Shown here: positions 1-64,000 of the stretch, in pieces | Position numbering within the stretch: position 1 is the first letter of the stretch | Layout: each line of letters starts with the position of its first letter | Assembly (NCBI GenBank): GCA_964501265.1 | Contig: CAZCSK010000003.1 | Coordinates: 67,480 to 131,479, forward strand | Source: an uncultured Actinomycetes bacterium | Lineage (GTDB): Bacteria > Actinomycetota > CADDZG01 > JAHWKV01 | Length of the DNA: 64,000 bases | Direction of reading: 5' to 3' | The notes under the pieces: model-generated | Told to the model about the DNA's origin: nothing | What the model saw: only the letters and a program-made list of their open reading frames with translations | Databases searched by the model: none | Program-made: the position numbers and the translations under genes

Positions 1-64
1 GAGATCTTCCCTGGGCCTGGCGGTCCAGCACCGGAGGCATTCGCCTGGTAGGTGCTGGGAAGCC

Positions 65-1039
65 CTAACGGGTCCTGGTCACCTTGGATAAGCCGCGGTC
101 GGCGTCGGGATTCTCACCCAATTGCAGGGCCCACTCAAGGACGACTCTCTGGCCGACGACAAGACGAAGGATCGCGTCCATCGACGGATCTCCTAGAGGG
201 CGCGTAACGACGTCGAAGTCATCGTCGGGTCCAACAGTGACGACCCCGCGTCCTGCGAGCAGGAATTCGAGGTTGGGGTCATCTGGGTCAATAAATGCCA
301 GAGAAGATGCGGTCGCGGCCGTCGGTCCGTGTAGGAATTCAACGACAGGCTCGGCGGAAACTAAGCGGCCGGCCATCTCGGCGAATTTGAGTGCAATCTC
401 ATCGGCGATCCACTCGGCCGCAAACCCTGAGCAGATCACCGATTCCGGTGGCCCTTGATTCAAGGCGCCCGAAACATCCATTTTCGTGATTGTCCATTCG
501 ACTTCGCTGCAAAGGTTCGCAACAAGGTCCGCATCGAGAGGCTGGGCGATCGCACGGAGAAGAAGTGCCGCCGCGGTTAAAGACTTAGTCGCAGCGACCA
601 CGCGCTCCGATCCTGCATCGCACGTAAGCTCGATCGTCGCAAGAGCTCCAAGACGAGAACCCGGCTGGTTTGTAATCGATATGACGGGAAGCCCTCGCTC
701 CCGCGCTTTCGAGACTGCCTGCACCAGAGCGGGAGTCTCGCCCGACTGCGACAGGGCGATTACGACTTGACCGGCGACGAGAGCCGGCATAGGCACGGCA
801 GCTCCGGGGGCAGGCAGTACCGTAGCCGGGACGCCTGCAAGGATCTCAAGGGCGGCTCCTCCGTATCCGGCAACATGCCTGCTCGAGCCGACTGCGAGCA
901 GCCTGACAAGGTCAGCCTCGGCAACTAAAGCGTGGGCCTGCTCCAACAGGTCCGCGTTCTGATCGATTACCCGCGCTAAGACCGAAGGCTGTTCGGCGAT
1001 GTCGGCGGCGACCCGTAAATCGGACCGCCGAAGCGTCAT
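65..1039 (-). CDS. SIS-domain sugar-phosphate isomerase family protein (AgaS/GlmS-C-terminal-like; possible NagB-II-type deaminase)
   Basis: 324-aa ORF. SIS signature: VGSSRH...ISQSGET...ISITN...AATKS. Start overlaps upstream gene stop (ATGA coupling at 1036-1039). Confidence 0.6.
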   Translation of the reverse strand: MTLRRSDLRVAADIAEQPSVLARVIDQNADLLEQAHALVAEADLVRLLAVGSSRHVAGYGGAALEILAGVPATVLPAPGAAVPMPALVAGQVVIALSQSGETPALVQAVSKARERGLPVISITNQPGSRLGALATIELTCDAGSERVVAATKSLTAAALLLRAIAQPLDADLVANLCSEVEWTITKMDVSGALNQGPPESVICSGFAAEWIADEIALKFAEMAGRLVSAEPVVEFLHGPTAATASSLAFIDPDDPNLEFLLAGRGVVTVGPDDDFDVVTRPLGDPSMDAILRLVVGQRVVLEWALQLGENPDADRGLSKVTRTR

Positions 1040-3732
1040 AGAGTGCGCGCTTTTCTCCTGTGGAGGACAAGGAGCCCTAAGAGAAGCAACAGCCCAACAC
1101 TTCCACTCGCGGCGAACGTCCCAGCGAACTGTGATTCCGAATCGACCGACTCGGCCTGATCACCGGTAGAGGCGGCGATCGCGCTTGCTCCCGGCGGATC
1201 CTTAGTCTCAACGGGCAGGGCCAGATAGATCGCGGAAGTCAGCGCCGTAACGAGGACGTGGTTGCGGCAATAAGTTGTTTGGAGGCCCACTATCGAGTCG
1301 CACGTCCCTGCCCGTTGGGCGGCTGCGTCCGGCTGAAGCAGCGTAGCCCTCACCCAGCCTGGATTTGCCGGCGCTGCGAAGCGAACCTCGCCGGCAGGCA
1401 GGAGCACAGTATTGTCTTCGCTCAGAAGGGTGGCCCCATTGGCTCGTACCTGAACCATGCTGGGCCCCGGCAGTCCCGTTGCCCGAACCCGCATTGGGGT
1501 ATTTGGCGGTACCGTATCGCCAATCATCGACTCATAGAGTCCGTCGCGGTTGATGTCGGCTTCGAGGAGGAGTTGCACTGCTCCCTCTGCGGGCGGGGTG
1601 ACCGATATGGATGTCCGTCCCTCTTTGAGAGCTTGAAGGATTCCACCGACGCTCCGCTCTCGCGCAAAGACCCACGTCGTGGGGTTACCGGGGCCCTGGA
1701 TCAGCGCAGTCGAAAGCCAGTGCGAGTCGCTTCCTCCGGTCGCTGCCACCCGATTACCGCGTTGCAACCAGCACTCCCAGTAACGGGTCGCGTCCTCGTT
1801 CGAAGTACCCCCAGGCAGCGGGGGCTGAAGTTGGTGCGATATGTTCCAAACTTCGACGGTGTCGACACGAACATCAAACCCGTACCTCCAGTGCAGGCCC
1901 GACGTGTCGGAACAGTTGGCGTCGAGCGGCGTTGCGAGACCATCGGCGGGGTGGTTGGCCTGGAAAACGCCGCCGTCGGCGCGCAGGGTGTCGGCCATGC
2001 GGTTGATGGCGGCGGCCTGCATGTCCCCGGCGTTGTAGGCTCCGGCTACCGCCGTTCCGGAAACGAAAGACTCCCACTTGAAGCCCAGCATCTGGGCATG
2101 GCCACCGATCGAGTTCTCATAGCCCGGCACTCCGATCACTCCGTGAGTGCCGAATCCCGGATCGTTAACCGAGTGGGCGCCACTTTCCTCGGGATGGTCG
2201 TCGCTGTGGTGATCTGTAATGGCGAGGAAGTCCAAACCGCGAGCAGATGCCTCGAGGAATCTCTCATCCACTGTTCCTGAAAGCGTCCAGAAGTCCTCCG
2301 GAGCGGTGTTGAAATCGTCCGGCGGACAGTAGGCGTCGTGGGAGTAGCAGGTGTGGATATGAAGGTCGCCTGCCAGCCATTCGCCCGCCGGCGCGCTGGG
2401 GGCAGCGATAGAAACCCAGACCGGACTGGAGTAAGCGACGTAACGACCCGCCGCGTTCTGCACACGAATGAAGTAGTAGGGATCGGAGTAGCGGGCTTTG
2501 AGCGCAACGTCGATCGATCCAGTCCCGGACGCGACGATGCGGTTGCGCCCGGTTACGGGGTCGATGCCGCTTGTCACGACCTCGATTTGCAGGCCCGAGC
2601 GGTCGATGGTCGGGTCGGCGCTCGTAACCGATGCCCGCAGTTTCAATTTGCTGCCGTTCGGGCGTGCCAAACGCGACCCCATCAGGTTGCCGTCCACGGT
2701 AAAGTCAAGCCGGAGGTCGTTGTGGTCTCCGTCGGCCGTATTGTTAAAGTCAAAGTCTCCGGCTACGGCATAAAAGCGCCGAGCAAGCATCGCCTTACGG
2801 AGCGACGCCTCGGACCGGTCAGGGGCGAGAATAATCGTTTTCGCCCAGCGCGGCGCTCCCCAGTCGCCGTCCTCTTCCGGTTGGCCATGCAGGTCTTCTG
2901 CCCCGATCGCGCCTACATGCCAGCCTTTGTCGAGAGCGCGCACATAGTAGCCCTCAGGTGGTCCCTTGGCGCCGTATTCATTCTGACGGTTGTACATCTC
3001 GATCCCAACCATGCGGTCGTCGGCTTCGGGCACGAATCGAAAGTCTTCCCAGTCCTTCGAGGGGTCAGTTTGGGACTGCCCGGCTGCTCTTATTGCGTCC
3101 TCGACTATCTCCTTATCGCCGGGATGGTTGAAAGTGGCCAAACCATCGCTTCCGCCACCTAATTCCGGGCTATCGGTGAACCACTTCCAGAAGGTCTCCA
3201 TGGTGGCCGCGTAGCCGCCATCTGTCTTGGCGTTGGCGTCGTTCTTCGAGTAGTAGACGTTGATATGGCCGTAACGGTCAGAAGTCCATTCGAACCCGCG
3301 GATGCCGGTAAAGTCGGCGGTCGTTGCTGCTCTTGCTTGCTCAAGAGTAGCTTCCCATTTTCGTAGCGAGTCAGCAGGGTTGTGGGCACCACCCTCGGGC
3401 CCCGGACATTGCACGACCCTCACGGGGTCGAGGCATCCATCACTAACGGTGAATGGGATATCCGTGTTGTCCGAATGCTCACTTCCTGCGAGGAAGTCGA
3501 GGCCGAAGCTCTTGCCGGAGGCGTAGTAGTCGGCCGGACGCGTGCCGGGCCACCCGTCGGAGTAGGCGCTGTGCTCGTGCATCGCTCCGATCAGTTGTTG
3601 AACTTTGACCTTAGGCGTCGACGGTTTGCCGGCCCCCGCCGATTGAGGAAGGATGGTCAGCAACGCCAACGGGATCGCAAGGAGGGCAGTTCCCCTTTTG
3701 AAAAGTCTGGTCGGTTTGCTCGATCTATTCAT
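1036..3732 (-). CDS. Secreted metal-dependent phosphoesterase with two PHP-like domains and C-terminal TM anchor
   Basis: PHP motifs GDLHIHTCYSHD and LDFLAITDHH, plus an N-terminal second H-x-H region (MHEHSAYSDG). Signal peptide after MNRSSKPTRLFKRGTALLAIPLALL; the ORF-track start at 3765 was trimmed to the ATG at 3732, which has an AGGAAA RBS. C-terminus is hydrophobic helix + HRRKAR. Confidence 0.6.
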   Translation of the reverse strand: MNRSSKPTRLFKRGTALLAIPLALLTILPQSAGAGKPSTPKVKVQQLIGAMHEHSAYSDGWPGTRPADYYASGKSFGLDFLAGSEHSDNTDIPFTVSDGCLDPVRVVQCPGPEGGAHNPADSLRKWEATLEQARAATTADFTGIRGFEWTSDRYGHINVYYSKNDANAKTDGGYAATMETFWKWFTDSPELGGGSDGLATFNHPGDKEIVEDAIRAAGQSQTDPSKDWEDFRFVPEADDRMVGIEMYNRQNEYGAKGPPEGYYVRALDKGWHVGAIGAEDLHGQPEEDGDWGAPRWAKTIILAPDRSEASLRKAMLARRFYAVAGDFDFNNTADGDHNDLRLDFTVDGNLMGSRLARPNGSKLKLRASVTSADPTIDRSGLQIEVVTSGIDPVTGRNRIVASGTGSIDVALKARYSDPYYFIRVQNAAGRYVAYSSPVWVSIAAPSAPAGEWLAGDLHIHTCYSHDAYCPPDDFNTAPEDFWTLSGTVDERFLEASARGLDFLAITDHHSDDHPEESGAHSVNDPGFGTHGVIGVPGYENSIGGHAQMLGFKWESFVSGTAVAGAYNAGDMQAAAINRMADTLRADGGVFQANHPADGLATPLDANCSDTSGLHWRYGFDVRVDTVEVWNISHQLQPPLPGGTSNEDATRYWECWLQRGNRVAATGGSDSHWLSTALIQGPGNPTTWVFARERSVGGILQALKEGRTSISVTPPAEGAVQLLLEADINRDGLYESMIGDTVPPNTPMRVRATGLPGPSMVQVRANGATLLSEDNTVLLPAGEVRFAAPANPGWVRATLLQPDAAAQRAGTCDSIVGLQTTYCRNHVLVTALTSAIYLALPVETKDPPGASAIAASTGDQAESVDSESQFAGTFAASGSVGLLLLLGLLVLHRRKARTL

Positions 3733-3773
3733 CCAAGTTTTCCTTTCTTTCAATGCTGCGTGCACCGATCATC
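3721..3773 (-). promoter_or_regulatory. Conserved ~53-nt leader/RBS/start region shared with the adjacent GDPD gene (partner at 5006-5058)
   Basis: Plus-strand 3721-3773 and 5006-5058 align at about 45 of 53 positions; downstream coding sequences are otherwise unrelated. Contains RBS AGGAAR and the first 5 codons (M-N/S-R-S-S/N-K). Confidence 0.3.
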
Positions 3774-3831
3774 TGGTACGCACTCCGGCGCATTCGGGGA
3801 ACGGAGCGTAGATGAGCGGAGCCACGGTGCG

Positions 3832-5016
3832 TCAGCGCCCGGCGTCGACAGCTGTCGACGCCAACGCCGAACCGTCGCCAGCGAATCGGATGCGACCGGA
3901 CCGTCCTGGGGGTAGCGGCGCGCAGCCATCCCGGGCCGTGACCACCGTGGAACCGTCGCCCAGCCGCAGCGCCTTCCCCGGCAGGCCCATCCTGTGTTCG
4001 GCGTCGAGCAAACACGCCAATGCCTCGCCTGCGGGTCGCAGCGACAATGTCGTCGCGACCGGCTCACCGAGCACTGCAGCGGCGACATCGGGGTTATTGA
4101 CCTGGGCGCCGTCCGCCCCGATGGATCGGGCGTAGGCGAGGTCACCGGCTTCGGAGCCGGTTACTTCGCCTTGGTAGACATTGGGCAGCACGAGTCCACA
4201 GCCGTCGTGGATCTCGGCGATGTCGCCCGCGTCGAACGCCGGCAGGCTCGATCCAAAGGACCAATACTCCTGGGTCAGCGCGTACAACGAGCCCGGCGGC
4301 GCTCCGTCGGGCAGGTTGCCGAACTGGTTGGAGAAGTTCAGCCGCGCCGTCGGTTGGGCCGCGAGAATCACCTCACCTCGCGGTGGGAAGTAGGGGATGA
4401 ACACGGAGCGGTCGAGCACGCCGTAGGCGGCGGCCAGGTTGGCCAGGCCAGCCAGGTTGCGGACCGACTCCTTTATGTCGAACATCACCCCAGTCCCCGT
4501 GTCCTGGGCAAGGGCGAGGATCTCCTCGAGCGAGGGGATCTGGGCGGGGTCGTACTCGGAGCCGCGCCAGCGGTCGTTGTCGGCCGCGTTCAGCGCCCGC
4601 ACTTGGTCGTAGGTAAGGAGAAAGATCTTGCCGGTGCCGTTGGTCTTGGAATCGACATCGAGGTCGTGGAACGAGACGAACCGGCCGTCGAGGGTCTCCT
4701 GCACGTCGACCTCGATCATCTCGACGTCGTAGGCAATGGCGTAGCGGTAGGCGTCGAGCGTGTTCTCGGGGGCCAGGTTGGCGGCGCCCCGGTGCACGGC
4801 GATGATCGGGCTGTCGGCGCCGCGGTCGGGCACCGAGGGATTTTCCCACCGGGTGGGGTCGGGCAGTTGGTCGCATCCCGCAGGAAGAGCCGTGACTGAG
4901 GCGGGAAACACGGCGGCAGCCAGGAGGAGCGCGGCGGCAATAGCGACGGGCCGGTGGATACCCATTAATGCCATCCTTCGGTTAAATGGATAACCCCACT
5001 TGTTCGATCTACTCAT
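3832..5016 (-). CDS. Secreted glycerophosphodiester phosphodiesterase (GDPD) family protein
   Basis: GDPD catalytic motifs IIAVHRGA...APENTL...EVDV...HDLDVD. Signal peptide. ORF-track start at 5049 trimmed to the ATG at 5016 with RBS GAGAGGAAG. Confidence 0.7.
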   Translation of the reverse strand: MSRSNKWGYPFNRRMALMGIHRPVAIAAALLLAAAVFPASVTALPAGCDQLPDPTRWENPSVPDRGADSPIIAVHRGAANLAPENTLDAYRYAIAYDVEMIEVDVQETLDGRFVSFHDLDVDSKTNGTGKIFLLTYDQVRALNAADNDRWRGSEYDPAQIPSLEEILALAQDTGTGVMFDIKESVRNLAGLANLAAAYGVLDRSVFIPYFPPRGEVILAAQPTARLNFSNQFGNLPDGAPPGSLYALTQEYWSFGSSLPAFDAGDIAEIHDGCGLVLPNVYQGEVTGSEAGDLAYARSIGADGAQVNNPDVAAAVLGEPVATTLSLRPAGEALACLLDAEHRMGLPGKALRLGDGSTVVTARDGCAPLPPGRSGRIRFAGDGSALASTAVDAGR

Positions 5017-5058
5017 CGAAGTCTTCCTCTCTTTCAATCCTGCCTGCACTGATCAGCG
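5006..5058 (-). promoter_or_regulatory. Conserved leader element, paralogous copy of 3721-3773
   Basis: See 3721-3773. Roughly 85% identity over 53 nt spanning the 5' UTR, RBS and first codons. Confidence 0.3.
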
Positions 5059-5104
5059 AGTGAAGGTCGATAGGTAGGGCGGATTCTCGTAAACGCTTTC
5101 AGTG

Positions 5105-6991
5105 CTAGACGTGTGCCGGTCCCGCCCATTCCGGGAACGAGCCTGAACCGGGTTCTTCCACTTCTGTGTAGTACCGGATCATCCAGTAGGGAAGGAGATA
5201 ATCGACTCCGGGGTATCGGTGAGAGGCGCCCACGTACCCGTTGAGTTGGGTGGAGGGACGTTGCCAGAGAAAGTCGCTCGGGGGCCTTAGGGCCACAGGC
5301 AGCGGATAGCGGCTCCGAACTTTTGGCTTAGGCTGGCCCGGGAATTGGCTCTGGATGTCGCTGAGCCCCGGAATGATCGCGTTCCTTGGACCGGCCGGAG
5401 TCGACTGGCTGACCTCCATTTGATCTTGCGGCACGCATTCGAGCGGCTGCGGGCACCCAATCCGATCACTGCAGTTTCCGTTAGCATCCCGAAGACCGTT
5501 ACACGTTTCCCCGCCCTGATCGATTCGCGCACGGTATTGGCGCCATTCGCGCAGATGCTGAGCTGCGGCGTCAAGTCGGCCTTCCTCACCGGTCAGGGCC
5601 CAGGTGATGGTCTCGAAATGGGCGTTGATGTCGTCACCGGTCGTGCGGTCCATCACGCCGAGTGCTTGCTTGAAAAGCGTTCTCACCGCCGGGTCGTTCT
5701 CGAGGCGTGTGATGTTGAAGGCGTTCAGGTGATGCAGATTGTACTTGTAGTAGCCGGAGTGGCCGGCGTCGGCCGCGTCGACTTCCATCGAGAAGGCCAG
5801 GATGGGCCCCTGCGAAGCGAGTTCCTCGGCCCAGACGGCGTCCCACTTCTGGCGGTCGGCCTCGGTCCCGCCGTCTTTCAGGACATGACGGACCGCCTGC
5901 ACCATGTTCAGGCGAGCCATCGGGACGTAGACCATCAGCGGGGAGATCGCGCCGTCGAAGTCGTGGTCTGCGCTGACGTACCCGTGCGGCCGGGGGTAGT
6001 TCCAGCCGTACTTCACCAGGAAGTTGCCCATCGACAGCAGGTCGTCGCGAATTTGTTTGCGCAGTGCCGGCTCGTCCGGGCCGACGAGGTCGAAGGCGGT
6101 GAGCAGGCCGAAGGTCAGGCCGGCGTACGTGTCGCGGCTGGGCGCGGTCTCGCAGTTGTAGGCGACATCGTCGACGGTCGAGGTGATGGTGAAGACCCGG
6201 TAATAGTTGTCATTCACAGGTTGCTCGTCGGGGCCGGGTGTGTCCTCGATGCCCATCGCGCCAAGGCCGACCGGGGTGCAGGAACGCATGATCATGCCGC
6301 GCTCGCCCTTGATTATCCCGCCGCCAAAGTTAGCGGCGTGTCTCTGATTGATCGGATCGACGGTGTTAACGTCCGGCGGGATCTTCAGGCTGCCAGTCCA
6401 GTCTTCGGCGATGTTGATGTCGCGGTGCTCGGCGGCAAGGATCGTCTTCAGCCGACTCAGAGCCTGGTCGCGCTGGCCCTTCCAGAACTTGAGCTCTTGT
6501 CCCGGGGCGCTGTCGGAGTTGTCCTTGCCGGAAGACCGGATCTTGTCTCTCAGGTTCGCCAAGTTGGTCTTCGCCACGGCGTAGCGCATCGCCTGGGCGG
6601 CCACATACGTACCGGTCCACAACCCGCTGTCGCCCCACCCACCGGTGCCCACGACATCACCGGGTACCTTCTGAGTCGATCCAAAGTTGATCTCGACGAC
6701 GTGTCCCTGTTGCAGGGAGTCGGCCATCTTCGTCTCAAGGTCTACCGCGGCGGCGAGAGCCTCGTCGCATTCGATCAATGTGCAATTGTCGTTGGGTGTC
6801 GTGGTCGTCCCGGCCAGCGCTAGCCCGTTTGCTGTCGCCGCCCTCGGCTGCTCCATACCGCGAACATCTCCGGAATCTGGGCGGGCATTCGTACGCGAAT
6901 CGATGACTACCGCCTGAGCCGCGACGCCTACTGCAAGTGCAAAGGTGATGAGGGCGACGAGTGCGCGTCGCTTGCCCGAAATATCTCGCAT
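5105..6991 (-). CDS. Secreted hypothetical protein (628 aa), function not recognised
   Basis: Long ORF with clear N-terminal signal peptide (MRDISGKRRALVALITFALAVGVAAQA) and RBS GGAGGGGAAG upstream. No motif I can assign. Confidence 0.5.
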   Translation of the reverse strand: MRDISGKRRALVALITFALAVGVAAQAVVIDSRTNARPDSGDVRGMEQPRAATANGLALAGTTTTPNDNCTLIECDEALAAAVDLETKMADSLQQGHVVEINFGSTQKVPGDVVGTGGWGDSGLWTGTYVAAQAMRYAVAKTNLANLRDKIRSSGKDNSDSAPGQELKFWKGQRDQALSRLKTILAAEHRDINIAEDWTGSLKIPPDVNTVDPINQRHAANFGGGIIKGERGMIMRSCTPVGLGAMGIEDTPGPDEQPVNDNYYRVFTITSTVDDVAYNCETAPSRDTYAGLTFGLLTAFDLVGPDEPALRKQIRDDLLSMGNFLVKYGWNYPRPHGYVSADHDFDGAISPLMVYVPMARLNMVQAVRHVLKDGGTEADRQKWDAVWAEELASQGPILAFSMEVDAADAGHSGYYKYNLHHLNAFNITRLENDPAVRTLFKQALGVMDRTTGDDINAHFETITWALTGEEGRLDAAAQHLREWRQYRARIDQGGETCNGLRDANGNCSDRIGCPQPLECVPQDQMEVSQSTPAGPRNAIIPGLSDIQSQFPGQPKPKVRSRYPLPVALRPPSDFLWQRPSTQLNGYVGASHRYPGVDYLLPYWMIRYYTEVEEPGSGSFPEWAGPAHV

Positions 6992-7066
6992 TTGACTTCC
7001 CCTCCAGGAGCTCTCGGCCTTGAGGCGCCCAGGGATTGGACGGCCAGCCGAAGAATTAATGTAGCT

Positions 7067-7080
7067 TATACATACAAATC
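7067..7080. promoter_or_regulatory. AT-rich motif TATACATACAAATC, also at 24362-24375 with a related copy at 12625-12637; candidate operator or -10 region
   Basis: Exact 14-mer shared by two promoter regions in a GC-rich genome. Flanks also similar (AATG-N5-TATACATACAAATCyC). Confidence 0.25.
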
Positions 7081-7136
7081 CCTAAGCGTCAACACCTAAG
7101 CAGCAAATTGGACCGTTTGTTCCAAAGTTGATCCTC

Positions 7137-7167
7137 GCGGGTCACAATCAATGACCCGCACGGGTCA
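7137..7167. promoter_or_regulatory. Overlapping palindromes GCGGGTCA-N7-TGACCCGC-AC-GGGTCA (three GGGTCA/TGACCC half-sites)
   Basis: Perfect 8-bp inverted repeat with 7-nt spacer, immediately followed by a second 7+2+7 palindrome. Lies 3' of rbsK and within the promoter region of the 5105-6991 gene. No flanking T-tract, so operator more likely than terminator. Confidence 0.3.
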
Positions 7168-7212
7168 CCAAGGCTATCTTCTGGCTCTCAAAACGCCCAC
7201 TTTTAGGGGTCT

Positions 7213-8133
7213 TTAGCCGCCCTGGGCGCTCAAGATTTGCTCCAGCCGGGTTCGGGACGGCAGCGACGGCTGGGCCCCTTTTACCGTAGCCGCCAGGGAC
7301 CCCGCAGCGCATGCCCATCGCAAAGACTCTTCGACAGAGTGGTTTTCGACAAGGGCGGCCGCCAGGGCGCCGTTGAAGGCGTCGCCAGCGGCGACGGTGT
7401 CGACCGCGTCTATCAAGGGGGCAGAGACGAAGGCAGTTTTTTCAGCCGTGGCCAAGAAGCATCCTCGGGCGCCAAGTGTGATCACAACGTTCTGGGCCCC
7501 GCCTGCCAGGAGAAAATCTGCCGCCCTTTTTGTCGATTGCTCGTCGGTAAGCGTGAAGCCACACAAAGTTGCGGCTTCGGTTTCGTTCGGCGTGATCCAG
7601 GTACAAACGGAGAGAAGTGTTTCGGGTAGCCGAAGCGCCGGAGCGGGATCGAGTATCACAGTTACTCCGGCAGAGGCTGCGATCTGCGCCGCTGCCGTTA
7701 CGGTCTCAAGCGGCACTTCGAGCTGAAGCAAGAGCGCCTTCGCGTTCGGTAGCAGTCTCTCGAGCGCGGCCAGCTCTTCCTTGCCCATGCGTCCATTTGC
7801 GCCGGGCACGACGACGATCGAGTTTGCGCCGTCCTCTGCAAGTGAGATGAGCGCCGTGCCGGTCTCTGCCTCCGGGTCGACGGTGACCGCACTCGCGTCG
7901 ACGCCGTCCGCTTCAAGTGAACGAAGTAATGTCTCGCCGAACGGATCTCTGCCCACTCGTCCGATCATCGTCGTCGGTGCTCCAAGGCGCGCCGCGGCGA
8001 TCGCTTGGTTTGCTCCCTTGCCTCCTGGAGCCGTGAAGAAGCTGTCCCCAATAACAGTCTCTCCGGACTGGGGAAGACGGGATGCTGTAACGACCAAATC
8101 CATGTTGATACTACCGAGTACAACGATGCTCAC
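7213..8133 (-). CDS. rbsK: Ribokinase (PfkB family)
   Basis: N-terminal VLGSINMDLV...GGKGANQA and C-terminal DTVAAGDAFNGALAAAL anion-hole motif typical of ribokinase. Confidence 0.8.
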   Translation of the reverse strand: MSIVVLGSINMDLVVTASRLPQSGETVIGDSFFTAPGGKGANQAIAAARLGAPTTMIGRVGRDPFGETLLRSLEADGVDASAVTVDPEAETGTALISLAEDGANSIVVVPGANGRMGKEELAALERLLPNAKALLLQLEVPLETVTAAAQIAASAGVTVILDPAPALRLPETLLSVCTWITPNETEAATLCGFTLTDEQSTKRAADFLLAGGAQNVVITLGARGCFLATAEKTAFVSAPLIDAVDTVAAGDAFNGALAAALVENHSVEESLRWACAAGSLAATVKGAQPSLPSRTRLEQILSAQGG

Positions 8134-8139
8134 GTTCCC

Positions 8140-9471
8140 TTAGGTCTCCCCCGCGATGCGGCTCGGCAGTTCGGCCATTCGATCGACTAATCGAGAGAGA
8201 GAACGGTCGTGAAACACGGCCAGCGCCGTATGGATGTCGTCGCGAAACGGATCAACCCACCGAGATTCGAGATGCCCCGGCCCGAAGAACACCCCGAGAA
8301 TCGATCCTGCGGTTGCGCCGAAGCTGTCGGTGTCGTTTCCCTGACTGACCTGCTTGCAGATCCCGTCGCCGACGCTCGTCGCGAATCGCAGTGTGTTGAT
8401 GACGGTGCCGACCTCTTGAATGATGCGGCAAAAGCCGTAGCTCTCGTACTTGCTGTGGATCCTTCGGTAGCCGTCGAGCCAGTCGGAGGCGTCGCTCACC
8501 TCGCGAATCGAATCGGCAACCGCTTCGTGAAAACGGCTTCGACTAGGAACGAAACTGAGCGCAGTGCGAAATATCTCGAGCGGATCTTTCGCCACGAACG
8601 CGGTTGCGATCGCTGCTGCGACGAACATCGATCCATAGACGCCCGTCCGGCGGTGAGTCATCGACGCATCACGGTGAGCAAGAGACGCTGCGAGCGCCGG
8701 CTGTCCCGGGCACGCGTAGCCGTATGCGTCGGCCCGGATCAGCGCACCACAAAGTTCGTCGCCCGGGTTAAGTACCGTTACCCACTCTTCGAATTCAGGG
8801 GCGAGTTCTGCCAGGCTGTGCGCGCCCGCCTTGAGCAAAGTGGTTCTCTCTGAGCCGAATGTGGCCGCCACAGGCAAGTTGTACAGCCACAACTGTAGAA
8901 GGTCGGCGTGGGTGAAGTTAAGGCCGTGCTCCTCCAACGCGAGCATTGCGAGGATGGTGTAGTTGATGTCGTCGTCGGGAGCAACATGATCGATGCGCTC
9001 GCGCACCAGTTCTCTCCACTGCCCTTGCTGCTCCTTGAGAGAAAGGATCGCTCGCTCTGATGGATAGTCGTCAAGCGGCCATTCGCCGCCAGGTTCGAGC
9101 GCCTCGCGGATCTCATCGAACGAGGCGTCGATTTCGAAAGGCTTGCCGAGCATGCATCCGCACACGCGCCCAAGGAACGCAGCCCGAACCCGCTGGCGTG
9201 CGTCTTCCGCGTCTATCTGCGCCATGACGCCTAGGGGTCGCTCCGGGTCGCACTCCGTCCAGATCGCGTCGAGGCCCGGTGGCTCAAAATATGGCCAGTC
9301 ATCGCGCATGGGGAGCTCGGATAAGCGGTGAGCGAACAGCGCGAACGAGTCGAGGTTTTCGGGAAGAGCGGCAAGTTCCTCATCGAGGCTCTCCGTCATG
9401 TGTCCTTGCTCGCGCTTGTCGGAAATCACCATCGTCAGGAGCTTTCGAAGCAACTCTACTGAGGGCAGCAT
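8140..9471 (-). CDS. ADP-ribosylglycohydrolase family protein
   Basis: C-terminal GNDTDSFGATAGSILG motif and N-terminal G-rich loop characteristic of ARH/DraG. Start chosen at Met24 of the ORF (9471) to abut the upstream stop; the ORF-track start is 9540. Confidence 0.55.
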   Translation of the reverse strand: MLPSVELLRKLLTMVISDKREQGHMTESLDEELAALPENLDSFALFAHRLSELPMRDDWPYFEPPGLDAIWTECDPERPLGVMAQIDAEDARQRVRAAFLGRVCGCMLGKPFEIDASFDEIREALEPGGEWPLDDYPSERAILSLKEQQGQWRELVRERIDHVAPDDDINYTILAMLALEEHGLNFTHADLLQLWLYNLPVAATFGSERTTLLKAGAHSLAELAPEFEEWVTVLNPGDELCGALIRADAYGYACPGQPALAASLAHRDASMTHRRTGVYGSMFVAAAIATAFVAKDPLEIFRTALSFVPSRSRFHEAVADSIREVSDASDWLDGYRRIHSKYESYGFCRIIQEVGTVINTLRFATSVGDGICKQVSQGNDTDSFGATAGSILGVFFGPGHLESRWVDPFRDDIHTALAVFHDRSLSRLVDRMAELPSRIAGET

Positions 9472-9473
9472 CG

Positions 9474-11650
9474 TCAATCGGCAATGAGAAGTTTGAGCGG
9501 CAGAGCGCGCAGCACTCCATCCACCGGGGCGAAAACGCATAGGTCACCATTCACCGCGAGTGACGAGGTAATCGGGACTCCAAAGTTGATGTCCGAACGG
9601 ATCTCTCCTGAAGTAGAGAGCGTCACGATCCGGCCGTCTCCGAGCGGAACGAGGATGTGTTCATCGATCACGCAAGCGGAAGCCAGAAGCGCTCCGCCCT
9701 CATCGCGATACGGACCCACAGCGATAGGGGCGGATTCTGTAAGGACGGTCTTCCACCGGACCGACCCATCTAAACGGTCGAGACACCAAAGGCTTCCAAT
9801 CCCGGCCGAAGCCAGGAGGCCATCACCGCTCACCACCGGCGCGGCGGGGTTGAACCAGCCAGAGAACGGCGACGACCAGACGATGCTCGCGTCATCAGCG
9901 GACATGCGGTCAATGCGCGATCCCAACCTGATGACGTAGAAATCGGTCGAGCCGGGTTCTCGGCAGAAGCCCGAAACCGGAGTCTTCGGCAGATTGTCTG
10001 CGATTCCCTGCCCGTCCAAGCGATAGATGCTTTCCGGCTTCACATCCTGGGGCCAGATCGTCCTTCCGGTCGACGCCTCGAGTGCCCAGATGTCGGGGAC
10101 TTGCGCCGCGAAGGACAGGATCAGCGTTTCTCCCACGAGTATCGGATGCGCATGGCATGTGATGTTCTCGCGGCTTCCGAGGTCGTCCCGGCGCCACACC
10201 ACTGCCCCGTCCGAGACATCCAGCGCGACAAAACGCGCCACGTCCCCTACGAAGACTCGCTTGCCATCTGTTGCGGGGCGCAGATACGTCCAGAGCCTGA
10301 GAGGCTCGTCGATTTCGGCGCGCCATCGCACGCTACCGTCGGATGGATCGATGCAGACCGTCTCGCCGGTAACGGCGACCGCGACAACAGCGTCGTCTGC
10401 GATCACAACCGATGACTTAACCGCGCTCCCAAGCGCCACCGACCAAACGCGCCGGCCGCTCGATAACTCGAACGCCTCGACGTAGCCTCCGGGCAGGTCC
10501 TCGTTCGCCGACGTTGCGATCGCCAAGTCGCGGTGGATGATCGGCGCGCCGCGAAGGACTCCACCGGATAGGCCGGCGGTCCAGGCGTAGCCCGGATCAT
10601 CGGAAGAGATTCTGCCTGAACGAAAAGTGGCACCCGAAAATTCCTCAGCCCCACGCGCATATGTCGTGACACTCAAGCCCTTACCGTCCCATGTGCCCAC
10701 GCGATAGTGGGCCGGCGAGTAATCGAGTCCTCCGAAATTGGCCGATCCGGTGTTGTAGTGAACTGTCCCGGCTGCCTCCACCACGCGGCTGGTATGCCAG
10801 TGACCAGAGAACGAGGCCAATGGCGTCACTGGCAACCGACCATAAAAGTCACCCAGCATCTGATCATGCGTGAGGAGGATCACCGGCGTCTCGGGGACAA
10901 GAGCAGCAAGGTCCGCCTGCATCCAGCTTTCCTGCGCCTCCGCATCGAAGCCGAGATGATGAGTGGTCCAATCGATAGCTGCGAAATGGACACCGCCGTA
11001 GTCGAACGAATACCAGCGGGGCCCCAGGTGATGATCGTATGGAGTCGTCGGGATTGGGCCGGGATGATTGCCAGGGGCAGGAGCGAACGACATGTGATCG
11101 TGGTTACCGGGGATCGAGTGCACAGGCACAGGCGCCTCAGCGATGCAATCAGCATACGCGCGTAACTCATCGTCCGCGCCGGTATTCGTGTGATCTCCTG
11201 TTGCAATGATGAACGCCGCGTCGTGATGGTGGCGGCCGATCTCCGCCAGGAGTTTACGAAGAACAGCAGGCGTCGTCACGATGCGTTCATGCAGCCCGTC
11301 TTCGTCAGACCAATAGGCAGCGTCACCGGCTTCCCTGCCGAAAGCGCGATCCCCCAGCGAGAGATGGAAATCTGTGATCTGCACGAACTTAAAGGGCACC
11401 GGCTGCTCTTGGAACTCGAGCCGGAACTCCAACGACGAAGAGTCGTAAGGCAAAAACCAGGGATCGGCCGAGTAGCCCGTGGGGCGGGTGATGGTTATGA
11501 AAGGTCCGAACCCCAGTACCTCAAAACTTCCGTCGGCGCCGGTTCGAGTTACGTTCAAGCCATCGGTGACGGTGACACCCTTAGCGCCGCGATCCCCGAT
11601 AAGTACGCGCCCTGCGAGAGGACGTGCCTGCGTCGAGGTCTGGGACATTG
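9474..11650 (-). CDS. Calcineurin-like metallophosphoesterase fused to a PQQ-repeat beta-propeller
   Basis: Metallophosphoesterase motifs ITDFHL...GDHTN...GNHDH. C-terminal half has repeated D-G-x-x-x-W PQQ-like blades. Start trimmed to the ATG at 11650 with GGAGAAAAG RBS; the ORF-track start is 11768. Confidence 0.6.
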
Positions 11651-11754
11651 GCGCTTTTCTCCGATTGTCGAGACTCACTCGACCGCATGGTCGAGCGGTT
11701 GAAGTATAAGTATGAGAAGACCACGCAAAAGCAGGCGGACCCGAGGAGAGAGGG

Positions 11755-12597
11755 ATGAGGTTCCCCAAGTTAGGTCACGAATCGCTGGAGGATATCTTCG
11801 ATCTTTGCCGGCGATCGCTTACCGATCCCCCTGAGAAAGAGGATTTGCAGCGAGCATTGTTCGGCCCGTCCACCGATGCCACTGTGACCGGCGACCCGGA
11901 GCAGGGAGTCGTAGTAACGGTCGTGCGCAACGGCAAAGGTTATGTACGGCTGCTGGCCGTCGATCCAGTTCATCGCGGCAAGGGGATCGGGCGCGCCCTC
12001 ATTGAAGACGCAGAGCAAGATCTCGCGGACTTAGCATCGATTACCGTGGGGGCCGATGCCCCGGATTACTTATGGCCCGGAGTCGACATCCGCGAGACTG
12101 CGGCGATATGCCTTTTCGAAGCGATGGGCTACACGTGTTCTGAAGTTCACTACAACATGTTGGTTGACCTTTCTTCGATCCCGCGCTTTGAGGGAGGCGC
12201 CGAACGCCCAAGGTCCACTGAGCGCGATTCCATCTTGGAATGGTTGGCGCTTCATTGGCCCAACTGGCTGGACGAAGGCATGAGCGGATTCGACCGAGGG
12301 AATTTTCTGGTCGCGCGCGATGAGGAAGGGATAGCCGGCATCGCCGCGTGGAACGTGAATCGCCAAGGATGGTTCGGTCCGACTGCAGTGCGGCCCGCTC
12401 TGGTTGGAAAAGGGTACGGGCGGCCACTGCTCCTCGGCGCCTTAGAAGAGATTCGCCAGGCAGGTGTGAAGAATGCTGAGATCGCCTGGATTGGACCACA
12501 CAAGTTTTACGCGAGGACCGTCGGCGCAACAATCCACCGGACCTTCTGGGCACTCGAAAAGAAGAGGGAGCCGGGAATCGGCAGTGGGCAGGAGTAG
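11755..12597 (+). CDS. GNAT family N-acetyltransferase (possibly tandem GNAT-like halves)
   Basis: Acetyl-CoA binding motif RGKGIGRALIE in the first half; a second similar G-x-G region (GKGYGRPLL) in the C-terminal half. Confidence 0.6.
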   Translation: MRFPKLGHESLEDIFDLCRRSLTDPPEKEDLQRALFGPSTDATVTGDPEQGVVVTVVRNGKGYVRLLAVDPVHRGKGIGRALIEDAEQDLADLASITVGADAPDYLWPGVDIRETAAICLFEAMGYTCSEVHYNMLVDLSSIPRFEGGAERPRSTERDSILEWLALHWPNWLDEGMSGFDRGNFLVARDEEGIAGIAAWNVNRQGWFGPTAVRPALVGKGYGRPLLLGALEEIRQAGVKNAEIAWIGPHKFYARTVGATIHRTFWALEKKREPGIGSGQE

Positions 12598-12624
12598 CCG
12601 TGACGGCTTGGAAATGGTAAAAGG

Positions 12625-12637
12625 TCTATACAAATTC
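12625..12637. promoter_or_regulatory. TCTATACAAATTC, related to the TATACATACAAATC motif, upstream of the Liv-type ABC operon
   Basis: AT-rich island about 50 bp upstream of the livG-like start (12687). Confidence 0.2.
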
Positions 12638-12686
12638 TTGTTTCCCTGACCTTAAGATCGGAAACCGTGACAAGGCGACCGCTGAA

Positions 12687-13544
12687 TTGAGCGATTCACC
12701 AGGGCAAACGCCTGCCCTTGTGGCTCGGGGCGTTGGCGTTTCCTTCGGCGGACTTCGAGCGCTCGACCACGTCGATCTCGATGTTGCCCCCGGCGAGATC
12801 GTCGGCATCATGGGCCCCAACGGCGCAGGCAAAACGACTCTGTTCGACTGCATTAGCGGCTTCATCCCCTCCGAGGGTCACGTCTGGATAGGGGGCCGCG
12901 AGATAACCAGCCTCCCGGCCCACGCACGCGCCGGAGCGGGACTGGGACGAAGCTTTCAGGACGCGAGGCTGTTTCACACGATGACAGTTCTTGAAACATT
13001 GCGGGTGGCATCGGAGCTAACGATGAAGCACGCCGGCGTCGTGTCGGCCCTGCTCGCCCTCCCATCCTCTCGCTCTGCCGAAGGGAGCGCGAGGAAGATT
13101 GCGCTCGAAATGGTCGACGTGATGGGCCTCGGCGCATTCCGTGACAAGTTGATCAAAGAATTGTCAACAGGGACACGGCGAATCGTCGACATTGCTTGCA
13201 TCTCCATCCAAGGTCCTGCAGTCGTGTTGCTCGATGAGCCCTCTTCGGGGATCGCACAGCGAGAGGCCGAGGCCCTGGCCCCGTTGCTCAGAAGACTTCG
13301 CGATCGCCTCGGTTGCGCCATGGTGCTCATCGAACACGACATGCCTCTTCTACTCGGCCTGGCCACCCGCGTCTATGCACTCGAAACGGGAAGGGTCATT
13401 GCGGTCGGCGCGCCGGACGCAGTCGTTCGTCATCCCGCCGTCGTACGCTCTTACCTCGGCGACGACCCTGCCGCGATTGGACGGTCGGGTGTCCTCGCCA
13501 AGAAAACAAAGACAGCGCGCGCCTCCCAGACGCGGGCCGGCTGA
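12687..13544 (+). CDS. HAAT-family ABC transporter ATP-binding protein (LivG-like)
   Basis: Walker A GIMGPNGAGKTTLFDCISGF, LivG-type; signature motif and Walker B present. Confidence 0.75.
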   Translation: MSDSPGQTPALVARGVGVSFGGLRALDHVDLDVAPGEIVGIMGPNGAGKTTLFDCISGFIPSEGHVWIGGREITSLPAHARAGAGLGRSFQDARLFHTMTVLETLRVASELTMKHAGVVSALLALPSSRSAEGSARKIALEMVDVMGLGAFRDKLIKELSTGTRRIVDIACISIQGPAVVLLDEPSSGIAQREAEALAPLLRRLRDRLGCAMVLIEHDMPLLLGLATRVYALETGRVIAVGAPDAVVRHPAVVRSYLGDDPAAIGRSGVLAKKTKTARASQTRAG

Positions 13545-13553
13545 GGAGACCCT

Positions 13554-15542
13554 TTGGACATCATTACGATCGGCCTGGTGTTCGGAATGGCGAATGCCCT
13601 TCTCGCGATGGGTCTGGTGCTCATTTACATGTCGAACCGAGTGATCAACCTTGCCCATGGGGAATTGGGAGCGTTCGCAGTGGCGATGATGCTGGCGCTC
13701 ACGAGGGCGGCTCGACTGAACTACTGGCTTGCCATTTTGATCAGCCTTGCATCGACTGCGGTTCTGGCGGCAATCATAGAACGTAGCATTCTTCGAAGGC
13801 TCTTCCGCAGTCCCCGCCTAATCGTCCTAATCGCAACGATTGGTATTGCGCAACTCATTATCGTGGCCCGCTTGATTCTGCCCAAGCCAACGGCGGGGGG
13901 CGAGAAAGCCTATTTGGTGGGATCGCAAGTCTTCCCGGTGCCTTTCTCCTTCCAGCCGATCGAGTTTGGAAGGGTCGTTCTGCAGTCCCAGCACTTCATC
14001 GCGCTCATCGTGGGGCCTCTCGTTGCCGGCGCCGTCCTTCTTTTTCTTCGCCATTCCTCGTACGGAATCGCGCTCCGCGCGGCGGCACAGAACATGCCGC
14101 GGGCGCGCCTGCTGGGGATCCCGGTCCTTAGAGTCTCGACCATGGCGTGGGTGATTGCTGGGGTCATGTCGGCGATTGCCGCGATACTGCTGGCCCCCCT
14201 CATCGGGTACTCCTCGACCGAAGCGATTGGGCTCCCCCTATTGATGAGGGGCCTGGCCGCCGCAATGGCCGCCCGAATGGAGTCCGTGGGGACCGCCTTC
14301 GGCGTCGGACTCGGGCTCGGGGTTCTGGATCAATTGGTCTTCTTTTGGACGGGAAAGGCCGACCTCACCGAGATCGTTTTATTCGCAGTGATCTTGATCA
14401 CGCTTCTCTCTCGAAAAGGCGTGCTGAAGCGAACGGTTTCCTCGGAGGAATCTTCCTGGGAAGTCGCCGAACCGATTCGACCTCTTCCTCTAGAAGTCGC
14501 CGCTCAAATGAAGTGGCGTCTGGCCGTCGCGGCGGGGGCAGTTGTTCTCGCCGGACTGACCTTGAGGGCACCGTTTTCGCTCGGCGACTCGTCGGTTTTC
14601 TTCCTTGCAACCGTGCTGCTATTGGCAGTGGTTGCCGTCTCGGCGACTGTACTGACCGGTTGGGCCGGTCAGATGTCACTCGGCCAATGGGCGCTCGCAG
14701 GGGTCGGAGGAGTTTTCGGAGCCAAACTCATCGTGAGTTTCGAGTTGCCCTATTGGGGAGCGTTCGTCCTGGCCGCCATCACGGGGGGCATAGTTGCTCT
14801 CATCATCGGCCTTCCGGCGCTTCGGTTGGAGGGAACGGCTCTTGCGGTCATTACGCTCGGCTTCGCGGTTGCAGCGGAGGGATGGCTCTTCAAGCAGCCC
14901 TGGTTCCAAGGATCTGGATTCCTGCTACGGCCAGCCTTCATGACCACACGGGTTTATTACTTCGTCTCACTTGGTTTGCTGCTCGCCACAATCCACGCAA
15001 CACGCGCCTTTCAGCGCACGCGCGTAGGACGCAACATGATTGCCATGCGCGACAATCCCCTTCAGGCGTCGGCAATGGGGGTCCCCATCGTGCGCGCAAA
15101 GCTCACGGCCTTTGTTATGTCGGGAATGCTGGCCGCTGCGGCGGGGTTTCTTTGGTCGACCGGTATCGGATTGGCCGACAACAGCGTGTTTGGCCCGATA
15201 CGTTCACTCACGATCATCTCCGCAGTCGTAATCGGGGGGCTCGGCTCCATATCCGGCGCTGTTATCGGAGCGTTCTATTTGCAAGGGATTCCCTTTTTCG
15301 GCGCCATGATCTCTCCTCATTTGGCGCTACTCGCGACCGGATTGGGACTGCTGCTTCTCGTGATCCTGCTGCCCGGGGGATTGGCTCGTTTGGTTTTCGG
15401 CGCCCGCGACCTGCTGGCGCAATGGATCACCGGGATCGAAGTCAAACCTAAAGTGGTGCCTGTCTCGTCTGTCCTGGATGCGCTGGGCGGAGACTTTGCG
15501 CCGGCTGCGGAGGAAACCGTGACTCAGGCGGCACATCAGTGA
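13554..15542 (+). CDS. Fused LivH/LivM-type branched-chain-amino-acid-family ABC permease (two BPD_transp_2 domains)
   Basis: 662 aa, two tandem blocks of about 8 TM helices each with Liv-permease-like composition. Adjacent to LivG/LivF ATPases. Confidence 0.7.
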   Translation: MDIITIGLVFGMANALLAMGLVLIYMSNRVINLAHGELGAFAVAMMLALTRAARLNYWLAILISLASTAVLAAIIERSILRRLFRSPRLIVLIATIGIAQLIIVARLILPKPTAGGEKAYLVGSQVFPVPFSFQPIEFGRVVLQSQHFIALIVGPLVAGAVLLFLRHSSYGIALRAAAQNMPRARLLGIPVLRVSTMAWVIAGVMSAIAAILLAPLIGYSSTEAIGLPLLMRGLAAAMAARMESVGTAFGVGLGLGVLDQLVFFWTGKADLTEIVLFAVILITLLSRKGVLKRTVSSEESSWEVAEPIRPLPLEVAAQMKWRLAVAAGAVVLAGLTLRAPFSLGDSSVFFLATVLLLAVVAVSATVLTGWAGQMSLGQWALAGVGGVFGAKLIVSFELPYWGAFVLAAITGGIVALIIGLPALRLEGTALAVITLGFAVAAEGWLFKQPWFQGSGFLLRPAFMTTRVYYFVSLGLLLATIHATRAFQRTRVGRNMIAMRDNPLQASAMGVPIVRAKLTAFVMSGMLAAAAGFLWSTGIGLADNSVFGPIRSLTIISAVVIGGLGSISGAVIGAFYLQGIPFFGAMISPHLALLATGLGLLLLVILLPGGLARLVFGARDLLAQWITGIEVKPKVVPVSSVLDALGGDFAPAAEETVTQAAHQ

Positions 15543-17611
15543 GCACTCCTCCAATCGTTCCAGTTCTAGGCTGGGGGCCGCGCGCGCTCGCTGCCCGGTT
15601 CTCCAGATATCTAGCCGGCGAGGCAACCTTCCCAATCGTCGTCCTGTTCTTGCTGAATGCCGTCGACGAGTTCGACAGCAAAACTTTCGAAGTTGCCAGT
15701 CCCGAGATCGCCAAGCACTTCGGCGTTGGGGTCGGGACGTTCGGACTGATCACCGTCATAGCGATCCTCTTGGTCCCGTTTGTTAGTGTTCCTGTGGCCT
15801 ATTTGTCGGACCGCCGCAAACGCATGCCTTTCGCGATCGCCGGCGCCGCGGCCTGGGGCGCTTTCTCGCTGGCCAGCGGGTTTGCGCCCACGCTTTTCAT
15901 ACTGATGGCTGCGCGCGTCGGATCGGGTTTCGGCAAGGTTGTTAACGAACCTGTCCACAGCGCTCTCATCGCTGATTTCTATTCTCCGCGTTCTCGGGTA
16001 AAAGCATTTGGCATTCACAGCCTCGCGAATCCCGCTGGCGGGGCCATAGCGGCAGTTCTTACGGGCTTCATCGCCGAAGCCTTCGGGTGGCGCGCGCCGT
16101 TCTTCGTGCTGACGATCCCCACGGTCATAGCGTTGTTCGTCGGTTCACGCCTCAAGGAGCCGGAGCGAGGTCGATTTGAAAAACTCGAAACACCCAAAGC
16201 GCCCCCCTTCATGCCGACTGCGCGCCGTCTATGGGCAGTGCGATCTCTGCGTTTTCAATGGATAGGTCTTGCGTTCACAAGCGGATCGGTGCTCGGCGTG
16301 GGAATACTGATCCCCTTCTTTCTTGAAGAAGAGTTCGGCGTCGGGCTCGGGCTACGCGGTGTGCTAATCGGGATCGGCACCTTGCTCTCGGCGATTGGAG
16401 TGTTGGTGGGTACAGCATTCGCGCAAAAGGTGATCATCGAGCGTCCAAGCAGCGGCCTCCGCTTGCTTTGCTGGACGGCGATCGTGGCGGCGATTTCGCT
16501 CCTCGGGGTTGCTGTGTCTCCGACTCTTACCTTGGTGATGTTCTTCATATGGATAGTGATGGTGGTGTTTGCCTTCGTCAACCCGGGTCTGCGCGCGATC
16601 ACAGCGATGGTGGCGCCCCCCGAAATTCGGGCCTCGGCCTTCGCGCTCGGCGGGCTGGTTGCCCTTTCCGGCGCGGGGTTCGCACTCGGAGGGTTTGCGA
16701 TCGGCGAAGCATTCTCAGTTCGCTGGTCTCTCGCGGTGATGTCTCCCATCTTCTTCCGCGGTGTTCTCTACTTCTTCAAGGCTGCGAAGTATCTCGACGA
16801 CGATGTCGAACGGCTCGACCCAGCCCATGTAGATAAGGCACGCGGCACCGCCGGAGACTCGGGACCCGTGCTGCTTGAAGTGTCGAGGCTGACGGTCTCC
16901 TACGACGGAGTGCAGGTTCTTTTCGGCGTCGACATGGAGATACGCCGCGGCGAGATGGTTGCTCTGCTTGGGACCAACGGCGCGGGTAAATCGACCGTTC
17001 TAAATGCGATCTCAGGGATCGTTGAGCCCGACGGAGGTAACGTCTGGTTCGAGGGCGAAGCCGTCACCGGAGAGGCCCCCGAACGCACCGCCGCGCGCGG
17101 GATTATCCAGGTGCCCGGAGGCCGGGGGATCTTCCCTGGGCTCACCGTCGAAGAGAACCTCAGGATGGGAAGCTTTCTCATCCGGCGCGACGGCGCCCTG
17201 GTCACGGAACGGATGAATGAAGTCCTCGACTTGTTCCCTCGCCTTGCCGAGAGGATGCAGCAGCGGGCGGGGCTGCTCTCGGGCGGAGAGCGACAGATGC
17301 TCACGCTGGCCCAATCGTTCGTGCTTCACCCCAAGCTTCTTCTCATCGATGAACTCTCGCTGGGACTCGCGCCGGCGCTCATACAGGAGCTGCTCGTGGC
17401 GGTTCGGCGGATGAACGAATCCGGTATCACGATCGTCCTTGTCGAACAGTCGGTGAACCTCGCGCTGACGCTGGCCGACCGCGCATATTTCATGGAAAAA
17501 GGCGAAGTGCGTTTCTCTGGCCCAACCGCGGGGCTCTTTGAAAGAGACGATCTCCTGAGGTCCGTTTTCCTTGAGGGGGCGAGCGCGGTGAGCAAAGCAA
17601 AGAAGACCTAG
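15539..17611 (+). CDS. Fusion protein: N-terminal MFS-like 12-TM domain + C-terminal LivF-type ABC ATPase
   Basis: N-terminal ~420 aa hydrophobic, with MFS motif-A-like LSDRRKRMPF and R-x-x-x-G-x-G (ARVGSGFGK). C-terminal Walker A GTNGAGKST (LivF-type), LSGGERQ signature and Walker B LLLIDE. Confidence 0.65.
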   Translation: MSTPPIVPVLGWGPRALAARFSRYLAGEATFPIVVLFLLNAVDEFDSKTFEVASPEIAKHFGVGVGTFGLITVIAILLVPFVSVPVAYLSDRRKRMPFAIAGAAAWGAFSLASGFAPTLFILMAARVGSGFGKVVNEPVHSALIADFYSPRSRVKAFGIHSLANPAGGAIAAVLTGFIAEAFGWRAPFFVLTIPTVIALFVGSRLKEPERGRFEKLETPKAPPFMPTARRLWAVRSLRFQWIGLAFTSGSVLGVGILIPFFLEEEFGVGLGLRGVLIGIGTLLSAIGVLVGTAFAQKVIIERPSSGLRLLCWTAIVAAISLLGVAVSPTLTLVMFFIWIVMVVFAFVNPGLRAITAMVAPPEIRASAFALGGLVALSGAGFALGGFAIGEAFSVRWSLAVMSPIFFRGVLYFFKAAKYLDDDVERLDPAHVDKARGTAGDSGPVLLEVSRLTVSYDGVQVLFGVDMEIRRGEMVALLGTNGAGKSTVLNAISGIVEPDGGNVWFEGEAVTGEAPERTAARGIIQVPGGRGIFPGLTVEENLRMGSFLIRRDGALVTERMNEVLDLFPRLAERMQQRAGLLSGGERQMLTLAQSFVLHPKLLLIDELSLGLAPALIQELLVAVRRMNESGITIVLVEQSVNLALTLADRAYFMEKGEVRFSGPTAGLFERDDLLRSVFLEGASAVSKAKKT

Positions 17612-18531
17612 GAGCTGTTAGTCCCGTCGGTTCCCCTTAGAAATTCCAAGATCCTTTGCGTCGCCTCCGCGCGGCGAGTGAAGAGAAATACATGGCCGGC
17701 TTGTTCGTACACCCCGAGTTGAGCGCCCTTGATCGCGTCGGCGTGAAACTGTGCCTGTTCGAGAGGCACGGTGGGATCTGTATCGCCGTGAAGGATCAGG
17801 GTGGAACAAACGATTTCGCTTAGATCGGGCAGCCCGTCGCCGCGGGCGAGATCAATCTGAGCCAAATCGTTACGAAGTCCAGCGAGTCCAGGAGGAGCGT
17901 CGAGATGACTAAGGGCAAAGCGGGTCAGTTCCTTGGCCATAGACGGGTCTTCGGCGCGACGCAGCATTTCGTCCGGTGTGAGATTCTTCTCCGCTTCCCG
18001 TTGGAACGAACGAGGGTCATCGACCCTCTTTCGAGCAAGGGAGCGCGTGAGGGCACTCACGGCCTCTCCGAGTCCAGGGATTCTCAAAAGAATCCGCATC
18101 TGAGTCGGGGGCCGGATCATGTGGGCCGCCAATGCGCAGACCAGAACTAGAGCCCGCGTGCGCTCATGATGTTTTTCGGCAAAGGCGATCGCCGAGGGAC
18201 CGCCTCCGGAGATTCCGACCACGGCGCAGCCTTCGATGCCTAAAGCATCCAGCGCGGCGGCAAAAGCATCCGCCTGCTGCACGAAGGTCCGCCCCGTGGA
18301 AACCGGAGTTGCGCCGTAACCCGGACGGGAAACGAGCAAGACCGTAAAGCAGGACGCGATGTCTTCTGCCAGCGATATCGCCTGTCGCCAGCTACCCGGT
18401 GTTCCGTGGACAAGAAGCACCGCGGGGCCTTCACCTGCCTTCGCCACCTCGATCGGTCCGCGTGCCGTGTCGAGCATCTCGACACGCAATCCTTCGAGCG
18501 ATGTACCCCAAGCCTGTGGGTGAACGGTCAT
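17608..18531 (-). CDS. Alpha/beta hydrolase fold protein
   Basis: HG oxyanion motif LLVHGTPGS and nucleophile elbow GISGGG. Confidence 0.65.
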   Translation of the reverse strand: MTVHPQAWGTSLEGLRVEMLDTARGPIEVAKAGEGPAVLLVHGTPGSWRQAISLAEDIASCFTVLLVSRPGYGATPVSTGRTFVQQADAFAAALDALGIEGCAVVGISGGGPSAIAFAEKHHERTRALVLVCALAAHMIRPPTQMRILLRIPGLGEAVSALTRSLARKRVDDPRSFQREAEKNLTPDEMLRRAEDPSMAKELTRFALSHLDAPPGLAGLRNDLAQIDLARGDGLPDLSEIVCSTLILHGDTDPTVPLEQAQFHADAIKGAQLGVYEQAGHVFLFTRRAEATQRILEFLRGTDGTNSS

Positions 18532-19661
18532 TTTTTTGGGGCTACGTCGGTGAGCGCCTCGAGGATTCCGAGCACCGCACCTTCGCCGAAGCTGACGGTT
18601 TCCTCATAGCCCGCGCCGAACGGCTGAGGAAGGTAGCCCTGCCAGCTCGGAGAGATTCCCGCGAGCAAAGTGCGTCCTCCTCGGGCCTCGTCAACCGCTT
18701 TCCCGAAAGCTTGAAAGGCCTCGCCTGGAATCGATACCAGACTCACCGATCCGAGCGACCATTCGATCAGCTCGACGGTGAGGAGCGGGTCTTTCATGTC
18801 GATAAGTTCGACGAGAGGTGTCGGCGAGACCGGGACTTCGATCGTTCGCGAACTCGAAACCGCGATATGGCCTTCAAGAGGTTCACAATCTCCAAGACGC
18901 GCAAGTACCGCGGATGCGATGTCTTGCCCCAGGGCTTCAGTGTTCAAGAAGTTTCCTTCAGGTCCGGAAAGACCTTCCCATCCGCGCGGGTTCACATCTC
19001 CGAGGGCTCCCGAGAGCATGATCGTCGTGCCTCCGGCGTTCTGCTCCACGGCAGAGCGAAAGGGGCTCACCCAATCGCCGGAAACCTCTAGCCACTCCGA
19101 ACCCAACGAAACCGGATGAATAGCGAGATTGACGAGGACCCCGATGCGCGAATCGTCTGGACGCCGAATATCGAGCGCGCTGAACCAGGGGTCATACGGA
19201 TAGCCTCTCCGGTTGACGGAAAGTCCATCGGGCAATGGAGCGCGGACGAAGGAAAGTCCGGCGGGCTCCGCCGCGCCACGGGCCGCAGCAGCAGCGTCCC
19301 TGCACGCGTCGGAAAGGACATCTGCGTAGCCCTCGAGCGTTGTCCACCCCAACGCATCGCCGCCTTTCATGACATTGGGGCCATGGTGGGTGTGAGTGCA
19401 TGATGTAAGGACTGCGTCCAGCGGAATATTCAGGGCGCTCGATATGGACCGTCGCACCGGCTCCGAGAACTCAACCGACATCCCCAGCAAGTCGCAGACC
19501 ACAAGACACAGTGCGATGCCGCCCTCTTCGAGATAGAGAACGCGGACTTCAAGATCGTCGTGAACCTTGCTCGCAGGCAGGGTCCGGTCGCCGAAACCGG
19601 CGAGCATAACGGGCGTCGAGGGTGTGATGACGCTACGTCCGAAACCAGCTTTAAGACTCAT
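18528..19661 (-). CDS. Neutral/alkaline ceramidase-like amidohydrolase (N-terminal domain family)
   Basis: N-terminal ITP...MLAGFGDR...HDDLEVRVLYLE...VVCDLLG resembles the neutral ceramidase N-terminal domain; assignment tentative. Confidence 0.4.
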   Translation of the reverse strand: MSLKAGFGRSVITPSTPVMLAGFGDRTLPASKVHDDLEVRVLYLEEGGIALCLVVCDLLGMSVEFSEPVRRSISSALNIPLDAVLTSCTHTHHGPNVMKGGDALGWTTLEGYADVLSDACRDAAAAARGAAEPAGLSFVRAPLPDGLSVNRRGYPYDPWFSALDIRRPDDSRIGVLVNLAIHPVSLGSEWLEVSGDWVSPFRSAVEQNAGGTTIMLSGALGDVNPRGWEGLSGPEGNFLNTEALGQDIASAVLARLGDCEPLEGHIAVSSSRTIEVPVSPTPLVELIDMKDPLLTVELIEWSLGSVSLVSIPGEAFQAFGKAVDEARGGRTLLAGISPSWQGYLPQPFGAGYEETVSFGEGAVLGILEALTDVAPKK

Positions 19662-20638
19662 ACGTTGATCGCTACCGTGCGTTTTTCAGCGGCCGATCGA
19701 TACGCGGCGACGACGATGGCAAGGGCCGCTCGTCCGTCTTCGCCGGTCACGCCGGGCGCCAATCCTGACCCAACTGCTTGCACGAATGCCGCGCAAGGAT
19801 CGGTCACGTCGCCGGGCATCGCTATCTCCCGCGGCTCACCGGACTCGGGTCGAAGTACAAGCGGAGTCACAGAGTCGAAGTGGAGCGTCCCTTTGGATCC
19901 GAAGATCGTAAGCTGGTGATCGGGGGCCGGGAGCGCGTTCCAGGCCACATGCATGCTTCCAATCGCTCCACTCGAAAAGCGCATGATCACCTGTGCCGCC
20001 TTCTCGACCGAATTGGCCCCGGGCTGCAACACTGCCGAGACTTCCGTCACTTCGTCAGCTAGCACAGCTCTTAGAAGGTCGGCAATGTGGATTCCGAGAT
20101 CCAACAAGGCCCCTCCTCCGGACTGAAGGGGGTCGAAGAACCAGGTCGCCTCGGGAGCCCAATCTTGTGGGCCTGAGTGACCGAACGCCGCCCGTACTCC
20201 CACCAGGTCCCCAACGGATCCGGAAGCGACCTCATCGCGCATCGCAACAAACGGCGCCGCGAAGCGAACGTTGTGCGCGGTCATCAAGGTAGTTTCTGAG
20301 TCGCTCGCCGCCGAGATCATCGCATCGGCGTCATCGACAGTTGTTGCGATCGGCTTTTCAACAAGGACATGTTTGCCGGCCTTCGCTGCGGCAATCGCCA
20401 TCTCGGCATGAAGAAAGTTAGGCGTACAGATGTCGACGGCATCGATGTCCTGGAGTGTGAGCATTTCGCGCCAATCTCCGAACACCTTGCCCGAGCCCCA
20501 CTCGTCGGCGGCAGCCTGCGCAGATTCGGTTCTGCGGGAAGAGAAAGCGACGATCTCCGCGCCTGCCGCGCGGAAGGCAGGCAGGTGAAGACGACGGGCG
20601 ACTGCGCCGCACCCGATGACGCCGATGCGGACCGTCAC
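19658..20638 (-). CDS. Gfo/Idh/MocA family NAD(P)-dependent oxidoreductase
   Basis: N-terminal Rossmann motif IGVIGCGAVARRLHLPA and the EKP motif typical of the family. Confidence 0.75.
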   Translation of the reverse strand: MTVRIGVIGCGAVARRLHLPAFRAAGAEIVAFSSRRTESAQAAADEWGSGKVFGDWREMLTLQDIDAVDICTPNFLHAEMAIAAAKAGKHVLVEKPIATTVDDADAMISAASDSETTLMTAHNVRFAAPFVAMRDEVASGSVGDLVGVRAAFGHSGPQDWAPEATWFFDPLQSGGGALLDLGIHIADLLRAVLADEVTEVSAVLQPGANSVEKAAQVIMRFSSGAIGSMHVAWNALPAPDHQLTIFGSKGTLHFDSVTPLVLRPESGEPREIAMPGDVTDPCAAFVQAVGSGLAPGVTGEDGRAALAIVVAAYRSAAEKRTVAINV

Positions 20639-21905
20639 TTCAGGATGTGCCGCGCGACCTTGAGGACCGCTTCGGTGACGTCGTCGCAGTCTTCATCGGT
20701 GAAAGCCGCGCCGACGCCAACAGAAATCGACCGAGATGCGAGGTCTTCGGTACGAGGGCACATGCCCATTCGGTATTCGACATTGCTCGGATGTTCGGCG
20801 CAATTCCACGGCCCTCCCTTTCCAGATGCTGTGCGCTTCGCCAGGATCGAAGGCGTGGCGTAGACGGGTTTACCGTCGTAAATTTGGCCCGATGGGATTC
20901 CTTCCGCTAGAAGCGCCTTCACAAAGAGGCGAGCGGTCTGGGCGTCTGGAAGAAACCAGGTGATGCTTGAGGATCCGTCGCCATCAGGATCAGGGATCCT
21001 TCTTCGTTGCATTCCCGGCACTTCTCCGACCGATCCAAGGATTCTCGTCTTACGTTCTCGCATTCGCTCGAGGAGGCCGGGAAGCTTCTTGAATTGAGGT
21101 CCCGCTATCGCTCCCGCGATTTCCGTCATCCGAAAGTTCTCGCCTACGAAGGGCTCGTCGAGTTCGGCTCCTCGGGTCGACCCGTGACTCGTGACGAACT
21201 GCCCGCCTTGGTCCTGGTAACGGGCGGCGCGCAGGTACAGCTTCTCGTCGGAAGTGACAACTACACCACCTTCTCCGGTGGTCACGTTTTTTTCGAGCTG
21301 AAGCGAAAAGGTGCCGAGTTCACCGAGCGTTCCGAGCGACTTGCCGCGATAGGTCGAACCCATCGACTGAGCGGCGTCCTCCAGGATCGGAATCCCCCGG
21401 CGGTGTGCGATGTCAAGGATGGGATCCATGTCGCATGCCACGTTCTCTAGGTGCACCGGGATAACTGCCGTAGTACGTTCGCTGATCTTTGTCTCGAAGT
21501 CCGCCGGGTCAAGGCCAAGCGTCTCATCGACCTCGGCGAAGACCGGCACTGCTCCGGCAACAACCACGGCGTTCACTGTAGCGATGAAGGTGAATGCAGG
21601 AACGATGACCTCGTCGCCGCAGCCCACCCCAAGCGCCGCCAAGGCGGTGCGCAGAGCAGCGGTTCCGCTCGATGTTGCTACTGCAAACCCGGCTCCCAGC
21701 GTCGCACAAACCGACTTCTCGAAGGCGGCTACTTTTCCCAGGAGATTGGGCCCGTAATAACGGAAAAGCGAGCGGCTCTCGAGCACTTCGAGCACTTCGG
21801 CGCGCTCCTCATCGCCGAGCAGGGCGACGCCCTTTCCAAGAGGCAGCGGATCAAGACGCACAGGCTGGCCGCCGTCTACGGCCAGTCGCTCCGCGGTCTG
21901 CATCC
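20635..21905 (-). CDS. DegT/DnrJ/EryC1/StrS family PLP-dependent sugar aminotransferase
   Basis: Motifs ATSSGTAAL...DEVIVPAFTF and a conserved active-site Lys region. ORF-track N-terminal extension to 22233 rejected (it overlaps the SBP gene); start placed at MQTAERL. Confidence 0.7.
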
Positions 21906-21929
21906 GGATATTTTGTGGCTCGGGCGTTG

Positions 21930-23519
21930 CTATTTGAACCCGAGGTCTTCGCATCCGCCGTTGTTCGGTCCGAAGACTCGGTAATAGCAAGGGTATTTGG
22001 GGAAGAGGTACCTCGCTTCGGCCGTCGACCAGTCGGCCACTGTCCAGTGGCTGAAGCCCCGGGTCTTGTAGGGCCCGCCCGCCGGGAACTTGTACTCCAT
22101 TGGCACGTGCGCGTCCCAGAAGAAATCGTTGCGGATCATATCGGCACCGAGCATGAATGAGTTGGCGTCGAGCACACCGGTCCTCTTGTAGCCTCGGTTC
22201 ATGATTTCCGAGGTCGAAAGGATTCCCGTGCACGCAATGAGAACCGCCGCCGACTCGCTCTGTCCGTCATTCCCGTTGTAGGACTCGTAGATCTTCTTGC
22301 AGTTTTGAAACTTGGGGTGACCGGGAACCCTTGTCGATAGTCCGATGGCGTTCTCCCATTGCACCTGATCCATTAGCTTCGAAATATTGTCGTCGTCGCT
22401 TAGAGCGGTGCGGGAAGTCCAAGTCCACTTTGGAAAATAATTGTTCTGTGTGGCGGCATCGGTCATAAAAATGAGCCCGATGGTGTTGCCGGCCATGAAC
22501 CAAACCTGCCCGCACCCTTTGTTCTTGGCACGGACGACGATGGTGTTGGACTGCGATTGCGCGGTTTCGAGTTTGTCCTCGAAAACCATGATGTCCCCAA
22601 ATTCCAGACCGTACTTTTTCATCTTGCTTACGAGGATTTGCTGGGGAATGTCCCAGTTGCCGCTGGCTCCGGTTTCTATCCGGATGAGGCACGGCAGGTT
22701 GCCGGGAGCAACTTGGCTTACATATTTGGTAGTACCAGTTTGCAGGTAATTCTTCCCGAAGCTCGCCCACGCCTCCAGCGTTGGGTCGGCGGGGGCGAAA
22801 AGCGCAAGCCCGTTTGGCCCAGACTTTTCGAGCGAAGCGGGGTCGTCGCGCCCGCCCCAAACCGGGACCTTGCGCGAGATGACGTAATCGGATGCGATGT
22901 CGAGACCAGGGATGGCAAGGAAAACTTTCTCTTCGTCGGCCATCTTGATTGCTGCAGCGACGTTTTTTTCAGGGCAGCCCGAACCTCCGTCATCGAAAAT
23001 CATGGCCTTATAGGTTCGGCCCCCGGCAACCCCTCCTTTGTCGTTCACATAACGCGCGAACGTTTCGATTGCCTTTTTTATGTCTCCGGCCTGATTGGCG
23101 AACATCGCCTCGAGAACTCCTGCGTCGCCACAGGCAGCCACGTTGTAAGAGATCCCCACTTTGACTTCCTTCGCAGTGATCCCTTGAGTTTTTAGTCCGA
23201 AGTCCAGCGCCCCGCCGCTCGTGGTTCCCCCACCCGTACCCGCGCCCCCGATTCTCTTAACGGTAGGACCGCCGGATACTCCCGGGATGGGCGAGCCATC
23301 AATAGTGCCTGGCGCCGTGGCCTCCCCTAGCGAAGGATCGGACGCGTTGCCTTGTTCACCCGTGGCGTTTGGGCCGGTAGTGATCTTGTCGGAATTCGGT
23401 CCGCGTGCCCCAAAGGACGCTATCGCGGTGATGATCAGCACCCCCGAGGCGATCAAGAGGCCTCGAACCCATGCTTGCGTTTTGAGGAGCTCGTTGAACG
23501 CTTTGAGTCGACCCATCAT
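21930..23519 (-). CDS. Liv-type (Peripla_BP_6) ABC substrate-binding protein with N-terminal membrane anchor
   Basis: N-terminal TM/signal segment, G/T-rich linker, then ITAKEVKVGISY... typical of LivK/amide-urea family SBPs. 529 aa. Confidence 0.6.
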   Translation of the reverse strand: MMGRLKAFNELLKTQAWVRGLLIASGVLIITAIASFGARGPNSDKITTGPNATGEQGNASDPSLGEATAPGTIDGSPIPGVSGGPTVKRIGGAGTGGGTTSGGALDFGLKTQGITAKEVKVGISYNVAACGDAGVLEAMFANQAGDIKKAIETFARYVNDKGGVAGGRTYKAMIFDDGGSGCPEKNVAAAIKMADEEKVFLAIPGLDIASDYVISRKVPVWGGRDDPASLEKSGPNGLALFAPADPTLEAWASFGKNYLQTGTTKYVSQVAPGNLPCLIRIETGASGNWDIPQQILVSKMKKYGLEFGDIMVFEDKLETAQSQSNTIVVRAKNKGCGQVWFMAGNTIGLIFMTDAATQNNYFPKWTWTSRTALSDDDNISKLMDQVQWENAIGLSTRVPGHPKFQNCKKIYESYNGNDGQSESAAVLIACTGILSTSEIMNRGYKRTGVLDANSFMLGADMIRNDFFWDAHVPMEYKFPAGGPYKTRGFSHWTVADWSTAEARYLFPKYPCYYRVFGPNNGGCEDLGFK

Positions 23520-23521
23520 CT

Positions 23522-24334
23522 TTATTCCCCTCCCACAGACATAGACATATTACTCGCCTTGAGACGCTCGGAATTGCCCTCGTATGCTGGGACGATCGTG
23601 TCAAGATTCGAGACGAGATGTAGAAGGCCCCACGGTGCGGCCGACTTGGCGTGCTCGGGCGCGCGTGTGGTTTCGACTTGCAATCCTTTGAGGCCAGCGC
23701 GAACGAGATCTACTATTCGCGGGTAATCGCGAGCAATGCCCCCGCCTAATACAACGATTGATCCAACGGTAGCGAGTGGCTCTCGATGGATCGCCTCGGC
23801 GATGGCCGAAGCCGCCGCAACGATGGAAGCGCTATCGATTGGTTTGGGCAGAGCCCATCCTGCAGCGACGGTCTCGAGACAACCCCGGCCCCCGCACGGG
23901 CAAACGGTAGACCCAAATCCCCCCATATGACCGAAAAGATTTTCCGCGATCAATTCTCCATCCTCGACCACCGCACCGCCGATGCCGGTCCCAAGGCCCA
24001 AGTAGATCAGACGACCCAACACCTCGGCCCCGCGCAGGCGCGCTTCCCCAAGCGCCGCGGCGCCGGCGTCGTTGACGACGATACAAGCGGGCCCCTCGAG
24101 GCCCAGCTTCTCGACGGGGTCGATGTCGGTCCACCCGAGGTTGGACGCTTCCAGGACACGGCCGTCTTCAATCAAGCCGGGGACCGCTATAGCAAGCTCA
24201 TGGCAAGTCGGACGGTGGGCGGCATCAACAAAGCTATGGGAGCCATCGGCCCTGAAAAGGACAGTCTGGATGCTACTTGCGCCGACCTCCACGCAGGCTA
24301 CGGATCGGTTCAAGACGCGATCACCTTTCCCCAT
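23522..24334 (-). CDS. ROK-family sugar kinase (no HTH domain)
   Basis: ROK motifs VACVEVGASS (ATP-binding beta-hairpin) and the C-x-C-G-x-x-G-C zinc motif (CPCGGRGC). Start uncertain: no strong RBS at 24334. Confidence 0.55.
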   Translation of the reverse strand: MGKGDRVLNRSVACVEVGASSIQTVLFRADGSHSFVDAAHRPTCHELAIAVPGLIEDGRVLEASNLGWTDIDPVEKLGLEGPACIVVNDAGAAALGEARLRGAEVLGRLIYLGLGTGIGGAVVEDGELIAENLFGHMGGFGSTVCPCGGRGCLETVAAGWALPKPIDSASIVAAASAIAEAIHREPLATVGSIVVLGGGIARDYPRIVDLVRAGLKGLQVETTRAPEHAKSAAPWGLLHLVSNLDTIVPAYEGNSERLKASNMSMSVGGE

Positions 24335-24361
24335 GTCAAGATAGCGAATGTGAATGCAAAG

Positions 24362-24375
24362 TATACATACAAATC
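24362..24375. promoter_or_regulatory. TATACATACAAATC motif in the divergent ROK-kinase/nagA promoter region
   Basis: Identical 14-mer to 7067-7080. Located between divergent starts (24334 minus, 24421 plus). Confidence 0.25.
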
Positions 24376-24420
24376 TCGGAAGGTTGCGCAGACTTGGGCG
24401 CCGGATACACTGCCCCAACG

Positions 24421-25638
24421 ATGACCAGCACCGTCCTTGCAGCGACGAGGGTCCTCGGCCCCCCAAAAGGGGACTTGCACCCGAAAGGGGACTTGCACCC
24501 GAAAGGGGACTTGCACCCGAAAGGGGACTTGCACCCGAAAGGGGATTTGGCGGCCGAAACCGATGGTCGTCCTACCGCCGAAGGTCGGTGGATAGCGATC
24601 GAGGATGGTCGGATCACCCAGGTGGGGCTCGGAACGCGGCCGCGGGGCGCCGAAGAACTCTCCGGATTCCTTACTCCCGGGTTCATCGACCTGCAGGTAA
24701 ACGGGATCGGCGACGTGGACTTTGCCGACGCGACCACCCAGGATTGGCAGCGAGCGAAAATGGAATTGCTGTCCCATGGGGTCACCGGCTTTCTTCCGAC
24801 GCTGACTTCGGGCCCACTCGATTCATATTCCGAAAAACTGACCGCTATTGGAGGAGCCAAGCGCGTAAATGTGGGGGCTACTGTTCTGGGCGCGCACCTC
24901 GAAGGGCCTTTCCTGGGAGGCGCTCCAGGCGCGCACACCAAAGAGTTCCTGCGCGCTGCCGACCCCGACTGGCTTGCTGGACTATTGAAAACATTCCCGG
25001 ACCTGATTGCCTTGATGACTCTGTCCCCTGAAGCCGATACGAACTTGCAAGCCACCCGGTTGCTGGCACGGTCAGGCGTGGTAGTTGCGCTCGGACACTC
25101 GACCGCGACTTACGATGAAGCGCGCGCCGCGGTCGACGCGGGCGCCGTGATGGTCACTCATCTCTTCAACGCAATGTCCCCCCTTGCCCATCGCGACCCC
25201 GGGCTGGTCGGCGCAGCGCTCGACGACGACAGGCTCACGCCCACTCTCATCGCGGATCTCGTGCACGTACATCCGGCCGCGCTCCGGCTAGCCATCCAAC
25301 GCAAAGAGAATGTTGTAATTGTTAGCGACTCCATCGGGCCGGATTCCAAGCTGGCGCTAAGCCTTGGGGTGCGCGTTGTCGGAGGCGCTCCAAGACTGTC
25401 CGACGGAACTCTCGCCGGATCGGTGCTCACGCTCGATGTCGCGATCGCAAATCTCGTTCGCATCGGTATCTCACTTGAGCGCGCAGTTGAAATGGCCTCG
25501 GCCATTCCGGCCGCGATCCTGGGCCTGACCGACAGGGGGGCGATTGAGCCTGGTCGACGCGCCGATCTCGTGCTGCTCGAGCCCGAGTCTCTGCGAGTCC
25601 TGAAGGTTTGGGTCGAGGGGCAACTCGTTCATGGCTGA
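24421..25638 (+). CDS. nagA: N-acetylglucosamine-6-phosphate deacetylase carrying an in-frame (PKGDLH)x5 repeat insertion near the N-terminus
   Basis: NagA motifs GFIDLQVNG, HLEGPFL, GHS(T)A and HLFNAM. N-terminal beta-strand VLAATRVL aligns to E. coli LTQGRIF. An 18-bp tandem repeat sits between strands 1 and 2. Confidence 0.75.
   Translation: MTSTVLAATRVLGPPKGDLHPKGDLHPKGDLHPKGDLHPKGDLAAETDGRPTAEGRWIAIEDGRITQVGLGTRPRGAEELSGFLTPGFIDLQVNGIGDVDFADATTQDWQRAKMELLSHGVTGFLPTLTSGPLDSYSEKLTAIGGAKRVNVGATVLGAHLEGPFLGGAPGAHTKEFLRAADPDWLAGLLKTFPDLIALMTLSPEADTNLQATRLLARSGVVVALGHSTATYDEARAAVDAGAVMVTHLFNAMSPLAHRDPGLVGAALDDDRLTPTLIADLVHVHPAALRLAIQRKENVVIVSDSIGPDSKLALSLGVRVVGGAPRLSDGTLAGSVLTLDVAIANLVRIGISLERAVEMASAIPAAILGLTDRGAIEPGRRADLVLLEPESLRVLKVWVEGQLVHG
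24462..24551 (+). repeat. 18-bp tandem repeat x5 (cccgaaaggggacttgca; three perfect central copies) encoding PKGDLH hexapeptide repeats inside nagA
   Basis: Direct reading of sequence 24462-24551. Each unit contains CCC-GAAA-GGG (GNRA-tetraloop-like mini-hairpin). Confidence 0.85.
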
Positions 25639-26944
25639 CCTGCCCGGGGGATCCGGCCCGAACGGACAGCCCTGGCTCGGCGCTGTGGAGGGCTACTACG
25701 GGCCTCCCCTCAAACCGGCCGATCGCCTCGAACTGATCGCATGGCTGGCCCATCACGGATACAACTGCTACGCCTACGGGCCCAAAGACGATCCTTTCCA
25801 CCGCGATAGCTGGAGGGAGCCATACCCAATTGAGCGCGAGTCGGAGATCAAGGAGCTGATAGCGACGGGTGCGCGAGTCGGCACCGAGGTGGCGATGGGC
25901 ATTTCGCCGGGCCTTGACTGGAAGGGCGGCGACGAAACGCCATTGGTCGCCAAGCTCGCCCGCTTCCGCGAACTCGGCGCGAAAGTGCTAGCAGTCGCCT
26001 GGGACGACGTTCCACCCGGAGGTGCCGAACTGGGGGCCGCTCACGGTTCGGCGGTTGCGCACGCAGTAAAGGAGGTCGGTGACGACCTCTTATGGTTCAC
26101 CGTCCCGACCGATTACGCCACCGCCCATGCGACAGATTACTTAAAGGCATTCGTCGACCGACTGCCCATGGAAGTCGAGGTGGCGTGGACCGGCCCCAGT
26201 ATTGTGAGCCCTCGTGTTACCGGAGCCGACGCGGCCCGTCTCGCAGCGCAGTTAGGTCGCAAGCTTCTCTTCGCCGAAAACTTTCCGGTGAATGACGGTG
26301 CCATGGGCGGAGTGCTCCACCTCGGCCCATACCCCGATCGCTCGCCCGATCTGGTGAACGAAACGACGGGTGTCTTCTGCAACTTCATGTCGTTACCAAG
26401 AGCGAGCAGAGTGGGGCTGTCGGTCGCAGCTCGCTTCTGGAAGGAGCCTCACGTAGATCGAGAAGCAGCATGGCTCGAAGCACTTAGCGATTTTTCAGGA
26501 CTCGAGCCCCTGGCTCGCGCAAGCCGGAGTTGGATCGACTCCCCCGGCCCCGACGCGGAGTTGTCGTCGTGGGCGGAGTCGGTGGTCGACGGAGACGACC
26601 GGCTCGGCTCCTATCTACAAGCCGGCTGCAGAGACCAATTGGATCCATTGCTCGCGGCGGAAGTTGAACCGTGGCTCGACCAGTGGGACCGTGAATCTCA
26701 CGCGATGCAGGCCGCCATCGCGATGCTTTCGCATCCGCATCCCCGACCGGTCGAGCTTTCCTTCCTCACTGCGACGCTCTGGGATCTCGCCCGACACGCG
26801 CGGCAACAGTTGTTCGGAATTCGATGGGCTTACTACCCGGTGACCGCTCGCGTCGGTGATCAACTCGTCGCAACACCGGAAGCGCTGGTGCGTGGCGAGA
26901 ATCTTACCGATCGCCTTTGCGCGCAAGCACTTTCAAAGAGTTAG
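25631..26944 (+). CDS. GH84-family beta-N-acetylglucosaminidase (O-GlcNAcase/NagJ-like)
   Basis: N-terminal GAVEGYYGPP...YAYGPKDDPFHR and catalytic Asp-Asp in LAVAWDDV match GH84. Start overlaps the nagA stop by 8 nt. Confidence 0.65.
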   Translation: MADLPGGSGPNGQPWLGAVEGYYGPPLKPADRLELIAWLAHHGYNCYAYGPKDDPFHRDSWREPYPIERESEIKELIATGARVGTEVAMGISPGLDWKGGDETPLVAKLARFRELGAKVLAVAWDDVPPGGAELGAAHGSAVAHAVKEVGDDLLWFTVPTDYATAHATDYLKAFVDRLPMEVEVAWTGPSIVSPRVTGADAARLAAQLGRKLLFAENFPVNDGAMGGVLHLGPYPDRSPDLVNETTGVFCNFMSLPRASRVGLSVAARFWKEPHVDREAAWLEALSDFSGLEPLARASRSWIDSPGPDAELSSWAESVVDGDDRLGSYLQAGCRDQLDPLLAAEVEPWLDQWDRESHAMQAAIAMLSHPHPRPVELSFLTATLWDLARHARQQLFGIRWAYYPVTARVGDQLVATPEALVRGENLTDRLCAQALSKS

Positions 26945-28158
26945 ATCGAGAGGTGGAAAGTCTCCGAGAGCACGAGTCCTGCGGCCCCAAGGAGGCCGGC
27001 GCGCTGGTCGAGTTCTGAGAGAACAACCTCGACGTAATCGCGGAGGTTTACAAGAACTCGTTCCTTTGTCTTTCGATCGATCAGCGCACGCAACGTCTCT
27101 CCCCCGCCAACCGCATCCCCATGGATTATGAAAAGGCCCGGATTGAGAATTTGAGTGAGGTTGGCAAGACCGATCGCCAAGTGGTCCGCATACTCCTCGA
27201 GCAAACCCGCAGCCTCAGTGGAACTCTCGGCCTGGCCTACCAGCGCCCGAGCATCGAGGCTCTCGGCGTCGCTCAATGCCCGACGCGCTGCCTCAGCGCG
27301 CAACCACCGCAGAGTCGCGATTGTTTCCCAACAGCCCTTCAGTCCGCAACGACACATCTCGCCGTCAGGAACGACAGCGCAGTGCCCGGCCTCGCCGGCC
27401 TCTCCCTGTCGCCCGCGATAGATCGTGCCCCCGACAACCATCCCCACGCCGATGCCGTGACCGGTTTGAATCGAAGCGAACGTTGAAATGCCGCGTCCTT
27501 TGCCGAACCACTTCTCCCCCAACGCTTGCGCACGGGAGTCGTTGTCGAGCAAGACGGGTAATCGGAATTTCGCGGCGATGCTGTCGCTGAGCGTGGTACC
27601 GGCAAGGCCCGGAACCTGGCCGGATCCCACGATCCTGCCGGAAGATGTGTCACAAACCCCCGGAACCGCGATCCCGATACCGAGGAGTTCATCGGCCGAA
27701 CTGGGAATGATTTTTTCAAGGCCCCGAGAGATGGCTTCTATCGCGGAAGTGCCGTCCGGATCGGTAGGGTCAAACTCACCCTCGACTTCTTCCAGGAAGT
27801 CGCCGCGCGCGTTAACTAATGCCGCCTGAAATGTTCCCTCGGCTATAGCAACCGCTCCAGTGAGCCCCGCCCTTTCACCGAACCAGAGCGGACGCCCGCG
27901 CTTGCCAACTTGACCCGTGCTTTCGCGAGGCTCTCCTTCCTCTATTAACCCTGCCTCAAGAAGCACAGCGACGATGTTGCCTATGGTCGCCCGCGTAACA
28001 TGGGCCATCTTTGCGAGCTCGGCGCGAGACAGGGGGCCGTGGTCGCAGAATGCCTGCATCACCCGCGAACGGTTCACGTCGCCAATCTTGCTCGGTGTTA
28101 GCAGCCGACCGTTGAATGTGCGGGTTGGTTGCGCGGGTCTTTCGCCGGAGGTCTTCAT
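26941..28158 (-). CDS. ROK-family transcriptional regulator (NagC/XylR-like; N-terminal wHTH + ROK sugar-binding domain)
   Basis: HTH: RSRVMQAFCDHGPLSRAELAKMAHVTRATIGNIVAVLLEAGLI. ROK zinc motif CRCGLKGCWE. Confidence 0.7.
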   Translation of the reverse strand: MKTSGERPAQPTRTFNGRLLTPSKIGDVNRSRVMQAFCDHGPLSRAELAKMAHVTRATIGNIVAVLLEAGLIEEGEPRESTGQVGKRGRPLWFGERAGLTGAVAIAEGTFQAALVNARGDFLEEVEGEFDPTDPDGTSAIEAISRGLEKIIPSSADELLGIGIAVPGVCDTSSGRIVGSGQVPGLAGTTLSDSIAAKFRLPVLLDNDSRAQALGEKWFGKGRGISTFASIQTGHGIGVGMVVGGTIYRGRQGEAGEAGHCAVVPDGEMCRCGLKGCWETIATLRWLRAEAARRALSDAESLDARALVGQAESSTEAAGLLEEYADHLAIGLANLTQILNPGLFIIHGDAVGGGETLRALIDRKTKERVLVNLRDYVEVVLSELDQRAGLLGAAGLVLSETFHLSI

Positions 28159-29609
28159 GAGCGCAGGCGTTTGCGCAGAAGGTCATTGATCATCGCTGGA
28201 TTGCCGCGGCCCCCAGTTGCCTTCATAACCTGTCCGACCATGAAACCGAAGGGTTTGTCTTCGCCCGCCCTGATCCGTTCGGCAACTTCGGGGTTGTCAG
28301 CGATGGCCCTATCTACGGCCACTTCAATTTCGGTGGTGTCCGATACCTGACTGATCCCACGTTCCTGGACGATTTCCGATGGTGGTCGTCCGCTCGTCAG
28401 CGCTTCGGCCAGCACCTCGTTGCCCTGACTCTTGGAGATGTCTCCGCCAGCGACGAGGTCGGCTACCTCCGCCAAATGCGCGGGGGTGGCATGCGTATCG
28501 GTAAGAGATCTCTCGCCCAACAGACCAAGGAGGTCGTTTACAAACATATTGGCCACCTGTTTTGAGTCCGCTACTCGCGTCGCGGCCACTGTCTCCTCAT
28601 AGAAATCTGCGATCGTCCTCGATGACGTAAGCACGGCCGCTCCCGCCGGGCCGGCATGCTCGCCAAGTCGCCTTCGTCTCTCTGCCGGCAATTCGGGGAT
28701 CTCCTCATGCAACTGCCGCAGCCACTCGACCGACGGCTCAATCGGGACGAGGTCCGGTTCCGGAAAATAGCGGTAATCGAACGCTTCCTCCTTGGAGCGC
28801 AGGGGCTTGGTGACGCCGGCCTTCTCGTCCCAGTGTCGCGTCGACTGCTCGACCGGCGCTCCCTTTGCAATCAGTTCGCTCTGCCTTTTTTCTTCGTAGA
28901 CAAGAGCCCGGTGCACCGAGCGCAGGGAGTTCATGTTCTTGACCTCCGCCTTCGTCCCGCGCTCTCCCGCTCGAGCAACCGAGATGTTGGCATCGACGCG
29001 CATCGAACCCTCTTCCATGCGCACGTCGGAGACTTCCAGATAATCCAAGATTGCCCGCAATTCCGCGGCGAAAGCGCGCGCCACATCCGGCGACGGAATG
29101 TCGGGCTCTGTGACGATCTCCACCAGCGGCGTGCCGGCGCGGTTGAAATCTTCCAACGAATACTCAGCGGCGTGGATGCGTCCCCCCTCTCCGGCGTGAA
29201 GCGACTTACCGGTGTCCTCCTCGAGGTGGACCCGAGTGATTCCAACCGCATGGACCGACCCGGCCACTTCGATATTCACCGCCCCCCTCGAACCAATCGG
29301 AATGTCGTACTGGGAGATCTGGTAGTTCTTCGGCATGTCCGGATAAAAGTAATTCTTCCGATGGAAGATCGAGCGCGGTGAGATGTCGCATCCCACGGCC
29401 ATGGCGATCTTTGTTGTGAACTCAACCGCGGTCTCGTTCGCAACGGGCAACGTGCCGGGATGGCCCAGGCAGACCGCGCACACACGAGAATTGGGCTCTC
29501 CAGCAAAGGCGACCGCACAACCGCAGAACATCTTGGTCGCAGTCCTGAGCTGGACATGGATCTCGAGGCCTATTGTAGTGACGAGATCGCTCACGTCGAC
29601 GCGCCCCAC
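28155..29609 (-). CDS. gatB: Asp-tRNA(Asn)/Glu-tRNA(Gln) amidotransferase subunit B
   Basis: [10 protein letters not shown]...KMFCGC...[13 protein letters not shown], the GatB N-terminal signature. Confidence 0.85.
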
Positions 29610-31054
29610 ATAGCTGGTTTGTCCGAGAAAGAAAGTTCCTGCTCAAACGCGTAGGCGGCTCGCAGCATTGTCGATTCATCGAGCGGCTTCGCCATGATCT
29701 GCAGTCCAACAGGCAGGCCATCTTCCGGCGCCAGGCCGCAAGGAACCGATATCGCCGCGGCGCCCGCAAGGGATGTCGGCACATTGCAGATGTCGGATAG
29801 GTACATCGTCAATGGGTCCTCGGTCTTCTCGCCAAACCGAAATGCGGTAGTGGGAGATGACGGCGAGATGAGCAGGTCGAAGTCCTTGTAGGCGCGCTCA
29901 AAATCCCGGATTATCAAAGTGCGGGCCTTCTGGGCCTTTCCGTAGTACGCGTCGTAATAGCCGGCGGAGAGCGAATAGGTGCCCAGCATGATTCGCCGTT
30001 TCACCTCGGGACCGAAACCCGCTGAGCGCGTGAGTGAGTTCATTGAGGTCACATCTTCGGCTTCGACCCGAAGCCCGTACCGGACCCCGTCGTAACGCGC
30101 CAGATTGGACGAAGCTTCCGCCGGAGCGATCAGGTAGTAGATGTCGATCCCATATTCGAATGTCGGCAACGACACCTCCCCAATCTGCGCCCCAAGTCCT
30201 TCCAATATCGCTACGGCTTCCTGGAACTTGGCGCGCACTCCGTCTTGAAGGCCCTCTCCGGAGATCTCCTTCACCACACCGATTCGAAGTCCGTCGATCC
30301 CGCCCTTCAAGGCGGCGCTGTAATCGGGAACCTCCCCAGGCAACGATGTGGAGTCGCGGGGATCATGGCCCGCGATTGCCTGAAGAAGCAGGGCTGCGTC
30401 GGTGACGTCGCGAGTTATCGGGCCAGCTTGATCGAGCGAGCTTGCGAACGCGATCAACCCATACCGCGATACGAGCCCGTAAGTTGGCTTCAATCCCACT
30501 ACCCCGCAAAGGGCTGCCGGTTGGCGGATACTTCCGCCGGTGTCGGTGCCCAGACTCCAAATCGCCTGACCCGACGCCACCGCCGCAGCGCTTCCCCCGG
30601 AGGACCCTCCCGGAACGCGCGAGGTATCCCATGGATTGGAAGTCGGAAAGAATGCCGAGTTCTCAGTCGACGAGCCCATCGCGAACTCGTCGAGATTAGT
30701 CTTGCCCGTCATCGGCATACCGGCCCGGTCCAGTCGTTCGGCAACGGTGGCGGAATAAGGAGGAACGTAGTTTTCTAGCATCTTCGAGGAAGCCGTCGAC
30801 CGAATCCCCTTTGTGCAGATGATGTCCTTCAACGCGACGGGGACGCCCATGATGGGGCCGAAGTCTTGACCGCCTGCGTCCACCAACTTGGCTTTGGCCC
30901 TGGCGGAGTCTGCAGTCTGAGTAACGAAGGCATGGATCGATTCCTCCACCTCTTCCATGCGCCCGACCACCGAGGAGGTGACCTCACTCGAACTCACGTC
31001 GCGGCTTCGAATCATCCCGGCGAGCGCGGCCCCAGTATGTTGCCAGAGATGCAT
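29591..31054 (-). CDS. gatA: Glu-tRNA(Gln) amidotransferase subunit A (amidase signature family)
   Basis: [10 protein letters not shown] and the [12 protein letters not shown] amidase signature. Confidence 0.85.
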
Positions 31055-31347
31055 CAGGGAAGGTCGAGGATTCTTGGGACCCGGAAATGACCGGACTCGG
31101 CCAAAGGTGCGTTAGCGAGGGCCTCGTCCTGAGTTAGGGAAGTGGCAACCTCATCGGGCCGCAAAACGTTGGAAAGCGAAATGGCATGCGAAGTCGGCTC
31201 CACGTCTTCCGTGTCCAGGGATGTGACGCGCGCGGCGTGGTCAAGGATCTTCGACAACTGGGCTCGCAAGGTTTCGGCCTCGTCATCGGAAAGCTCGAGC
31301 CGAGCCAAGCGAGCGACGTGATCGACGTCCTTTCGTGTGATCGACAT
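31054..31347 (-). CDS. gatC: Glu-tRNA(Gln) amidotransferase subunit C
   Basis: [23 protein letters not shown], typical GatC. Start trimmed to Met37 of the ORF (31347); the ORF-track start is 31455. Confidence 0.7.
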
Positions 31348-31387
31348 GGGCCAAAGCTTATCTTGGGAACCCGGTATCCTTCCCGGC

Positions 31388-32026
31388 ATGACTGCACAAA
31401 GGCTGACCCGGCAAGGCCATAAGCGACGGCAGCAACTGATGTCCGAAGCCGCCAAACTCTTTGCTCACAGCGGCTATTACGCGACGCGCGTCATCGATAT
31501 CGTCAAATCGGCAGGTGTTGCAAAGGGTCTCTTCTATTGGTACTTCGAAAACAAGGAGACGCTGTTTCGCGAGATCATCAAGGCCGCCCGGGACGACCTC
31601 CGGCGCGCGCAGGCGCGAGCAATCGAAGGTGAGAAAGATCCAATCCGCCGGATCTCGAAAGGCATCTCGGCTTCCCTTCGCTTCAACGCTGCTAACGAAC
31701 ATCTGTATCTTCTCTTTCGGTCTGCCGGCAGGCAGGACCGATTCGCCGCGCTGATAGAAGAGTCGCAACTGATTCACGCCGAAGATACTGCGGCTCACAT
31801 TTCAGCGGCGATCGAGCGGGGCCAGTTGCCCGCCGGCGATCCCTTGCTACTGGCACATGGAGTCGTCGCAACCGTCTTTCAATTCGCACGTCTTTCCGCA
31901 TCCGGTTCGATCAGCATGAATCTCGATGACCTGTGCAAGTTCGTCGACTCTTACTGTCTGCGGGCACTTGGGGGGTCAATCAGCGTCCCGGTGGCGCCGG
32001 TTTTGCGCAAGAGAGCGAGAGCCTAA
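31388..32026 (+). CDS. TetR/AcrR family transcriptional regulator
   Basis: HTH: LFAHSGYYATRVIDIVKSAGVAKGLFYWYFENKE. Immediately upstream of and overlapping hemE. Confidence 0.7.
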   Translation: MTAQRLTRQGHKRRQQLMSEAAKLFAHSGYYATRVIDIVKSAGVAKGLFYWYFENKETLFREIIKAARDDLRRAQARAIEGEKDPIRRISKGISASLRFNAANEHLYLLFRSAGRQDRFAALIEESQLIHAEDTAAHISAAIERGQLPAGDPLLLAHGVVATVFQFARLSASGSISMNLDDLCKFVDSYCLRALGGSISVPVAPVLRKRARA

Positions 32027-33045
32027 TCTCACACGACCTTTTCCTGAAAGCGTGCCGCCGCGAGGCGGTAGACACAACGCCGGTCTGGTTGATGCGCCAA
32101 GCAGGACGATGCATTCCCGCCTACCGCGCGTTGCGCGCAAAAAATAGCTTTGGCGACCTGATTAGCAGGGCAGACCTGATCACCGAGGTAGTCCTCATGC
32201 CGCTTGAGGTTTTTGATGTCGACGCTGCGATTCTGTTCGCCGACATCATGACACCGGTCGCGGCGCTCGGAATCGAATTCGACATTGTCGAAGCAGTCGG
32301 CCCGGTGGTCAAGAACCCGATCGATTCTCTTCGCTCGGTGGATAAGCTCAACGTCGTTTCGACTGCCGAAGCCGTTCCCCAACTCTTCGAAGCCATCAAG
32401 ATGGTGAGAGAAGCCACACCAAAACCTTTGATCGGATTCGCTGGCGGGCCATTCACGCTGGCCTCATACTTGGTGGAAGGCAAGGCCGATCGCGCTTTCA
32501 CAAAGACCAAGGAGATGATGCAGTCCGATCCGGCCACTTGGCATGCGCTCCTGGCCAAACTGACCCAGGTTCTTATTGATTACCTGCGCGAGCAGGTACG
32601 CGCCGGAGCTCAGGCCCTGCAGATATTCGATTCATGGGTGGGCGCGCTGAGCGCAGCCGAATATAAAGAGTTTGCCCTCCCCTACTCGAGACTCATTTTC
32701 GAGCAAACCGCAGACCTGGGTGTGCCGCGGATCCACTTCGGGACCAATACGGCCGACCTGCTCGAGCTGATGGCGTCGCCGGAACCGGAGGTGATCGGAG
32801 TCGATTGGCGTATCCCTCTCGATGAGGCTTGGCGGCGCATCGGTCCTGAAATAGCAATCCAGGGCAACCTCGATCCGGCCGTCCTGCTTGCCTCACCCGA
32901 CGCAGCCGCCACCGAAGCCCGCGAGATCCTTCGTCGCGCTGGCGGGCGAGCGGGACACATCTTCAACTTGGGGCACGGCGTCGCGCCGAACACGCCGGTG
33001 GACAACATAAAAGCGCTCGTCGATGCGGTGCGCTCTTTCCGATGA
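31933..33045 (+). CDS. hemE: Uroporphyrinogen decarboxylase
   Basis: PVWLMRQAGR signature. GTG start at 31933 per ORF track; alternative in-frame TTG at 31951. Overlaps the tetR 3' end. Confidence 0.75.
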   Translation: MQVRRLLLSAGTWGVNQRPGGAGFAQESESLISHDLFLKACRREAVDTTPVWLMRQAGRCIPAYRALRAKNSFGDLISRADLITEVVLMPLEVFDVDAAILFADIMTPVAALGIEFDIVEAVGPVVKNPIDSLRSVDKLNVVSTAEAVPQLFEAIKMVREATPKPLIGFAGGPFTLASYLVEGKADRAFTKTKEMMQSDPATWHALLAKLTQVLIDYLREQVRAGAQALQIFDSWVGALSAAEYKEFALPYSRLIFEQTADLGVPRIHFGTNTADLLELMASPEPEVIGVDWRIPLDEAWRRIGPEIAIQGNLDPAVLLASPDAAATEAREILRRAGGRAGHIFNLGHGVAPNTPVDNIKALVDAVRSFR

Positions 33046-33929
33046 AAACCGCAGTGTTGCTGATGGCATACGGAAGCCCGCGCAACTCAGGCGAAATCGA
33101 ACCCTACTTCACAGACATTCGCGGGGGCCGGCCCCCTAGTGCCGAAGCGCTCCAGAAACTGAATGATCGCTACGCGGCTGTCGGAGGCAACTCCGGGTTG
33201 AATCAGATTACCGAGCGACAAGCCGCAGCGCTCGCGAAGCATCTGGGTCCCTCCTTCGCCGTCTTTATCGGGATGAAGCATTGGCATCCATTCATCCGCG
33301 ACGCGGTGAGCAGAATAGTCGATGAAGGTTTTGACAAGATCGTTGGGTTGGTGCTGGCCCCCCATTTTTCGTCAAAGAGCATCGGTGAGTATGAGAGGCG
33401 GATTCTGGACGCACTCGGGACTCGCCAAGTTGCGATCACGATGGTCAAGTCATGGTACGACGAACCTGTCTTCGTAGATCTCGTCGCCGCCAATTTGCGC
33501 GAAGCGGTCGAGGGCTGGCAAGAAGCGCGCGTCTTTTTTACAGCGCACAGCATCCCGGCTCGAATTGTTGAGAACGGCGATCCTTATCGCGAGCAGCTGG
33601 CGGATTCCGCGAAGTTGTATGCGGAAGCGGCGAATATCGACGATTACGAAATTGCGTGGCAAAGCGCAAGCGCCACTGGGGAGCCGTGGATCGGTCCGGA
33701 CATCGCCGACTCGCTCGAACTCTTTGGCGCATCCGGCGGGAAAAGAGCCGTGATAGCTCCGGTAGGTTTCGTCTCCGATCACTTGGAGATCCTGTACGAC
33801 ATCGATCTTGAGGCCAAACAAGGCGCCGAGGCCATCGGGATCGAGTTCCGTCGTATTCGGTCCCCCAATGACGATCCTCGGTTTATTTCCGCCCTTGGCA
33901 ACATCGTGATGAGATACGCTCACCCTTGA
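33042..33929 (+). CDS. cpfC: Ferrochelatase (coproporphyrin ferrochelatase type expected in this lineage)
   Basis: MAYGSP N-terminal motif and ferrochelatase fold hallmarks. 295 aa, no C-terminal extension. Confidence 0.7.
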   Translation: MKTAVLLMAYGSPRNSGEIEPYFTDIRGGRPPSAEALQKLNDRYAAVGGNSGLNQITERQAAALAKHLGPSFAVFIGMKHWHPFIRDAVSRIVDEGFDKIVGLVLAPHFSSKSIGEYERRILDALGTRQVAITMVKSWYDEPVFVDLVAANLREAVEGWQEARVFFTAHSIPARIVENGDPYREQLADSAKLYAEAANIDDYEIAWQSASATGEPWIGPDIADSLELFGASGGKRAVIAPVGFVSDHLEILYDIDLEAKQGAEAIGIEFRRIRSPNDDPRFISALGNIVMRYAHP

Positions 33930-35125
33930 TGATCGTGGCACTTTCGGCCGGACGGGACTCCCCGGCAGAACTCCGGGGCCGCCTGGCTCTGGATGAACCG
34001 CGCTTGCGTGAATTACTTGAAGCTCCACGGCCGGGGATCTCGGAAATGGCCGTCCTATCGACATGTCATCGGACTGAGATCTACGCCACTGGCGACGGTT
34101 TCGACGCCGATGTAGTCCACGCCGTCGCAGCGACCTTGCCCGGCCTTGCCCCAACCGACCATCACGATGTCAGATTCCTGCACGGTCCCGAAGCGGTCGA
34201 GCACTTGTTTCGAGTCGCCTGTGGGCTCGACTCCTTGGTGATCGGTGAGTCCCAGGTGCTGGGACAGGTGCGTCGTGCGCTCGTTCTCGCACAAGAAGCG
34301 AAAGCGGTTGGCCCAGTGCTGACGAACATCTTCGGACGGGCGTTGCGCCTCGGCCGCGATGTGCGGACTCAGACATCGCTCGGGCGGCTGAGCGCGTCGA
34401 TTGGCTCGGTCGCAGCCGATTATCTGGAAGCTCGCTTCGAGGGCTTGGCGGGTCGCAAGGCTGTGATCGTCGGGGCCGGCGAAGCTGCGGCCGACGCGGC
34501 CAAGGCTATCTGGAAAGCGGGCGCGCAACTTGTCATCGTGAGCCGAACGACCGAATCGGCGGAAAGTCTGGCGGCTCTAGTCGAGGGGACCTTCGCCCCG
34601 ATGGGCGAACTCGAACAGGCGCTTGATGGATCCGACTTTGCCGTTGTCGCCGTCCTGGGCGGAACGCTGATCGAGGCCTCGCAGCTTCCCAGGCGATCTC
34701 CACAAGCCCCCTACCTTGTTTTGGACCTGTCGCTACCGCGCGCGATTGAAGCGAACGTTCGAGACGACGTCGAGGTCAGAAATCTCGAAGAGATTCCCGG
34801 CCCCCGGGGGCCGGAGGTCACAGACGCCGTAATAGAGGCGGAGACTCTTGTTAAAAAGGAGGTCGCGGATCTCCTACATTGGGCCGATACGCGTGCGGCC
34901 GGACCCACGATCCGCGAGCTGCACAAATTTGCCGAGGAACTGGTGCGCGATGAGGTCGAACGCGCCGCGCCGGGCCTCCAACTCGATACCACTCAGATTG
35001 AAAGCATTGAAGCGTTGACGATGCGGGTAGTCAACAAACTGCTTCACGGACCAACAACGGAGCTTCGACGAGCCGACCACGAAACCCTCGCAACCATCCG
35101 AAGGATCTTCCACCTCGGAGAATAA
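33926..35125 (+). CDS. hemA: Glutamyl-tRNA reductase
   Basis: STCHRTEIY active-site motif (Cys nucleophile) and NADPH-binding GAGEAA. Confidence 0.8.
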   Translation: MMIVALSAGRDSPAELRGRLALDEPRLRELLEAPRPGISEMAVLSTCHRTEIYATGDGFDADVVHAVAATLPGLAPTDHHDVRFLHGPEAVEHLFRVACGLDSLVIGESQVLGQVRRALVLAQEAKAVGPVLTNIFGRALRLGRDVRTQTSLGRLSASIGSVAADYLEARFEGLAGRKAVIVGAGEAAADAAKAIWKAGAQLVIVSRTTESAESLAALVEGTFAPMGELEQALDGSDFAVVAVLGGTLIEASQLPRRSPQAPYLVLDLSLPRAIEANVRDDVEVRNLEEIPGPRGPEVTDAVIEAETLVKKEVADLLHWADTRAAGPTIRELHKFAEELVRDEVERAAPGLQLDTTQIESIEALTMRVVNKLLHGPTTELRRADHETLATIRRIFHLGE

Positions 35126-35126
35126 A

Positions 35127-36020
35127 TTGGACACGCGTCGGCGCGTGGGCGCTTCCCAATTCAAGGCGGGAACCCGAGGCAGCCGTCTGGCGCTGGCGCA
35201 AACAACCTGGGTGATCGAACAACTCGCTCGGCATGCGGGTCTAGAAGTCGAGCCCGAAGTCATCGAAATGAGGAATGATCACGAACCCCTTGGCGACGGT
35301 ATCTTCGTCAAAGACATTCAACGTGCACTACTCGAAGGCGATGTCGACCTTGGCGTGCACTCTCTCAAAGACCTTCCCACCACGCCCGTCGAAGGCCTCT
35401 TGATTGCGGCGATCCCTGTACGGGCCGATCCGCGCGAGGCTCTAGTGGGAGCGACGCTTGAATCGCTTCCCGAAGCCGCACGGGTTGGAACATCGAGTCC
35501 GCGTCGCAAGGCGCAGCTGCTTAACCTTCGGCCCGACCTTCGCGTGGATGCAATAAATGGAAATGTAGATACGCGAATACGCAAGGTGGAAGCGGGCGAC
35601 TATGACGCCGTGATGCTCGCCGCGGCGGGCCTTGAGAGGCTAGGGCTCAAGGCCGACGAATTCCTACCGATCGACCGCGTGCTGCCCGCACCCGGACAGG
35701 GTGCCCTGGCGGTCGAGGTGCGCGCGGTCAACGGCGATCTCGCAGAGCTCGTTTCCCGCATCCACGACTCACAGACCCGGAACTGTGTGGTGGCCGAACG
35801 AGTCGTTCTTTCAGAGCTGGGGGGAGGATGTCTGTTGCCGGTGGCGGCTTACGGACGCATGGAAGACGGCAAGCTGGTTTTAGACGCCACGGTGATCTCG
35901 GCGGATGGCAAGGCTCGAATCACGGAGCGCACCGAAGGCGACCCCGCCAAATATCTGGCGCTCGGCAGACAAGTCGCGCGTGGTCTCATCAAACAAGGCG
36001 CTCGAACCCTGCTCAAATGA
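35127..36020 (+). CDS. hemC: Hydroxymethylbilane synthase (porphobilinogen deaminase)
   Basis: GTRGSRLAL...VHSLKDLPT motifs. Confidence 0.85.
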   Translation: MDTRRRVGASQFKAGTRGSRLALAQTTWVIEQLARHAGLEVEPEVIEMRNDHEPLGDGIFVKDIQRALLEGDVDLGVHSLKDLPTTPVEGLLIAAIPVRADPREALVGATLESLPEAARVGTSSPRRKAQLLNLRPDLRVDAINGNVDTRIRKVEAGDYDAVMLAAAGLERLGLKADEFLPIDRVLPAPGQGALAVEVRAVNGDLAELVSRIHDSQTRNCVVAERVVLSELGGGCLLPVAAYGRMEDGKLVLDATVISADGKARITERTEGDPAKYLALGRQVARGLIKQGARTLLK

Positions 36021-36820
36021 GTCTCGCGGGAAAACGGATTCTCGTGCTACGCCCCGCGCATCAAGCAGCGGAGTTGGCAGGACGCATCGAAGCGATGGGT
36101 GGACTGCCCATCGTAATTCCCGCTATTGAGGTTGAGCCCGCGCACGACTTTAACCACATAGACGAGCTGCTCGCAAAGCTGGACGAGTTCGCCTGGCTCG
36201 TGTTCACGAGCGCGAACGGAGTCGATGTGATCGCGCCGCGCATCGCCACCCAACCTGCGAACCCCCCGAAGTCAATTGGGGGGCCCGGGGGGGTAGCAGC
36301 CCCCTTCGGTAAAGACCCGCGCGCGCCAGAAGGTGCGAACCCCCCGAAGTCAATTAAGGTCGCCGCTGTCGGTCCGGGTACGAGCGCGGCTTTAAAACTT
36401 CACGGTTTCACAACCGATTGGATGCCGTCGAGTTTCGACATCGAGACACTAGCAAACACGTTGCCGGGCACGGGGCGCGTCTTGATGGTCCGGGCGCTAA
36501 GCGCTGACGCCGAAGGCGACGAGATTCTCACGCGCCGGGGGTTCGGGGTCGAACGTATCGACGCTTATCGCACGAAGCAAGTGAATGCGGTCGAGCTGGC
36601 GGAGGCCGTCACCAATATTGACGCCGTCGCATTCACGAGCGCGTCGACCGTCGAATCCTTCAGGGCCGCAATCCCCGGCGAGATAGGCGCCGTGGTCTGC
36701 AGCATCGGCCCAGCCACGAGTGCCGCGTGCGCCCGCGCCGGGCTCAAAGTCGGAGTACAAGCCCCTGAGCACACTATCCCCGGTCTCGTAAAAGCCATGG
36801 ACGAATATCTGACAAACTAG
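36017..36820 (+). CDS. hemD: Uroporphyrinogen-III synthase with a 26-aa in-frame insertion
   Basis: RILVLRP...FTSANGV typical HemD. Start at the ATG 36017 overlapping the hemC stop (ATGA); ORF-track start 35828 rejected. Confidence 0.65.
   Translation: MSLAGKRILVLRPAHQAAELAGRIEAMGGLPIVIPAIEVEPAHDFNHIDELLAKLDEFAWLVFTSANGVDVIAPRIATQPANPPKSIGGPGGVAAPFGKDPRAPEGANPPKSIKVAAVGPGTSAALKLHGFTTDWMPSSFDIETLANTLPGTGRVLMVRALSADAEGDEILTRRGFGVERIDAYRTKQVNAVELAEAVTNIDAVAFTSASTVESFRAAIPGEIGAVVCSIGPATSAACARAGLKVGVQAPEHTIPGLVKAMDEYLTN
36256..36355 (+). repeat. 22-bp perfect direct repeat (tgcgaaccccccgaagtcaatt) at 36256-36277 and 36334-36355 flanking a 56-bp GC-rich hairpin-prone segment; net 78-bp in-frame insert in hemD
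   Basis: Direct reading of sequence. Encodes ANPPKSI...ANPPKSI. Internal G6CCCG7...C5TTCGG has stem potential. Confidence 0.8.
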
Positions 36821-36826
36821 AGTTCC

Positions 36827-37798
36827 ATGAGCGAGGCACGACTGCGGCGTTTGCGTCGCAACGAAAACATCCGCCGACTGGTCGGCGGCCCGCGCCTCGA
36901 CCCCGGCCGCTTCGTCTTGCCCGTGTTCGTCGCCGATGGGATCGAGACGGAGACACCCTTAAGTTCCCTGCCCGGCCACTACCATTGGCCCGCGTCGCGA
37001 GTGGGCGTCATCGCTAAGGAGGCCGAGTCGTTGAGCATTCCGGCCCTTCTTATTTTCGGCGTCACCAAGAAGAAAGACGAGCGAGGCTCGCAGGCTTGGG
37101 CATCCGACGGCCCAGCCCAGCAGGCGATATCGGAAGCCAAGGCCGCGGCTCCGGATCTAGTTGTGTTCGCCGACACCTGTCTTTGCGGATACACATCGCA
37201 CGGACATTGCGGGTTCGTCGAGAACGAAGAAGTCCTGAACGACGCAACCGTAGAGTTGCTCGCCAAAACCGCCGTCTCGCAAGTGGAAGCCGGCGCCGAT
37301 TTCGTCGCCCCTTCCGACATGATGGACGGGCGGGTGCGCGCAATTCGCGATGCACTCGATAGCAGCGGTCACCCGACCGCCGGCATCATGAGTTACTCGG
37401 CCAAGTTCGCATCTTCAATGTACGGGCCCTTTCGTGAAGTGGCCGATTGCGCGCCCACATTCGGCGACCGGCGCGGCTATCAGATCGACCCGTCCGCGGG
37501 GCGGCAGGCCCTCGCCTCGATAGAGCGCGACATCAAGGAAGGCGCCGACATCGTGATGATCAAGCCAGCCCTGCCTTATCTCGATGTGATTCACGAAGCA
37601 CGGCGCCGGTTCGACATTCCGATCACCGCCTACAACGTGAGCGGTGAGTTTGCGATGGTAAAAGCAGCGGCCGAGAGGGGCTGGATCGATGAGAAACAAG
37701 CTGCCCTCGAGAACCTGACCTCGATCGTTCGGGCAGGGGCGGACTTCGTGATCACCTATCACGCCCTCGAGGCCGCTCGATGGCTCGGCGAACATTAA
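36827..37798 (+). CDS. hemB: Porphobilinogen synthase (delta-aminolevulinate dehydratase)
   Basis: Active-site region DTCLCGYTSHGHCG and the Schiff-base lysine region. Confidence 0.85.
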   Translation: MSEARLRRLRRNENIRRLVGGPRLDPGRFVLPVFVADGIETETPLSSLPGHYHWPASRVGVIAKEAESLSIPALLIFGVTKKKDERGSQAWASDGPAQQAISEAKAAAPDLVVFADTCLCGYTSHGHCGFVENEEVLNDATVELLAKTAVSQVEAGADFVAPSDMMDGRVRAIRDALDSSGHPTAGIMSYSAKFASSMYGPFREVADCAPTFGDRRGYQIDPSAGRQALASIERDIKEGADIVMIKPALPYLDVIHEARRRFDIPITAYNVSGEFAMVKAAAERGWIDEKQAALENLTSIVRAGADFVITYHALEAARWLGEH

Positions 37799-39067
37799 TT
37801 GAACGAATACTCGAGGGCTCGGGCGGTGATGCCAGGCGGAGTTTCATCTCCCGTCCGCGCCTTCGGCGCGGTCGGCGGCGACCCCATTTTCATTAGATCG
37901 GGAAGTGGAAGTCGTGTAACCGACATCAAGGGCCGCGAGTACATAGACATGCTCGCGTCTTGGGGGCCGCTGATTCTGGGACACGCCGACACAAAGGTGG
38001 TCGAAGCAATAAACCAAGCTGCGGCGCGGGGAACATCTTTCGGAGCGCCGACGACTACAGAGACCGACCTCGCCGAGGCAATCGTGGCCGCACTGCCGTC
38101 GGTCGAGATGGTGCGGTTTGTATCTTCGGGAACCGAGGCGGCGATGAGCGCGATTCGCCTCGCACGAGCGGCCACCGGCAAGCCGAAGATACTCAAGTTC
38201 GCAGGCTGCTACCACGGACACGCGGACGCTCTTCTGGTGTCCGCTGGCTCGGGGCCGGCAACCCTCGGCCTCCCCGATTCGCCTGGCGTAACCGAGGGCA
38301 CTCGAGCCGATACCGTCGTGGCTCACTTCAACTCAACCGAATCGGTGACGCAAGCCTTCGATCAATTCGGCCCGGACCTAGCGGCGATCATCGTCGAACC
38401 AGTCGCGGCCAACATGGGCGTGGTGCCACCGGCATCGGAGTTTCTTGCACAACTGCGCCGCCTCTGCGACATCAACGAATCCCTGTTGATCTTCGACGAA
38501 GTCGTGACCGGCTTTCGCGTCTCGTACGCGGGCGCCCAAGGAATGTATGGGATCGATCCTGATCTCACCATCCTCGGCAAGATCATCGGCGGAGGTTTGC
38601 CGGTGGGCGCGTACGGGGGCCGGCGCGATCTCATGGAGATGATCGCCCCTTCGGGTCCCGTCTATCAAGCGGGAACGCTGTCGGGCAATCCGGTCAGCAT
38701 GGCCGCCGGCCTCGCCACCATCAACCAACTTAGTCGGAACGATCCCTATGAGCGGCTAGAGAAGATGGGAACAGTGCTACAAGAGGGGCTCGAAGCGGCT
38801 GCCCACGATTCAGCAACGCCAGTGACCGTGCAGCGAGTAGGCTCGATGCTGACGGTATTCTTCACCGATGCGGCCCCAGTTGATTTTCAAGGTGCGAAAC
38901 GCTCCGATACTGCGGCCTTCGCCAAGTTCTTTCATTCGATGCTTAAACAGGGCGTCTACTGGCCGCCCTCGCAATTTGAGGCGGCGTTCCTGAGTACCGC
39001 CCACACGGAAGCCGACATCGAGCAAGTCATTTCCGCCGCTGCAATTTCATTTGAAAGGATAAGTTGA
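37799..39067 (+). CDS. hemL: Glutamate-1-semialdehyde 2,1-aminomutase
   Basis: N-terminus MPGGVSSPVRAF and class-III aminotransferase motifs. Confidence 0.85.
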   Translation: MNEYSRARAVMPGGVSSPVRAFGAVGGDPIFIRSGSGSRVTDIKGREYIDMLASWGPLILGHADTKVVEAINQAAARGTSFGAPTTTETDLAEAIVAALPSVEMVRFVSSGTEAAMSAIRLARAATGKPKILKFAGCYHGHADALLVSAGSGPATLGLPDSPGVTEGTRADTVVAHFNSTESVTQAFDQFGPDLAAIIVEPVAANMGVVPPASEFLAQLRRLCDINESLLIFDEVVTGFRVSYAGAQGMYGIDPDLTILGKIIGGGLPVGAYGGRRDLMEMIAPSGPVYQAGTLSGNPVSMAAGLATINQLSRNDPYERLEKMGTVLQEGLEAAAHDSATPVTVQRVGSMLTVFFTDAAPVDFQGAKRSDTAAFAKFFHSMLKQGVYWPPSQFEAAFLSTAHTEADIEQVISAAAISFERIS

Positions 39068-39753
39068 TGGCTGAAGATCGTAAAGTGATGCGTTACGCGT
39101 TCTATTCTGTGGATTCCTCCTGGCGAAATCTTCCCGATGAGGAGCGCACGCTTCACAAAAAGGAGTTCATCGAAGTCGTATCCCACGCACCTTGTGAAGT
39201 GCACCCCTATTCCACGGTGGGCCTGCGCGCCGATTCGGATCTCGCCCTTTGGGAAATCGCGGACGGGGCGGAGCAAATTCAAAACTTTCAGGCCGACCTC
39301 AACGCCACCGCCCTAGGGCGAGCGCTGAAGCCTAGCCACTCATTCCTGGCGATGACCAAGAAGTCCACATACTTGAAAGATCATAAGCACGAAGGCCAGG
39401 AGTTCAACATGCCGGCCGGACCGAAGGGCAGCTCCTACCTGTTCGTCTATCCGATGGACAAACTGCGCCCGTGGTATCGCCTGCCCTTCGAGGAGCGCCG
39501 CAAGATCATGGGAGCGCACTTCAAGACCGGTCATCACTACCCAGGGATAGCAATCCACACGGGTTACTCATTTGGCATAGACGACCAAGAGTTCGTGGTC
39601 GCATTCGAAGGTGAATCTCTCGGCGAATTCTTGGATCTGGTGCAGGAGTTGCGGGAGTCGGAGTCGTCGAGTTACACGGCCCGCGATGTCCCCATCTTTA
39701 CCTGCATTAAGATGCCCCTGGAACAAATCCTCAACCAACTGGATGGAGCGTGA
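39064..39753 (+). CDS. chdC: Coproheme decarboxylase (HemQ/ChdC, chlorite dismutase family)
   Basis: 229 aa, N-terminal YAFYSV...WR, chlorite-dismutase-like. Terminal gene of the heme operon. Confidence 0.7.
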   Translation: MMAEDRKVMRYAFYSVDSSWRNLPDEERTLHKKEFIEVVSHAPCEVHPYSTVGLRADSDLALWEIADGAEQIQNFQADLNATALGRALKPSHSFLAMTKKSTYLKDHKHEGQEFNMPAGPKGSSYLFVYPMDKLRPWYRLPFEERRKIMGAHFKTGHHYPGIAIHTGYSFGIDDQEFVVAFEGESLGEFLDLVQELRESESSSYTARDVPIFTCIKMPLEQILNQLDGA

Positions 39754-39773
39754 ATCGAGCCGGATTGGGGGTT

Positions 39774-40169
39774 CTATCTCGGAGCCACAACCCGTAGGCC
39801 CAAGCCGAGCGCAGCTTCAGCCATCCTCTTGTCGTAAGTGACGACCTCCTCTAACTCCGATCCCAAAGCGAGAGCCGATGCCAGGTGTATGGCGTCGAGG
39901 GTTCTGAGGGTCAGGGGTTCGAGGAAGGCTGCGCGCTCGAGCAACTCCTCATCAATCGTCAACAGATCTAATCGTCTGAGCACATCGCGGGCCCTTAGAA
40001 GAGGCTCGGGCCCAATACCGTAAGCGGCCCTTAGAACCTCCGCACGAGCCAACGCGCTCGACACTCTTCGTCCGAGCAACTGCCAATACCGACGCAGGGC
40101 AGTCGATTCCGGCTCTTTGGCGACAAGTTTCAGCAGAGCGGAGGAATCTAGGTAGACGATCGATGCCAT
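39774..40169 (-). CDS. vapC: Type II toxin VapC (PIN domain ribonuclease)
   Basis: MASIVYLDSSALLKL with conserved acidic PIN residues. 131 aa, directly downstream of the antitoxin gene. Confidence 0.7.
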   Translation of the reverse strand: MASIVYLDSSALLKLVAKEPESTALRRYWQLLGRRVSSALARAEVLRAAYGIGPEPLLRARDVLRRLDLLTIDEELLERAAFLEPLTLRTLDAIHLASALALGSELEEVVTYDKRMAEAALGLGLRVVAPR

Positions 40170-40445
40170 CTAGCGCTCGGACTTCCGCATTTCCTCAAGG
40201 ATCTCCGAGAGTAGCCGGGAGCCTTTCGGGAGACGAATCGGCGGAGGGAGTTCGGCCAGATCCTTCTCCGCCTCTCGAAGCTTGCCCGATGCCCTGAGCC
40301 GTTCCCACGCAGTGTCCTCACGGATGGGGACCAGATGGGCTACCGGGCGGCCGCGATCCGTCACCTCAAAGCTCTCCCCGCGCATGACCCGTGAGAGAAA
40401 CTTGCTGGCATTTTGCCGCAGTTCGCGCACCCCGATACGGTCCAT
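40170..40445 (-). CDS. vapB: Type II antitoxin (Phd/YefM-VapB family)
   Basis: MDRIGVRELRQNASKFLSRV...FEVTDRGRPVAHLVP, typical Phd/YefM N-terminus. Stop abuts the vapC start. Confidence 0.65.
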   Translation of the reverse strand: MDRIGVRELRQNASKFLSRVMRGESFEVTDRGRPVAHLVPIREDTAWERLRASGKLREAEKDLAELPPPIRLPKGSRLLSEILEEMRKSER

Positions 40446-40446
40446 G

Positions 40447-40461
40447 TGCTACATAGTAGCA
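40447..40461. promoter_or_regulatory. 6-3-6 palindrome TGCTAC-ATA-GTAGCA adjacent to the vapB start codon; candidate TA autoregulatory operator
   Basis: Perfect inverted repeat 2 nt upstream of the vapB ATG (40443-40445). TA operons are typically autoregulated at such sites. Confidence 0.3.
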
Positions 40462-40607
40462 TATCAATCTCCTTTAGAAGGAAGCGCATATCTTCAATTG
40501 TAGGGATGGGGTGTGACATCGCCTTCGCGCGAGGGATAGTTCTTGGGATCGGTGTATTAGGATGCCGCTGGAGCCAATCCTCAACCAACTGGATGGAGTG
40601 TGATCGC

Positions 40608-40907
40608 ATGCTGCGAATGGCTATCTACTATCGGCCCTCAGAAGACTCGGAAGCCTTTGAGAAACGTTACCTAGAAGGACACCTGCCGCTCGTGCAGGCT
40701 TACGACAACATCAAGGATACGAAGTTCTTCAAGGTGTCACGATCGATCATGGGCGAGTTCCCGTACTCCCACGCGTTCGTCGGATCGTGGGCCGACAAGG
40801 ACGGCTGGAAGTCCGATATGAACTCAGACAAGGCCAAAGCCGCTACTGAAGACGCCCAGAGCTTCGCCCCGGCCTTCGACGTGGTGGTCTTCGAAGAACT
40901 AGGCTAA
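40608..40907 (+). CDS. Small dimeric alpha+beta-barrel (EthD/Dabb-like) protein, tentative
   Basis: About 100 aa starting MLRMAIYYRPSEDSEAFEKRY, composition typical of the EthD-like stress family; weak call. ORF-track upstream extension to 40413 rejected. Confidence 0.35.
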   Translation: MLRMAIYYRPSEDSEAFEKRYLEGHLPLVQAYDNIKDTKFFKVSRSIMGEFPYSHAFVGSWADKDGWKSDMNSDKAKAATEDAQSFAPAFDVVVFEELG

Positions 40908-41009
40908 CTAGTTCCTTCGGGCGCCAAAAAACGCCCTTGGGCCTTCACCTCCAGTTGTTTCGGGCCGACTTATCTTTGGAGGCACGTTCCCGCCCATGGA
41001 GGTTCCCCG

Positions 41010-41780
41010 TTGAAAAGACTCGCCACTCTGAGCGCGATTTTGATCTTCGCCGCTGGATATATAGGACTGACGGCCACGCCCGCCCACGCCAAGTGCACGG
41101 ACGTGAAGTTCAGCAAGTCCAACTATCACGTGAACGAAGTAGACGGGGAAGTGGCGATCACGATCAAACGTGATATCAGTCTGCTCGGATGCCCTGGGAC
41201 GTTGAACTACAGCACCCAAGACGACAGCGCCACCGCGCCTTTCGATTACACGCAAACGAGCGACGAGTACATTTTTACCGAACCTACGCAGTCGACATAC
41301 ACGTTCACTATTCCGATCGTGAATGATGTCCTCCTTGAAGGCCCGGAGAGATTCAAGGTGAGCTTCGAGGCCTTCAACGACGCAACGACCGAACGCGGGA
41401 CTGCGACCGTCACGATCGCCGATAATCGCTTCGCTACTCCACCGCCTCCTCCTCCGCCTTCGACCACGACTTCGACTTCCGGTTCCTCTTCATCAGTCGT
41501 CTTGTCCAACAAACCGGCCCGGTCGGGGTCAACCCCCGCTGCAGCACCTTCCCCTCCGATTCAGCAGGAGCCGGTTGAGGCCGAGCCCGCGATCCAGATC
41601 GAATCCGAATCAGCTCCCATTGTGGCCCGCTCTCTCGCTTTGGCACAAGGAAAGGACCGAAACATGAGCGGAAAAAAGCTTTGGGCTTTTCTGCTGGTCG
41701 TACTGCTCGCCGCGACAGCGTTTTTACTCGTCGCGTGGCGTGTTCGTAGGAGCCCAAGAGAACACTTCAGTACTCTCTAG
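41010..41780 (+). CDS. Surface protein: signal peptide + Calx-beta domain + Pro/Ser/Thr linker + C-terminal TM anchor
   Basis: TTG start with GGAGG RBS. Calx-beta-like pattern (Y.V.E..G.V.I.R...DGTA-like DDSATAPFDY...F.V). C-terminal LWAFLLVVLLAATAFLLVAWRVRR. Confidence 0.5.
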   Translation: MKRLATLSAILIFAAGYIGLTATPAHAKCTDVKFSKSNYHVNEVDGEVAITIKRDISLLGCPGTLNYSTQDDSATAPFDYTQTSDEYIFTEPTQSTYTFTIPIVNDVLLEGPERFKVSFEAFNDATTERGTATVTIADNRFATPPPPPPPSTTTSTSGSSSSVVLSNKPARSGSTPAAAPSPPIQQEPVEAEPAIQIESESAPIVARSLALAQGKDRNMSGKKLWAFLLVVLLAATAFLLVAWRVRRSPREHFSTL

Positions 41781-41836
41781 ATCCGAGGATTGCCCGCGTC
41801 GAGTACTCTTGAGGTACCGCCCCGGGGAGGAACGAG

Positions 41837-42553
41837 ATGAGGAAGTTTGTCGCTCTTGTCGCCATGTTGATCCTGACAGCCACCTTCTTAGTTGTTTCAG
41901 CCGATCCTGCCGCAGCCGCTTGCCATGAAGCAGCTTTTAGCCCCACAACTCAGCAGGTCAACGAGAGCGCCGGGACTGTGAAGTTGAAGGTCATTCTCGT
42001 GGGCGGTGCTTCAACCTGCTCGGGTACGGTCAATTACCAAACAGAGAACGGAACAGCTGAAGGAGGGCAAGATAAGGATTTTGCCCCTGCCCAGGGATCT
42101 CTCACTTTCGTGGCGAACGACGATCGGCAGGAGGAGATCACCGTCCAGATCTTGGAGGACACGAACTTCGAGAACAACGAGACTTTCAAAGTCAAGCTCA
42201 CCGGATGCAACGGCGCGATCACAGTTTGTTCCAGCCAGGCAACCGTCACTATCGCCGACAACGACTCGGCACCGTCTCCCCCTCCGCCCGCTACGACTTC
42301 TCCGAGTCCGAAGAAGTCTCCGTCCCCATCTCCCTCACCTTCGCCTTCGCCGTCGCCGTCCCCAAGCCCTACTGAATCAGAGGACCCTGAGGAATCGCCT
42401 TCGGCTTCACCCGAGGCCTCGGCTTCGCCGAGTCCCCTCATCCAAACCCAGGGCAAGTCCGGCGGCGGCAAGAAGGTGGCGATCATCGCCCTAATCGCCG
42501 CGCTGGTTGCGGGCGGCGCTGGATTTGGTCTCTGGAAGTTACGCCAAACTTAA
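41837..42553 (+). CDS. Paralogous Calx-beta surface protein with (SP)n linker and C-terminal TM anchor
   Basis: GGGAGGAACGAG RBS. Calx-beta-like core (VNESAGTVKLKV...NGTAEGGQDKDF). SPSPSP low-complexity linker. C-terminal GGGKKVAIIALIAALVAGGAGFGLWKLRQT. Confidence 0.5.
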   Translation: MRKFVALVAMLILTATFLVVSADPAAAACHEAAFSPTTQQVNESAGTVKLKVILVGGASTCSGTVNYQTENGTAEGGQDKDFAPAQGSLTFVANDDRQEEITVQILEDTNFENNETFKVKLTGCNGAITVCSSQATVTIADNDSAPSPPPPATTSPSPKKSPSPSPSPSPSPSPSPSPTESEDPEESPSASPEASASPSPLIQTQGKSGGGKKVAIIALIAALVAGGAGFGLWKLRQT

Positions 42554-42563
42554 ACGGGGCACG

Positions 42564-44393
42564 CTAAGAAACTGGGGCCAGAACTCGGTCTAGGAAATCG
42601 GCGACTTTCGGGTACGCGTCCAGGCGGTTGCGGAGTTTCGCTAGCCCGTGGCCCTCGTCCTCGTAGATGAGCAGTTCGCAGTCGATGCCTCTCTCGCTCA
42701 AAACACGGTGTATCTGCTCCGCTTCCGTCACAGGCACTCGCGGATCATTTCGTCCGTGGATTATGAAGAGCGGCGCGCGCATGTTGTGCACATGGTTGAT
42801 CGGTGAGACCTCTTCGAGAAAGTCCCGGTCCATCTCCAACGACCCGTATTCCCGCTCGCGGAACTTTCGGCGCCACGCCGACGTGTTCTCGAGAAACGTA
42901 ACAAGGCTCGATACGCCGACGATGTCCACTCCTGCGGCCCACAGTTCCGGCTGAAAGGCCAGCCCAGCAAGAACCATGTAACCCCCATACGAACCGCCGT
43001 AGAGCGCGGCCCTCGAAGTGTCGATGTCTGTTTCGCCGAGGTAGGTGTGCAGAGCCGCAAGGTCTTTCACTGAATCGAGCCGCTTTCGGACATCGTCTAA
43101 ATGGTGGAACCTCTTGCCGTATCCCGTCGACCCGCGGACGTTGGGGCCCGCGACGGCAAATCCTCTGTGCAGGAAGTACTGCGCCAGCGGATTGAACATC
43201 CCCGACGTCTGACTCTCCGGCCCTCCGTGCACCATGACGACAACCGGAGGGCGGCTTCCTTCAAACACCCGCGGCCGAGAGAGAAAGGTTGGAATCGTCT
43301 CGCCATCGAAGGACTGGAATCGATGGACTTGCGTATCGACGAAGTCTTCGACGGGAATGGGGCTCGGACTGGTCGTTAGCCTTGTCTTTTGCTTCAAAGA
43401 AAAATCGTAGAGCCAAACGTCTCCCGGTTCGGTCGGGCCACTAAATGAGTAGGCAAGATAGCGTCCGTCCCGGGAGAATCCGCCTGCGGCGACACCTTGC
43501 CCAGGAAGCGCGATCTCCCCGATGAGCTCCAGGGTGATTGGGTCGTACAAAGCAAGCCGCGAGAACCCGTCCTCGTTTGTTGAAACGATCAATCGTGTGC
43601 CCGTCCAATCGAGGTCGCAACTTGCGTCGAAATCCTGTTCAAGAACATACGTCGCGTCGCGCTCCGCCATGCTGTATCGAGCAACGCAGTGATGCTCGCG
43701 GTCTTGATCGCAGGTGAAAAAGAAGGTCGATGAGTCAGGCATCCAATGCGGGGCGGTGAACGAAGCCTCGTCGTCGTGAGGAGTGACATGCACGGTGTCG
43801 CCCGCCACTAGATCGACGAGGTAGATGTCGTTGTCGGCGTTGCGGTCGGTCATGCGATAGATCGAGAGAAAACGGCCGTCGGGTGAAAATCCTACCGGTT
43901 GGCACCATCCGCCCATGTCGAACACGCAACGCTCTTCACCGGTTTTGAGGGCCCTGACGAACACGTCAAAGTCAACACCGTTGCGCCGGTTGCATGCGAA
44001 TGCGATCGAGGCGCCGTCTCTCGTGACGCCTCCAAGCCGGTGGATCCACTCGGGGTCGTAGATAACCGGACGGAAATTGCCGCCGTCGTCGTCCATCAAA
44101 TAGATCTGAAGCCGTTCGTTTCCGCCCTCGTCTTTTTGAACGAGAATTTCGTTAGAGGTCGGAAGGTATGCGCCACTAACCGGCTCGGAGAAATCGGTGA
44201 TCTGAGTAAGACCTCCGCCCGCCCGGGGCACCCTGTAAAGCTGCATGGTCCCAGTGAGATTGGATGAGACCAGGACCTTCGAGGAATCCGGGCTAAATCC
44301 CGACGCCCAGGCAGTCTTGATGTTCAGAAAGTCCTCGATGGTGTTTGGCCCAGGCATACCCGGAGTATAGATGCCATCCACCGCGATCAGCAA
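42564..44393 (-). CDS. S9 family serine peptidase (prolyl oligopeptidase/DPP-like) with N-terminal beta-propeller
   Basis: GGSYGGYM nucleophile elbow; downstream Asp (RNDPRVP) and His (DEGHG) complete the triad. Start codon uncertain (TTG at 44393 vs ATG at 44357). Confidence 0.75.
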   Translation of the reverse strand: MLIAVDGIYTPGMPGPNTIEDFLNIKTAWASGFSPDSSKVLVSSNLTGTMQLYRVPRAGGGLTQITDFSEPVSGAYLPTSNEILVQKDEGGNERLQIYLMDDDGGNFRPVIYDPEWIHRLGGVTRDGASIAFACNRRNGVDFDVFVRALKTGEERCVFDMGGWCQPVGFSPDGRFLSIYRMTDRNADNDIYLVDLVAGDTVHVTPHDDEASFTAPHWMPDSSTFFFTCDQDREHHCVARYSMAERDATYVLEQDFDASCDLDWTGTRLIVSTNEDGFSRLALYDPITLELIGEIALPGQGVAAGGFSRDGRYLAYSFSGPTEPGDVWLYDFSLKQKTRLTTSPSPIPVEDFVDTQVHRFQSFDGETIPTFLSRPRVFEGSRPPVVVMVHGGPESQTSGMFNPLAQYFLHRGFAVAGPNVRGSTGYGKRFHHLDDVRKRLDSVKDLAALHTYLGETDIDTSRAALYGGSYGGYMVLAGLAFQPELWAAGVDIVGVSSLVTFLENTSAWRRKFREREYGSLEMDRDFLEEVSPINHVHNMRAPLFIIHGRNDPRVPVTEAEQIHRVLSERGIDCELLIYEDEGHGLAKLRNRLDAYPKVADFLDRVLAPVS

Positions 44394-44410
44394 TCTAGTA
44401 ATTTAGAAAA

Positions 44411-44445
44411 ACATCTTGCTATTTTGGTAAGCAGAGCTATAATCT
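44411..44445 (+). promoter_or_regulatory. Sigma-70-like promoter TTGCTA-N16-TATAAT upstream of the DUF4097 gene
   Basis: Near-consensus -35/-10 hexamers in an AT-rich island, followed by AAGGAG RBS and ATG at 44472. Confidence 0.35.
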
Positions 44446-44471
44446 CCCACAACCTAGGTAAGGAGATCCCT

Positions 44472-45314
44472 ATGAGTCCACAAGGCATCGACGAAAAGCG
44501 ACAGCTCCTCGAAATGGTAGCCGAGGGCAAAGTGACCCCCGAGGAGGCCGCCAAGCTGCTAAATGTCCTCTCCGGCCAAGCCGCTCCCGACCGTCCAACG
44601 GACGTCTCCGATGGCCCGGTCACTGCGGTCAAAGTGATCGGTACTTTCCGCACAGTCAAAGTAACCGGGGACTCGAGCGTGCAAGGCGCAATTGCCGAAG
44701 GACCGCACAAGGTACGCCTCTTAGACGGCACTCTCGTTTTCGAGGACGACATCACCGAGGATGAGGACGGTTACACGTTGTTCGGCCCAGGACGCGTGAC
44801 GCGGCGCAAGGGGTTTGACATGCGGATCAACAATCGCAAATTCCAATGGGGTCAGGGTTTCGATCCCGCGCACCCCCCAGTCCTTCGCATCAGAATGAAT
44901 CCTTCACTGCCGCTATCGCTGGAACTCATGGCAGGAACCGCGAATGTGAGCGATGTCAAGGGCGAGATCAAAGCGAGAATCGCCGCCGGCACGGGCAAGT
45001 TCCAAGGAGTCACGGGCCCCATACAAATCAGTGTCGAGGCTGGGACAGTCCATGTCGACGGCAAGCTGACGCAGGGCGAGTCCGAGATTTCTTGCACCGC
45101 CGGCAAAGTCCGCGTTCAGCTCGACCCCAGCTCGGACGTGCACGTAGTTGCCAAATCAACGCTCGGGCGCATCTCCTTGCCGCATGAGTACTCAAGCAAT
45201 CCCGAATGGTCGGGTCTTGGGGGGGCCGAACGCGAGGCAACCATCGGAAAGGGCACCGCTCGCCTTAACGTCAGCGCAGTCACAGGGTCGGTTCAGGTCG
45301 AGGTGGGACCGTGA
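44472..45314 (+). CDS. DUF4097-family (YvlB/LiaG-like) putative cell-envelope stress protein
   Basis: N-terminal EKRQLLEMVAEGKVTPEEAAKLLNVL motif typical of YvlB-like proteins, then beta-rich repeats. AAGGAG RBS. Confidence 0.5.
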   Translation: MSPQGIDEKRQLLEMVAEGKVTPEEAAKLLNVLSGQAAPDRPTDVSDGPVTAVKVIGTFRTVKVTGDSSVQGAIAEGPHKVRLLDGTLVFEDDITEDEDGYTLFGPGRVTRRKGFDMRINNRKFQWGQGFDPAHPPVLRIRMNPSLPLSLELMAGTANVSDVKGEIKARIAAGTGKFQGVTGPIQISVEAGTVHVDGKLTQGESEISCTAGKVRVQLDPSSDVHVVAKSTLGRISLPHEYSSNPEWSGLGGAEREATIGKGTARLNVSAVTGSVQVEVGP

Positions 45315-45694
45315 CTCCACTCAAGCAAGCCCCGCGGCAGTGTCCTGTGTGCTCGGAGGAGTTGACTCTCACGCGCCTCGCGTGCGACGAGTGCGGCACG
45401 GAACTGTCCGGTCACTTCCCCACCTGCGAATACTGCAGCCTTTCTCCGGGGGATCGCGGGACCTTGAAGGTATTTCTAGCGTCACGGGGAAACATGAAGG
45501 AAGTCGAACGTCACCTTGAGGTCAGTTATCCCACGGCTCGCATCCGCTTCGATGCGATCTTGTCGAAGCTTGGGCTTCCCGCGGGCGGTGATGCGGAGTC
45601 AGACGAGAATGAAGGCGACGGCAAACTGGATGTGCTCGGGGAACTCGCTTCGGGGACCATTAACGTGGACGAGGCCCTTAAGCGTTTAGGTTAG
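45311..45694 (+). CDS. DUF2089-family zinc-ribbon/HTH protein (YvlA-like)
   Basis: CPVC...C..C zinc ribbon, then HTH-like MKEVERHLEVSYPTARIRFDAIL. 4-nt overlap with the upstream gene. Confidence 0.55.
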   Translation: MTPLKQAPRQCPVCSEELTLTRLACDECGTELSGHFPTCEYCSLSPGDRGTLKVFLASRGNMKEVERHLEVSYPTARIRFDAILSKLGLPAGGDAESDENEGDGKLDVLGELASGTINVDEALKRLG

Positions 45695-45741
45695 TTAGTT
45701 CGGCGCGGTAGGCTGGAGTCCCAACCCACAGGAGATCACAG

Positions 45742-46584
45742 TTGCATCGACGTCTGCTCGCGCTCGCGTGTTTAAGCGCTCTCACACTTTCGGGATGCAG
45801 CCGACTCGGATTGGTTCGCCGCTCCGACGCTCCCCCTAGCCCGCGTCCCACCGCGGCCCAGATTGGCGATCCGTCGGCAACCGCAATCGAAGTCCCTTCC
45901 CCAACTCCTCCTCAGGCGTCGCGAGCGCCGGGGGCCCCGCCCGGCGACTACACCAAGATCAACGATTTCGGCGATGTCGGATCCGCCTCCAGGCAGTTGC
46001 TCCGCCCTTCCCCGTTTACCGAGATCATTGTTGAGATCGATTTTCTGGCGGGGTTGGAGCCGAGTCAGAAGGCGGTCACCAACGTCATCGCAAGCCTGAA
46101 AAGAGTCACGGGCAAAAGGATCGTCCTTGAAGGAGCGAACCAGATGACTCCGACAAGGTCGGGCTGTTACTCTTCGGGCGATGTCGCCGCGAGCGCCGCA
46201 AGCCGGTCGATCTCGAGCGAAGGCAAGAGAGCCGCGATCTACGTCTTCTATCTGAACGTCTATTTCTGCGACAACGACAAAGCCCTCGGCGCTGCGACCA
46301 ACGCGACCGTGGCGGCGGTATTTCCGGAGACTTACCGTGGGAAGGGCGGTACCGATGCGGCTGTGGAAGAAACCGTACTCCTGCATCAAATCGGCCACTT
46401 GCTCGGCCTCGTTAACTTTTCCTACGTGGGCATTCGCCCCCACCACGACGGAAACGGGCATTCTAAAAACCCGAACTCGGTAATGCACCCCTCGGCGGAA
46501 ACGGACTTCTCAAGAGGCGCCCCGCTCACGTTTGATTCTGACGATTTGGCCGACATGGCCGACCTCGCTGCCGGACGCCTCTAA
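45742..46584 (+). CDS. Probable lipoprotein with metzincin-like domain; variant motif HQxxHxxGL...HSKNPxSVMH (catalytic Glu replaced by Gln)
   Basis: TTG start with AGGAGA RBS. Signal peptide + Cys (LTLSGCS). HQIGHLLGLVN...HSKNPNSVMH. C-terminal FDSDDLADMADLAAGRL. Confidence 0.5.
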   Translation: MHRRLLALACLSALTLSGCSRLGLVRRSDAPPSPRPTAAQIGDPSATAIEVPSPTPPQASRAPGAPPGDYTKINDFGDVGSASRQLLRPSPFTEIIVEIDFLAGLEPSQKAVTNVIASLKRVTGKRIVLEGANQMTPTRSGCYSSGDVAASAASRSISSEGKRAAIYVFYLNVYFCDNDKALGAATNATVAAVFPETYRGKGGTDAAVEETVLLHQIGHLLGLVNFSYVGIRPHHDGNGHSKNPNSVMHPSAETDFSRGAPLTFDSDDLADMADLAAGRL

Positions 46585-46628
46585 ATGGGAAGGCACGGTA
46601 GACTTTGAATCTAGTGGGGAGGCAAACC

Positions 46629-47579
46629 TTGAAGATTCGTAAACCGGCCGCAGTTCTGATGGCATTGCTCCTTGTAGCTGGAGCTTGCTCAAAGGCCAAG
46701 GAAGTCAAGACAGGACCGCGCACCGGAAAATACGGCGACCCGAACGCCGTCGATGCCTCTCCCACGGCTAAGGCGGCGGCGGGCGGAGCGCCAGCCGGAG
46801 GAACCTCAACTGGAGGCACGTCCGGCTCGGCTCCAACGAGTGCCACGACCAAGCCGACTCAAAAGGCAACGTCGTCCGGAGGATCGACTGGGGGGGCAGC
46901 CGCGGGGCCGAAACTAATCAACGACGCTGGGGGCAACGCCTGCAAGCCGATCCTTCAGCAAAGCGCCTACACCGAGATCGTTGTAGAGGTCGACTGGGTT
47001 GCGGGCCGCGAACCCAACCAACCCGCCATCAATCATTTGGTTAGTCTGTTAAAGCGTGAGACGGGGAAGCCCGTAACCCTGAAGGGCGGAAACCTACTTC
47101 CGGCCCAGGGTGGCAAATACGACGGCGAAAAGGTCCATCAAATCGCCGCTGGACGAAACACAAAGAGCGAAGCTCCGGTCGCGTCCCTTTGGGTCGGATA
47201 TCTTGACGGGGCTCCTCCGGCCCCTCCTGGCTACGCCACTTTGGGCACCGCTTATGGGGGTACCGTTTCCACTGTGTATAGGGACAGCATCAAGGCCACG
47301 GGGTTTCCGGACCTGGTCCAAGATGGGATCGAAAGAGCCGTCCTCATTCAGGAGATTTTTCATCTTCTTTGCATGACAAACATTGGCTACAAGAGCCCTC
47401 GGGACCATGAAGACAAGGACCACCCTCGTCATTCCAAGAACCCGAGCTCGGTCATGTATTGGGCCCTGATGACTCAGGACGGAATCGTCCCTTTCATCAC
47501 CAATGGCGGATCCCCTCCGGCTGATTTCGACGCCGACGACCGCGCCGACCTGGCCGATCTAAGGGCCGGCAGACTCTAG
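46629..47579 (+). CDS. Paralogous probable lipoprotein; degenerate motif QEIFHLLCM...HSKNPSSVMY (first zinc-ligand His lost)
   Basis: TTG start with GGGGAGG RBS. LLLVAGACS signal/lipobox-like. Conserved YTEIVVEVDWVAGREP block and C-terminal FDADDRADLADLRAGRL. Confidence 0.5.
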   Translation: MKIRKPAAVLMALLLVAGACSKAKEVKTGPRTGKYGDPNAVDASPTAKAAAGGAPAGGTSTGGTSGSAPTSATTKPTQKATSSGGSTGGAAAGPKLINDAGGNACKPILQQSAYTEIVVEVDWVAGREPNQPAINHLVSLLKRETGKPVTLKGGNLLPAQGGKYDGEKVHQIAAGRNTKSEAPVASLWVGYLDGAPPAPPGYATLGTAYGGTVSTVYRDSIKATGFPDLVQDGIERAVLIQEIFHLLCMTNIGYKSPRDHEDKDHPRHSKNPSSVMYWALMTQDGIVPFITNGGSPPADFDADDRADLADLRAGRL

Positions 47580-47581
47580 GG

Positions 47582-48430
47582 ATGCGCATCCGGGCGGGCG
47601 CCCTGGCGGCCGCCCTTTTGCTTCTGGCTGGGGCCTGCAGCCCGCGCCCTCCGACGCGGCCCCCAGAACCTCGGAGCGGCAGTTACGGATCAGGCGTTCG
47701 GTTGCCCGCCGACCGGCCCTCCCCAGCACCTGAGGCAACAACCGCCGCGGACACGCCAGAGACGAGAGACGATCGAGCGCGTGTTGACGATCTCGACTCT
47801 GTTGGGCAGGCCGCCCGAGCCCTATTGCAGCCTGGGCCCTTCTCTCAAATTGTCGTCGAAGTGGATTGGGTCGCCGGAAGGGAGCCCACGGCAAAGGCGA
47901 AGGAAATACTGGCAGCGCGCCTCCAAGAAGTGAGCCATAAATCCGTCAAGTTTGCAGGCGGCAACCCGATCAACCCAGGGGGCCCATGGACGATCGACGA
48001 CATCGCAACGCTGTCGCTTAATCGCAATACCCACAGCGTCGAGCCAAGCTTAAGTCTTTACATTGCGTTTCTCGATGGGAGGGCGCAGGAGAACAAGTTC
48101 GCCCTCGGGCGGGTAGTTGCCTCAACCGTCATCGCCATTTTTCCAGATGTGATCCGCAATTTCACTCCTCCGAACGTGGACGTTGCCGACGTTCAGGCCG
48201 GCTCGATGGTCCATGAACTGGGTCACCTGTTGGGCCTGGTCAACCTCATTTACGACAGCCCCCGCCCACACGGCGACCCGAACAACCCGCAACATTCCAA
48301 GAATCCAAAGTCGGTGATGTATCACGCCTACGAGCAGTCCTTTGGCGCCAGCGTTTTCGGCGCCCCGCCCAACCAATTCGACGCCGACGACCTCGCAGAC
48401 TTGGCTGACCTGGCGGCCGGCCGCCTCTAA
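47582..48430 (+). CDS. Paralogous probable lipoprotein with intact HExxHxxGL...HSKNPKSVMY (putative active zinc metalloprotease)
   Basis: LLLLAGACS signal. HELGHLLGLVN...HSKNPKSVMY: the third-His-to-Met spacing (+8) matches the matrixin Met-turn. C-terminal FDADDLADLADLAAGRL. Confidence 0.5.
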   Translation: MRIRAGALAAALLLLAGACSPRPPTRPPEPRSGSYGSGVRLPADRPSPAPEATTAADTPETRDDRARVDDLDSVGQAARALLQPGPFSQIVVEVDWVAGREPTAKAKEILAARLQEVSHKSVKFAGGNPINPGGPWTIDDIATLSLNRNTHSVEPSLSLYIAFLDGRAQENKFALGRVVASTVIAIFPDVIRNFTPPNVDVADVQAGSMVHELGHLLGLVNLIYDSPRPHGDPNNPQHSKNPKSVMYHAYEQSFGASVFGAPPNQFDADDLADLADLAAGRL

Positions 48431-48520
48431 CCTCCCAACCAGGGGGCGCGTGTCTCAATTTTTGCCATTTTTTCTCCATGGCATATGCTTACCGGCGCTC
48501 ACCAATGGGAGGAAGATCGC

Positions 48521-49828
48521 ATGGTTGAACTAACTACCGACTACCCGAAGTTTCAGTTCAGTGACGAACGACTAAAGAACGGCTTACGGCTGATCATGTC
48601 CGAGAGTCATCTAGTGCCGGTGGCCGCTGTCAACCTCTGGTACGACGTCGGCTCCAAGAACGATGCCCCCGGTAAAACGGGCATCGCTCATCTTTTCGAG
48701 CACATGATGTTCGAAGGCTCAGCGAACGTCACCAAAGGTGAGCACTTCAAATTAGTTAACTCAGTAGGGGGAACGAACAACGCCTCGACCTCGACCTTTC
48801 GGACCAACTACTTCGAATATGCTCCCTCGCATAATCTCGAGATGCTGATGTGGCTAGAAGCAGACCGCATGGGCGGCCTACTCCAGGCCCTGAGCCAAAA
48901 GACTCTGGACAATCAGCGCGATGTCGTAAAAAACGAACGACGCCAGGTAGTCGAGGACGTGCCTTATGCGATATGGCAAGAAAAGGCCTTCGAATTACTT
49001 TTCCCGGAGGGTCACCCCTACCGTTACCCAATCATCGGCTCCATGGATGATCTCTCCGCAGTTTCGCTAAAGGACGTCAAGGATTTCTTCAGCAATCACT
49101 ACGCTCCCAACAATGCGGTACTAAGCATCGTGGGGGACATTGATCCCGCCCAGGTACGCAAGTGGGCGGAGAAATATTTCGGCAAAATCCCGGCGAATCC
49201 CAAGATTCCGGCGCTCCGAGACCTTGAGCTGCCCTTCTCCCTCGGGGGCGAGGTGCGCGAAACCATCCGTGACAGGGTGCCTTACGCGGGCGTTTTCATG
49301 GCGCACAGGTCCCCTGGGATTGAGACCCGAGAAGACGACGTACTGACAATGGCCGGCGCTGTCCTTTCTTTCGGAAACGGAAGCAGGATGCATCAACGCT
49401 TGGTGCGAGAAAGAATCACTCTTGCCGCGGGTTTCCAGACTTTTTCACAACCTGGGGTCTCCATGAGCTACGCCTTTGGCATTGCCAACCCCAGCATCTT
49501 CGAGGACCGAGTCGAGCAGGGATTAATAGCACTCATCGACAGCCTCAAAACCGAACCCGTGAGCGCAGATGAGTTGGCCAGGGCAAGAGCACAGGTCGAA
49601 CGATCCTTGATCGACGGTTTGACAACAGTCGCGGCCAGGGCCGATTGGCTGTCGCAGCACGCCACAATCTTTGATGACCCGGGCAAGGCCAACGAGAAAC
49701 TCGATGACCTGATGAGCGTCACCGCAGACGAAATCCGTGACGTTGCAAACGAGATCCTCGTTAAAGAAAACCGAGCCGTGATTACTATCTTGCCCAAGCC
49801 ACCCAAGCCCAAAGCACGGAACAAGTGA
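48521..49828 (+). CDS. M16 family zinc peptidase (active subunit, HxxEH inverzincin motif)
   Basis: HLFEHMMFEGS zinc-binding motif. GGGAGGAAG RBS before the ATG at 48521. Confidence 0.75.
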   Translation: MVELTTDYPKFQFSDERLKNGLRLIMSESHLVPVAAVNLWYDVGSKNDAPGKTGIAHLFEHMMFEGSANVTKGEHFKLVNSVGGTNNASTSTFRTNYFEYAPSHNLEMLMWLEADRMGGLLQALSQKTLDNQRDVVKNERRQVVEDVPYAIWQEKAFELLFPEGHPYRYPIIGSMDDLSAVSLKDVKDFFSNHYAPNNAVLSIVGDIDPAQVRKWAEKYFGKIPANPKIPALRDLELPFSLGGEVRETIRDRVPYAGVFMAHRSPGIETREDDVLTMAGAVLSFGNGSRMHQRLVRERITLAAGFQTFSQPGVSMSYAFGIANPSIFEDRVEQGLIALIDSLKTEPVSADELARARAQVERSLIDGLTTVAARADWLSQHATIFDDPGKANEKLDDLMSVTADEIRDVANEILVKENRAVITILPKPPKPKARNK

Positions 49829-49840
49829 GGAGACCCCTAG

Positions 49841-51232
49841 ATGCCGGCGCTACCTAAACTGATCGCAAAGACTCCAACAGAGGGAACTCCAAAGACGTGG
49901 AAATTCCCTGGCTTCACTAGAACACAGCTCGATTCAGGCTTCACGATCATCGTCGCCAATGCTCCGGGTCGTACGCTCGCAGTTGCCCAGCTTCTTCTCG
50001 ACGCTGGGGCGAGCAACGAAAAAGCCGAAGAAGGTGGCGTGGCCAACATCACCGCTAACGCGCTACTCGAGGGCACCGATAACCACAAAGGCGAGAAGTA
50101 CGTACAGGCCTTGGAGCGTCTAGGGGCGGACATTGACGGGGGGGCAAACTGGGACTCCTTCGGGCTGAACCTGCGGGCCCCAGTAAGCAGACTGGAGCCA
50201 GCACTCGAACTCTTGGCGGAAGCGGTTCGCAGTCCGGAGCTGCCCTGGCGCGAAGTCGACCGCCTCACGCAGCAAACAGTTGGCGGAATCATGCAGGACT
50301 ATGCAAGCTCAGCCAGCCGCGCGACGATTGCATTCAACAAGCTGATATATACCCCTTCGTCACCATACTCCCGCTCGGCTGGAGGCAGTTTCTGGTCCGT
50401 GAGCACGATGGGTAAAAAGAGCGTCAAGAAGTACTACGAGCGGTTCGCCGCTTCAAGCTCGGCGACGCTCGTCGTGGTCGGAGACCTAGAGGGTGTTCCA
50501 GTCGAAAAAATCGCAGAGAAACTCTTTGGGGGCTGGAAAGGCAAGGACCCGGAGCGGACGCAACTACCGGTAGCCGAGAGCCTCAGACACACCTCTGCGC
50601 TGCTCGTCGAACGGCCTGACTCGACCCAGTCTCAGATCGCGATAGGCCACGTCGGAGTTTCGCGCTCGTCGCCGGACTACCTGCCGGTCCAGATGGTAGC
50701 GACTGCCCTCGGAGGCCTTCCCGACTCCCGTCTCAACCGGAAGCTGAGGGAGGAAAAGGGCTTTACATATGGCATCCAAGCTGGGTTCGACTTCCGACGA
50801 CAGGCCGGACCCTTTCGAATCAGTACGTCAGTTGACACCAACAAAACAGTAGATGCGATTGCAGAGATAGTGAAGGTCCTTGAAAAAGTCCACGATGAAG
50901 GCATCACCAAACAAGAACTCGAGTTGGTAAAAGGCTTTCTCACTGGCATCTTTACCCTTCGTTACGAGACGCCCGAGGCCATCGCATCGGCACTTTCAAG
51001 CTTGGTTACCTATGGGCTACCTGACGACTACTACGCAACCTACAGAGAACAAGTGCAAGAAGTGACGCTAGACGATTGCAATCGGGCCGCGGCCGAGTAC
51101 CTGCATCCCGATCGACTGGGTATCGTCGTGGTTGGCGACGCCAAAAAGGTGCGCGATCCACTCCACTCTGCTGGACTTGGGACTGTGGCCTACATCGAAG
51201 ATCCAGAGCCTGGGAATCCTCCGACACACTAG
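49841..51232 (+). CDS. M16 family peptidase-like protein (non-catalytic partner, no HxxEH)
   Basis: Same fold-level composition as the upstream M16 but lacks the inverzincin motif; typical M16B pair arrangement. Confidence 0.6.
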   Translation: MPALPKLIAKTPTEGTPKTWKFPGFTRTQLDSGFTIIVANAPGRTLAVAQLLLDAGASNEKAEEGGVANITANALLEGTDNHKGEKYVQALERLGADIDGGANWDSFGLNLRAPVSRLEPALELLAEAVRSPELPWREVDRLTQQTVGGIMQDYASSASRATIAFNKLIYTPSSPYSRSAGGSFWSVSTMGKKSVKKYYERFAASSSATLVVVGDLEGVPVEKIAEKLFGGWKGKDPERTQLPVAESLRHTSALLVERPDSTQSQIAIGHVGVSRSSPDYLPVQMVATALGGLPDSRLNRKLREEKGFTYGIQAGFDFRRQAGPFRISTSVDTNKTVDAIAEIVKVLEKVHDEGITKQELELVKGFLTGIFTLRYETPEAIASALSSLVTYGLPDDYYATYREQVQEVTLDDCNRAAAEYLHPDRLGIVVVGDAKKVRDPLHSAGLGTVAYIEDPEPGNPPTH

Positions 51233-51290
51233 CTTCGGCCCACAACACCAGTCAGAATTGGTAAAAACTGAGACACGCGCCCCCGGGAGA

Positions 51291-51793
51291 TTAGGAGCGG
51301 GCTGACAGTTGAACTATCTGCTTGGCTGCTGCGTCTAGATAGACGAGCACTTGTTTACCTGGCTCGGGTGGCGTCACGCCCTGCGCCAGTTTCAGTACGG
51401 TGCCGTCGGCGAACACTGCACGGCCCTTGGCGTCTAATTTGTTGAAGACTCCCGAATACACGACCCTTGGATCTGAGCCGTCTTTGGGTACGACGCCGAT
51501 GCCAGCCACCCATAGGGCCACCTTTGCTTTGTTGACCCCAACGTGAACGTATCGATCTTGCCAGTGGACGAGCGGCGTGACTGTATGTTCATTGGTTGTA
51601 AAGCTCTCGACGCTCTTGGAGATTTCGTACGTCCTGGCGCCATCAAGTGTGATGCTTTCGAAGGTGACAGCGGTAACGACACCTTCATCGGATGGTACGC
51701 GCGGTCCTTTGTCGAGGATGCTCTCGAGGGCGGGAGGGGTTCGCGCGCACGCTATCGCTAGGAGAAAAACAAGAACAGAGAACCTGCGCAATC
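51291..51793 (-). CDS. Probable lipoprotein, unknown function (167 aa)
   Basis: TTG start giving MRRFSVLVFLLAIAC; the ORF-track 5' extension to 52130 rejected (it overlaps the upstream gene). Last gene of the minus-strand supraoperon. Confidence 0.45.
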
Positions 51794-51795
51794 GA

Positions 51796-52815
51796 CTATG
51801 CCGCGGGAGTAACCGTTGAGGTCGAGATTTCGGATGTCTCCTGCGGCGGGGGTGCTGCGTCCGGTGCGGCTTGCGGGCCGAAGATTCCTCGGAGCGGCGC
51901 GGTGAGGGCCGCCGCTGGCAGGACGATCGCCAGCTTCGTATCGCCAAGACGCGAAATTTCAAAGAACATCGTTCGAGGACGGATCGGCTCGCGGGCTTGC
52001 CCCGCTCGAACTGCCGCAAGCAACTGCAACGGATAGCGCGGGCCGTCTCCACGCGCGGCCCGCTTAAAATCCTTGTGAGTCTCGAAGTCAATCTCCTCAG
52101 CAACTTTGATGACCTTGCCGTCAAGCACATAGAAAGACATCTTTCGAAAATGGGCTATTCCCGGCAGTGAGCCGGACGAGCCGCGAGTGCTTCGGGCAGG
52201 CAGGTTGGGAGGTATTACATCAAAGCGCTTGACCCCCGCGTCCTCATTGGGGTGCTCAAAGGGGTCTTCTCTGGGGAAATAATCGGGGCTGTCCTTGTTG
52301 AATTCCACAACACCGGCTGCTTCGGAAATTGACCGCCGAAAATACTGGAATGCGTAGATGGAATCGAGGATGAAATTCTGCCCCACCTGGATAACGCCGC
52401 TGCGGTCGCGGGGTGCGAGCACCGGGGGGGCCCCAGCCGGATCAGAGACCCATTGTCCCGCCTGCAGGGTCTGGGCGACTTTCTTGCTTCCGGCCACCTC
52501 GAGACCCTGAGCTGAGGGCACTTTCGACACATCGGCCACCCGAATGGCTATCGTGTCGTCGGATATGTATTCCTCGAACACTTCCGTATCGTTGAACGTC
52601 AGAAGGGCTCGAGCCCGAAGGTCGTCTTCAACTTCGCCAGTCACTACGGCTTTGCCGGCAGGAGTATCGTCGGTGTAGCTGAAAGCGTGTGGGAGACCCT
52701 CCGATGCCGCCAGAAACTTGAGCACCTTCTCTTCCGCTGTTTCGTCTCTGCTACCGCAGGCAGCGCCAAGCACAATGAGAGTCAGGCAAACTAAAACTGC
52801 AACGAGGCGGCGCAT
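51796..52815 (-). CDS. Probable lipoprotein, unknown function (339 aa)
   Basis: MRRLVAVLVCLTLIVLGAACGS signal + Cys. Start trimmed from 52914 to 52815. Confidence 0.45.
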   Translation of the reverse strand: MRRLVAVLVCLTLIVLGAACGSRDETAEEKVLKFLAASEGLPHAFSYTDDTPAGKAVVTGEVEDDLRARALLTFNDTEVFEEYISDDTIAIRVADVSKVPSAQGLEVAGSKKVAQTLQAGQWVSDPAGAPPVLAPRDRSGVIQVGQNFILDSIYAFQYFRRSISEAAGVVEFNKDSPDYFPREDPFEHPNEDAGVKRFDVIPPNLPARSTRGSSGSLPGIAHFRKMSFYVLDGKVIKVAEEIDFETHKDFKRAARGDGPRYPLQLLAAVRAGQAREPIRPRTMFFEISRLGDTKLAIVLPAAALTAPLRGIFGPQAAPDAAPPPQETSEISTSTVTPAA

Positions 52816-53321
52816 TATTGCAGTTCCAGGGCCACTACTTTGCGCAACAAAGTCCGCGGAAATTCGTAGTCCTGGTGGATGGACAGAATGAACATTCCTC
52901 TGCCGCGAAACCACACAAAGATGTTTTGCTTGTTGCCAGCGGTGGAACTCACGCTTGTGTCCCCCACGCGAAGCTGCGACGGCGTTGTGCCGCCCAGCAG
53001 CGCTGCGATCGATTTGCGGAATCCTTCGCTCTGGGGCCGAGCGAATCTAGAAAGACGGCTCACTTGAAGAGTTGCCCGCAATAGTTCGTCATCGCGCATC
53101 GAGAAAAGCCCGTTTGAGTCGACATATGACTGTTTGATTCCAACCGCTTCCTTTCTGATGTCCTCCGGCTGCACAACAAGGCCCAGAATCTGCTTGGGAA
53201 TCCGAATACCCGATCCTTCGACGAACCCAGCACCGGTGTCAGCCGCCTTCGAGCATCCGGCGGCAACAAGCAATGCGGCACAGGCGAGGGCGACGGCGAT
53301 ACGCGCCGTTGTCTTCCTCAT
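52815..53321 (-). CDS. Probable lipoprotein, unknown function (168 aa)
   Basis: MRKTTARIAVALACAALLVAAGCS signal + Cys. ATGA overlap with the upstream gene. Start trimmed from 53405. Confidence 0.45.
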   Translation of the reverse strand: MRKTTARIAVALACAALLVAAGCSKAADTGAGFVEGSGIRIPKQILGLVVQPEDIRKEAVGIKQSYVDSNGLFSMRDDELLRATLQVSRLSRFARPQSEGFRKSIAALLGGTTPSQLRVGDTSVSSTAGNKQNIFVWFRGRGMFILSIHQDYEFPRTLLRKVVALELQ

Positions 53322-53845
53322 TGAACGGTCAGTTTGGCCCGGATAAAGCCCGCGGCTCGGTCGGTGATTTCCCAGGTTCCGGTTTGTCCAAATGTCTGAG
53401 ACCAAACCGCCCCCGGTTTCATCGGCCCCGAGTCGAAAGCGCCCGAAGCGGTGAAACTGCGGATCGGGCGGCCATCAGTGCGGTCCTCGTTTTTCACCCG
53501 CAGAGTAAATCCCACCGGCATCGTAAAGTCCTGGCCAAGTTCTTTGTTGGGCCCGAACGCGTAGAAGGGACTTTCCTCGACCAGGAAGACGTCAAAGAAC
53601 TTTTCGTCTGGCGCTTTCGTGGGTGCTACTGTCGCGGCTGTTGGCGATGGATTGCCGACACCCAGCTTGTCAGTTGGCTGCGGTGAGGGCTCAGGCGACT
53701 TGCACTCGCCAAGCCGGCACGCAGGAGTTGCATCACCGATCTTGTCCAGATCGATGTCGCCCCCGATGCTGTTGGGTTTTCCGCACGCTGCCCCTATCAT
53801 CGCCAAACAAGCAACTAACACTGTCCATCGCTTCATACTTCTCAT
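53318..53845 (-). CDS. Probable lipoprotein, unknown function (175 aa), beta-rich C-terminal domain
   Basis: MRSMKRWTVLVACLAMIGAACGK signal + Cys. 4-nt overlap with the upstream ABC fusion gene. Confidence 0.45.
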   Translation of the reverse strand: MRSMKRWTVLVACLAMIGAACGKPNSIGGDIDLDKIGDATPACRLGECKSPEPSPQPTDKLGVGNPSPTAATVAPTKAPDEKFFDVFLVEESPFYAFGPNKELGQDFTMPVGFTLRVKNEDRTDGRPIRSFTASGAFDSGPMKPGAVWSQTFGQTGTWEITDRAAGFIRAKLTVQ

Positions 53846-56835
53846 GTTAGGGCACCCGAGCGTTTAATGGCCTCCTCGGAGGTCCCCAGGTACGCCTGGA
53901 TCAGTCGCTCATCGTTCAATACCTCGGCTGGTTGACCGCGCATCAGCACCTTGCCTTGAATCATTGCGACTAGCTCGTCGGAGACGGCCGAGATCAGAGG
54001 CATATCGTGCTCGATTATCAGCATGCTGCACCCCGTCTCGAACCTCACCCGACGAAGGAGTGGCGCAAGCCCCTCCGACTCGGCCTGGGCGATTCCGGTT
54101 GAAGGCTCGTCAAGCAGAAGCACTTTGGGCTCGGCCGCGAGGACGCAGGCAAGGTCGGTGATTCGGCGCAAACCAGTGGAGAGTTCACGCACAAATTTGT
54201 CGCGATATCCCCCAAGGTCAAGCAGTTCGATAAGCCTGTCTGCCCGTAATCGGATGCGGCGCTCCGCCTGTCGCACCTGCGGTACCTGCAGCGCGGTCAG
54301 GGCCATATTGCGAACTTCCAACTTGGGCTCTAGAGCGACAAGTAGGTTTTCGTAAACCGTAAGAGCCGGAAACAGTCTGGCGTCCTGGAAGCGTCTCACC
54401 AAACGCAATTTTGCCCGCTCGTCCGGACGCAGCGAAGAGATGTCGTTCCCATCAAAGATGATCTGGCCCTCGTCGGCGAACTGAAATCCACAAATGATGT
54501 CGAACAAGGTGGTCTTGCCAGCTCCGTTGGGCCCTATCAGCCCGAGTGCTTCGCCCTCACGAAGATCGATACTCACATCCGTCAGAGCGTCGATCCCGCC
54601 GAAACTCTTGCTAATCGAGCGAACCTGCAAGACGGGCCGCGCTTCAGCCAGTTCGAACTGCCGCTGCTCGCGTGCAGACCGCATTGCGCCTGCGGGAGCG
54701 CCATCCGTAAGTGCTCCGGTTCCCTTGACGTAGACAGCGCGCAAGATGTCGGGGCGGCGCATCAGTTCCTCGGTTTTGCCGATGAACTTAACTTCACCCT
54801 TCTCCATGAAGATCGCATGTTCCGCCACTGTCAATGCGACATTGACCGATTGCTCGACGATGATGATCGCCGTTCCCTGGCGGTTGATCGCCCGAACGAC
54901 TTCGATGAGTTGGCCCACCATTGCTGGAGACAATCCCAACGACAGTTCATCGATCATCAATAACTTTGGCTTGGAAAGAAGGGCTTGAGCAAGTGAAAGC
55001 ATCTGTTGCTCTCCGCCCGAGAGCAGACCTGCAAGTTCACTTCCCCGCTCCTTGAGGATTGGGAAAAGCCGGTGAACTTCCTCCATACGCGTCTTCGCGT
55101 CGGCCTTGTCGCTGGACATCCAACCGCCGAGTTCCAGGTTCGCCTTCACCGTCAAACCAGGGAAAACGCCACGCCCTCCAGGCATGTGGATAACTCCTCG
55201 CTGTGTAATCTCGTGAGGAGGCATGTGTGTTATGTCGCGACCGTCGTGAACGATGGCACCTGAAGATGCCTCCTGGGTGCCGCTGATGGCGCGAAGCAGC
55301 GTGGACTTGCCTGCGCCGTTGGTACCGAGTAGGGCAATCGTCTGACCCTCTTCGACATCGAAGTCCACGCCGAAGAGCACCTGTACGTTGTCGTACGCCA
55401 CATCCACATCGCGGCAAACAAGCATCTTGCCTTGGCCCGACGCCTTGGCATAGCGCCATTCCGCCGATGCCGACTGACTGGCCTCAGCCGATCTGACATC
55501 TCTTGCGTACTTGCCTGCCGCACTCAGACTTATCAGGCTTGAAAGGACGATGAAAGGCGTCGCGAATCTAAGAGCTCCTTGAATACCAAAGCGCTGAATG
55601 ATTTCAGCCACGGCGAAAAATTGAATAACGTTCGAAGGGATGCCGGTTAGAACGAAAAGCGACCCACCCTGCGTCCTCACGTGCGCGGGAAGGATGTTCG
55701 CTCTCAATACTCCTCCGGCAGGGCCCAGGAGCGCGCCGCCGATGCCGAACACAATGCTGCTTGCGATAAGTACCGGAAGAGGTGGTGCCGCCGCCAAGAC
55801 CAAAAGAAAGAGTGCCGAGGCGACCCCAAGGAGCCCCGAATACACGAGTACCCGCTGGGGTCGGTAGCGGAGCAAGACATCGATAAGTCCGCCTGACAGG
55901 AAGCCGAACGGCAGCAAGACAAGGGTGATGGCAATGCTGATGTATGCGCGCTCCTTGATACCGAGCCCGTACTCGGCCCTAAGGAACTGCGCAAACAAGA
56001 GCGCATAAATGTAAGTGCCAACGTTGCCCGGAATCGCGGCAAGGAAGAACGTGCGAATGGTCCTGATCGCCCATATTGTTCTGAAGGCCTCGCCGAAGCT
56101 AACTGGCTCCTCAGGTTGGCGCGCCTCCTCCTCGGTGGCGCCGTTTGCTCTCCGCTCCATGTAGCCCCTAATTGGTTCCTTCAGTCCGATGAAAGCGAGT
56201 AGCGTGGCGGCAATCATCAGCGACCCCGAAACCACGAATGGTGACCGCCAACCGAATGTGGTGACCAGATAGACAATGAGCAACGAAGTGGTAACGCTAA
56301 TTGCGTCGAAGGTCACTCCGAATAGGGCGAAGACCTTTCCACGGGAGGTCGCGGGATAGTAGTCGGCGATAAGCGAGGAAATCGGAATTCCGCGAATCTG
56401 CGATCCTAGGTTGTCCCCCATTCGAGAAAGGGCAAGCGGAGTGAGGGAGTACGAGCGCGCTGTAAACAACGAGAAAATGCCACCCAGCGCCGTTCCAATG
56501 GCAACTAGTGGCACCCTCTTATGACGGTCTGCGTAATAACCCAAGCCCAGCGTAGCGAAAATCAAGACAAAACCTGTAAGGCTTGTGGCCTGCACAAGGC
56601 GACTGAGTGTGATTTCCAAATCTCGAATGATCTCAGGAGCGGCCGCACCGAAAATGCCGCCGTCGAAAGCGCTGACGATCCCGAGTAGGACAAAAACCAA
56701 GATCGGCTTCAGGCCGTAAGGAGTGTTTTTAAGTTCCTTGTAGTTCGCGGCCTCTTTGAGCGTGCGCTTGAAGCTGAGTTTGCCCACGGCAAGGGTGCTG
56801 GGCCGGCCCGCGGAAGCATCTTTGACTTCACTCAT
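53842..56835 (-). CDS. Triple fusion: MFS-like 12-TM domain + LivF-type NBD + LivG-type NBD
   Basis: 997 aa. N-terminal hydrophobic domain with MFS-like GYYADRHKRVPL. First NBD Walker A GTNGAGKST (LivF-like), second NBD GLIGPNGAGKTT (LivG-like); each has LSGG signature and Walker B. Confidence 0.65.
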   Translation of the reverse strand: MSEVKDASAGRPSTLAVGKLSFKRTLKEAANYKELKNTPYGLKPILVFVLLGIVSAFDGGIFGAAAPEIIRDLEITLSRLVQATSLTGFVLIFATLGLGYYADRHKRVPLVAIGTALGGIFSLFTARSYSLTPLALSRMGDNLGSQIRGIPISSLIADYYPATSRGKVFALFGVTFDAISVTTSLLIVYLVTTFGWRSPFVVSGSLMIAATLLAFIGLKEPIRGYMERRANGATEEEARQPEEPVSFGEAFRTIWAIRTIRTFFLAAIPGNVGTYIYALLFAQFLRAEYGLGIKERAYISIAITLVLLPFGFLSGGLIDVLLRYRPQRVLVYSGLLGVASALFLLVLAAAPPLPVLIASSIVFGIGGALLGPAGGVLRANILPAHVRTQGGSLFVLTGIPSNVIQFFAVAEIIQRFGIQGALRFATPFIVLSSLISLSAAGKYARDVRSAEASQSASAEWRYAKASGQGKMLVCRDVDVAYDNVQVLFGVDFDVEEGQTIALLGTNGAGKSTLLRAISGTQEASSGAIVHDGRDITHMPPHEITQRGVIHMPGGRGVFPGLTVKANLELGGWMSSDKADAKTRMEEVHRLFPILKERGSELAGLLSGGEQQMLSLAQALLSKPKLLMIDELSLGLSPAMVGQLIEVVRAINRQGTAIIIVEQSVNVALTVAEHAIFMEKGEVKFIGKTEELMRRPDILRAVYVKGTGALTDGAPAGAMRSAREQRQFELAEARPVLQVRSISKSFGGIDALTDVSIDLREGEALGLIGPNGAGKTTLFDIICGFQFADEGQIIFDGNDISSLRPDERAKLRLVRRFQDARLFPALTVYENLLVALEPKLEVRNMALTALQVPQVRQAERRIRLRADRLIELLDLGGYRDKFVRELSTGLRRITDLACVLAAEPKVLLLDEPSTGIAQAESEGLAPLLRRVRFETGCSMLIIEHDMPLISAVSDELVAMIQGKVLMRGQPAEVLNDERLIQAYLGTSEEAIKRSGALT

Positions 56836-56844
56836 CTTTGGCTG

Positions 56845-59190
56845 TCACTCCTGTTCGGTCGTTGGCTCGGTGATGTCGACAAGGCCCGCAGACTCCTCGT
56901 CTTCGGCCTGGATGCTCTTGGCTGCCCCGCCGAAGGCTCGCTCTTCACTGTTCTTGCTCGGCCCGCCGCCCAACATCTTGCCGCGCTCGCCGTAAAGCCC
57001 AGAAATACCCTTATACCGCTGATGGACAGGCAAGAGGGCAAGTCCGGAGTTCGGAATCGTTTCCGCAAGCGGAATAAGCCGTCGGGCTAACGCCAGTGGG
57101 TCGTAGTCGGCAAACAGGCTCGGCACTACCAGTTGCCTTCTTTGAGCGATGATTCGCAGTATCCCGTCGCGAAGACCAAACAGAAGCGAAGCCAGGCCGC
57201 CGGGCGCGAAGTAAAGCAGGGCCAAGACGCCGACGCTACCAACCAGGAAGGGCAGAGAACCAGTCGTGGGCAAGAACTGGGTAAGCGCAAAATAGCCCGC
57301 TCCCAGCAAGGCGCCCGGAACCGAACCAACCCCTCCGACTACGGTGAAGAGGAATATCTGGAAGCCCAAGAATGGGTCAAAAGAGGACTCAGCGACAGCC
57401 CTTTGGTGAACCGCCAGGAGAACTCCGCAGAAACCGCAGAGCAGCCCGGAAAAAGCGAATGCTGCAAGTCGCGTCCTTACAAGATTGACGCCGAACGATT
57501 GAATATTGGCTTCATTCTCCCGAGCAGCGATCAGCACCCTGCCAACCCTACTGCGCCGAAGCACCGACACCAGCGCGATAGCCAACAGCAAACCGCTTAG
57601 AGCAAGGTAATACATGCTTCGCTCATCTTCGAAATCAATAAATTGAAACAAGCTCGGGCGATCGACGCGGTCGGGCAAAAGCCACCCGAAATATTCCTCC
57701 TTAAAGAGCGTCGCGTTGATGGCGAAAGCAAATGCGGTAGTAGTGACTGCCAAGAACAGGCCTTTGATTCGCAGGGCCGGGAAACCAACGAGAACCGCGA
57801 AGACAGCAGTCAGGATTGGAGCGAGGGGTAGTGCTACCCAGAAAGAATATTTCGAGGCAATGGCTCCGCCTATGACTGCCCCTACCGCAACAAACGCGAA
57901 TTGGCCAAGGCTCACCTGCCCGGCCCACCCCGTCAGTACGACCAACGACAGCGAAGTTATGGCAACAATCAGTAGATAGCCAGAAAGGTTCACTTGGCGG
58001 GGCGAGAGAACGAACGGAAGACCGACGAGGGCCAAGACTCCAACTGCAATTAGGGCCCGCCGCCACACCCGCACTCCACCAACTTCCAACATCTCCTTGG
58101 GGGTGGCTCGCTGCTCCTCGGTAGCCTTCCAAGCCGTCGTTTCGCCGGCCTCACTTCTAGTTACGCGACGGCGCTGGAACAGGAGCGCCCCAATGATCGC
58201 GAACAACATCCCAACCTCCAAGAGCGCCAAATGTTGTTCGTAACTCCACTTGACCGCCTCGCGAAGAACAGAAAGCCCGATTGCCGAGGCAATAGCAATC
58301 GGAAAGCTGTACATCCTGGCAATGACGGCCGCCGCAAGCGCCCCCAAAAGCACCTCGGGGGAAGAAATTCCTGAACTAAAGCTCCCCGAAACGCCGCCCG
58401 TAAGAATTACCCCAAGGCCCGAGAGCGCTCCCGCGATCGTCCATACCACCATCGAGAGCGTCCCAACGTTGATTCCTAAAAGGCGCGCCCGTTCCGCGTT
58501 CTCCGAGGAGGCACGAATGGCATACCCGAGCCGCGAGTACCGCAGAAACAGCACCAGCGCAATCATCGCGGCGACCGAAGCGAAGATGGCGAACAGATGA
58601 GGAAACCCGAAGCTCAGTCGGTTCGAACCAATTTGGAATTTGAAGTCGTTGAAAGGAAACGTCACAAGCACTTGCCCTTGGATTTGCTCCACCGTGCGGT
58701 CCGCGGGCGGTGGGAAGATGGGAAGCGTGGTCACGTATCCAATCGCTCCCCCGAGCACGCCGAGAGTCGCGATAGTCAGTACCGTAAGCACAAGCCGCGG
58801 GGCGTTGAAGAAGCGCCTGATAAGGGCGATCTCTATAAGGAAACCAAGGAATGCTGACACGATCACGCCGCCCAAAGCAGCCAAAAGGAATGGCCATTTA
58901 TTGAGAACGGCGAGATTGTAGGTAAATACACCCCCAGCGGCGCCAAGGGCGCCTTGGGAGAAATTGATGATACGGGTTGACCTGTAAATGAGAACGATCC
59001 CGACGGCAATCAAACCCGTAAGAAGTCCTGCAATCAAGCCCTGAAATAGGATCGCCAGGGGGGTTCCGTTCTCGGAACCGGTTCCAGGTAAGACTAGCTG
59101 GGTGATGACCAGAACACCGGCGCCAGCAGCTACTCCGATGACAATCGACCGAATCTTCTCGCTCTTGAGGCCCAGGGCGGCGGTAGCCAT
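56845..59190 (-). CDS. Fused LivH/LivM-type ABC permease (781 aa)
   Basis: Two tandem polytopic Liv-permease-like domains separated by a charged linker; paralogue of 13554-15542. Confidence 0.7.
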   Translation of the reverse strand: MATAALGLKSEKIRSIVIGVAAGAGVLVITQLVLPGTGSENGTPLAILFQGLIAGLLTGLIAVGIVLIYRSTRIINFSQGALGAAGGVFTYNLAVLNKWPFLLAALGGVIVSAFLGFLIEIALIRRFFNAPRLVLTVLTIATLGVLGGAIGYVTTLPIFPPPADRTVEQIQGQVLVTFPFNDFKFQIGSNRLSFGFPHLFAIFASVAAMIALVLFLRYSRLGYAIRASSENAERARLLGINVGTLSMVVWTIAGALSGLGVILTGGVSGSFSSGISSPEVLLGALAAAVIARMYSFPIAIASAIGLSVLREAVKWSYEQHLALLEVGMLFAIIGALLFQRRRVTRSEAGETTAWKATEEQRATPKEMLEVGGVRVWRRALIAVGVLALVGLPFVLSPRQVNLSGYLLIVAITSLSLVVLTGWAGQVSLGQFAFVAVGAVIGGAIASKYSFWVALPLAPILTAVFAVLVGFPALRIKGLFLAVTTTAFAFAINATLFKEEYFGWLLPDRVDRPSLFQFIDFEDERSMYYLALSGLLLAIALVSVLRRSRVGRVLIAARENEANIQSFGVNLVRTRLAAFAFSGLLCGFCGVLLAVHQRAVAESSFDPFLGFQIFLFTVVGGVGSVPGALLGAGYFALTQFLPTTGSLPFLVGSVGVLALLYFAPGGLASLLFGLRDGILRIIAQRRQLVVPSLFADYDPLALARRLIPLAETIPNSGLALLPVHQRYKGISGLYGERGKMLGGGPSKNSEERAFGGAAKSIQAEDEESAGLVDITEPTTEQE

Positions 59191-60173
59191 CAGGACCTAA
59201 AGTATTCGGGTAGAGGAGCGAAGATATTCAGCGCGCCAATGTTTTGGGTTGTTGTGAGTCTGGCGCTGGACTCAAAAACGTTCTCGAATGCGATGTACCC
59301 ACCAAATTGAGTTGCCACGGAGTAGTTGTAATCGATTGAATAGCTTGTCCCGCTGGGAGCCGTGTATTGCTGATCACCGTCCACGAACCAGCTGTCTATC
59401 ACGACGCCGCACACATCCACCCGCTTGCGACCTGTGACTGTGCCCGTCTGCCTTAGCACTGCCAGCGACCCGCCATCTACTCCCGCATTGTTGTCGCCCA
59501 GGGTTAGGCCGGCTCGCACTGGCAGAGGGAGAATCTTAATGGATGGCTCAGGCGTGAAGGTTGTAGGGGTCCTGTCGTCAAGGCTTGAGTACTCACTGAT
59601 TCTGGTGAGAAATATTCCGTCGGCGCTCCCCCCATCCTGAACGATTTCAAAGTCCTGAACTATGACCCTGAACTGTCCTCCACGAACTCGGAATTCGCCC
59701 ACCCAGAATCTGGAGCCAGTAGCCGTTACTTGCCGGATTCCACCGATTCCCTTGCCGCTGTCGGTGGTGCTGGTCTGAGTCACCCCTTGAGCATTGGTGG
59801 TCGTAACCGTTGCTCGCCATCGATACAGGCCCTCCTTTGGCAAACCCTTGACCGAGGTGGAGGCCTCCTCTTCGGGAAAGGTCTGATCTGAAGCTTTGGG
59901 GCAAGACTCCTGAGGGGGTTGCGGGGGCTTCGTCACAACGGCCTTAGTGGTTGGACTAGGACTCGGCTTGCTTGCCTCCTGCACTTCAAACTCCCCGAAA
60001 CTCGGAGGAGCCACCGGCTCAGGAAGCGGGGGCACTCCGAAGACGAGACCGGCAGTGACGGCCTTCACCGCAACTCCCGATGGCGGAATCTTAAGGCACG
60101 CCGACAAGGCGAAGATCACAGACGTCAAAAGAAGGGCGGATGCCCGACGGCTACGCAGCTTTGCGCGAGACAA
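59190..60173 (-). CDS. Lipoprotein, unknown function (327 aa); not a recognisable Peripla_BP_6 SBP
   Basis: Canonical lipobox FALSAC after a basic N-terminus. Pro-rich linker then beta-rich domain. Overlaps the TgpA-like gene 3' end by 23 nt. Confidence 0.45.
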   Translation of the reverse strand: MSRAKLRSRRASALLLTSVIFALSACLKIPPSGVAVKAVTAGLVFGVPPLPEPVAPPSFGEFEVQEASKPSPSPTTKAVVTKPPQPPQESCPKASDQTFPEEEASTSVKGLPKEGLYRWRATVTTTNAQGVTQTSTTDSGKGIGGIRQVTATGSRFWVGEFRVRGGQFRVIVQDFEIVQDGGSADGIFLTRISEYSSLDDRTPTTFTPEPSIKILPLPVRAGLTLGDNNAGVDGGSLAVLRQTGTVTGRKRVDVCGVVIDSWFVDGDQQYTAPSGTSYSIDYNYSVATQFGGYIAFENVFESSARLTTTQNIGALNIFAPLPEYFRS

Positions 60174-62409
60174 CTTTAAGCTCCCTTCTCGACGGTGCGT
60201 TCAGCGTAGGGGCGTAGGGATGACGCAAGGACAATTTGGAAATTATTGCAACGGCTCTGAGGGTAACGGTGTGGGCTTGGCCCATCCGCCGTCTGAGGGC
60301 ACGGGAGAGTTCTTCCGCTGCAGCCGCATCCTCGACAGTGACCTGTTCCTGCAGATCTCCCCACAGAGTTCGAGTTACCAACCATGCGAGTTCAGTGTGC
60401 TCGTCGTCTGGAATCACGCGGTCCAAGAACATGAGCGGCGTATCTCCCTGATACCGATATCCAAAGTCTGTTGCGAGATCTCGAAATTCGGCATATGCAA
60501 GCCCGATCCTTTCCCTTACTCCACTCTGTAGCGCCCACGTGCGGCGCCGCGCCCGACGATAGGCCTTGACGACCCCGGGTATTGAGAAATAGATGATGGC
60601 GATCAGCGTGATAAATGGCAAGGCCACCAGAACTGCGTAGCGAATCTGCTCGAACAAGAATCGCTCGGGGTCGGTAGCCACGGGGAAAAACACCTTGACG
60701 GATATGTCATCGCTGGGAAGTAGGTTGCGATCCGCCTGGGTCTGGTCTGCGCCTATGTTGGTGGTCGACTGGCGTGGAGTTCCGATGATCGGCAGCCACT
60801 TGTAGCCAGTGAAGTAAACCTCAAGAAAAGAGGCGCCATGCTTGGGACGTACCTCGACCACGTCCCCCACTCGGTCACCCCCATCAAATCCATACCCCAT
60901 GCGCGAGGGCACTCCAGCCCACCTGGCAAGCATGGCCTGTCCAGCAACAATCTCGTATGGGGTGCCCTTGTGACTGCCCGCAAGCATGTCCTGCACCCGA
61001 TCCGGCGGCACTGCCTTCGGTCGACCCTGGCCGTCCGCTATAACGATGTCCAAGAACTCGTTGCGGACGAAGTCGAGTCGGTCCCACAATGGCTCTTTTG
61101 GCGCCTTCGCAAGAAGGGCCCTCACTGCTGGCGGAGGGTCGGGAATTTCAAGAAACTGACCGATGGCCTTTGGTGGATCTGCGTTCACATTTTGCAGTTC
61201 CTCAACGGTTGGGATGCGCGCGGCGGTAACTGTGTATTTCTGGCCCGCCTCAACCTGGCCTTCAGCGAGTCGGATAGTCCCGGCCCTTTTGTCGTAAGCA
61301 AGGAATGGGCCGTCGGCGACAACTCCAGCAAGGTTTGGAAGTCCGGGGAGAACGGCGCCCTCCATATCGACGATTTCGAAGGAAGCTTTGATGCCTTGGG
61401 ACAGTTCACTGTCGACGATGCCGGACGGGTCAACTTCTTCAATCTGGCTGTCCTTAAATGCCGGCAATCGCCACTCTTCGCCATCGTACACATCCAAGCC
61501 TCCCATGCGCCAGGGACCCGTGATCGACGACTTCGCGGTAAAGAGAACCCGGTCGCGAACGTTGTCGAGCGGGATGTATTTGGGCTTCTGGGCCTCCTGC
61601 GCGGGGTCGTATATGGGAGGCGGAAACAAGAAATCAGTGTTCAGAGCCAAGAACCCGAGCGCTCCAGTGATCCCGAGAATCAGAGGGACTGCTCGGGCCG
61701 CTCGCCGCAGTTCGTATCCTAAGGATCGCTGCTCCGCATCGCCGGTGATATCGACCCCGGAGAGAAGCCCAAGTCCCACCGCAAACATGGCGAAGGCAAT
61801 AAGACCGCTAACAATCTTGGCGTTGCCGGGAACGCTGATCGCTGCAATCATAACAACGGGCAAGGACGAGAGGATGCCAAGCGACGGCCGCCGGAGTTCA
61901 ATTGCCACCCAAGCCCCCGCGAACCCTAGTCCACCCATCAGCCAACCCACGATTGCGCGCCATCCCAAATCGAAGGGCACCGGCGGGCGTAGCACATCGC
62001 CCGACGTCACTGACCGCCTCACGAAGGCCCCGAGGTCGACTATGTCGTTGAACGATCCGGCCGGCAAACTGATGATGACTCCGGCCATGACAATCCCGCC
62101 AATGATTGCAAGATTGGAAAGGATCGCATTCTTTAGACGACGCGCGAGGATTGCTACTGCGATGCCTATAAGTCCGGCGATGGCTGCCCAGAACCTCGGT
62201 GTTATTCCCTTGAAAATGCCGCCCACCATGACGGCAGCGGCCAGGATTGGAAACGCCATGACTATCCCAAGGCGCAATGCCGGGATCGGAAATTCCTGTT
62301 TTTCTTCTTCGAAGACGAGGTCGCCCTCGGGACGCTCTTCCTCGAGATGCTCTAACGCGTGTTCCTCGAGTTCCTCCAGTTCGGAATGCGCTTCGCCGCG
62401 AAGCGCCAT
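60151..62409 (-). CDS. TgpA-like transglutaminase-domain membrane protein (DUF3488 N-terminal TMs + transglutaminase-like core + DUF4129-like C-terminus); catalytic Cys apparently absent
   Basis: About 6 N-terminal TM helices. Core region GTPYEIVAGQAMLARWAGVPSRMGYGFDGG aligns to TgpA G-x-C-E-x-F...G-I-P-A-R-x-V-x-G-Y but with no Cys. Follows DUF58 and MoxR genes as in the canonical triad. Confidence 0.6.
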   Translation of the reverse strand: MALRGEAHSELEELEEHALEHLEEERPEGDLVFEEEKQEFPIPALRLGIVMAFPILAAAVMVGGIFKGITPRFWAAIAGLIGIAVAILARRLKNAILSNLAIIGGIVMAGVIISLPAGSFNDIVDLGAFVRRSVTSGDVLRPPVPFDLGWRAIVGWLMGGLGFAGAWVAIELRRPSLGILSSLPVVMIAAISVPGNAKIVSGLIAFAMFAVGLGLLSGVDITGDAEQRSLGYELRRAARAVPLILGITGALGFLALNTDFLFPPPIYDPAQEAQKPKYIPLDNVRDRVLFTAKSSITGPWRMGGLDVYDGEEWRLPAFKDSQIEEVDPSGIVDSELSQGIKASFEIVDMEGAVLPGLPNLAGVVADGPFLAYDKRAGTIRLAEGQVEAGQKYTVTAARIPTVEELQNVNADPPKAIGQFLEIPDPPPAVRALLAKAPKEPLWDRLDFVRNEFLDIVIADGQGRPKAVPPDRVQDMLAGSHKGTPYEIVAGQAMLARWAGVPSRMGYGFDGGDRVGDVVEVRPKHGASFLEVYFTGYKWLPIIGTPRQSTTNIGADQTQADRNLLPSDDISVKVFFPVATDPERFLFEQIRYAVLVALPFITLIAIIYFSIPGVVKAYRRARRRTWALQSGVRERIGLAYAEFRDLATDFGYRYQGDTPLMFLDRVIPDDEHTELAWLVTRTLWGDLQEQVTVEDAAAAEELSRALRRRMGQAHTVTLRAVAIISKLSLRHPYAPTLNAPSRRELKVVSRKAA

Positions 62410-63770
62410 TACCGGTTACCTGCGCCGATGTCGTGGTACAGGGCAGTGGCAAGATCCTGTCCCGGATGCACAGAGGAAACTTGGCATCCAAGCGAAGCCG
62501 CTCGTCCGACGGTGTCGGCATTCTCGTCGTCCCACAAAAGCGCTATCACTAAGATTGAAATGCCCTTGTTCAAAAGGATGCGGAGTTGGGCCGCAGCCGT
62601 TATGTCGAGTTTCGGCGTGATCAGAATGTTGTGAGCATCGCGGCGCGTATCCGAAATCTTTCGCGTGATCGCCTGAGTCAACGGCTCACGACCCATTTCA
62701 ACACGAGCGAACGCGTCGAGAGCGCGCAGTTGCGTTTCCGCGCCACGCATGTGCCGCGTCAAGGGACCACCATTCGCCTCGAGGCGAATCTCATAACCCT
62801 CGCGCAAGTGGCGGACGGCAAGCGAAGCAGCGGCCCGCACACCGGTTTCAAAAGATTCCGAGTGGTCGCCGTCTTTGGAGTGGGAGCCACGGTCGGTATC
62901 CAAAATTATCGTGACGTGGTCGGTGATGCCCTGCTCAGCTTCGCGAACCATCAATTTCCCCGTGCGGGCAGATGCACGCCAGACAACACGCCGCAGGTCG
63001 TCGCCACGCACGTACTCGCGCATTCCGTAGAACTCAAGGCCAGAAGGCCACGGTTTGGACACCGGTGGGCGGATGGGCGGGTCTTCGTACTGGCGAGTTA
63101 AGGGGCGGTCTGACACAAACTCGATGCGCGGGTGAACCATCAATTCGAACTTCTCTGCGATCACGTTCTCGCGCTCGGTCAGGCCTAGGGGGTCGCTTGT
63201 TACGGCAACCAGGGGGCCTACTTCGTACACACCACGCCGACTGCAACGCAAACCGTAACGGTGAGAAACAGTGCGGTCTCGGGACAATTTGGGAATAGGC
63301 ACCTTGACCTTGGTTCCTAGCCGCTCCGGAAGCCGTTCTTCCAAAGTGAATGCGCCAATCCGGCGCTTTGCTGTGAGTTGCACCTCCACCTCCATGCGGT
63401 CTCCCTCGCGGGCCCGGGGGTAAAGACCAGCACGGATGCCTTCAAGTTTCAGTTTGCGTGGCGCCAACAAGTAGCTCGTCACGACAAGAAGAAAGGCACC
63501 GTAAGCAAACAGATAGAGGGCCTTGCCCGCAACAATAAAGGCAACTAGCCAGGTTAAGAGGGCAGCGACGATGGCCAGAACGCCCGAACGCGTAAGTCCT
63601 ATTTTTCGCTGGACGGCCTGGGAAACGAGCCTTATGTTGTGAGGCGCAAGCACCGCGGTTGTTCGGTCGACGAAAAGAAGAAACTTGCCCTTCCGACCTA
63701 TGCTGGTCGCGATTTTGCGCGTGGGAGTCTTGCCCTTCTTGGTTTCGCCCGACCTAGACAGCTTTGCCAA
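62409..63770 (-). CDS. DUF58 (vWA-like) domain protein
   Basis: DUF58 signature EFYGMREYVRGDDLRRVVWRASARTGKLMVRE. N-terminal TM helices. TTG start with GAGGAAGGAAA RBS. Confidence 0.7.
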   Translation of the reverse strand: MAKLSRSGETKKGKTPTRKIATSIGRKGKFLLFVDRTTAVLAPHNIRLVSQAVQRKIGLTRSGVLAIVAALLTWLVAFIVAGKALYLFAYGAFLLVVTSYLLAPRKLKLEGIRAGLYPRAREGDRMEVEVQLTAKRRIGAFTLEERLPERLGTKVKVPIPKLSRDRTVSHRYGLRCSRRGVYEVGPLVAVTSDPLGLTERENVIAEKFELMVHPRIEFVSDRPLTRQYEDPPIRPPVSKPWPSGLEFYGMREYVRGDDLRRVVWRASARTGKLMVREAEQGITDHVTIILDTDRGSHSKDGDHSESFETGVRAAASLAVRHLREGYEIRLEANGGPLTRHMRGAETQLRALDAFARVEMGREPLTQAITRKISDTRRDAHNILITPKLDITAAAQLRILLNKGISILVIALLWDDENADTVGRAASLGCQVSSVHPGQDLATALYHDIGAGNR

Positions 63771-63813
63771 GTTTTTCCTTCCTCACCTACTTACTTGCTT
63801 ACTTGGACTTTAG

Positions 63814-64000
63814 CTATGACTTGGACTTGCCGCCACCGCTCGGAGGCTTCACCTTGCTCACGAATCGCTCGATGGCCGCGTCGATGGTCTCGCCTCTTAG
63901 TATTGCATCAGGATTCAAAATAATCCTGTGCGAAAGGATGGGCACTAAGACCTGCCTAACATCGTCAGGATAGACATCTTCTCTTCCATCGCTCGCGGCA
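63814..64000 (-). CDS. MoxR-family AAA+ ATPase, C-terminal fragment (gene continues beyond window end)
   Basis: Translation of the minus strand gives ...REDVYPDDVRQVLVPILSHRIILNPDAILRGETIDAAIERFVSKVKPPSGGGKSKS*, matching the MoxR C-terminal lid region. Confidence 0.55.
   Translation of the reverse strand, partial: AASDGREDVYPDDVRQVLVPILSHRIILNPDAILRGETIDAAIERFVSKVKPPSGGGKSKS

Follow-up and report, generated by a model that had tools for sequence, protein, structure and literature searches.

The question raised by this locus is why two neighbouring genes for secreted phosphoesterases, a PHP-like metallohydrolase and a glycerophosphodiester phosphodiesterase (GDPD), begin with nearly the same leader. 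We addressed it within a 64-kb window, that is, the whole stretch of DNA that was analysed. The first-pass annotation had reported about 85% identity between the two leaders, and this similarity was confirmed as a gap-free 56-nt block, beginning TGATC and ending CAA, present in two minus-strand copies at 3771..3716 and 5055..5000. The copies match at 48 of 56 positions (86%), are spaced 1284 nt start to start, and align to each other by blastn with an E value of 2e-13; the coordinates first proposed (3721-3773 and 5006-5058) marked the right region and were off by 2-6 nt. We conclude that the shared leader is most likely an insertion scar left by ordinary genome evolution and not a common regulatory switch. 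The two leaders are, with high probability, copies of a duplicated junction between a gene for a 628-aa protein and the PHP-like gene, which now flank an inserted GDPD gene.

The similarity of the 56-nt block was found to have sharp edges on both sides. Mismatches between its copies are scattered evenly, without a conserved core, and no indel separates the copies despite about 14% divergence. A 37-nt degenerate pattern, searched with up to three mismatches, recovered just these two sites in 64 kb and matched in none of 100 shuffled sequences, and no further copies of the block were found in the window together with the 10 kb added by L001/L002 (about 74 kb of genome). A search of ATTGAAAGANAGGAANACTT against 185,579 species genomes, among which the source genome is not included, gave 26 singleton matches in unrelated, mostly low-GC taxa. 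A random sequence would be expected to match about four times, and a purine-rich, RBS-like word more often; the 26 matches are chance. It was also noted that TGATCNGTGCANGCAGNATTGAAAG had no matches in the JGI metagenomes, where the source genome is likewise not included.

The copy adjoining the PHP-like gene (3716..3771, minus strand) contains a spacer, an in-frame TTG (3753), the SD-like sequence AGAAAGGA, an ATG (3732), and the first PHP codons. The gene itself (1036..3732, minus strand) encodes a CehA/McbA family metallohydrolase of 898 aa from the ATG, or 905 aa from the TTG, which matches NCBIfam NF038032 at 2.5e-57 and whose closest homologue is 56% identical. In both copies an in-frame TTG lies 21 nt 5' of the ATG (3753 and 5037), a position that fits the orthologue start. 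Read from this TTG, the protein begins MKERKTWMNRS and is collinear with the TTG-started orthologue N-termini MKRTLKASARRS, MKKTSAGSTRRS, and MSTKAASGRRS, with which it shares the pattern M..K......RS. The start of the PHP-like gene may thus be the upstream TTG, and the 56-nt block probably belongs natively to this gene, encoding its ancestral N-terminus. An initial description of the block as UTR, RBS, and first five codons requires translation to begin at the ATG; from the TTG, 38 of the 56 nt are coding. The second copy (5000..5055, minus strand) is a duplicate joined in frame 5' of the GDPD gene, with its TTG at 5037 and its ATG at 5016. Across the 13 codons common to both copies we counted three synonymous and three non-synonymous changes, the last of the synonymous ones falling on the first base past the block.

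Further upstream, a second shared block was encountered at 3803..3784 versus 5139..5120, with 17 of 20 positions identical (85%; blastn E = 0.03). None of 200 shuffles reached 17 matches, the shuffle maximum being 15. This block had gone unmentioned in the first-pass annotation. It is collinear with the 56-nt block, and the two together bracket the GDPD gene as direct copies. The functional original (5120..5139, minus strand) comprises the SFPEWAG codons at the C-terminus of a 628-aa secreted protein of unknown function (gene at 5105..6991, minus strand). The other copy (3784..3803, minus strand), which follows the GDPD stop and precedes the start region of PHP, is a decayed relic of the 3' end of that gene and reads PFPECAG; its best local match in L003, a locus from a relative, is the same C-terminal motif, FPEWAG. 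The segment between the two blocks, 12 nt in one copy and 64 nt in the other, gave no significant alignment, so that an extra deletion or insertion must be assumed. Two other similarities, a 10-nt identity (AGATCGAACA) in the L003 intergenic region and one involving CTACCT(A)TCGAC, were neither collinear nor the best local alignment and were set aside as chance.

We then compared the site with its counterparts in relatives. The 628-aa protein, which had no Pfam or NCBIfam match, shows end-to-end identity of 55% with its L003 counterpart and of 44% with that in L005, and its gene is the upstream partner of the PHP-like gene in the closest relatives. In L003, L005, and L040 the C-terminal FPEWAG motif is kept, and the 628-homologue is followed directly by the PHP-like gene without a GDPD gene between them. 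L003 has the entire string in common with the window apart from GDPD: ABC transporter, acetyltransferase, ADP-ribosylglycohydrolase, PfkB, 628-homologue, PHP, and SIS. A GDPD gene was found beside a 628-homologue in none of 14 loci. At the more distant PHP homologues, L033 and L034, the gene 5' of PHP is no 628-homologue, and the 628-PHP pairing is therefore confined to the closest relatives. When the repeat was set against the empty site, FPEWAG and the PHP N-terminus matched by position and at the protein level; because the nearest PHP homologue is only 56% identical, the non-coding part is unalignable and the empty site does not lend itself to base-by-base comparison.

From its likely native start at M18 the GDPD gene spans 3832..4965 (minus strand), with its own SD-like GAAGGA at 4979..4974, and its product matches Pfam GDPD at 1.3e-20. 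The reading frame is open upstream as far as ATG 5016 and TTG 5037, and gene calls differ accordingly, Logan/Prodigal giving 377 aa (start M18) and NCBI 394 aa; the 394-aa form had no exact match on record. The N-terminal extension supplied by the block is absent from all 13 aligned GDPD homologues. The gene has a GC3 of 0.81-0.83, at the top of the 46 ORFs of the window (mean 0.670, sd 0.038, z 3.7); the GC3 of the 628-aa gene is likewise raised (0.77), which makes GC3 alone a soft argument for foreign origin. The nearest GDPD homologues are 82-70% identical, whereas PHP reaches 56% and the 628-aa protein 55%. The closest of them (L006), the one that was traced, has unrelated neighbours and sits on a contig of 72.7% GC, compared with 59.6% GC for the window. 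By GC3, homologue identity, and homologue context, the GDPD gene looks foreign. Its 5' flank shows no similarity to that of the L006 gene, and the left edge of the insert therefore cannot be fixed by this comparison.

The repeats, the relic, the empty site in relatives, and the foreign character of the GDPD gene, all shown by this analysis, can be accommodated by a simple course of events. In the ancestral order the 628-aa gene would have been followed immediately by the PHP-like gene. A foreign, higher-GC piece of about 1.2 kb, whose only gene was GDPD with a ribosome-binding site of its own, would then have been inserted. In the process some 100-140 nt of the junction would have been doubled, comprising the final codons of the 628-aa gene, the spacer, and the start region of PHP with the first N-terminal codons. 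In the upstream copy the 628-aa gene would have kept a working 3' end, and a duplicate PHP start region would have come to lie in frame with the GDPD gene. The downstream copy would have kept the working PHP start region together with a decaying relic of the 628-aa 3' end, from which about 50 nt were lost. Candidate mechanisms are template switching during replication, repair of staggered breaks, or insertion after a small tandem duplication. A single promoter 5' of the 628-aa gene would transcribe all four genes (628-GDPD-PHP-SIS). From the duplicated start region an N-terminally extended precursor of GDPD may be made in addition. Its mature secreted enzyme would be the same, as the hydrophobic core of the signal peptide lies beyond both possible starts.

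A reading that goes beyond a passive scar is a retained start-region capture, in which the GDPD gene joined the operon by receiving a second copy of the PHP translation-initiation region and of the N-terminus of its signal peptide, with selection keeping the copies alike and thereby fixing the translation ratio of the two secreted phosphoesterases. We regard this as unlikely. The 56-nt block has diverged by 14% and the non-functional relic block (3784..3803) by 15%, and with the mismatches spread evenly, special constraint need not be assumed. As a separate observation, the lack of indels after about 14% divergence and the still open GDPD frame would both fit a degree of selection acting on the upstream copy.

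The direction of the event was also considered; that it was a gain here, as opposed to a loss elsewhere, rests on parsimony and composition. Were the order 628-GDPD-PHP with its repeats the older state, the relatives would have lost GDPD through recombination between the repeats, and the block, though still a duplication scar, would be no sign of a recent gain in this lineage. Direct repeats do promote such precise deletion, and at 44-59% protein identity none of the three relatives is close. However, loss would be needed in each of the three, or once early on; the GDPD gene is foreign in composition, its closest homologues reside in much higher-GC genomes and in other contexts, and its absence beside the 628-homologue extends to all 14 loci. 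We therefore judge this reversal improbable.

Slightly less probable again is the reading of the block as a shared cis-regulatory element, such as a Pho-type operator or a translational or RNA element, maintained by selection to co-control two phosphate-releasing enzymes. This was the proposal of the first-pass annotation, and it drew on real features: both genes encode secreted phosphoesterases, an SD-like sequence and start codon lie inside the block, and the copies have diverged by 14% without indels. The searches for regulatory signals did not bear it out. No Rfam family matched the window at gathering score, and folds of the repeat regions were no more stable than shuffles (z of +0.52, -0.98, -0.57, and -0.58). 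The PHO box, taken as at least two 11-nt direct repeat units of the GTTCAYY type in a promoter region, had no GTTCAYY unit in 3716-3835 or 5000-5165, the nearest matches lying within coding sequence at 3181 and 4402. Just two copies of the block occur in the window and the extra 10 kb of L001, and their mismatches are evenly spread, with no conserved core. A cis-element would also leave the second block, the relic of the neighbour's coding end, unexplained, as it would the lack of GDPD at the same site in relatives.

Candidate structures and promoters were examined individually. A hairpin within the block (UCGGUGC/GCAUUGA) was rejected, as the second copy improves one pair and breaks another and the z was not significant. 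A scan of 3500-7300 for sigma-70-type -35 and -10 hexamers at 16-18 nt spacing returned no sites, and a promoter within the block using TTGAAA as its -35 was rejected for want of an acceptable -10 hexamer. By eye, a candidate promoter of the 628-GDPD-PHP-SIS string was placed at 7065..7092 (minus strand; TTGACG-N16-TATAAG); the consensus scan passed over it, since the last base of its second hexamer is not T. The alternative suggestion of a duplicated promoter cassette comes close as regards the duplication, but the duplicated unit is an intercistronic junction and not a promoter cassette. The outcome named at the outset as refuting a regulatory element, a partial duplication without conservation in relatives, likewise comes close to the evidence.

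Least probable of all is that GDPD arrived without duplication and had its 5' end later overwritten with the PHP start region by gene conversion or recombination: the sharp borders of the 56-nt block, taken by itself, do resemble a conversion tract, but conversion requires prior homology that the GDPD homologues lack, and the 17/20 block, which would have to be coincidental, was unreached in 200 shuffles and lies collinear and exactly on the conserved C-terminal motif of PHP's upstream gene in relatives.

Insertion of a GDPD gene with duplication of the 628-PHP junction thus remains the preferred reading, and it removes a false lead, in that the similarity is evidence neither for a phosphate regulon motif nor for a new RNA leader. 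The locus offers a modest and clean natural example of how a gene gained by horizontal transfer comes to sit inside an existing gene string, with the duplication scar legible and both downstream genes retaining a translation start after the insertion. It also bears on annotation, both for the disagreement over the GDPD start (394 versus 377 aa) and for the PHP start, which is perhaps the upstream TTG. If junction-duplicating insertions recur in this lineage, they would form a readable signature of foreign-gene insertion inside operons. A systematic search for scars of this kind could show how genes enter operons.

Several known systems resemble this arrangement in part. Like an actinobacterial PHO box or PhoP operator, the block sits 5' of genes for phosphate-scavenging enzymes; unlike one, it covers a start codon and coding sequence instead of a promoter and is devoid of GTTCAYY-type 11-nt repeats. 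An integron gene cassette is similarly a compact single-gene insert with very little flanking DNA. However, an attC site measures about 57-141 nt, and the 28 nt between the GDPD stop (3832) and the repeat (3803) leave no room for it; no integrase family was found among the neighbouring called genes, no attI was seen nearby, and attI integration produces no 100-nt duplication of the host DNA. As with the target-site duplications of transposons and IS elements, host direct repeats flank the insert and relatives carry the empty site. The repeats here are far longer than those made by transposases, which are typically a few to about 14 bp, and the insert has no terminal inverted repeats at its ends and no ORF other than GDPD, hence no transposase. 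The insertion of foreign genes inside operons is reported to occur, more rarely than additions at operon ends, by a mechanism that "remains unclear" (Price, Arkin & Alm 2006, "The Life-Cycle of Operons", PMC1480536). The present locus resembles those cases in that a foreign gene lies between native, closely spaced, co-oriented genes and is expressible from the native promoter, and it differs from them in carrying a legible scar, a junction duplication of 100-140 nt with an in-frame copy of the start region placed before the GDPD gene.

All of the genes concerned are carried on the minus strand, in the order 628-aa gene, GDPD gene, PHP-like gene and SIS-domain gene. The 628-aa ORF (6991..5105), which has no assigned function, is followed by the glycerophosphodiester phosphodiesterase (GDPD) gene, whose ORF is open from 5049 with an ATG at 5016 and a stop at 3832, and then by the 898-aa PHP-like gene (ATG 3732, stop 1036) and the SIS-domain gene (1039..65). 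We found that a gap-free 56-nt block (TGATC...CAA) is present at 3771..3716, at the PHP-like gene, and at 5055..5000, at the GDPD gene, with 48 of 56 positions identical. The leader that the first-pass annotation had described as common to both genes was thus borne out, a few bases away from the coordinates it gave. A degenerate pattern, allowing up to three mismatches, matched the 64-kb window at these two sites alone and matched no shuffle. In a sliding comparison nothing else rose over background, either within the window or across 10 kb of additional sequence from its genome (contigs L001 and L002). A second shared block, overlooked in the first pass, lies upstream of the 56-nt block at 3803..3784 (CGTTCCCCGAATGCGCCGGA) and 5139..5120 (CGTTCCCGGAATGGGCGGGA). 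It is identical at 17 of 20 positions; shuffling the 120-nt upstream segment 200 times never gave more than 15. The order of the blocks is collinear at both places, with a spacing of 12 nt on the PHP side versus 64 nt on the GDPD side.

The two blocks could be traced to different neighboring genes. The upstream block on the GDPD side falls within the 628-aa gene, where it codes for the C-terminal residues SFPEWAG (...GSFPEWAGPAHV, then the stop codon). On the PHP side it reads PFPECAG and sits within the 60 nt from the GDPD stop to the 56-nt block. The C-terminal motif is kept in 628-homologues of the relatives L003 (NPFPEWVGPAH), L005 (SSFPSWAGPAHS) and L040 (EPFPPWVGPSHK), each directly before the stop, and the best local match of the PHP-side block in L003 is exactly this motif. 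The PHP-side upstream block is thus a relic of the 628-aa gene end.

The 56-nt block holds an SD-like AGAAAGGA and an ATG, together with an in-frame TTG 21 nt upstream of the ATG (3753 and 5037). Both NCBI and Prodigal called the ATG as the PHP start. PHP orthologues in these three relatives have TTG starts (sequence contexts aTTGAAGAAAAC, tTTGAAGAGAAC and cTTGAGCACG, respectively). The window protein read from its TTG (MKERKTWMNRS) is collinear with their N-termini, MKRTLKASARRS, MKKTSAGSTRRS and MSTKAASGRRS, and all share an invariant Arg-Ser that is equally far from the start. These starts and collinear N-termini mark the block as native PHP sequence. Of the earlier description as UTR, RBS and first five codons, the SD-like sequence and ATG stand, and the block is probably mostly ancestral PHP N-terminal coding sequence rather than UTR. 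The PHP-like protein belongs to the CehA/McbA metallohydrolase family (NCBIfam NF038032, 2.5e-57), and no homologue above 59% identity was found among 5.8 billion proteins. Its C-terminus (window 1036-1130, minus strand) has a hydrophobic stretch and then a basic tail (..GSVGLLLLLGLLVLHRRKARTL, stop), which resembles a sorting signal or membrane anchor, although neither LPXTG nor LAXTG is evident ahead of the hydrophobic stretch.

The GDPD gene differs from its neighbors. With identities of 82-70%, its nearest homologues are much closer to it than any recovered for the neighboring genes. The closest of them has an unrelated neighborhood, with thiolase and Usp, on a contig whose GC content is 72.7%, compared with 59.6% for the window and 57-62% for the syntenic relatives. 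Its GC3 is the highest of 46 window ORFs (0.81 for the full ORF, 0.83 from the internal Met M18; mean 0.670, sd 0.038, z = 3.7), although GC3 is weakened as a stand-alone sign of foreign origin by the 628-aa gene, which ranks second in the window (0.771, ~2.7 sd over the mean) despite its synteny with relatives. All 13 aligned GDPD homologues have short N-termini, with ~30 residues before a conserved Cys and most beginning MRR, and none of them has anything corresponding to the window extension M(KERKTSM)SRSNKWGYPFNRR. The gene also has its own SD-like GAAGGA eight bases 5' of the M18 ATG (4965), which was the start called by Prodigal; PGAP called the ATG at 5016. These observations indicate that the GDPD gene is foreign and horizontally acquired. 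A perfect 22-nt palindrome, GGCGTCGACAGCTGTCGACGCC, occupies 3841-3862 in the last GDPD codons (..ASTAVDA..), 7 nt ahead of the stop. A hairpin between GDPD and PHP could form from it; alternatively, as homologues conserve the amino acids encoded here, it may be no more than a consequence of the protein sequence.

The site without GDPD was encountered in relatives. L003, among the closest PHP relatives, has the whole string of ABC transporter, acetyltransferase, ADP-ribosylglycohydrolase, PfkB, 628-homologue, PHP and SIS genes in common with the window; L005 carries ABC transporter, 628-homologue and PHP, and L040 carries PfkB, 628-homologue and PHP. In L003, L005 and L040 the 628-homologue is followed directly by PHP, with stop-to-TTG gaps of 184, 4 and 9 nt respectively and no GDPD between them, and GDPD adjoins the 628-homologue in 0 of 14 loci with such a homologue. 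The 184-nt spacer of L003 (7817-8000) is unusually long and may contain a 55-codon ORF (MSKIEHRTLPSTVALGLVAG...), with a stop codon overlapping the TTG of PHP. A 10-nt identity in this spacer (AGATCGAACA) to the window block was judged to be chance because it is non-collinear and not the best local alignment. The window also carries a metallophosphoesterase gene with a PQQ-like beta-propeller (724-764 aa; 9474-11768, minus strand) between the acetyltransferase and ADP-ribosylglycohydrolase genes, absent from the equivalent position in L003 (3545-3785). With this gene, the cluster would have gained a second phosphoesterase in the window lineage; the metallophosphoesterase gene has no copy of the 56-nt block. 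The 628-aa secreted protein matched no family in Pfam or NCBIfam, and its homologues share many invariant residues. They stand side by side on some metagenome contigs, three in tandem on L038, two in tandem on L037 and two adjoining on opposite strands on L044. The protein represents an uncharacterized family, whose gene immediately precedes that of the CehA/McbA metallohydrolase in the three closest relatives.

The first-pass annotation had preferred to read the 56-nt block as a cis-regulatory element shared by the GDPD and PHP genes, and we found no support for this. No Rfam family reached gathering score anywhere in the window, the RNA folds of the block regions were no better than shuffles (z +0.5 to -1.0), and GTTCAYY-type units were absent in and near both copies. 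The source genome is metagenome-derived and is represented by Logan SRR6868923 and by a 148-kb NCBI contig. A scan of a genome collection that did not include it returned 26 singletons from unrelated taxa, which we read as chance, and a metagenome scan returned no match. A regulatory element would also leave the relic of the neighboring 628-aa gene unexplained. Divergence is 14% in the 56-nt block and 15% in the non-functional relic, and the mismatches in the block are evenly spread, so special constraint need not be invoked. The 13 shared codons contain three synonymous and three non-synonymous mismatches, the last synonymous one being the first base 3' of the block. We consider it quite unlikely that the retained in-frame start-region copy is under functional selection.

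We interpret the repeats as the scar of a duplication flanking a gene gained by horizontal transfer, and rule against a new cis-regulatory element. In the proposed origin, ~1.2 kb of higher-GC DNA carrying only GDPD would have been inserted between the 628-aa gene and PHP, with duplication of their junction; the duplicated segment would start in the final codons of the 628-aa gene and end near PHP codon 13, taking the TTG as codon 1. Of the two copies, the upstream copy would have kept the functional 628-aa gene end plus a copy of the PHP start region in frame with GDPD, and the downstream copy the functional PHP start plus the decaying relic, with ~50 nt missing. Replication template switching, staggered-break repair or insertion after a small tandem duplication could each have produced this arrangement. 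The insert has no terminal inverted repeats and no transposase. An attC site would not fit in the available space, which speaks against an integron cassette. A single promoter ahead of the 628-aa gene probably drives transcription. Visual inspection showed TTGACG-N16-TATAAG at 7092..7065, just after a terminator-like hairpin (7100..7081); a consensus promoter scan of 3500-7300 recovered no promoter-like site. The duplicated start region may still initiate a longer GDPD precursor, and because both candidate starts precede the signal-peptide hydrophobic core, the same mature enzyme would be expected.

Price, Arkin and Alm (2006, PMC1480536) showed that new genes often come to lie beside native genes and are expressed from native promoters. 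They found insertions within existing operons to be rarer than additions at operon ends, and wrote that how genes enter operons 'remains unclear'. The window locus is an ordinary member of this class, slightly unusual in that the scar of the junction duplication is still legible.

Follow-up and report, generated by a model that had tools for sequence, protein, structure and literature searches.

Two loci in the window (the whole stretch of 64,000 nucleotides analyzed here) proved to be paralogous ABC transporter operons of the HAAT family (Liv-type), in each of which an MFS domain and a LivF-type ATPase form a single polypeptide chain. We conclude that this MFS-Liv ATPase fusion is genuine, old, and widespread, and that it is under maintaining selection in Actinomycetota. 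In the literature we found no published study or description of such a fusion. The open reading frames and domain make-up given for both loci in a preliminary description of the sequence were all recovered in place with Pfam and NCBIfam, and the gap between the loci, put there at 36 kb, measured 36.2 kb. For locus A, the domain calls agreed with a separate LivG, a fused LivHM permease, and an MFS-LivF chain:

12687-13544, plus strand: LivG-type ABC ATPase subunit (285 aa; ABC_tran, E 4e-28)
13554-15542, plus strand: fused LivH-LivM permease (662 aa; two BPD_transp_2 domains, E 3.5e-50)
15539-17611, plus strand: MFS-LivF fusion A (690 aa; MFS_1 and ABC_tran; LivF is the top NCBIfam match)
15629-16813, plus strand: MFS domain of fusion A (residues about 31-425, 12 TM helices, from MFS_1 and AF2)
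16868-17575, plus strand: LivF-type NBD of fusion A (residues 444-679; NCBIfam LivF 198 bits, UrtE 197 bits)

The LivG-type subunit had LivG as its top NCBIfam match (216 bits) and scored 32 bits for BCA_ABC_TP_C (cut-off 25.5). The permease consists of a UrtB/LivH-like N-terminal half and a UrtC/LivM-like C-terminal half, and its stop codon overlaps by 4 nt with fusion A, which begins with GTG. In this fusion, Pfam matched residues 36-373 to MFS_1 with 139 bits (cut-off 33.4; E 2.4e-40) and residues 463-605 to ABC_tran. In the AF2 model (pLDDT 85.6, pTM 0.81) the helices of the MFS domain ran from 31-52 through 394-425. At locus B, the fusion gene again sits after a fused LivH-LivM permease gene, and the domain calls bore out the MFS-LivF-LivG single chain that had been proposed:

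56845-59190, minus strand: fused LivH-LivM permease (781 aa; two BPD_transp_2 domains, E 1.8e-54)
53842-56835, minus strand: MFS-LivF-LivG triple fusion B (997 aa; MFS_1 and two NBDs in one chain)
55525-56709, minus strand: MFS domain of fusion B (residues about 43-437, 12 TM helices, from MFS_1 and AF2)
54727-55428, minus strand: LivF-type NBD of fusion B (residues 470-703; NCBIfam; 53% identity to the NBD of fusion A)
53881-54639, minus strand: LivG-type NBD of fusion B (residues 733-985; NCBIfam; 47% identity to the LivG of locus A)

Here MFS_1 matched residues 49-345 (E 6e-27, 94.9 bits against the same cut-off of 33.4), BCA_ABC_TP_C reached only 17.6 bits in the LivG-type part (cut-off 25.5), and the AF2 model had a pLDDT of 79.4 and a pTM of 0.61. 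For both MFS domains, AF2 predicted the canonical fold, in which a central loop interrupts the series of 12 TM helices.

The alignment of fusion A with fusion B ran unbroken from the MFS domain through the linker into the NBD, with 675 aa aligned at 36% identity (E 5e-107). When the MFS parts were aligned separately, they were 30% identical over 274 aa with an E-value of 2e-28, which is far more than common hydrophobicity would give, so that a resemblance in hydrophobicity alone can be dismissed. The LivF-type NBDs were 53% identical (E 4e-88), the LivG parts 47%, and the permeases 35%; divergence has thus been faster in the MFS part (about 25-30% identity) than in the NBD (53%). These results uphold the earlier proposal that the architecture is paralogous and no one-off. 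The second fusion had also been called independent, and against this speaks the homology of both copies over their whole length, which makes them paralogues of one architecture and not separate inventions.

The same fusion was present in other genomes. A homologue search with fusion A gave 2520 matches, of which the best 120 were all ∼660-700 aa long with MFS_1 and ABC_tran. With fusion B, 333 matches were obtained at E<1e-30; among the best 120 of these 333, MFS_1 and ABC_tran occurred in 120/120, a second, LivG-type NBD in 119, and a length of ∼960-1090 aa also in 119, with one 877-aa partial record. At least 120 protein clusters per fusion type have this architecture, all of them from Actinomycetota metagenome-assembled genomes (MAGs), and two operon types recurred among 41 genomic loci (from Acidimicrobiales, Ilumatobacteraceae, Microthrixaceae, Mycobacteriales, Nitriliruptorales, and other Actinomycetota MAGs). 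The suspicion that homologues elsewhere might lack the fusion therefore did not hold. A spurious joining of an MFS gene to a LivF gene, through misassembly, a frameshift, or an overlooked stop codon, would be in line with one relative (L042), in which MFS and LivF are split into separate adjacent genes, and with the frameshifted locus of another (L036). Such an artefact is nevertheless effectively refuted, since the reading frames of both fusions in the window are unbroken, the window's own gene is identical in a separate Logan assembly, the junction is common to hundreds of independently assembled orthologues, and AF2 was confident across the junction in both models. The divergence of the two copies, together with the external Actinomycetota sequences, thus bears out the view of a conserved architecture. 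At locus L024, a neighboring set of LivG-LivF and LivHM, which belongs to the same ABC clade, is without the MFS domain; MFS-less relatives of this kind indicate that the MFS domain is dispensable for the ABC system.

The ABC part is complete, with a LivH-LivM permease and both LivG- and LivF-type NBDs. As in the HAAT importers (TC 3.A.1.4: LivJ/K-LivHMGF, BraCDEFG, UrtABCDE), there are two BPD_transp_2 membrane domains, found in both permeases as LivH/UrtB-like and LivM/UrtC-like halves, and two distinct NBDs, one matching LivG with the BCA_ABC_TP_C tail (12687-13544) and the fused one matching LivF/UrtE. The LivF-type NBD of fusion A is 41% identical to T. maritima 1ji0, and its Walker A (GTNGAGKST), signature (LSGGERQ), and Walker B (LLLIDE, Glu intact) motifs are in place. 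A candidate binding protein, distantly LivJ/K-like and present at locus A and at most type B loci elsewhere, would be a further likeness. The differences from these importers are nonetheless considerable: LivH and LivM are fused in both loci, LivF has a 12-TM MFS domain at its N-terminus and, in locus B, LivG at its C-terminus, and the candidate binding protein, at about 530-600 aa, is barely recognizable. Scores for the single-subunit NCBIfam equivalogs were far under their cut-offs (the permeases, for instance, reached 60-83 bits with urea-transporter models that require 250-296), and since all equivalog cut-offs were missed, HAAT membership applies at the family level only. In addition, the Q-loop Glu of LivF is replaced by Gly (VPGGRG in fusion A), which may alter NBD-TMD communication.

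Among solved structures, the best PDB matches of the MFS domain, by sequence as well as by fold, were Spinster homologues, and the nearest MFS relatives of solved structure transport lipids or lysolipids. Identity to the Spinster homologues was just 18-21%, and the match was strong over the N-terminal six-helix half (E 4e-11) and weak over the C-terminal half (E 0.5). We know of no Spns protein fused to an ABC ATPase. Over the A and B clades, the motif A residues D91, R92, and R95, the motif B Arg (R126, in TM4), the TM1 Asp (D46), and R153 were all invariant, and an Asp in fusion B aligned with D146 of fusion A. In the alignment of fusion A to 6e8j, D46, D91, R95, R126, and D146 corresponded to HnSpns D41, D87, R91, R122, and D142, for which a functional analysis is available (PMC9440201). 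The TM1 Asp, the motif A Asp/Arg, the motif B Arg, and the Asp at the end of TM4 are thus shared with HnSpns, as is a 'D-F/Y-Y-x-P-x-x-R' stretch (6e8j alignment; PMC9440201). The same alignment showed that neither Arg42 nor Glu129 of HnSpns, described as the substrate-binding residue and the 'master switch', respectively (PMC9440201), is conserved: fusion A has Ser47 in place of the former, and the latter is Lys133 in fusion A and a Ser in fusion B. Of the D41, R42, R122, E129 network, D41 and R122 were therefore kept while R42 and E129 were lost, and with this loss proton coupling may be altered or absent. Judged by its sequence, the MFS domain is Spns-like, yet it should not be classed as a Spns member. 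Its standalone relatives (30-37% identity) are autonomous genes without ABC neighbors, which points to a descent of the MFS domain from ordinary carriers. As far as conserved residues can tell, the motifs for alternating access are kept in the MFS part, and from these we predict that the domain most likely still transports.

Turning to mechanism, the likeliest arrangement, which we favor tentatively and at somewhat below even confidence, is a functional secondary carrier that the fusion ties to an ABC transporter in a 1:1 ratio. The MFS chain would end on the cytoplasmic side, where a linker of 20-35 residues would connect it to the NBD, and from this topology we infer one MFS carrier beside LivHM per ABC complex. 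The charged linker varies both in length and in sequence, and the motif after TM12 is also present in standalone MFS members; together these features suggest that the link tethers the two domains and does not couple them rigidly. The MFS domain would then be a carrier in its own right, fixed at the ABC transporter by the fusion, which would bring two transport steps on related compounds to one site. At locus A, the ABC part could take up an amino-sugar-containing compound in an ATP-driven, binding-protein-dependent manner and the MFS domain could move an amphipathic partner or product, and at locus B the partners would be four lipoproteins and a TgpA/DUF58/MoxR module.

The loss of the Arg42 (substrate) and Glu129 (protonation switch) equivalents would also fit an MFS domain that has stopped transporting and now anchors the protein in the membrane, scaffolds its assembly, or, as a 'transceptor', senses a ligand and so regulates the LivF/LivG ATPase. 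The faster divergence of the MFS part relative to the NBD agrees with this, as does the fact that the ABC system is otherwise self-sufficient and has relatives without the MFS domain. We nonetheless regard this explanation as doubtful, because motif A, the motif B Arg, and the TM1 Asp are invariant across two clades with only ∼25-30% identity, where a domain kept just as an inert anchor would be expected to lose them, and because 12 TM helices would be a costly anchor for a subunit that docks on LivHM anyway.

A lost proton switch of the Glu129 type would also suit a new energy source, and one could imagine a primary/secondary hybrid in which alternating access of the MFS domain is driven or gated by the ATP-dependent closing of the LivF/LivG dimer or by the docking of the binding protein, or in which the binding protein feeds the MFS domain as well. 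The long retention of the covalent MFS-NBD link and the altered Q-loop of the fused NBD are in its favor. A precedent is the ArsA-ArsB arsenite pump, where a secondary carrier is made ATP-driven by ATPase binding. In both cases a secondary-type membrane carrier is physically joined with an ATPase, but ArsA is no ABC NBD, ArsB is no MFS protein, their association is non-covalent, and the ATPase described here already serves a full ABC permease. With this LivHM partner available for NBD coupling, with a variable, charged linker of 20-35 residues that would be a poor mechanical transmitter, with the Q-loop Gly occurring also in an MFS-less relative, and with MFS and LivF encoded as separate genes in L042, we consider such a pump highly improbable. 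If true, it would be the first ATP-powered or binding-protein-dependent MFS carrier, and the locus B type would work with four new lipoproteins and TgpA/DUF58/MoxR in envelope transport.

For the carrier tethered to an ABC transporter, which we prefer, the substrates are proposed from the gene neighborhoods. A candidate binding protein for locus A lies 4.3 kb away on the opposite strand:

21930-23519, minus strand: probable cognate substrate-binding protein of locus A (divergent LivJ/K-like; Peripla_BP_6, E 3.8e-7)

Its Peripla_BP_6 score of 30.5 bits is below the cut-off of 31.7, and it has an N-terminal membrane anchor followed by a Gly/Thr/Pro-rich linker. A profile of 9 orthologues run against the PDB retrieved HAAT-family binding proteins only (best E 1.5e-4), and a homologue lies within 8 kb of 19/25 type A loci, often as the next gene. 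The conserved neighbors of locus A are a GH84 NAGidase, a ROK regulator and kinase, and amidohydrolase, SIS, GFO/IDH/MocA, and DegT genes. This amino-sugar utilization cluster gives no pointer to branched-chain amino acids, and the branched-chain amino acid or urea genes typical of HAAT importers are not what adjoins the locus. The label 'Liv-type' stands for the family only, and the neighborhood would point to amino-sugar conjugates as substrate, which is a guess from gene order.

Locus B is embedded in a conserved and translationally coupled cluster of DUF58, TgpA-like, and four lipoprotein genes:

62409-63770, minus strand: DUF58 protein (upstream of TgpA; conserved in the relatives L049-L051)
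60151-62409, minus strand: TgpA-like transglutaminase membrane protein (TgpA_N and Transglut_core)
59190-60173, minus strand: predicted lipoprotein, 327 aa (lipobox LSAC; no Pfam family)
53318-53845, minus strand: predicted lipoprotein, 175 aa (4-nt overlap with the fusion B stop)
52815-53321, minus strand: predicted lipoprotein, about 168 aa (start at Met29 of ORF 52815-53405)
51796-52815, minus strand: predicted lipoprotein, about 339 aa (start at Met34 of ORF 51796-52914)

The TgpA-like gene is immediately upstream of locus B, a position kept in L049-L051. The stop of the 327-aa lipoprotein gene overlaps by 1 nt with the permease start, and homologues (31-40% identity) occupy the equivalent position in the same three relatives. 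In relatives, a MoxR ATPase gene stands ahead of DUF58, and here it is expected past the end of the window. The four lipoproteins and the TgpA/DUF58/MoxR module suggest an envelope-related substrate for locus B rather than nutrient uptake. Together with the absence of a HAAT binding protein near locus B, both in the window and in its three closest relatives, and with lipid or lysolipid transporters as the nearest solved MFS relatives, this conserved cluster could also be read as part of a system that exports or flips a lipidic or envelope component, at least at locus B, with the MFS domain and lipoproteins as handover partners. The mycobacterial pair LprG-Rv1410c (P55), a lipoprotein and an MFS protein, would be the model. 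Like locus B, it is an actinobacterial operon that combines an MFS carrier with extracytoplasmic lipoproteins, but the LprG system is without an ABC component and the four locus B lipoproteins are unrelated to it in sequence, with no recognizable fold or family (including in a Pfam search). ABC systems of the BPD_transp_2 type are known as importers, and a cognate binding protein could be encoded beyond the window, so that we think export unlikely. It is also at odds with the more distant type B loci, which have an adjoining binding-protein gene of ∼600 aa. An HMM of these type B-linked binding proteins matched the locus A candidate at 8e-21.

All open reading frames that the preliminary description had placed in the window (GC content ~60%) were found, with coordinates exactly as it had them. 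The two transporter loci, A and B, consist of the following genes, in which NBD denotes an ATPase domain.

Genes of the two transporter loci
12687-13544, + strand: LivG-type ATPase, locus A
13554-15542, + strand: fused LivH-LivM permease with two BPD_transp_2 halves, locus A
15539-17611, + strand: MFS-LivF fusion of 690 aa (fusion A), MFS_1 at residues 36-373 and LivF-type ABC domain at 444-679
56845-59190, - strand: fused LivH-LivM permease, locus B
53842-56835, - strand: MFS-LivF-LivG fusion of 997 aa (fusion B), MFS_1, LivF-type NBD at 470-703 and LivG-type NBD at 733-985

The MFS_1 scores (gathering score 33.4) were 139 bits for fusion A and 94.9 bits for fusion B. The two fusions could be aligned without a break through MFS domain, linker and NBD (36% identity over 675 aa, E 5e-107). 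Taken alone and aligned pairwise, their MFS domains gave 30% identity over 274 aa (E 2e-28; 25% in the multiple alignment), so that the two MFS-like regions, earlier proposed to be paralogous, are truly homologous beyond shared hydrophobicity. Identities between the remaining parts were 53% for the LivF-type NBDs, 47% for the LivG parts and 35% for the permeases.

A search with the fusion A protein yielded 2520 matches, the best 120 of which were all ~660-700 aa long, contained MFS_1 and ABC_tran, and showed 56-100% identity. With fusion B we obtained 333 matches at E<1e-30; among the best 120 of these, at an identity of at least 55%, MFS_1 and ABC_tran were found in 120/120, a second, LivG-type NBD in 119, and a length of ~960-1090 aa in 119, the other being an 877-aa partial record. 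The organism, where the source gives one, was nearly always a member of the Actinomycetota (Acidimicrobiales, Nitriliruptorales, Mycobacteriales), and an identical copy of the window's own fusion gene was present in a separate Logan assembly. In addition, one genome per species was scanned with two MFS-specific peptide patterns, which gave 41 loci, all from MAGs; 40 of them were labelled Actinomycetota or a lineage of Actinomycetota, and one Acidobacteria. When the window proteins were mapped onto these 41 loci, 25 had the layout of locus A (type A; LivG / LivH-LivM / MFS-LivF) and 14 that of locus B (type B; LivH-LivM / MFS-LivF-LivG). The same fusion is thus widely present in other genomes, both among the best 120 matches of each search and at the 41 loci. 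Together with the second assembly, these homologues and loci bear out the earlier view that the two MFS-NBD fusions are a conserved architecture, neither an artefact nor a one-off, and we regard an artefactual origin as virtually out of the question. Throughout Actinomycetota, selection has preserved the fusion in both of its old, paralogous lineages.

Some relatives differed in their gene structure. One type A operon (L036, 5951-9992) was frameshifted several times, in LivM and in the MFS domain, and is a pseudogene or else contains errors of long-read assembly; in a relative found separately (L042, 1780-4021) MFS and LivF were separate adjacent genes, 160 bp apart and in different frames. 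At a further locus (L024, 10016-13429, - strand), a paralogous system of fused LivG-LivF (G first) and LivHM without an MFS domain adjoins a type A operon, with 54% identity between the LivF part of this system and the fusion A NBD.

The two largest superfamilies of transporters, the ABC transporters and the MFS carriers, are regarded as alternatives, the former ATP-driven and the latter gradient-driven. Here, a complete MFS carrier is covalently built into a complete ABC transporter, one superfamily inside the other. This provides a natural system for asking whether primary and secondary transporters cooperate physically, whether an MFS carrier can be gated by the NBD cycle, and what an importer gains from a tethered carrier. 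Full-text searches of the literature for MFS, ABC, LivF and HAAT (Liv/Bra/Urt-type ABC importer) fusions turned up no account of one between MFS and LivF, though the architecture may be listed in TCDB or InterPro. HAAT ABC transporters into which an MFS carrier is built occur widely among uncultured Actinomycetota. Automatic annotation already detects both domains, and pipelines label the fusions 'MFS transporter', 'ATP-binding protein' or 'branched-chain amino acid transport system ATP-binding protein'; the MFS and the branched-chain amino acid labels both conceal the fusion architecture, and the latter probably misstates the substrate.

The AF2 model of fusion A, built on a 21-sequence alignment and of good confidence (pLDDT 85.6, pTM 0.81), has twelve TM helices (31-52 through 394-425), an amphipathic helix in the central loop, and a short linker helix (428-435) followed by a normal NBD. 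The model of fusion B (pLDDT 79.4, pTM 0.61) shares this 12-TM layout, and its linker helix is long (440-465) and leads to two NBDs. None of the NCBIfam MFS subfamilies matched the MFS domain, every score being far under cut-off. By sequence, the solved structures that matched this domain best were those of HnSpns, a bacterial homologue of Spinster (6e8j, E 3e-13), human Spns1, QacA and SPNS2, and the Foldseek matches of the MFS part (6e9c, 9boi) agreed with these. We aligned the MFS domain to HnSpns, for which a role in substrate binding has been assigned to Arg42 and that of a protonation 'master switch' to Glu129, with Asp41 in TM1, Asp87/Arg91 in motif A, Arg122 in motif B and Asp142 at the end of TM4 (PMC9440201).

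HnSpns residues and their counterparts in the MFS domain
Asp41 (TM1): D46, invariant in both clades
Arg42 (substrate binding): S47, lost
Asp87/Arg91 (motif A): D91/R95, invariant
Arg122 (motif B): R126, invariant
Glu129 (protonation switch): K133 in A and Ser in B, lost
Asp142 (TM4 end): D146, kept

Since D46, D91/R95, R126 and D146 are retained, the machinery typical of alternating access is preserved. Judged from the alignment, the coupling and substrate site of the MFS domain appear unlike those of Spns proteins, and the extra domain is a genuine MFS domain, Spns-like but no member of Spns. Searched exhaustively with phmmer, the MFS part on its own gave 141 cluster representatives (E<1e-30), in length classes of ~420-470 aa without Walker A, ~680-715 aa with one and ~940-1030 aa with two. 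Three standalone relatives (30-37% identity) were autonomous genes with no ABC neighbours, which makes an ordinary subfamily of secondary carriers the source of the fused domain. Neighbour joining of 100 MFS domains gave a rough tree, in which the standalone, MFS-F and MFS-F-G forms were intermixed, with the 'standalone' entries possibly including fragments or split gene calls.

In the ABC part, the NBD of fusion A had the T. maritima LivF-like protein 1ji0 as its best structural match (41% identity), and Walker A, signature and Walker B-Glu are all retained in the fused LivF-type NBD (16868-17575; 54727-55428). The Q-loop of this NBD has a Gly in place of Glu (VPGGRG, versus VPEGR in canonical LivF and 1ji0), found in 107/108 type A and 109/120 type B proteins (homologues P0001-P0120 and P0270-P0389), and that of the LivG-type NBDs is normal. 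We rejected the Gly as a signature of the fusion because the MFS-less LivG-LivF relative at L024 (11966-13429) has it too, which makes it a trait of an actinobacterial subclade. Fusion B exceeded the NCBIfam cut-offs for UrtE (302 vs 286 bits) and LptB (270 vs 240). A urea or LPS transporter was nevertheless rejected, since these scores add up two NBDs per chain, and the single-NBD proteins and permeases were far under theirs. By its sequence, the ABC part is a HAAT transporter at the family level, without reaching any equivalog cut-off.

As to how the two parts might work together, the cytoplasmic C-terminus of the MFS domain would lead through a flexible linker to LivF, which would have to dock beneath LivHM jointly with LivG. 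With LivF both tethered to the MFS domain and docked in this way, one MFS carrier would therefore lie beside each ABC complex. The MFS fold and motifs look competent in models and alignments, and the ABC system is complete. The likeliest role of the MFS domain, to which we give nearly an even chance, is that of a functional secondary carrier tied 1:1 to the ABC transporter. Such tethering would co-localise and co-regulate two transport steps on related compounds. That the domain is instead a non-transporting anchor or sensor seems unlikely. The linker, taken from the post-TM12 motif to the first NBD strand, is variable, charged and 20-35 residues long, and looks like a tether, less like a rigid transmission element; an MFS domain truly driven by ATP, or fed by a binding protein, strikes us as quite improbable. 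The post-TM12 motif itself ('YLDDDVxRLDP') was rejected as a fusion-specific interface, given a similar motif in standalone relatives.

Directly beside locus A no binding-protein gene was found. A candidate lies 4.3 kb away, and further genes of the window recur beside type A loci.

Candidate binding protein and recurrent neighbours, with the number of type A loci (25 in all)
21930-23519, - strand: candidate binding protein
25631-26944: GH84 beta-N-acetylglucosaminidase, 14 loci
26941-28158: ROK-family regulator, 13 loci
23522-24466: ROK kinase, 13 loci
5105-6991, - strand: 628-aa ORF without Pfam match, 13/25 loci
19658-20638: GFO/IDH/MocA oxidoreductase, 9 loci
8140-9540: ADP-ribosylglycohydrolase, 8 loci
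24277-25638: amidohydrolase, 6 loci
17608-18531: alpha/beta hydrolase, 6 loci
20635-22233, - strand: DegT aminotransferase, 5 loci
18528-19661: weak ceramidase-like protein, 5 loci
65-1039: SIS protein, 4 loci

The candidate combines a membrane anchor at its N-terminus with a linker rich in Gly, Thr and Pro, and scored just below threshold against Peripla_BP_6 (30.5 bits vs 31.7). Its homologues lie at most 8 kb from 19/25 type A loci, often as the next gene and in L036 inside the operon, and a profile of nine orthologues matched only HAAT-family Leu/Ile/Val-binding proteins in the PDB. Many genes around locus A recur beside type A loci of other MAGs, and this context points to an amino-sugar-containing substrate of locus A, not branched-chain amino acids. 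The regions 65-9540 and 17608-28158 form an apparent amino-sugar or glycoconjugate utilisation island, with a PfkB kinase among its members. The synteny of the 628-aa ORF with type A loci is on par with that of the ROK and GH84 genes. A 909-aa ORF (1036-3765, - strand) had marginal DUF3604/PHP matches only and no homologues in related loci. The DegT ORF overlaps the binding-protein ORF by ~300 nt; its Pfam match begins at residue 140, and translation therefore probably starts well downstream of the GTG given for this ORF.

In type B loci at a greater distance (39-43% identity), the transporter is immediately preceded or followed by a ~600-aa gene, whose product is remotely homologous to the candidate binding protein of locus A: an HMM of these type B-linked proteins matched ORF 21930-23519 (8e-21) and no other in the window. 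Locus B itself has no such gene. The closest sampled relatives of locus B, from three MAGs (L049-L051, fusion proteins 61-70% identical), have the gene order MoxR, DUF58, TgpA-like transglutaminase, lipoprotein (~340 aa), LivHM and MFS-F-G, then lipoproteins of 175, ~168 and ~340 aa and a protein of ~155 aa. The window has this common order around locus B from DUF58 onwards, with counterparts at 31-74% identity; a MoxR gene would lie past the end of the window.

51291-63770, - strand: conserved cluster around locus B

The four lipoproteins of locus B have lipoboxes and matched no Pfam family. We rejected them as diverged binding proteins, given no Pfam match, no BLAST match to the type B binding proteins, and no support from the HMM of the latter. 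That locus B serves envelope or lipid export together with these lipoproteins we consider improbable. From the TgpA gene to the last lipoprotein gene, neighbouring genes in the window overlap by 1-23 nt, with the sole exception of a 9-nt gap between the permease and fusion genes.

Follow-up and report, generated by a model that had tools for sequence, protein, structure and literature searches.

The nagA gene lying within the 64-kb stretch of actinobacterial DNA analysed here (the window) carries, close to its 5' end, five head-to-tail copies of an 18-bp unit (24462-24551, + strand), all of them translated in the frame of the gene. The reading that we consider probable is that of a young in-frame coding minisatellite, formed by a 42-bp insertion and a subsequent amplification of an 18-nt unit, within a loop of the NagA protein that tolerates the added length.

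Tandem Repeats Finder (TRF) placed the array at 24462-24549, with a period of 18, 4.9 copies, 97% matches, no indels and a score of 162, compared to a score of 54 for the second-ranked array of the 64-kb window. The consensus unit was CCCGAAAGGGGACTTGCA. When this unit was searched for at ≤3 mismatches, five matches were obtained, head to tail over 24462-24551, with 1, 0, 0, 0 and 3 mismatches in order (i.e., three identical units, flanked by a first unit with one change and a last unit with three); the chance expectation from shuffles was 0.04, and no further match was seen outside the array on either strand of the window. With the register set to begin at 24466, four perfect copies of AAAGGGGACTTGCACCCG were seen (24466-24537, + strand), and perfect periodicity ran on up to 24545, for a total of 80 nt. 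The array begins 42 nt downstream of the first base of the nagA start codon (ATG 24421; 41 nt in the TRF register, from 24462) and occupies codons 15-44 (24463-24552). TRF, the five matches and the translation thus confirmed the claim, made in an initial annotation of this DNA, of an in-frame array of five 18-bp units. The peptide had been written there as (PKGDLH)5, which held for four units; the fifth ends in Ala, so that the array encodes (PKGDLH)4 + PKGDLA. A CCC-GAAA-GGG sequence assigned to every unit was present in four of the five, the first unit reading CCC-AAAA-GGG. The further suggestion that the central units were perfect copies, and their expansion recent, agreed with four units showing no difference between them. 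With a unit of at least 10 nt repeated head to tail beyond chance, and a period that is a multiple of 3 kept in frame in a real gene, the array is a coding minisatellite, or in-frame VNTR, of the ordinary kind. The unit combines the common codons CCG, GAC and CAC with the minority codons AAA (37%), GGG (22%) and TTG (15%); this mix was not striking, and the idea of a rare-codon or translational ramp was dropped. A downstream start at the in-frame TTG (24547-24549), which would place the array in a 5' leader, was ruled out by conservation of ATG 24421 and of the strand-1 peptide in all relatives.

The host gene (24421-25638, + strand) encodes a protein of 405 aa that was identified as N-acetylglucosamine-6-phosphate deacetylase. 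It scored 244.3 bits with TIGR00221 (equivalog cutoff, 225.65), its best PDB sequence matches were all GlcNAc-6-P deacetylases (E 2e-53 to 7e-39), and Pfam returned amidohydrolase domains only; the AlphaFold2 (AF2) model and the Foldseek search described below agreed. These results bore out the naming of the gene as nagA in the initial annotation. The nearest named homologues were from Acidimicrobiia and Actinomycetota MAGs, at ~57-64% identity. Residues Q92, N94, E161, H172, H226, H247 and D303 were invariant columns of the 67-sequence family alignment and, mapped to the E. coli residue numbers, correspond to the metal and catalytic set of NagA (QxN or HxH, Glu, two His, a catalytic Asp and a substrate-polarising His). 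The QxN motif, here Q92/N94, marks the mononuclear E. coli/V. cholerae type of NagA (PMC6016474). Values of dN/dS for nagA, compared with the three closest relatives, were 0.16-0.23, which argues for purifying selection and against a pseudogene. Judged from sequence and model, the gene is an intact and functional-looking NagA. The context is consistent with the predicted deacetylase activity: nagA adjoins a divergent gene for a ROK-family sugar kinase (23522-24334, - strand) and a gene for a GH84-type β-N-acetylglucosaminidase whose start overlaps the nagA stop (25631-26944), with a gene for a ROK/MarR-type regulator beyond (26941-28158, - strand). The divergent intergenic region between the kinase gene and nagA (24335-24420, no strand assigned) contained, in a four-lineage alignment, an invariant 26-mer (24348-24373) and an invariant GATACACTG (24404-24412). 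A scan of 24150-24700 for consensus promoters and terminators gave no sites.

The position of the array in the protein was assessed from an alignment with 66 homologues and from an AF2 model built on 67 sequences. Both place it between strand 1 of the small β-barrel domain (residues 4-11, TVLAATRV, 24430-24453, + strand; DSSP E4-8 and E10-11 in the model, and conserved in the alignment) and strand 2 (residues 56-61, RWIAIE, 24586-24603, + strand, with the family-invariant W57), i.e., within the N-terminal hairpin, as had been proposed from the sequence. Across the window protein and the 66 homologues the flanks were conserved as M-x-T-x-V-L-A-A-x-R-V-L-G-P before the array and G/A-R/x-W-I/V-A-I-E/D-D-G after it, the Trp being invariant. 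The β1-β2 turn between them comprised 2-11 residues in 65 of the 66 homologues and 16 in the remaining one (P0001, from a close relative), compared to 40 in the window protein. The model had a mean pLDDT of 88.7 and a pTM of 0.87, and its sole long stretch of low confidence was residues 18-52 (pLDDT <50). An orthologue without insert (P0002) gave a mean pLDDT of 93.7, with strands at 4-11 and 17-23 and a turn of five residues between them, and the order of secondary structure in the two models was otherwise the same. Modelling NagA with and without the insert, a check that the initial annotation had recommended, therefore gave a disordered insert and an unchanged enzyme around it; we describe the insert as a predicted disordered segment. 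When Foldseek was run with the window model, the top 33 PDB matches were all NagA or human AMDHD2 (TM 0.68-0.89). In NagA, domain I forms the dimer interface and the active sites; domain II does not contribute to substrate binding and, apart from its importance for stability, has no clear role (PMC6016474). Since the turn belongs to a domain outside substrate binding, dimer interface and active site, the insert sits in a surface loop, distant from the active site, where added length is plausibly tolerated.

Three close relatives were found in the reachable collections, all of them metagenome assemblies: P0001, encoded on contig L001 (Logan, SRR6868921); P0002, on L002 and L003 (ENA ERZ27311206 and Logan ERR6862852); and P0003, on L004 (like L001, from SRR6868921). 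Contig L002 was syntenic with the window across the whole nag neighbourhood. The turn in P0002 reads CPTQGRW and that in P0003 GPAEGRW, both without an insert; the turn in P0001 is GPPKGGFAAEADDRPTAEGRW, with one unit (GP-PKGGFAAEADDRPT-AEGRW). Comparison of orthologous nagA genes, also advised beforehand, thus gave five units for the window and a single unit for L001, with L002, L003 and L004 lacking the insert, and together with the 66-homologue alignment it bore out the claim that the array is an insertion relative to orthologues. Unit number therefore varies between related genomes, these being different lineages (nagA dS 0.24-0.7). L001 carries the same 14-residue (42-bp) insert as the window, with a single unit. 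A DNA alignment of the window with L001, L002 and L004 showed flanks that are colinear base for base and a window sequence longer than that of L001 by exactly 72 nt, made up of the four identical units at 24466-24537; the excess of 24 aa accounts for the NagA lengths of 405 aa (window) and 381 aa (L001). The 42-bp insert common to the window and L001, and absent from L002, L003 and L004, corresponds to the CCA codon 24463-24465 plus the older, non-repeated part at 24538-24576 (+ strand), which contains the last diverged unit and AETDGRPT and is unique within the window. The single unit of L001 equalled the last, diverged unit of the window at 15/18 bases (manual comparison), and the 5' edge CCA AAA GGGG was common to the two.

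Synonymous distances for nagA were 0.24 (window-L001), 0.39 (window-L002) and 0.28 (L001-L002), with each at ~0.7 from L004, and gave the tree ((window, L001), L002), L004. By parsimony on this tree, the 42-bp insert is derived and the 72-nt excess arose on the window branch. The zero differences among the four units, set against a dS of 0.24 to L001, indicate that the amplification, or the last homogenisation, was recent. Contraction on the L001 branch, in place of expansion in the window, would on these sequences be a residual possibility. That the single copy in L001 represents a collapsed array is unlikely: Logan contigs were, we presume, assembled with k = 31, which is longer than the 18-nt unit, and a one-unit path needs k-mers that join both flanks. 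Between the four identical units and the resident last unit there were 3-6 differences in 18 positions, the number varying with the register, so that one simple duplication does not suffice and at least one older imperfect duplication or a divergence step is needed. We can only speculate that in this older step a duplication took place between two microhomologies, CCAAAA and CCGAAA, at a distance of 19 nt, and that one base was corrected afterwards. TRF run on L001 found no older cryptic repeat in the 42-bp insert, and the CCRAAR motifs that recur there were too weak for any claim. The single-copy allele contains a GCCCCC-CAAAA-GGGGGC hairpin (DNA fold z = -1.98, reached by 8 of 200 shuffles), which gives a weak hint of a slippage-prone seed.

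We examined if the repeat occurred elsewhere. Neither the unit nor the non-repeated part of the insert was found at another place in the window, and the unit-junction pattern GGGGAYTTGCACCCRAAAGGGGA gave 0 matches in JGI metagenome contigs and 0 in IMG/VR; a dispersed repeat or mobile element was ruled out on these grounds. The NagA protein, searched against genome and metagenome contigs, found only relatives at ≤46% identity (apart from one 42-residue fragment at 69%) and no allele of the same species. When the 44-residue insert was used for an exhaustive HMMER scan of 1.84 billion representative proteins, 59 matches were obtained at E≤1e-3, none of which contained (PKGDLH)n and none of which was a NagA. 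The 16 that were inspected of these 59 were unrelated low-complexity proteins (phage-fibre-like QPKGDYALKSDL, collagen-like GPKGD, and short ORFs) and were rejected as homologues. Word-index protein searches with short N-terminal queries returned almost no candidates, and the known P0001 was among those that they missed.

The course of events that we propose would have had two steps. The common ancestor of the window and L001 lineages would have gained 42 bp (14 residues) in the tight β1-β2 turn of the small β-barrel; thereupon, on the window branch, the 18-nt unit at the 5' edge of this insertion would have been amplified, by replication slippage or unequal recombination, to add four identical units (72 nt, 24 residues). 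Mutation of long, pure tandem repeats consists chiefly in whole units being added or lost, by slippage or recombination (PMC3899988), and actinobacterial genes other than those of the PE/PPE families can contain in-frame intragenic VNTRs (PMC12817950). NagA remains in frame because the period is a multiple of 3, and the (PKGDLH)n peptide would loop out as a disordered segment that the enzyme tolerates, since the turn forms a loop at the surface, in a domain outside catalysis and the dimer interface. Slippage is the mechanism that we infer, and the expansion was probably near-neutral; against neutrality, a flexible loop rich in His, Asp and Lys on a metalloenzyme could affect function. Copy number may still be unstable, as a deduction and not an observation, given that the only allele with another unit number comes from a different lineage (dS 0.24).

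The array could instead act at the level of nucleic acid, with the CCC-GAAA-GGG hairpins tuning nagA translation or with the units serving as protein-binding iterons by the divergent nag promoter. A 3-bp GNRA-type hairpin can be drawn in each unit, and the array lies 42 nt (41 in the TRF register) past the first start-codon base, beside a strongly conserved divergent control region; but fold energies were indistinguishable from those of shuffled sequences. The RNA fold of 24400-24600 was -75.9 kcal/mol, compared to -73.2 +/- 4.9 for dinucleotide shuffles (z = -0.54), and its ensemble was diffuse, with an MFE frequency of ~0.001 and a centroid unpaired over the array. DNA folds of 24455-24560 and of sub-arrays gave z = -1.0, -1.2 and -0.6, and Rfam, at the gathering threshold, had no match in the whole window. 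The suggestion of a structured-RNA repeat was accordingly not upheld (RNA z -0.54, DNA z -1.0, no Rfam match), and the mini-hairpins are a by-product of the unit sequence that does not speak for a structured element. The motif was found nowhere else in the window, and relatives with the same conserved control region do without the array: this region is conserved in four lineages, two of them lacking the insert, which sets the array outside the conserved regulation. We therefore hold a role as a nucleic-acid element to be very improbable. To a classical phase-variation locus, in which slipped-strand mispairing would switch nagA on and off, we give next to no credence. The repeat does lie near the 5' end of the coding sequence, a position enriched for switching repeats in pathogens (PMC3899988), but gain or loss of a whole 18-nt unit never shifts the frame, which closes that route to on/off control, and the product is a cytoplasmic catabolic enzyme and not that of a surface or restriction-modification gene. 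Nor would a change in unit number alter promoter spacing, as the array is inside the ORF with a period divisible by 3. The earlier proposal of a contingency or VNTR locus consequently stood in one half: the locus is VNTR-like between lineages (five units, one unit or no insert), whereas on/off contingency does not fit a period of 18 nt, which keeps the frame.

Two further readings concern the protein and the assembly. The (PKGDLH)n peptide might give NagA a new or tunable property on which unit number is selected, e.g., His/Asp-mediated metal capture, a flexible tether, a site of interaction, or a change in oligomerisation or stability. In its favour, a gene that is otherwise under constraint keeps the array strictly in frame, every unit has a His, an Asp and a Lys, one lineage enlarged the loop on two occasions (by 42 bp and then by 72 bp), and domain II, whose role is unknown, matters for stability (PMC6016474). 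Frame retention is, nevertheless, trivially explained by purifying selection against frameshifts; the units are identical in DNA, leaving no time for selection on their sequence; AF2 gives the insert no structure; nothing similar was present in the 66 other NagA proteins aligned; and among the 1.84 billion representative proteins there was no (PKGDLH)n, the matches being unrelated low-complexity repeats. We judge an adaptive VNTR unlikely. The more specific notion that the β1-β2 turn is an "evolvability hotspot", where a copy-number-variable loop rich in His, Asp and Lys tunes metal acquisition, stability or partner binding, seems distinctly unlikely; if true, it would represent a rare adaptive in-frame VNTR in a core catabolic enzyme in place of a surface protein. 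An assembly artefact, in which the repeat exists but its true unit number is not five, or in which the array is a mis-join, is rather unlikely, though it deserves some weight. Assembly errors at tandem repeats are common (PMC6868369), and the array has 80 nt of perfect 18-nt periodicity; the exact window protein is absent from the public gene catalogue, and no second contig with the array junction was present in JGI metagenomes or IMG/VR. Against this, an array of ~90 nt is shorter than ordinary Illumina reads and hence can be spanned by them, the flanks run colinear with those of L001 down to the single base, with the reading frame kept, and the outermost units show the ancestral states of L001 (5' edge, CCA; 3' edge, GCG GCC), which is the pattern of a genuine array.

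Provided that the copy number is genuine and does vary, the young minisatellite could serve, modestly, as a convenient strain marker for this uncultured actinobacterial lineage and as a natural experiment on the amount of disordered insertion that the N-terminal hairpin of an amidohydrolase small domain can bear; it would also be a clean example of how a coding minisatellite arises step by step, from no unit to one and to five across three related lineages. Knowledge of NagA chemistry and of nag regulation is left unchanged by the array, and no long-standing question is opened by it. A limited literature search found no report of such a repeat in nagA.

In comparison with known systems, the window protein resembles canonical NagA (E. 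coli 2P50/1YRR, V. cholerae 3EGJ, K. pneumoniae 9UP6) in its (β/α)8 barrel with a small β-barrel formed from the N- and C-terminal parts, and canonical QxN mononuclear NagA in its active-site set of QxN, Glu, His, His and Asp; it differs in a β1-β2 turn of 40 residues, in which the additional segment is repetitive, with predicted disorder. The array shares with the contingency loci of Neisseria and Haemophilus a tandem repeat near the 5' end of an ORF and a change in unit number driven by slippage, whereas its period is 18 and not an out-of-frame 1-8 nt, there is no switching, and the host is a catabolic, housekeeping gene. The resemblance to bacterial intragenic VNTRs is closer: units of more than 10 nt lie head to tail with a period that is a multiple of 3 in a functional actinobacterial gene, unit number differs between related genomes, and expansion is by slippage or recombination. 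Such VNTRs are found inside Mycobacterium tuberculosis genes outside PE/PPE, e.g., fhaA, rplW and aftC (PMC12817950); unlike these, the present array is hosted by nagA in an uncultured actinobacterium that does not look like a pathogen, and its variation is between lineages only (5 vs 1 unit). What is particular here is the cytoplasmic catabolic enzyme as host, the placement in the first β-hairpin, and the series of 0, 1 and 5 units over three lineages.

The divergent intergenic region between the ROK-family kinase gene and nagA (GlcNAc-6-P deacetylase) contains a 26-mer, ATGTGAATGCAAAGTATACATACAAA (24348–24373), which in a DNA alignment of four lineages showed zero differences among the window and the metagenome-derived contigs L001 (the closest relative), L002 and L004. 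Synonymous divergence of nagA among the same four reached up to about 0.7, yet the 26-mer was unchanged; it is probably the nag cluster's operator or promoter core, and perhaps the site at which the adjoining ROK/MarR regulator (26941–28158, minus strand) acts. Closer to the gene, the sequence GATACACTG (24404–24412) was likewise invariant in all four lineages, with its end positioned 9 nt upstream of the nagA ATG (counting its own last base). No obvious Shine-Dalgarno sequence was seen upstream of the ATG within 24404–24420, and a scan for the sigma-70 consensus around the nagA start returned no sites. The nagA transcript may lack a leader or carry only a very short one, in which case TACACT would be the -10 element. 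At the other end of the gene, the nagA stop overlaps by 8 nt (25631–25638) the start of the downstream gene for a GH84-type beta-N-acetylglucosaminidase (25631–26944), an arrangement common to L001–L004, which suggests translational coupling of the two genes.

In the one-unit nagA allele of L001 (L001 positions 462–500), the quasi-palindrome GCCCCC-CAAAA-GGGGGC precedes a mini-hairpin, GGCC-GAAG-CCG; folded as DNA, this allele gave -11.9 kcal/mol (z -1.98), a value reached by 8 of 200 shuffles. The quasi-palindrome and mini-hairpin could have been the slippage-prone seed of the array. When the window from 21000 to 29000 was compared with L001 and L002, identity upstream of nagA was 92% to L001 versus about 81–84% to L002, whereas over most of nagA and the downstream gene it was 87.5% to L001 and 89.8% to L002; this shift along the nag locus may reflect recombination among the three lineages.

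Elsewhere in the window, a gene for a PIN-domain (VapC-like) protein (39774–40169, minus strand) adjoins a chlorite-dismutase-family gene (39064–39753, plus strand), the latter probably of the haem-biosynthesis ChdC/HemQ type. Two paralogous genes lying side by side (41010–41780 and 41837–42553) encode small proteins, both built from a signal-like segment at the N-terminus, a single Calx-beta domain, a linker rich in Pro and Ser, and a hydrophobic anchor at the C-terminus. In the second gene, the (SP)n linker is encoded by a period-6/12 tandem repeat (42316–42364), which gives the window a second in-frame repeat, more conventional than the nagA array.

What the first reader, a model, noticed from the sequence alone, without database searches (positions are those of the whole stretch)
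36256..36355. 78-bp in-frame insertion in hemD bounded by 22-bp perfect direct repeats (TSD-like), with GC-rich hairpin potential
tgcgaaccccccgaagtcaatt occurs twice exactly 78 bp apart inside uroporphyrinogen-III synthase, duplicating the ANPPKSI peptide. The 56-bp segment between them (G6CCCG7...C5TTCGG) can fold back. Could be a miniature insertion element footprint, a replication-slippage duplication, or an assembly artefact. It preserves the reading frame of an essential heme gene.
Basis: seen in the sequence. Interest (0 to 1): 0.55.

Follow-up and report, generated by a model that had tools for sequence, protein, structure and literature searches.

The report
Interspersed 78-bp repeat inside hemD
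The 78-bp "insertion with 22-bp target duplications" in hemD is really 1.28 head-to-tail copies of a previously undescribed 78-bp GC-rich hairpin repeat that is scattered through the genomes of a group of uncultured Actinomycetota and often sits, translated in frame, inside housekeeping genes.

Summary
In detail: TGCGAACCCCCCGAAGTCAATT occurs twice, 78 bp apart, in frame in hemD. The TSD reading is wrong. The 22-mer is the conserved right end of a 77-80-bp interspersed repeat unit. The window holds a 22-nt partial unit (36256-36277) followed by one full unit (36278-36355).

The same unit occurs at two other sites in a relative's contig, both empty in the window. It also occurs at 12 loci of one Actinomycetota MAG, as singles and arrays of up to 3.8 units wedged against stop codons, and at 32 metagenome loci. 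In the metagenome loci it is mostly a single 78-nt unit inside real genes (DnaE twice, NuoG, Lhr, L4, DUF1028).

Units share a 12-bp hairpin stem with compensatory changes. They have no target-site duplication (39 units, no signal), no Rfam match and no linked transposase in the DNA held.

A 99%-identical hemD allele keeps only one 22-mer, best read as loss of one unit. A CsoR-like gene shows 0, a remnant, 1.3 and 2 units among alleles.

In HemD the 26 extra residues form a low-confidence loop at a length-variable site. The family behaves like MIRU, RPE and REP elements. It is a new family of a known kind, and its mobilisation mechanism is unknown.

The parts
36017..36820 (+). hemD (uroporphyrinogen-III synthase), 267 aa, intact ORF that hosts the repeat
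   Evidence: Pfam HEM4 E = 9.5e-50. The AF2 model has mean pLDDT 91.3. It lies in a heme gene cluster.
36256..36277 (+). Partial unit: a 5'-truncated copy consisting of the right end of the repeat unit (the left '22-bp repeat'; encodes ANPPKSI, residues 81-87). With the preceding C (36255) it matches the family consensus CTGCGAAC...
   Evidence: It is identical to 36334-36355. It aligns to the conserved right end of units at unrelated loci. The same partial-plus-full layout occurs in L010, L047, P0123 and P0131.
36278..36355 (+). One complete 78-nt repeat unit (GGGGGGCCCGGGGGGGTAGCAGC ... GAAGGTGCGAACCCCCCGAAGTCAATT), translated in frame as GGPGGVAAPFGKDPRAPEGANPPKSI
   Evidence: nhmmer hit to the unit profile, E = 7e-19, and the only hit in the window. 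It is 97% identical to the L001 hemD unit, 86% and 79% to the L001 units B and C, and 81% to an S2 MAG unit.
36286..36297 (+). Left arm of the family-conserved hairpin (CGGGGGGGTAGC); it overlaps the first five bases of the invariant GTAGCAGC (36293-36300)
   Evidence: RNAalifold consensus and pair counts: 98.8% of cells paired, against 39-54% in slid controls. Covariation score 0.152 vs 0.060 shuffled, 0 of 500 shuffles as high. Caveat: GTAGCAGC was part of the search pattern.
36332..36346 (+). Right arm of the hairpin (GGTGCGAACCCCCCG); it overlaps the right 22-mer. In this copy the C-to-G change at 36333 breaks one inner pair.
   Evidence: pair 21:60 is G-G in the window and L001 hemD copies.
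36334..36355 (+). Right '22-bp repeat' = the right end of the full unit (encodes the second ANPPKSI, residues 107-113)
26924..26944 (+). Empty site in the window, orthologous to unit B of the relative's contig L001 (3' end of a NAGidase gene, convergent with a ROK gene)
   Evidence: Collinearity and junction comparison: window ...LCAQALSKS* vs L001 ...LCALALSGGSGG*, with the stop supplied by the element's GTAG.
29585..29600 (-). Empty site in the window, orthologous to unit C of L001 (start of gatB)
   Evidence: Window GatB reads [15 protein letters not shown]001 GatB reads VSD[RPDFGGFAASGAPDSRPWGAATPPSP][11 protein letters not shown], an exact 26-codon insertion in the opposite element orientation.

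Best explanation
The hemD segment is 1.28 head-to-tail units of a non-autonomous, GC-rich, hairpin-forming interspersed repeat about 78 bp long.

Shown: the unit is a discrete sequence family with fairly constant ends (start GGGGGG-TTC-GGGGGGG-TAGCAGC, end GCTGCGAA-CCCCCC-GAAGTCAA). It is dispersed at many unrelated loci in a clade of uncultured Actinomycetota. It occurs as singles, 1.2-1.4-unit blocks and tandem arrays. It carries no target-site duplication.

Shown: in the window/L001/Ga0183260 subfamily the unit is 78 nt (26 codons) and stop-free in three of six frames, and it is found translated in frame in many housekeeping proteins.

Shown: the unit is present or absent between near-identical alleles at a single site.

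Inferred: a unit entered hemD in an ancestor of the window and L001 lineages, at a surface loop that tolerates length variation. Unit number then changed locally by slipped-strand mispairing or unequal recombination between repeated segments. The 241-aa allele (L002) that retains a single 22-mer is the contraction product, not a naive empty site. The 22-bp direct repeat in the window is therefore the register of a tandem array.

Inferred: the extra 26 residues are a passively translated, near-neutral disordered loop.

Unknown: how units reach new sites. The absence of a TSD and the conserved single-strand hairpin next to an invariant GTAG are most reminiscent of REP/RAYT or IS200/IS605-type single-strand mechanisms, but no such enzyme was found.
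For: Family membership:
- Extra copies at L001 about 762-839 and 3486-3563.
- 12 loci, all in one GTDB genome, with arrays of period 77-80 bp.
- 32 metagenome loci.
- 63 full units aligned at 78% mean column identity.

The 22-mer is the unit's right end.

Empty versus filled sites:
- The window is empty at L001 units B and C.
- L003 is empty at hemD.

No TSD: 3.90 vs null 3.89 +/- 0.16 nt across 39 units.

Hairpin with compensatory changes: pair 17:67 is GC 38, UA 17, CG 2, AU 1.

Local amplification: within-array identity 92% vs 81% between loci; loop region 89% vs 61%.

Copy-number polymorphism:
- hemD 0.28 vs 1.28 units between alleles that are 99% identical on both sides.
- CsoR-like alleles with 0 units, a remnant, 1.3 and 2 units.

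In-frame carriage in real proteins, in three different frames:
- GatC, PurS, HisI, L4, ECH, CcmH, CsoR.
- DnaE twice, NuoG, Lhr at the same site in two metagenomes, DUF1028 split, DacB-like.

HemD loop: pLDDT 56-66 and coil for residues about 78-113 in an otherwise 91-pLDDT model. The loop is length-variable in homologues.
Against: - No mobilising enzyme or donor was identified. A RayT probe found nothing credible in 422 kb.
- The polarity of the hemD events cannot be proven with four alleles. Divergence is mosaic, with a recombination breakpoint at the element. L001's left junction keeps host-like sequence (CCCGGCGAGC + CCCCC), so independent insertions or gene conversion are not excluded.
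- Only one copy exists in this 64-kb window.
- Parts of the unit are invariant by construction of the search pattern.
- Reads were not available to exclude a local assembly error in the 1.28-unit state.
- Neutrality of the HemD loop is inferred from a model, not measured.
Confidence: 0.85

Rival explanations
1. Classical MITE-type transposition into hemD, with the 22-bp repeats being a target-site duplication of host sequence.
For: A perfect 22-bp direct repeat flanks a foreign core. An allele with a single 22-mer exists and looks like an empty site (L002).
Against: The 22-mer is element sequence found at unrelated loci. The true element-free allele, L003, lacks it entirely. The family shows no TSD in three filled/empty pairs (microhomology of 2 nt or less) or statistically across 39 units. 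A 22-bp TSD would also be exceptionally long for a bacterial transposon (general knowledge).
Confidence: 0.02
2. Site-directed integration of one 78-nt period (for example from a circular or tandem donor) by recombination at a pre-existing solo right-end remnant. The L002 allele would then be ancestral, and the two 22-mers would be attL/attR-like products.
For: Recombination of a 78-nt circle at the 22-mer would yield exactly 22 + 56 + 22. The 'partial right end + full unit' layout recurs (window, L010, L047, P0123, P0131). Insert sizes are exactly one period in hemD (L001 vs L003) and in gatB.
Against: No recombinase, circle or donor was observed. It still needs an earlier event to create the solo remnant. 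Ordinary contraction of tandem repeats explains the same data with known mechanisms. Within-array units are more alike than between-locus units, as expected for local slippage.
Confidence: 0.08
3. The repeat is primarily a protein-level module (a selected Gly/Pro-rich linker or tag, GGxGGVAAP...PEAANPPKS) that spreads between genes because the peptide is useful.
For: The same peptide recurs in at least 9 unrelated proteins, mostly in one frame. It is predicted disordered, which is typical of linkers.
Against: Real proteins use at least three different frames and both orientations, giving unrelated peptides. In the S2 MAG the same DNA is intergenic, with periods of 77, 79 and 80 nt and stops in all frames. 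The best-conserved peptide parts coincide with the DNA hairpin arms, and the variable part with the loop. Presence or absence between 99%-identical alleles suggests near-neutrality.
Confidence: 0.04
4. Assembly or binning artefact: the 1.28-unit arrangement in this contig is a mis-join of reads from alleles with and without the element.
For: The exact 267-aa protein is seen on only one contig. Mixed populations with both alleles evidently exist (L002 vs window).
Against: An independent assembly has the core at the same site (L001). The layout recurs elsewhere. The ORF remains intact and in frame. A 78-bp period is shorter than typical reads (general knowledge).
Confidence: 0.03

Closest known systems
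Mycobacterial interspersed repetitive units (MIRU / MIRU-VNTR; Supply et al. 1997, as summarised in PMC3184786)
   Same: Both occur in an actinobacterial host and have units of 40-100 bp (here 77-80). Both are dispersed at tens of loci, often as head-to-tail arrays whose unit number varies between strains. Both are GC-rich with internal inverted repeats, and their ends overlap the stop or start codons of flanking genes, including within operons (here the L4/L23 junction in L019).
   Different: There is no detectable sequence relation: the two-anchor pattern hit no genome other than S2_bin.28 among 185,579 species representatives. MIRUs are described as intergenic with tetranucleotide direct repeats at filled sites, whereas this family shows no TSD and is frequently internal to coding sequences.
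Rickettsia palindromic elements (RPE; Ogata et al., as summarised in PMC10969869 and PMC3733652)
   Same: Both are small palindromic repeats inserted in frame into many unrelated housekeeping genes and translated as extra peptide segments at structurally permissive positions. In both, a high fraction of copies is intragenic.
   Different: RPEs are about 100-150 bp, specific to Rickettsia (Alphaproteobacteria) and tagged by CGTC. This unit is 78 bp, carries GTAG, also forms tandem arrays, and lives in free-living-type, high-GC Actinomycetota.
GTAG-tagged REP elements / REPINs mobilised by RAYT (PMC3733652, PMC2817692)
   Same: Both have a GC-rich stem-loop next to a conserved GTAG and lack a TSD. 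Both prefer the 3' side of ORFs and the space between convergent genes. In both, the GTAG donates TAG stop codons (L014, L001-B), and copies occasionally sit inside genes, including dnaE.
   Different: REPs are 20-40 bp with short loops and typically occur as inverted pairs (BIME/REPIN). Here the unit is 78 bp with a loop of about 36 nt, GTAG is internal, and arrays are strictly head-to-tail. No RAYT was found, and the phyla listed in the passages read from PMC3733652 did not include Actinobacteria.
In-frame VNTR in Mycobacterium tuberculosis leuA (57-bp units; PMC2704214)
   Same: In both, a tandem repeat with a unit length that is a multiple of three lies inside a biosynthetic enzyme gene, its copy number is polymorphic, and the reading frame stays intact.
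   Different: As summarised in the PMC2704214 abstract, the leuA repeat is a polymorphism at one gene, whereas this unit is dispersed at many unrelated loci.

Membership tests
MITE (miniature inverted-repeat transposable element) | Target-site duplication flanking each copy | tested here: not met
   Three filled/empty comparisons give microhomology of 2 nt or less. Across 39 single units the longest flank repeat is 3.90 nt vs a null of 3.89 +/- 0.16.
MITE (miniature inverted-repeat transposable element) | Terminal inverted repeats matching those of an autonomous IS | tested here: inconclusive
   A 12-bp subterminal inverted repeat (hairpin stem) exists. It is not at the termini, and no parent IS was seen in the DNA held.
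REP / REPIN (RAYT-associated) | Short (20-40 bp) palindrome with GTAG at one end | tested here: inconclusive
   GTAG is invariant in 63 of 63 units and abuts the stem. However, the unit is 78 nt, the loop is about 36 nt and GTAG is internal. GTAG was part of the search pattern.
REP / REPIN (RAYT-associated) | Copies arranged in alternating (inverted) orientation | tested here: not met
   All arrays are head-to-tail direct repeats.
REP / REPIN (RAYT-associated) | Associated RAYT (Y1 transposase) gene flanked by the repeats | tested here: inconclusive
   E. coli RayT tblastn/phmmer against 422 kb of family-bearing loci gave a best E of 0.049, in a membrane-protein ORF, which is spurious. Sensitivity is low and no whole genome was available.
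REP / REPIN (RAYT-associated) | Located downstream of ORFs or between convergent genes; GTAG may supply the TAG stop | tested here: met
   L008, L015, L016 and L001-B fill the gap between convergent genes. TAG comes from GTAG in L014 and L001-B.
MIRU-type interspersed tandem units | 40-100-bp unit, dispersed at many loci, in tandem with variable copy number | tested here: met
   Periods of 77-80 bp, at 12 + 32 + 3 loci, with 1 to 3.8 units. Allelic copy-number variation in hemD and a CsoR-like gene.
MIRU-type interspersed tandem units | Sequence homology to the mycobacterial MIRU consensus / presence in Mycobacterium | tested here: not met
   The exact two-anchor pattern hit only MAG S2_bin.28 among 185,579 species-representative genomes. 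This is a limited test, because it required an exact pattern and no MIRU consensus was available to align.
Rickettsia palindromic elements | In-frame insertion into many unrelated protein-coding genes | tested here: met
   HemD, GatB, GatC, PurS, HisI, L4, ECH, CcmH, CsoR, DnaE (twice), NuoG, Lhr, DUF1028.
Rickettsia palindromic elements | Rickettsia host, about 100-150 bp, CGTC tag | tested here: not met
   The host contigs are labelled Actinomycetota. The unit is 78 nt and the consensus contains GTAG but no CGTC.
CRISPR array | Identical repeats separated by unique spacers | tested here: not met
   The variable 'loop' part is 89% identical within arrays and recognisably homologous between loci.
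Known structured RNA families (Rfam 15) | Match to a curated covariance model | tested here: not met
   No match at E of 1 or less in L001, L008, L009 and L011, 44.8 kb on both strands.

The most novel reading that the evidence does not exclude
An undescribed family of 78-nt (26-codon), stop-free, hairpin-forming selfish repeats has colonised the coding sequences of core genes (dnaE, nuoG, hemD, gatB/C, rplD and others) in a clade of uncultured, free-living-type Actinomycetota, at a frequency comparable to RPEs in Rickettsia. It additionally expands and contracts like a VNTR, so it generates protein-length polymorphism within populations. It may move by a TSD-free single-strand or one-period (circular or tandem donor) mechanism that has not been characterised.
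Probability: 0.45. Interest if true: 0.6.

Novelty: new member of a known kind. Interest (0 to 1): 0.45.

Why it matters
For annotation, this turns an odd-looking indel in an essential heme gene into a recognisable repeat that can be masked or modelled. It also warns that the 'TSD' is a tandem-register artefact.

Biologically, it shows that massive in-frame colonisation of housekeeping genes by a small palindromic repeat is not confined to Rickettsia. That phenomenon is best known from RPEs in reduced intracellular genomes, and here it occurs in high-GC environmental Actinomycetota.

The family also has two contrasting subfamilies. One is intergenic and array-forming, with 77/79/80-nt units. 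The other is intragenic, with 78-nt units that are open in three frames. Comparing them offers a natural experiment on how selfish DNA becomes coding-compatible.

The unit-number polymorphisms could serve as strain markers in metagenomes, as MIRU-VNTRs do for M. tuberculosis.

Tried and rejected
- **TSD reading:** rejected.
- **Stand-alone hairpin of the 56-bp core:** the single-sequence fold is no better than shuffles. Only the family-level stem is supported.
- **Exact look-up of the window HemD and of the NCBI proteins P0001 and P0127:** not on record, so the source genome could not be fetched. Cluster look-up gave no names or accessions.
- **Rfam:** no match.
- **tRNA-derived origin:** ARAGORN finds no tRNA in the units. 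L017 merely has units between two tRNA-Ser genes.
- **CRISPR-like reading of the arrays:** rejected, because the 'spacers' are homologous.
- **Plasmid and phage collections:** no match.
- **Literature search for the motif strings:** only unrelated primer hits.
- **RAYT probe:** nothing credible.
- **Resolving the order of events at the hemD left junction from four alleles:** not possible because of mosaic divergence.
- **Target-site preference:** no clear motif beyond a weak C at position -1 (20 of 39 units).

Full report
**1. The observation**

The 22-mer TGCGAACCCCCCGAAGTCAATT is present at 36256-36277 and 36334-36355, 78 nt apart and identical. It occurs nowhere else in the window at up to three mismatches, and never in shuffles. 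The 56-nt core is likewise unique in the window.

Both copies lie in an intact ORF at 36017-36820 (+). That ORF is HemD (Pfam HEM4, E = 9.5e-50) and is flanked by hemC and hemB. The reading frame is preserved and ANPPKSI is encoded twice.

Folded alone, the region is no more stable than dinucleotide shuffles on either strand (z = -0.39 and -0.26).

**2. It is an insertion relative to orthologues**

A search of 5.8 billion proteins gave four close relatives:
- P0001: identical to the window protein.
- P0002: 262 aa, carries the core but not the left 22-mer.
- P0003: 241 aa, which is 267 minus 26, with a single ANPPKST.
- P0004: 243 aa, with nothing at the site.

These differences are visible in the protein alignment.

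In a 61-sequence alignment only the window protein and P0002 have the segment. Fifty-six homologues have 1-10 residues in that loop, and three distant ones have unrelated 17-23-residue loops.

An AlphaFold2 model is confident overall (mean pLDDT 91.3). Residues about 78-113 are the exception: they form a coil with block pLDDT of 56-66, between helix 66-77 and strand 114-117. I infer that the insert is a tolerated surface loop at a length-permissive site.

**3. The core is not hemD sequence but a dispersed repeat**

A short-word BLAST of the region against the relatives' contigs found two further copies in L001, the ENA contig that encodes P0002. They lie at about 762-839 and 3486-3563. There is also a fragment at the edge of L003 and L004.

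The window is collinear with L001 and empty at both sites.

Unit C is an exact 26-codon insertion after codon 3 of gatB, in the opposite orientation. The window reads [14 protein letters not shown], and L001 reads VSD[RPDFGGFAASGAPDSRPWGAATPPSP][11 protein letters not shown].

Unit B replaces the last two codons of a NAGidase gene and supplies its TAG stop.

All copies share TCGGGGGRGTAGCAGC, about 28 nt, then GAAGSTGCGAAYCCCCYGAAGTCA. The window's '22-bp TSD' is therefore the element's own right end.

**4. Extent of the family**

I scanned 185,579 species-representative genomes with a two-anchor pattern. It hit 12 loci, all in one MAG (Actinomycetota bacterium S2_bin.28, JBHELT01). Units there occur singly and in head-to-tail arrays. 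TRF reports arrays of 3.8 units with periods of 79, 80 and 77 bp.

The same pattern hit 32 metagenome loci, 30 of them from one JGI sample, Ga0183260.

A profile HMM found 34 units in the first set, and only one in the 64-kb window.

Sixty-three full units align with 78% mean column identity. The family has no Rfam match, no plasmid or phage match, and no literature hit for its motifs.

Caveat: the columns GGGG.GTAGCAGC and AGAAG.TGCGAA are invariant partly because the search pattern required them.

**5. Anatomy**

Units start at (CC)GGGGG(G)TTCGGGGG and end at CCCCYGARRTCAAnn.

RNAalifold predicts a 12-bp stem closing a loop of about 36 nt. On the 63-unit alignment:
- 98.8% of cells pair, against 39-54% when partners are slid.
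- The covariation score is 0.152, against 0.060 when shuffled (0 of 500 shuffles as high).
- Pair 17:67 shows GC 38, UA 17, CG 2 and AU 1.
- Twenty-three one-sided changes keep pairing as G·U on this strand.

The outer helix's 3' arm was not part of the search pattern, so its pairing is not imposed by the search.

In the window copy, a C-to-G change at 36333 breaks one inner pair.

**6. No target-site duplication**

The three filled/empty comparisons allow at most 1-2 nt of junction microhomology.

Across 39 single units, the longest direct repeat straddling the unit averages 3.90 nt. Mismatched flank pairs give 3.89 ± 0.16 nt. The window copy is the only outlier, because its left flank is a partial unit.

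**7. Genomic context: two subfamilies**

In S2_bin.28 the units are 77, 79 or 80 nt, have stops in every frame, and are intergenic. They are wedged against stop codons and often exactly fill the gap between convergent genes (L008, L015, L016). TAG is donated by GTAG in L014. TGA is donated by the reverse-complemented end TTGATC in L008, L009 and L012. The flanking frames are ordinary genes.

In the window, L001 and Ga0183260 lineages, the unit is 78 nt and open in three of six frames. Twenty-seven of 39 blocks lie inside longer open frames.

Pfam confirms real genes with domains on both sides of the insert (positions):
- NuoG.
- DnaE, with two units in opposite orientations.
- Lhr helicase, at the same site in two metagenomes.
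- A DUF1028 domain split in two.
- A D-Ala-D-Ala carboxypeptidase.

A peptide search found the +0-frame peptide GGxGGVAAPxxxxPRAPEAANPPKS in CsoR-like, GatC, PurS, L4, enoyl-CoA hydratase (internal), DUF4383 and CcmH proteins. It found the reverse-frame peptide in HisI. In L019 the unit forms the C-terminus of L4 inside the S10 operon.

Real proteins use at least frames +0, -1 and -2. The DNA, not one particular peptide, is therefore what is conserved.

**8. Dynamics**

Units within an array are more alike (92%; loop region 89%) than units at different loci (81%; loop region 61%). This indicates local amplification.

Alleles of a CsoR-like protein in one 90%-identity cluster carry 0 units, an NPPNQ remnant, 1.3 units or 2 units.

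The 'partial right end + full unit' layout of the window recurs in L010, L047, PurS (P0123) and P0131.

**9. History at hemD**

Between conserved flanks, the alleles carry the following 'middle' segments:

| Allele | Length of middle | Content |
|---|---|---|
| L003 | 18 nt | no element |
| L002 | 33 nt | contains a solo 21-nt element right end |
| L001 | 96 nt | host-like CCCGGCGAGC + CCCCC + one unit |
| window | 111 nt | 22-nt partial unit + one unit |

The window and L002 are about 99% identical on both sides, so the 78-bp difference is a within-population polymorphism.

L002 already contains element sequence, so it is not a naive empty site. Slippage cannot create a core from nothing. I therefore read L002 as a one-unit contraction. 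This is an inference.

Divergence is mosaic. Left of the insert the window is 96% identical to L003 and 81% to L001. Right of it the window is 98% identical to L001 and 64-74% to L003. Recombination has evidently occurred at or near the element, and the exact origin of the two different left junctions cannot be resolved.

**10. Comparison with known elements**

The behaviour combines traits of three known kinds:
- MIRUs: actinobacterial, 40-100-bp units, interspersed and tandem, with ends overlapping flanking genes (PMC3184786).
- RPEs: frequent in-frame insertion into housekeeping genes (PMC10969869).
- GTAG-tagged REPs: a stem-loop next to GTAG, location downstream of and between convergent ORFs, donation of TAG stops, and occasional intragenic copies including dnaE (PMC3733652).

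An in-frame VNTR in a biosynthetic enzyme has a precedent in M. tuberculosis leuA (PMC2704214).

Membership in each family fails on at least one defining feature:
- No TSD, so not a MITE.
- Head-to-tail rather than inverted arrangement, a 78-nt unit, and no RAYT detected, so not a REP.
- Different host and tag, so not an RPE.
- No sequence relation detectable, so not a MIRU.

It is therefore a new family of a known kind of element.

**11. Verdict**

The TSD interpretation is wrong. The 'miniature element' idea is right in spirit. The feature is 1.28 units of an undescribed interspersed, hairpin-forming, VNTR-like 78-bp repeat that is frequently translated in frame. The mechanism of spread is unknown, while local copy-number change by slippage or recombination is well supported. 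Interest is moderate.

Noticed in passing
window 24462-24549: A separate 18-bp tandem repeat, 4.9 copies (CCCGAAAGGGGACTTGCA, 97% match), encodes PKGDLH five times. It lies near the N-terminus of a 453-aa ORF (24277-25638 +) that I did not annotate. It is unrelated in sequence to the 78-bp family.
   Followed up: partly
window 36127-36526 vs L001/L003: A recombination breakpoint coincides with the repeat. The 100 bp to the left are 96% identical to L003 and 81% to L001. The 200 bp to the right are 98% identical to L001 and 64-74% to L003.
   Followed up: partly
L017 424-541: A full unit plus a truncated second unit fill the spacer between two tRNA-Ser genes (323-412 and 542-629, both minus strand). 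The truncated unit runs directly into the 3' end of the second tRNA.
   Followed up: partly
L040 1426-1502 and 2950-3030: A dnaE gene (1141 codons) carries two units in opposite orientations, both in frame. One lies between the PHP and polymerase-core domains and the other just after the finger domain. REP insertions in dnaE/dnaE2 have been noted in other phyla (PMC3733652).
   Followed up: partly
L049 1902-1984 and L039 2678-2760: An identical in-frame unit (…IGGFGGVAAPNPYDLRAPEAANPLKSIV…) sits at the same position of Lhr helicase in contigs from two different JGI metagenomes, Ga0183260 and Ga0136614.
   Followed up: no
L019 8453-9165: In the ribosomal protein operon the interval between L6 and S5, where L18 is expected, holds only two short ORFs without Pfam hits, on opposite strands. 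No repeat unit was detected there.
   Followed up: no
L001 13758-14414 / window ~39700-40560: A PIN/PhdYeFM toxin-antitoxin pair lies just downstream of the heme cluster in L001. The blastn alignment to the window breaks and shifts around this point, which suggests an indel or rearrangement.
   Followed up: no
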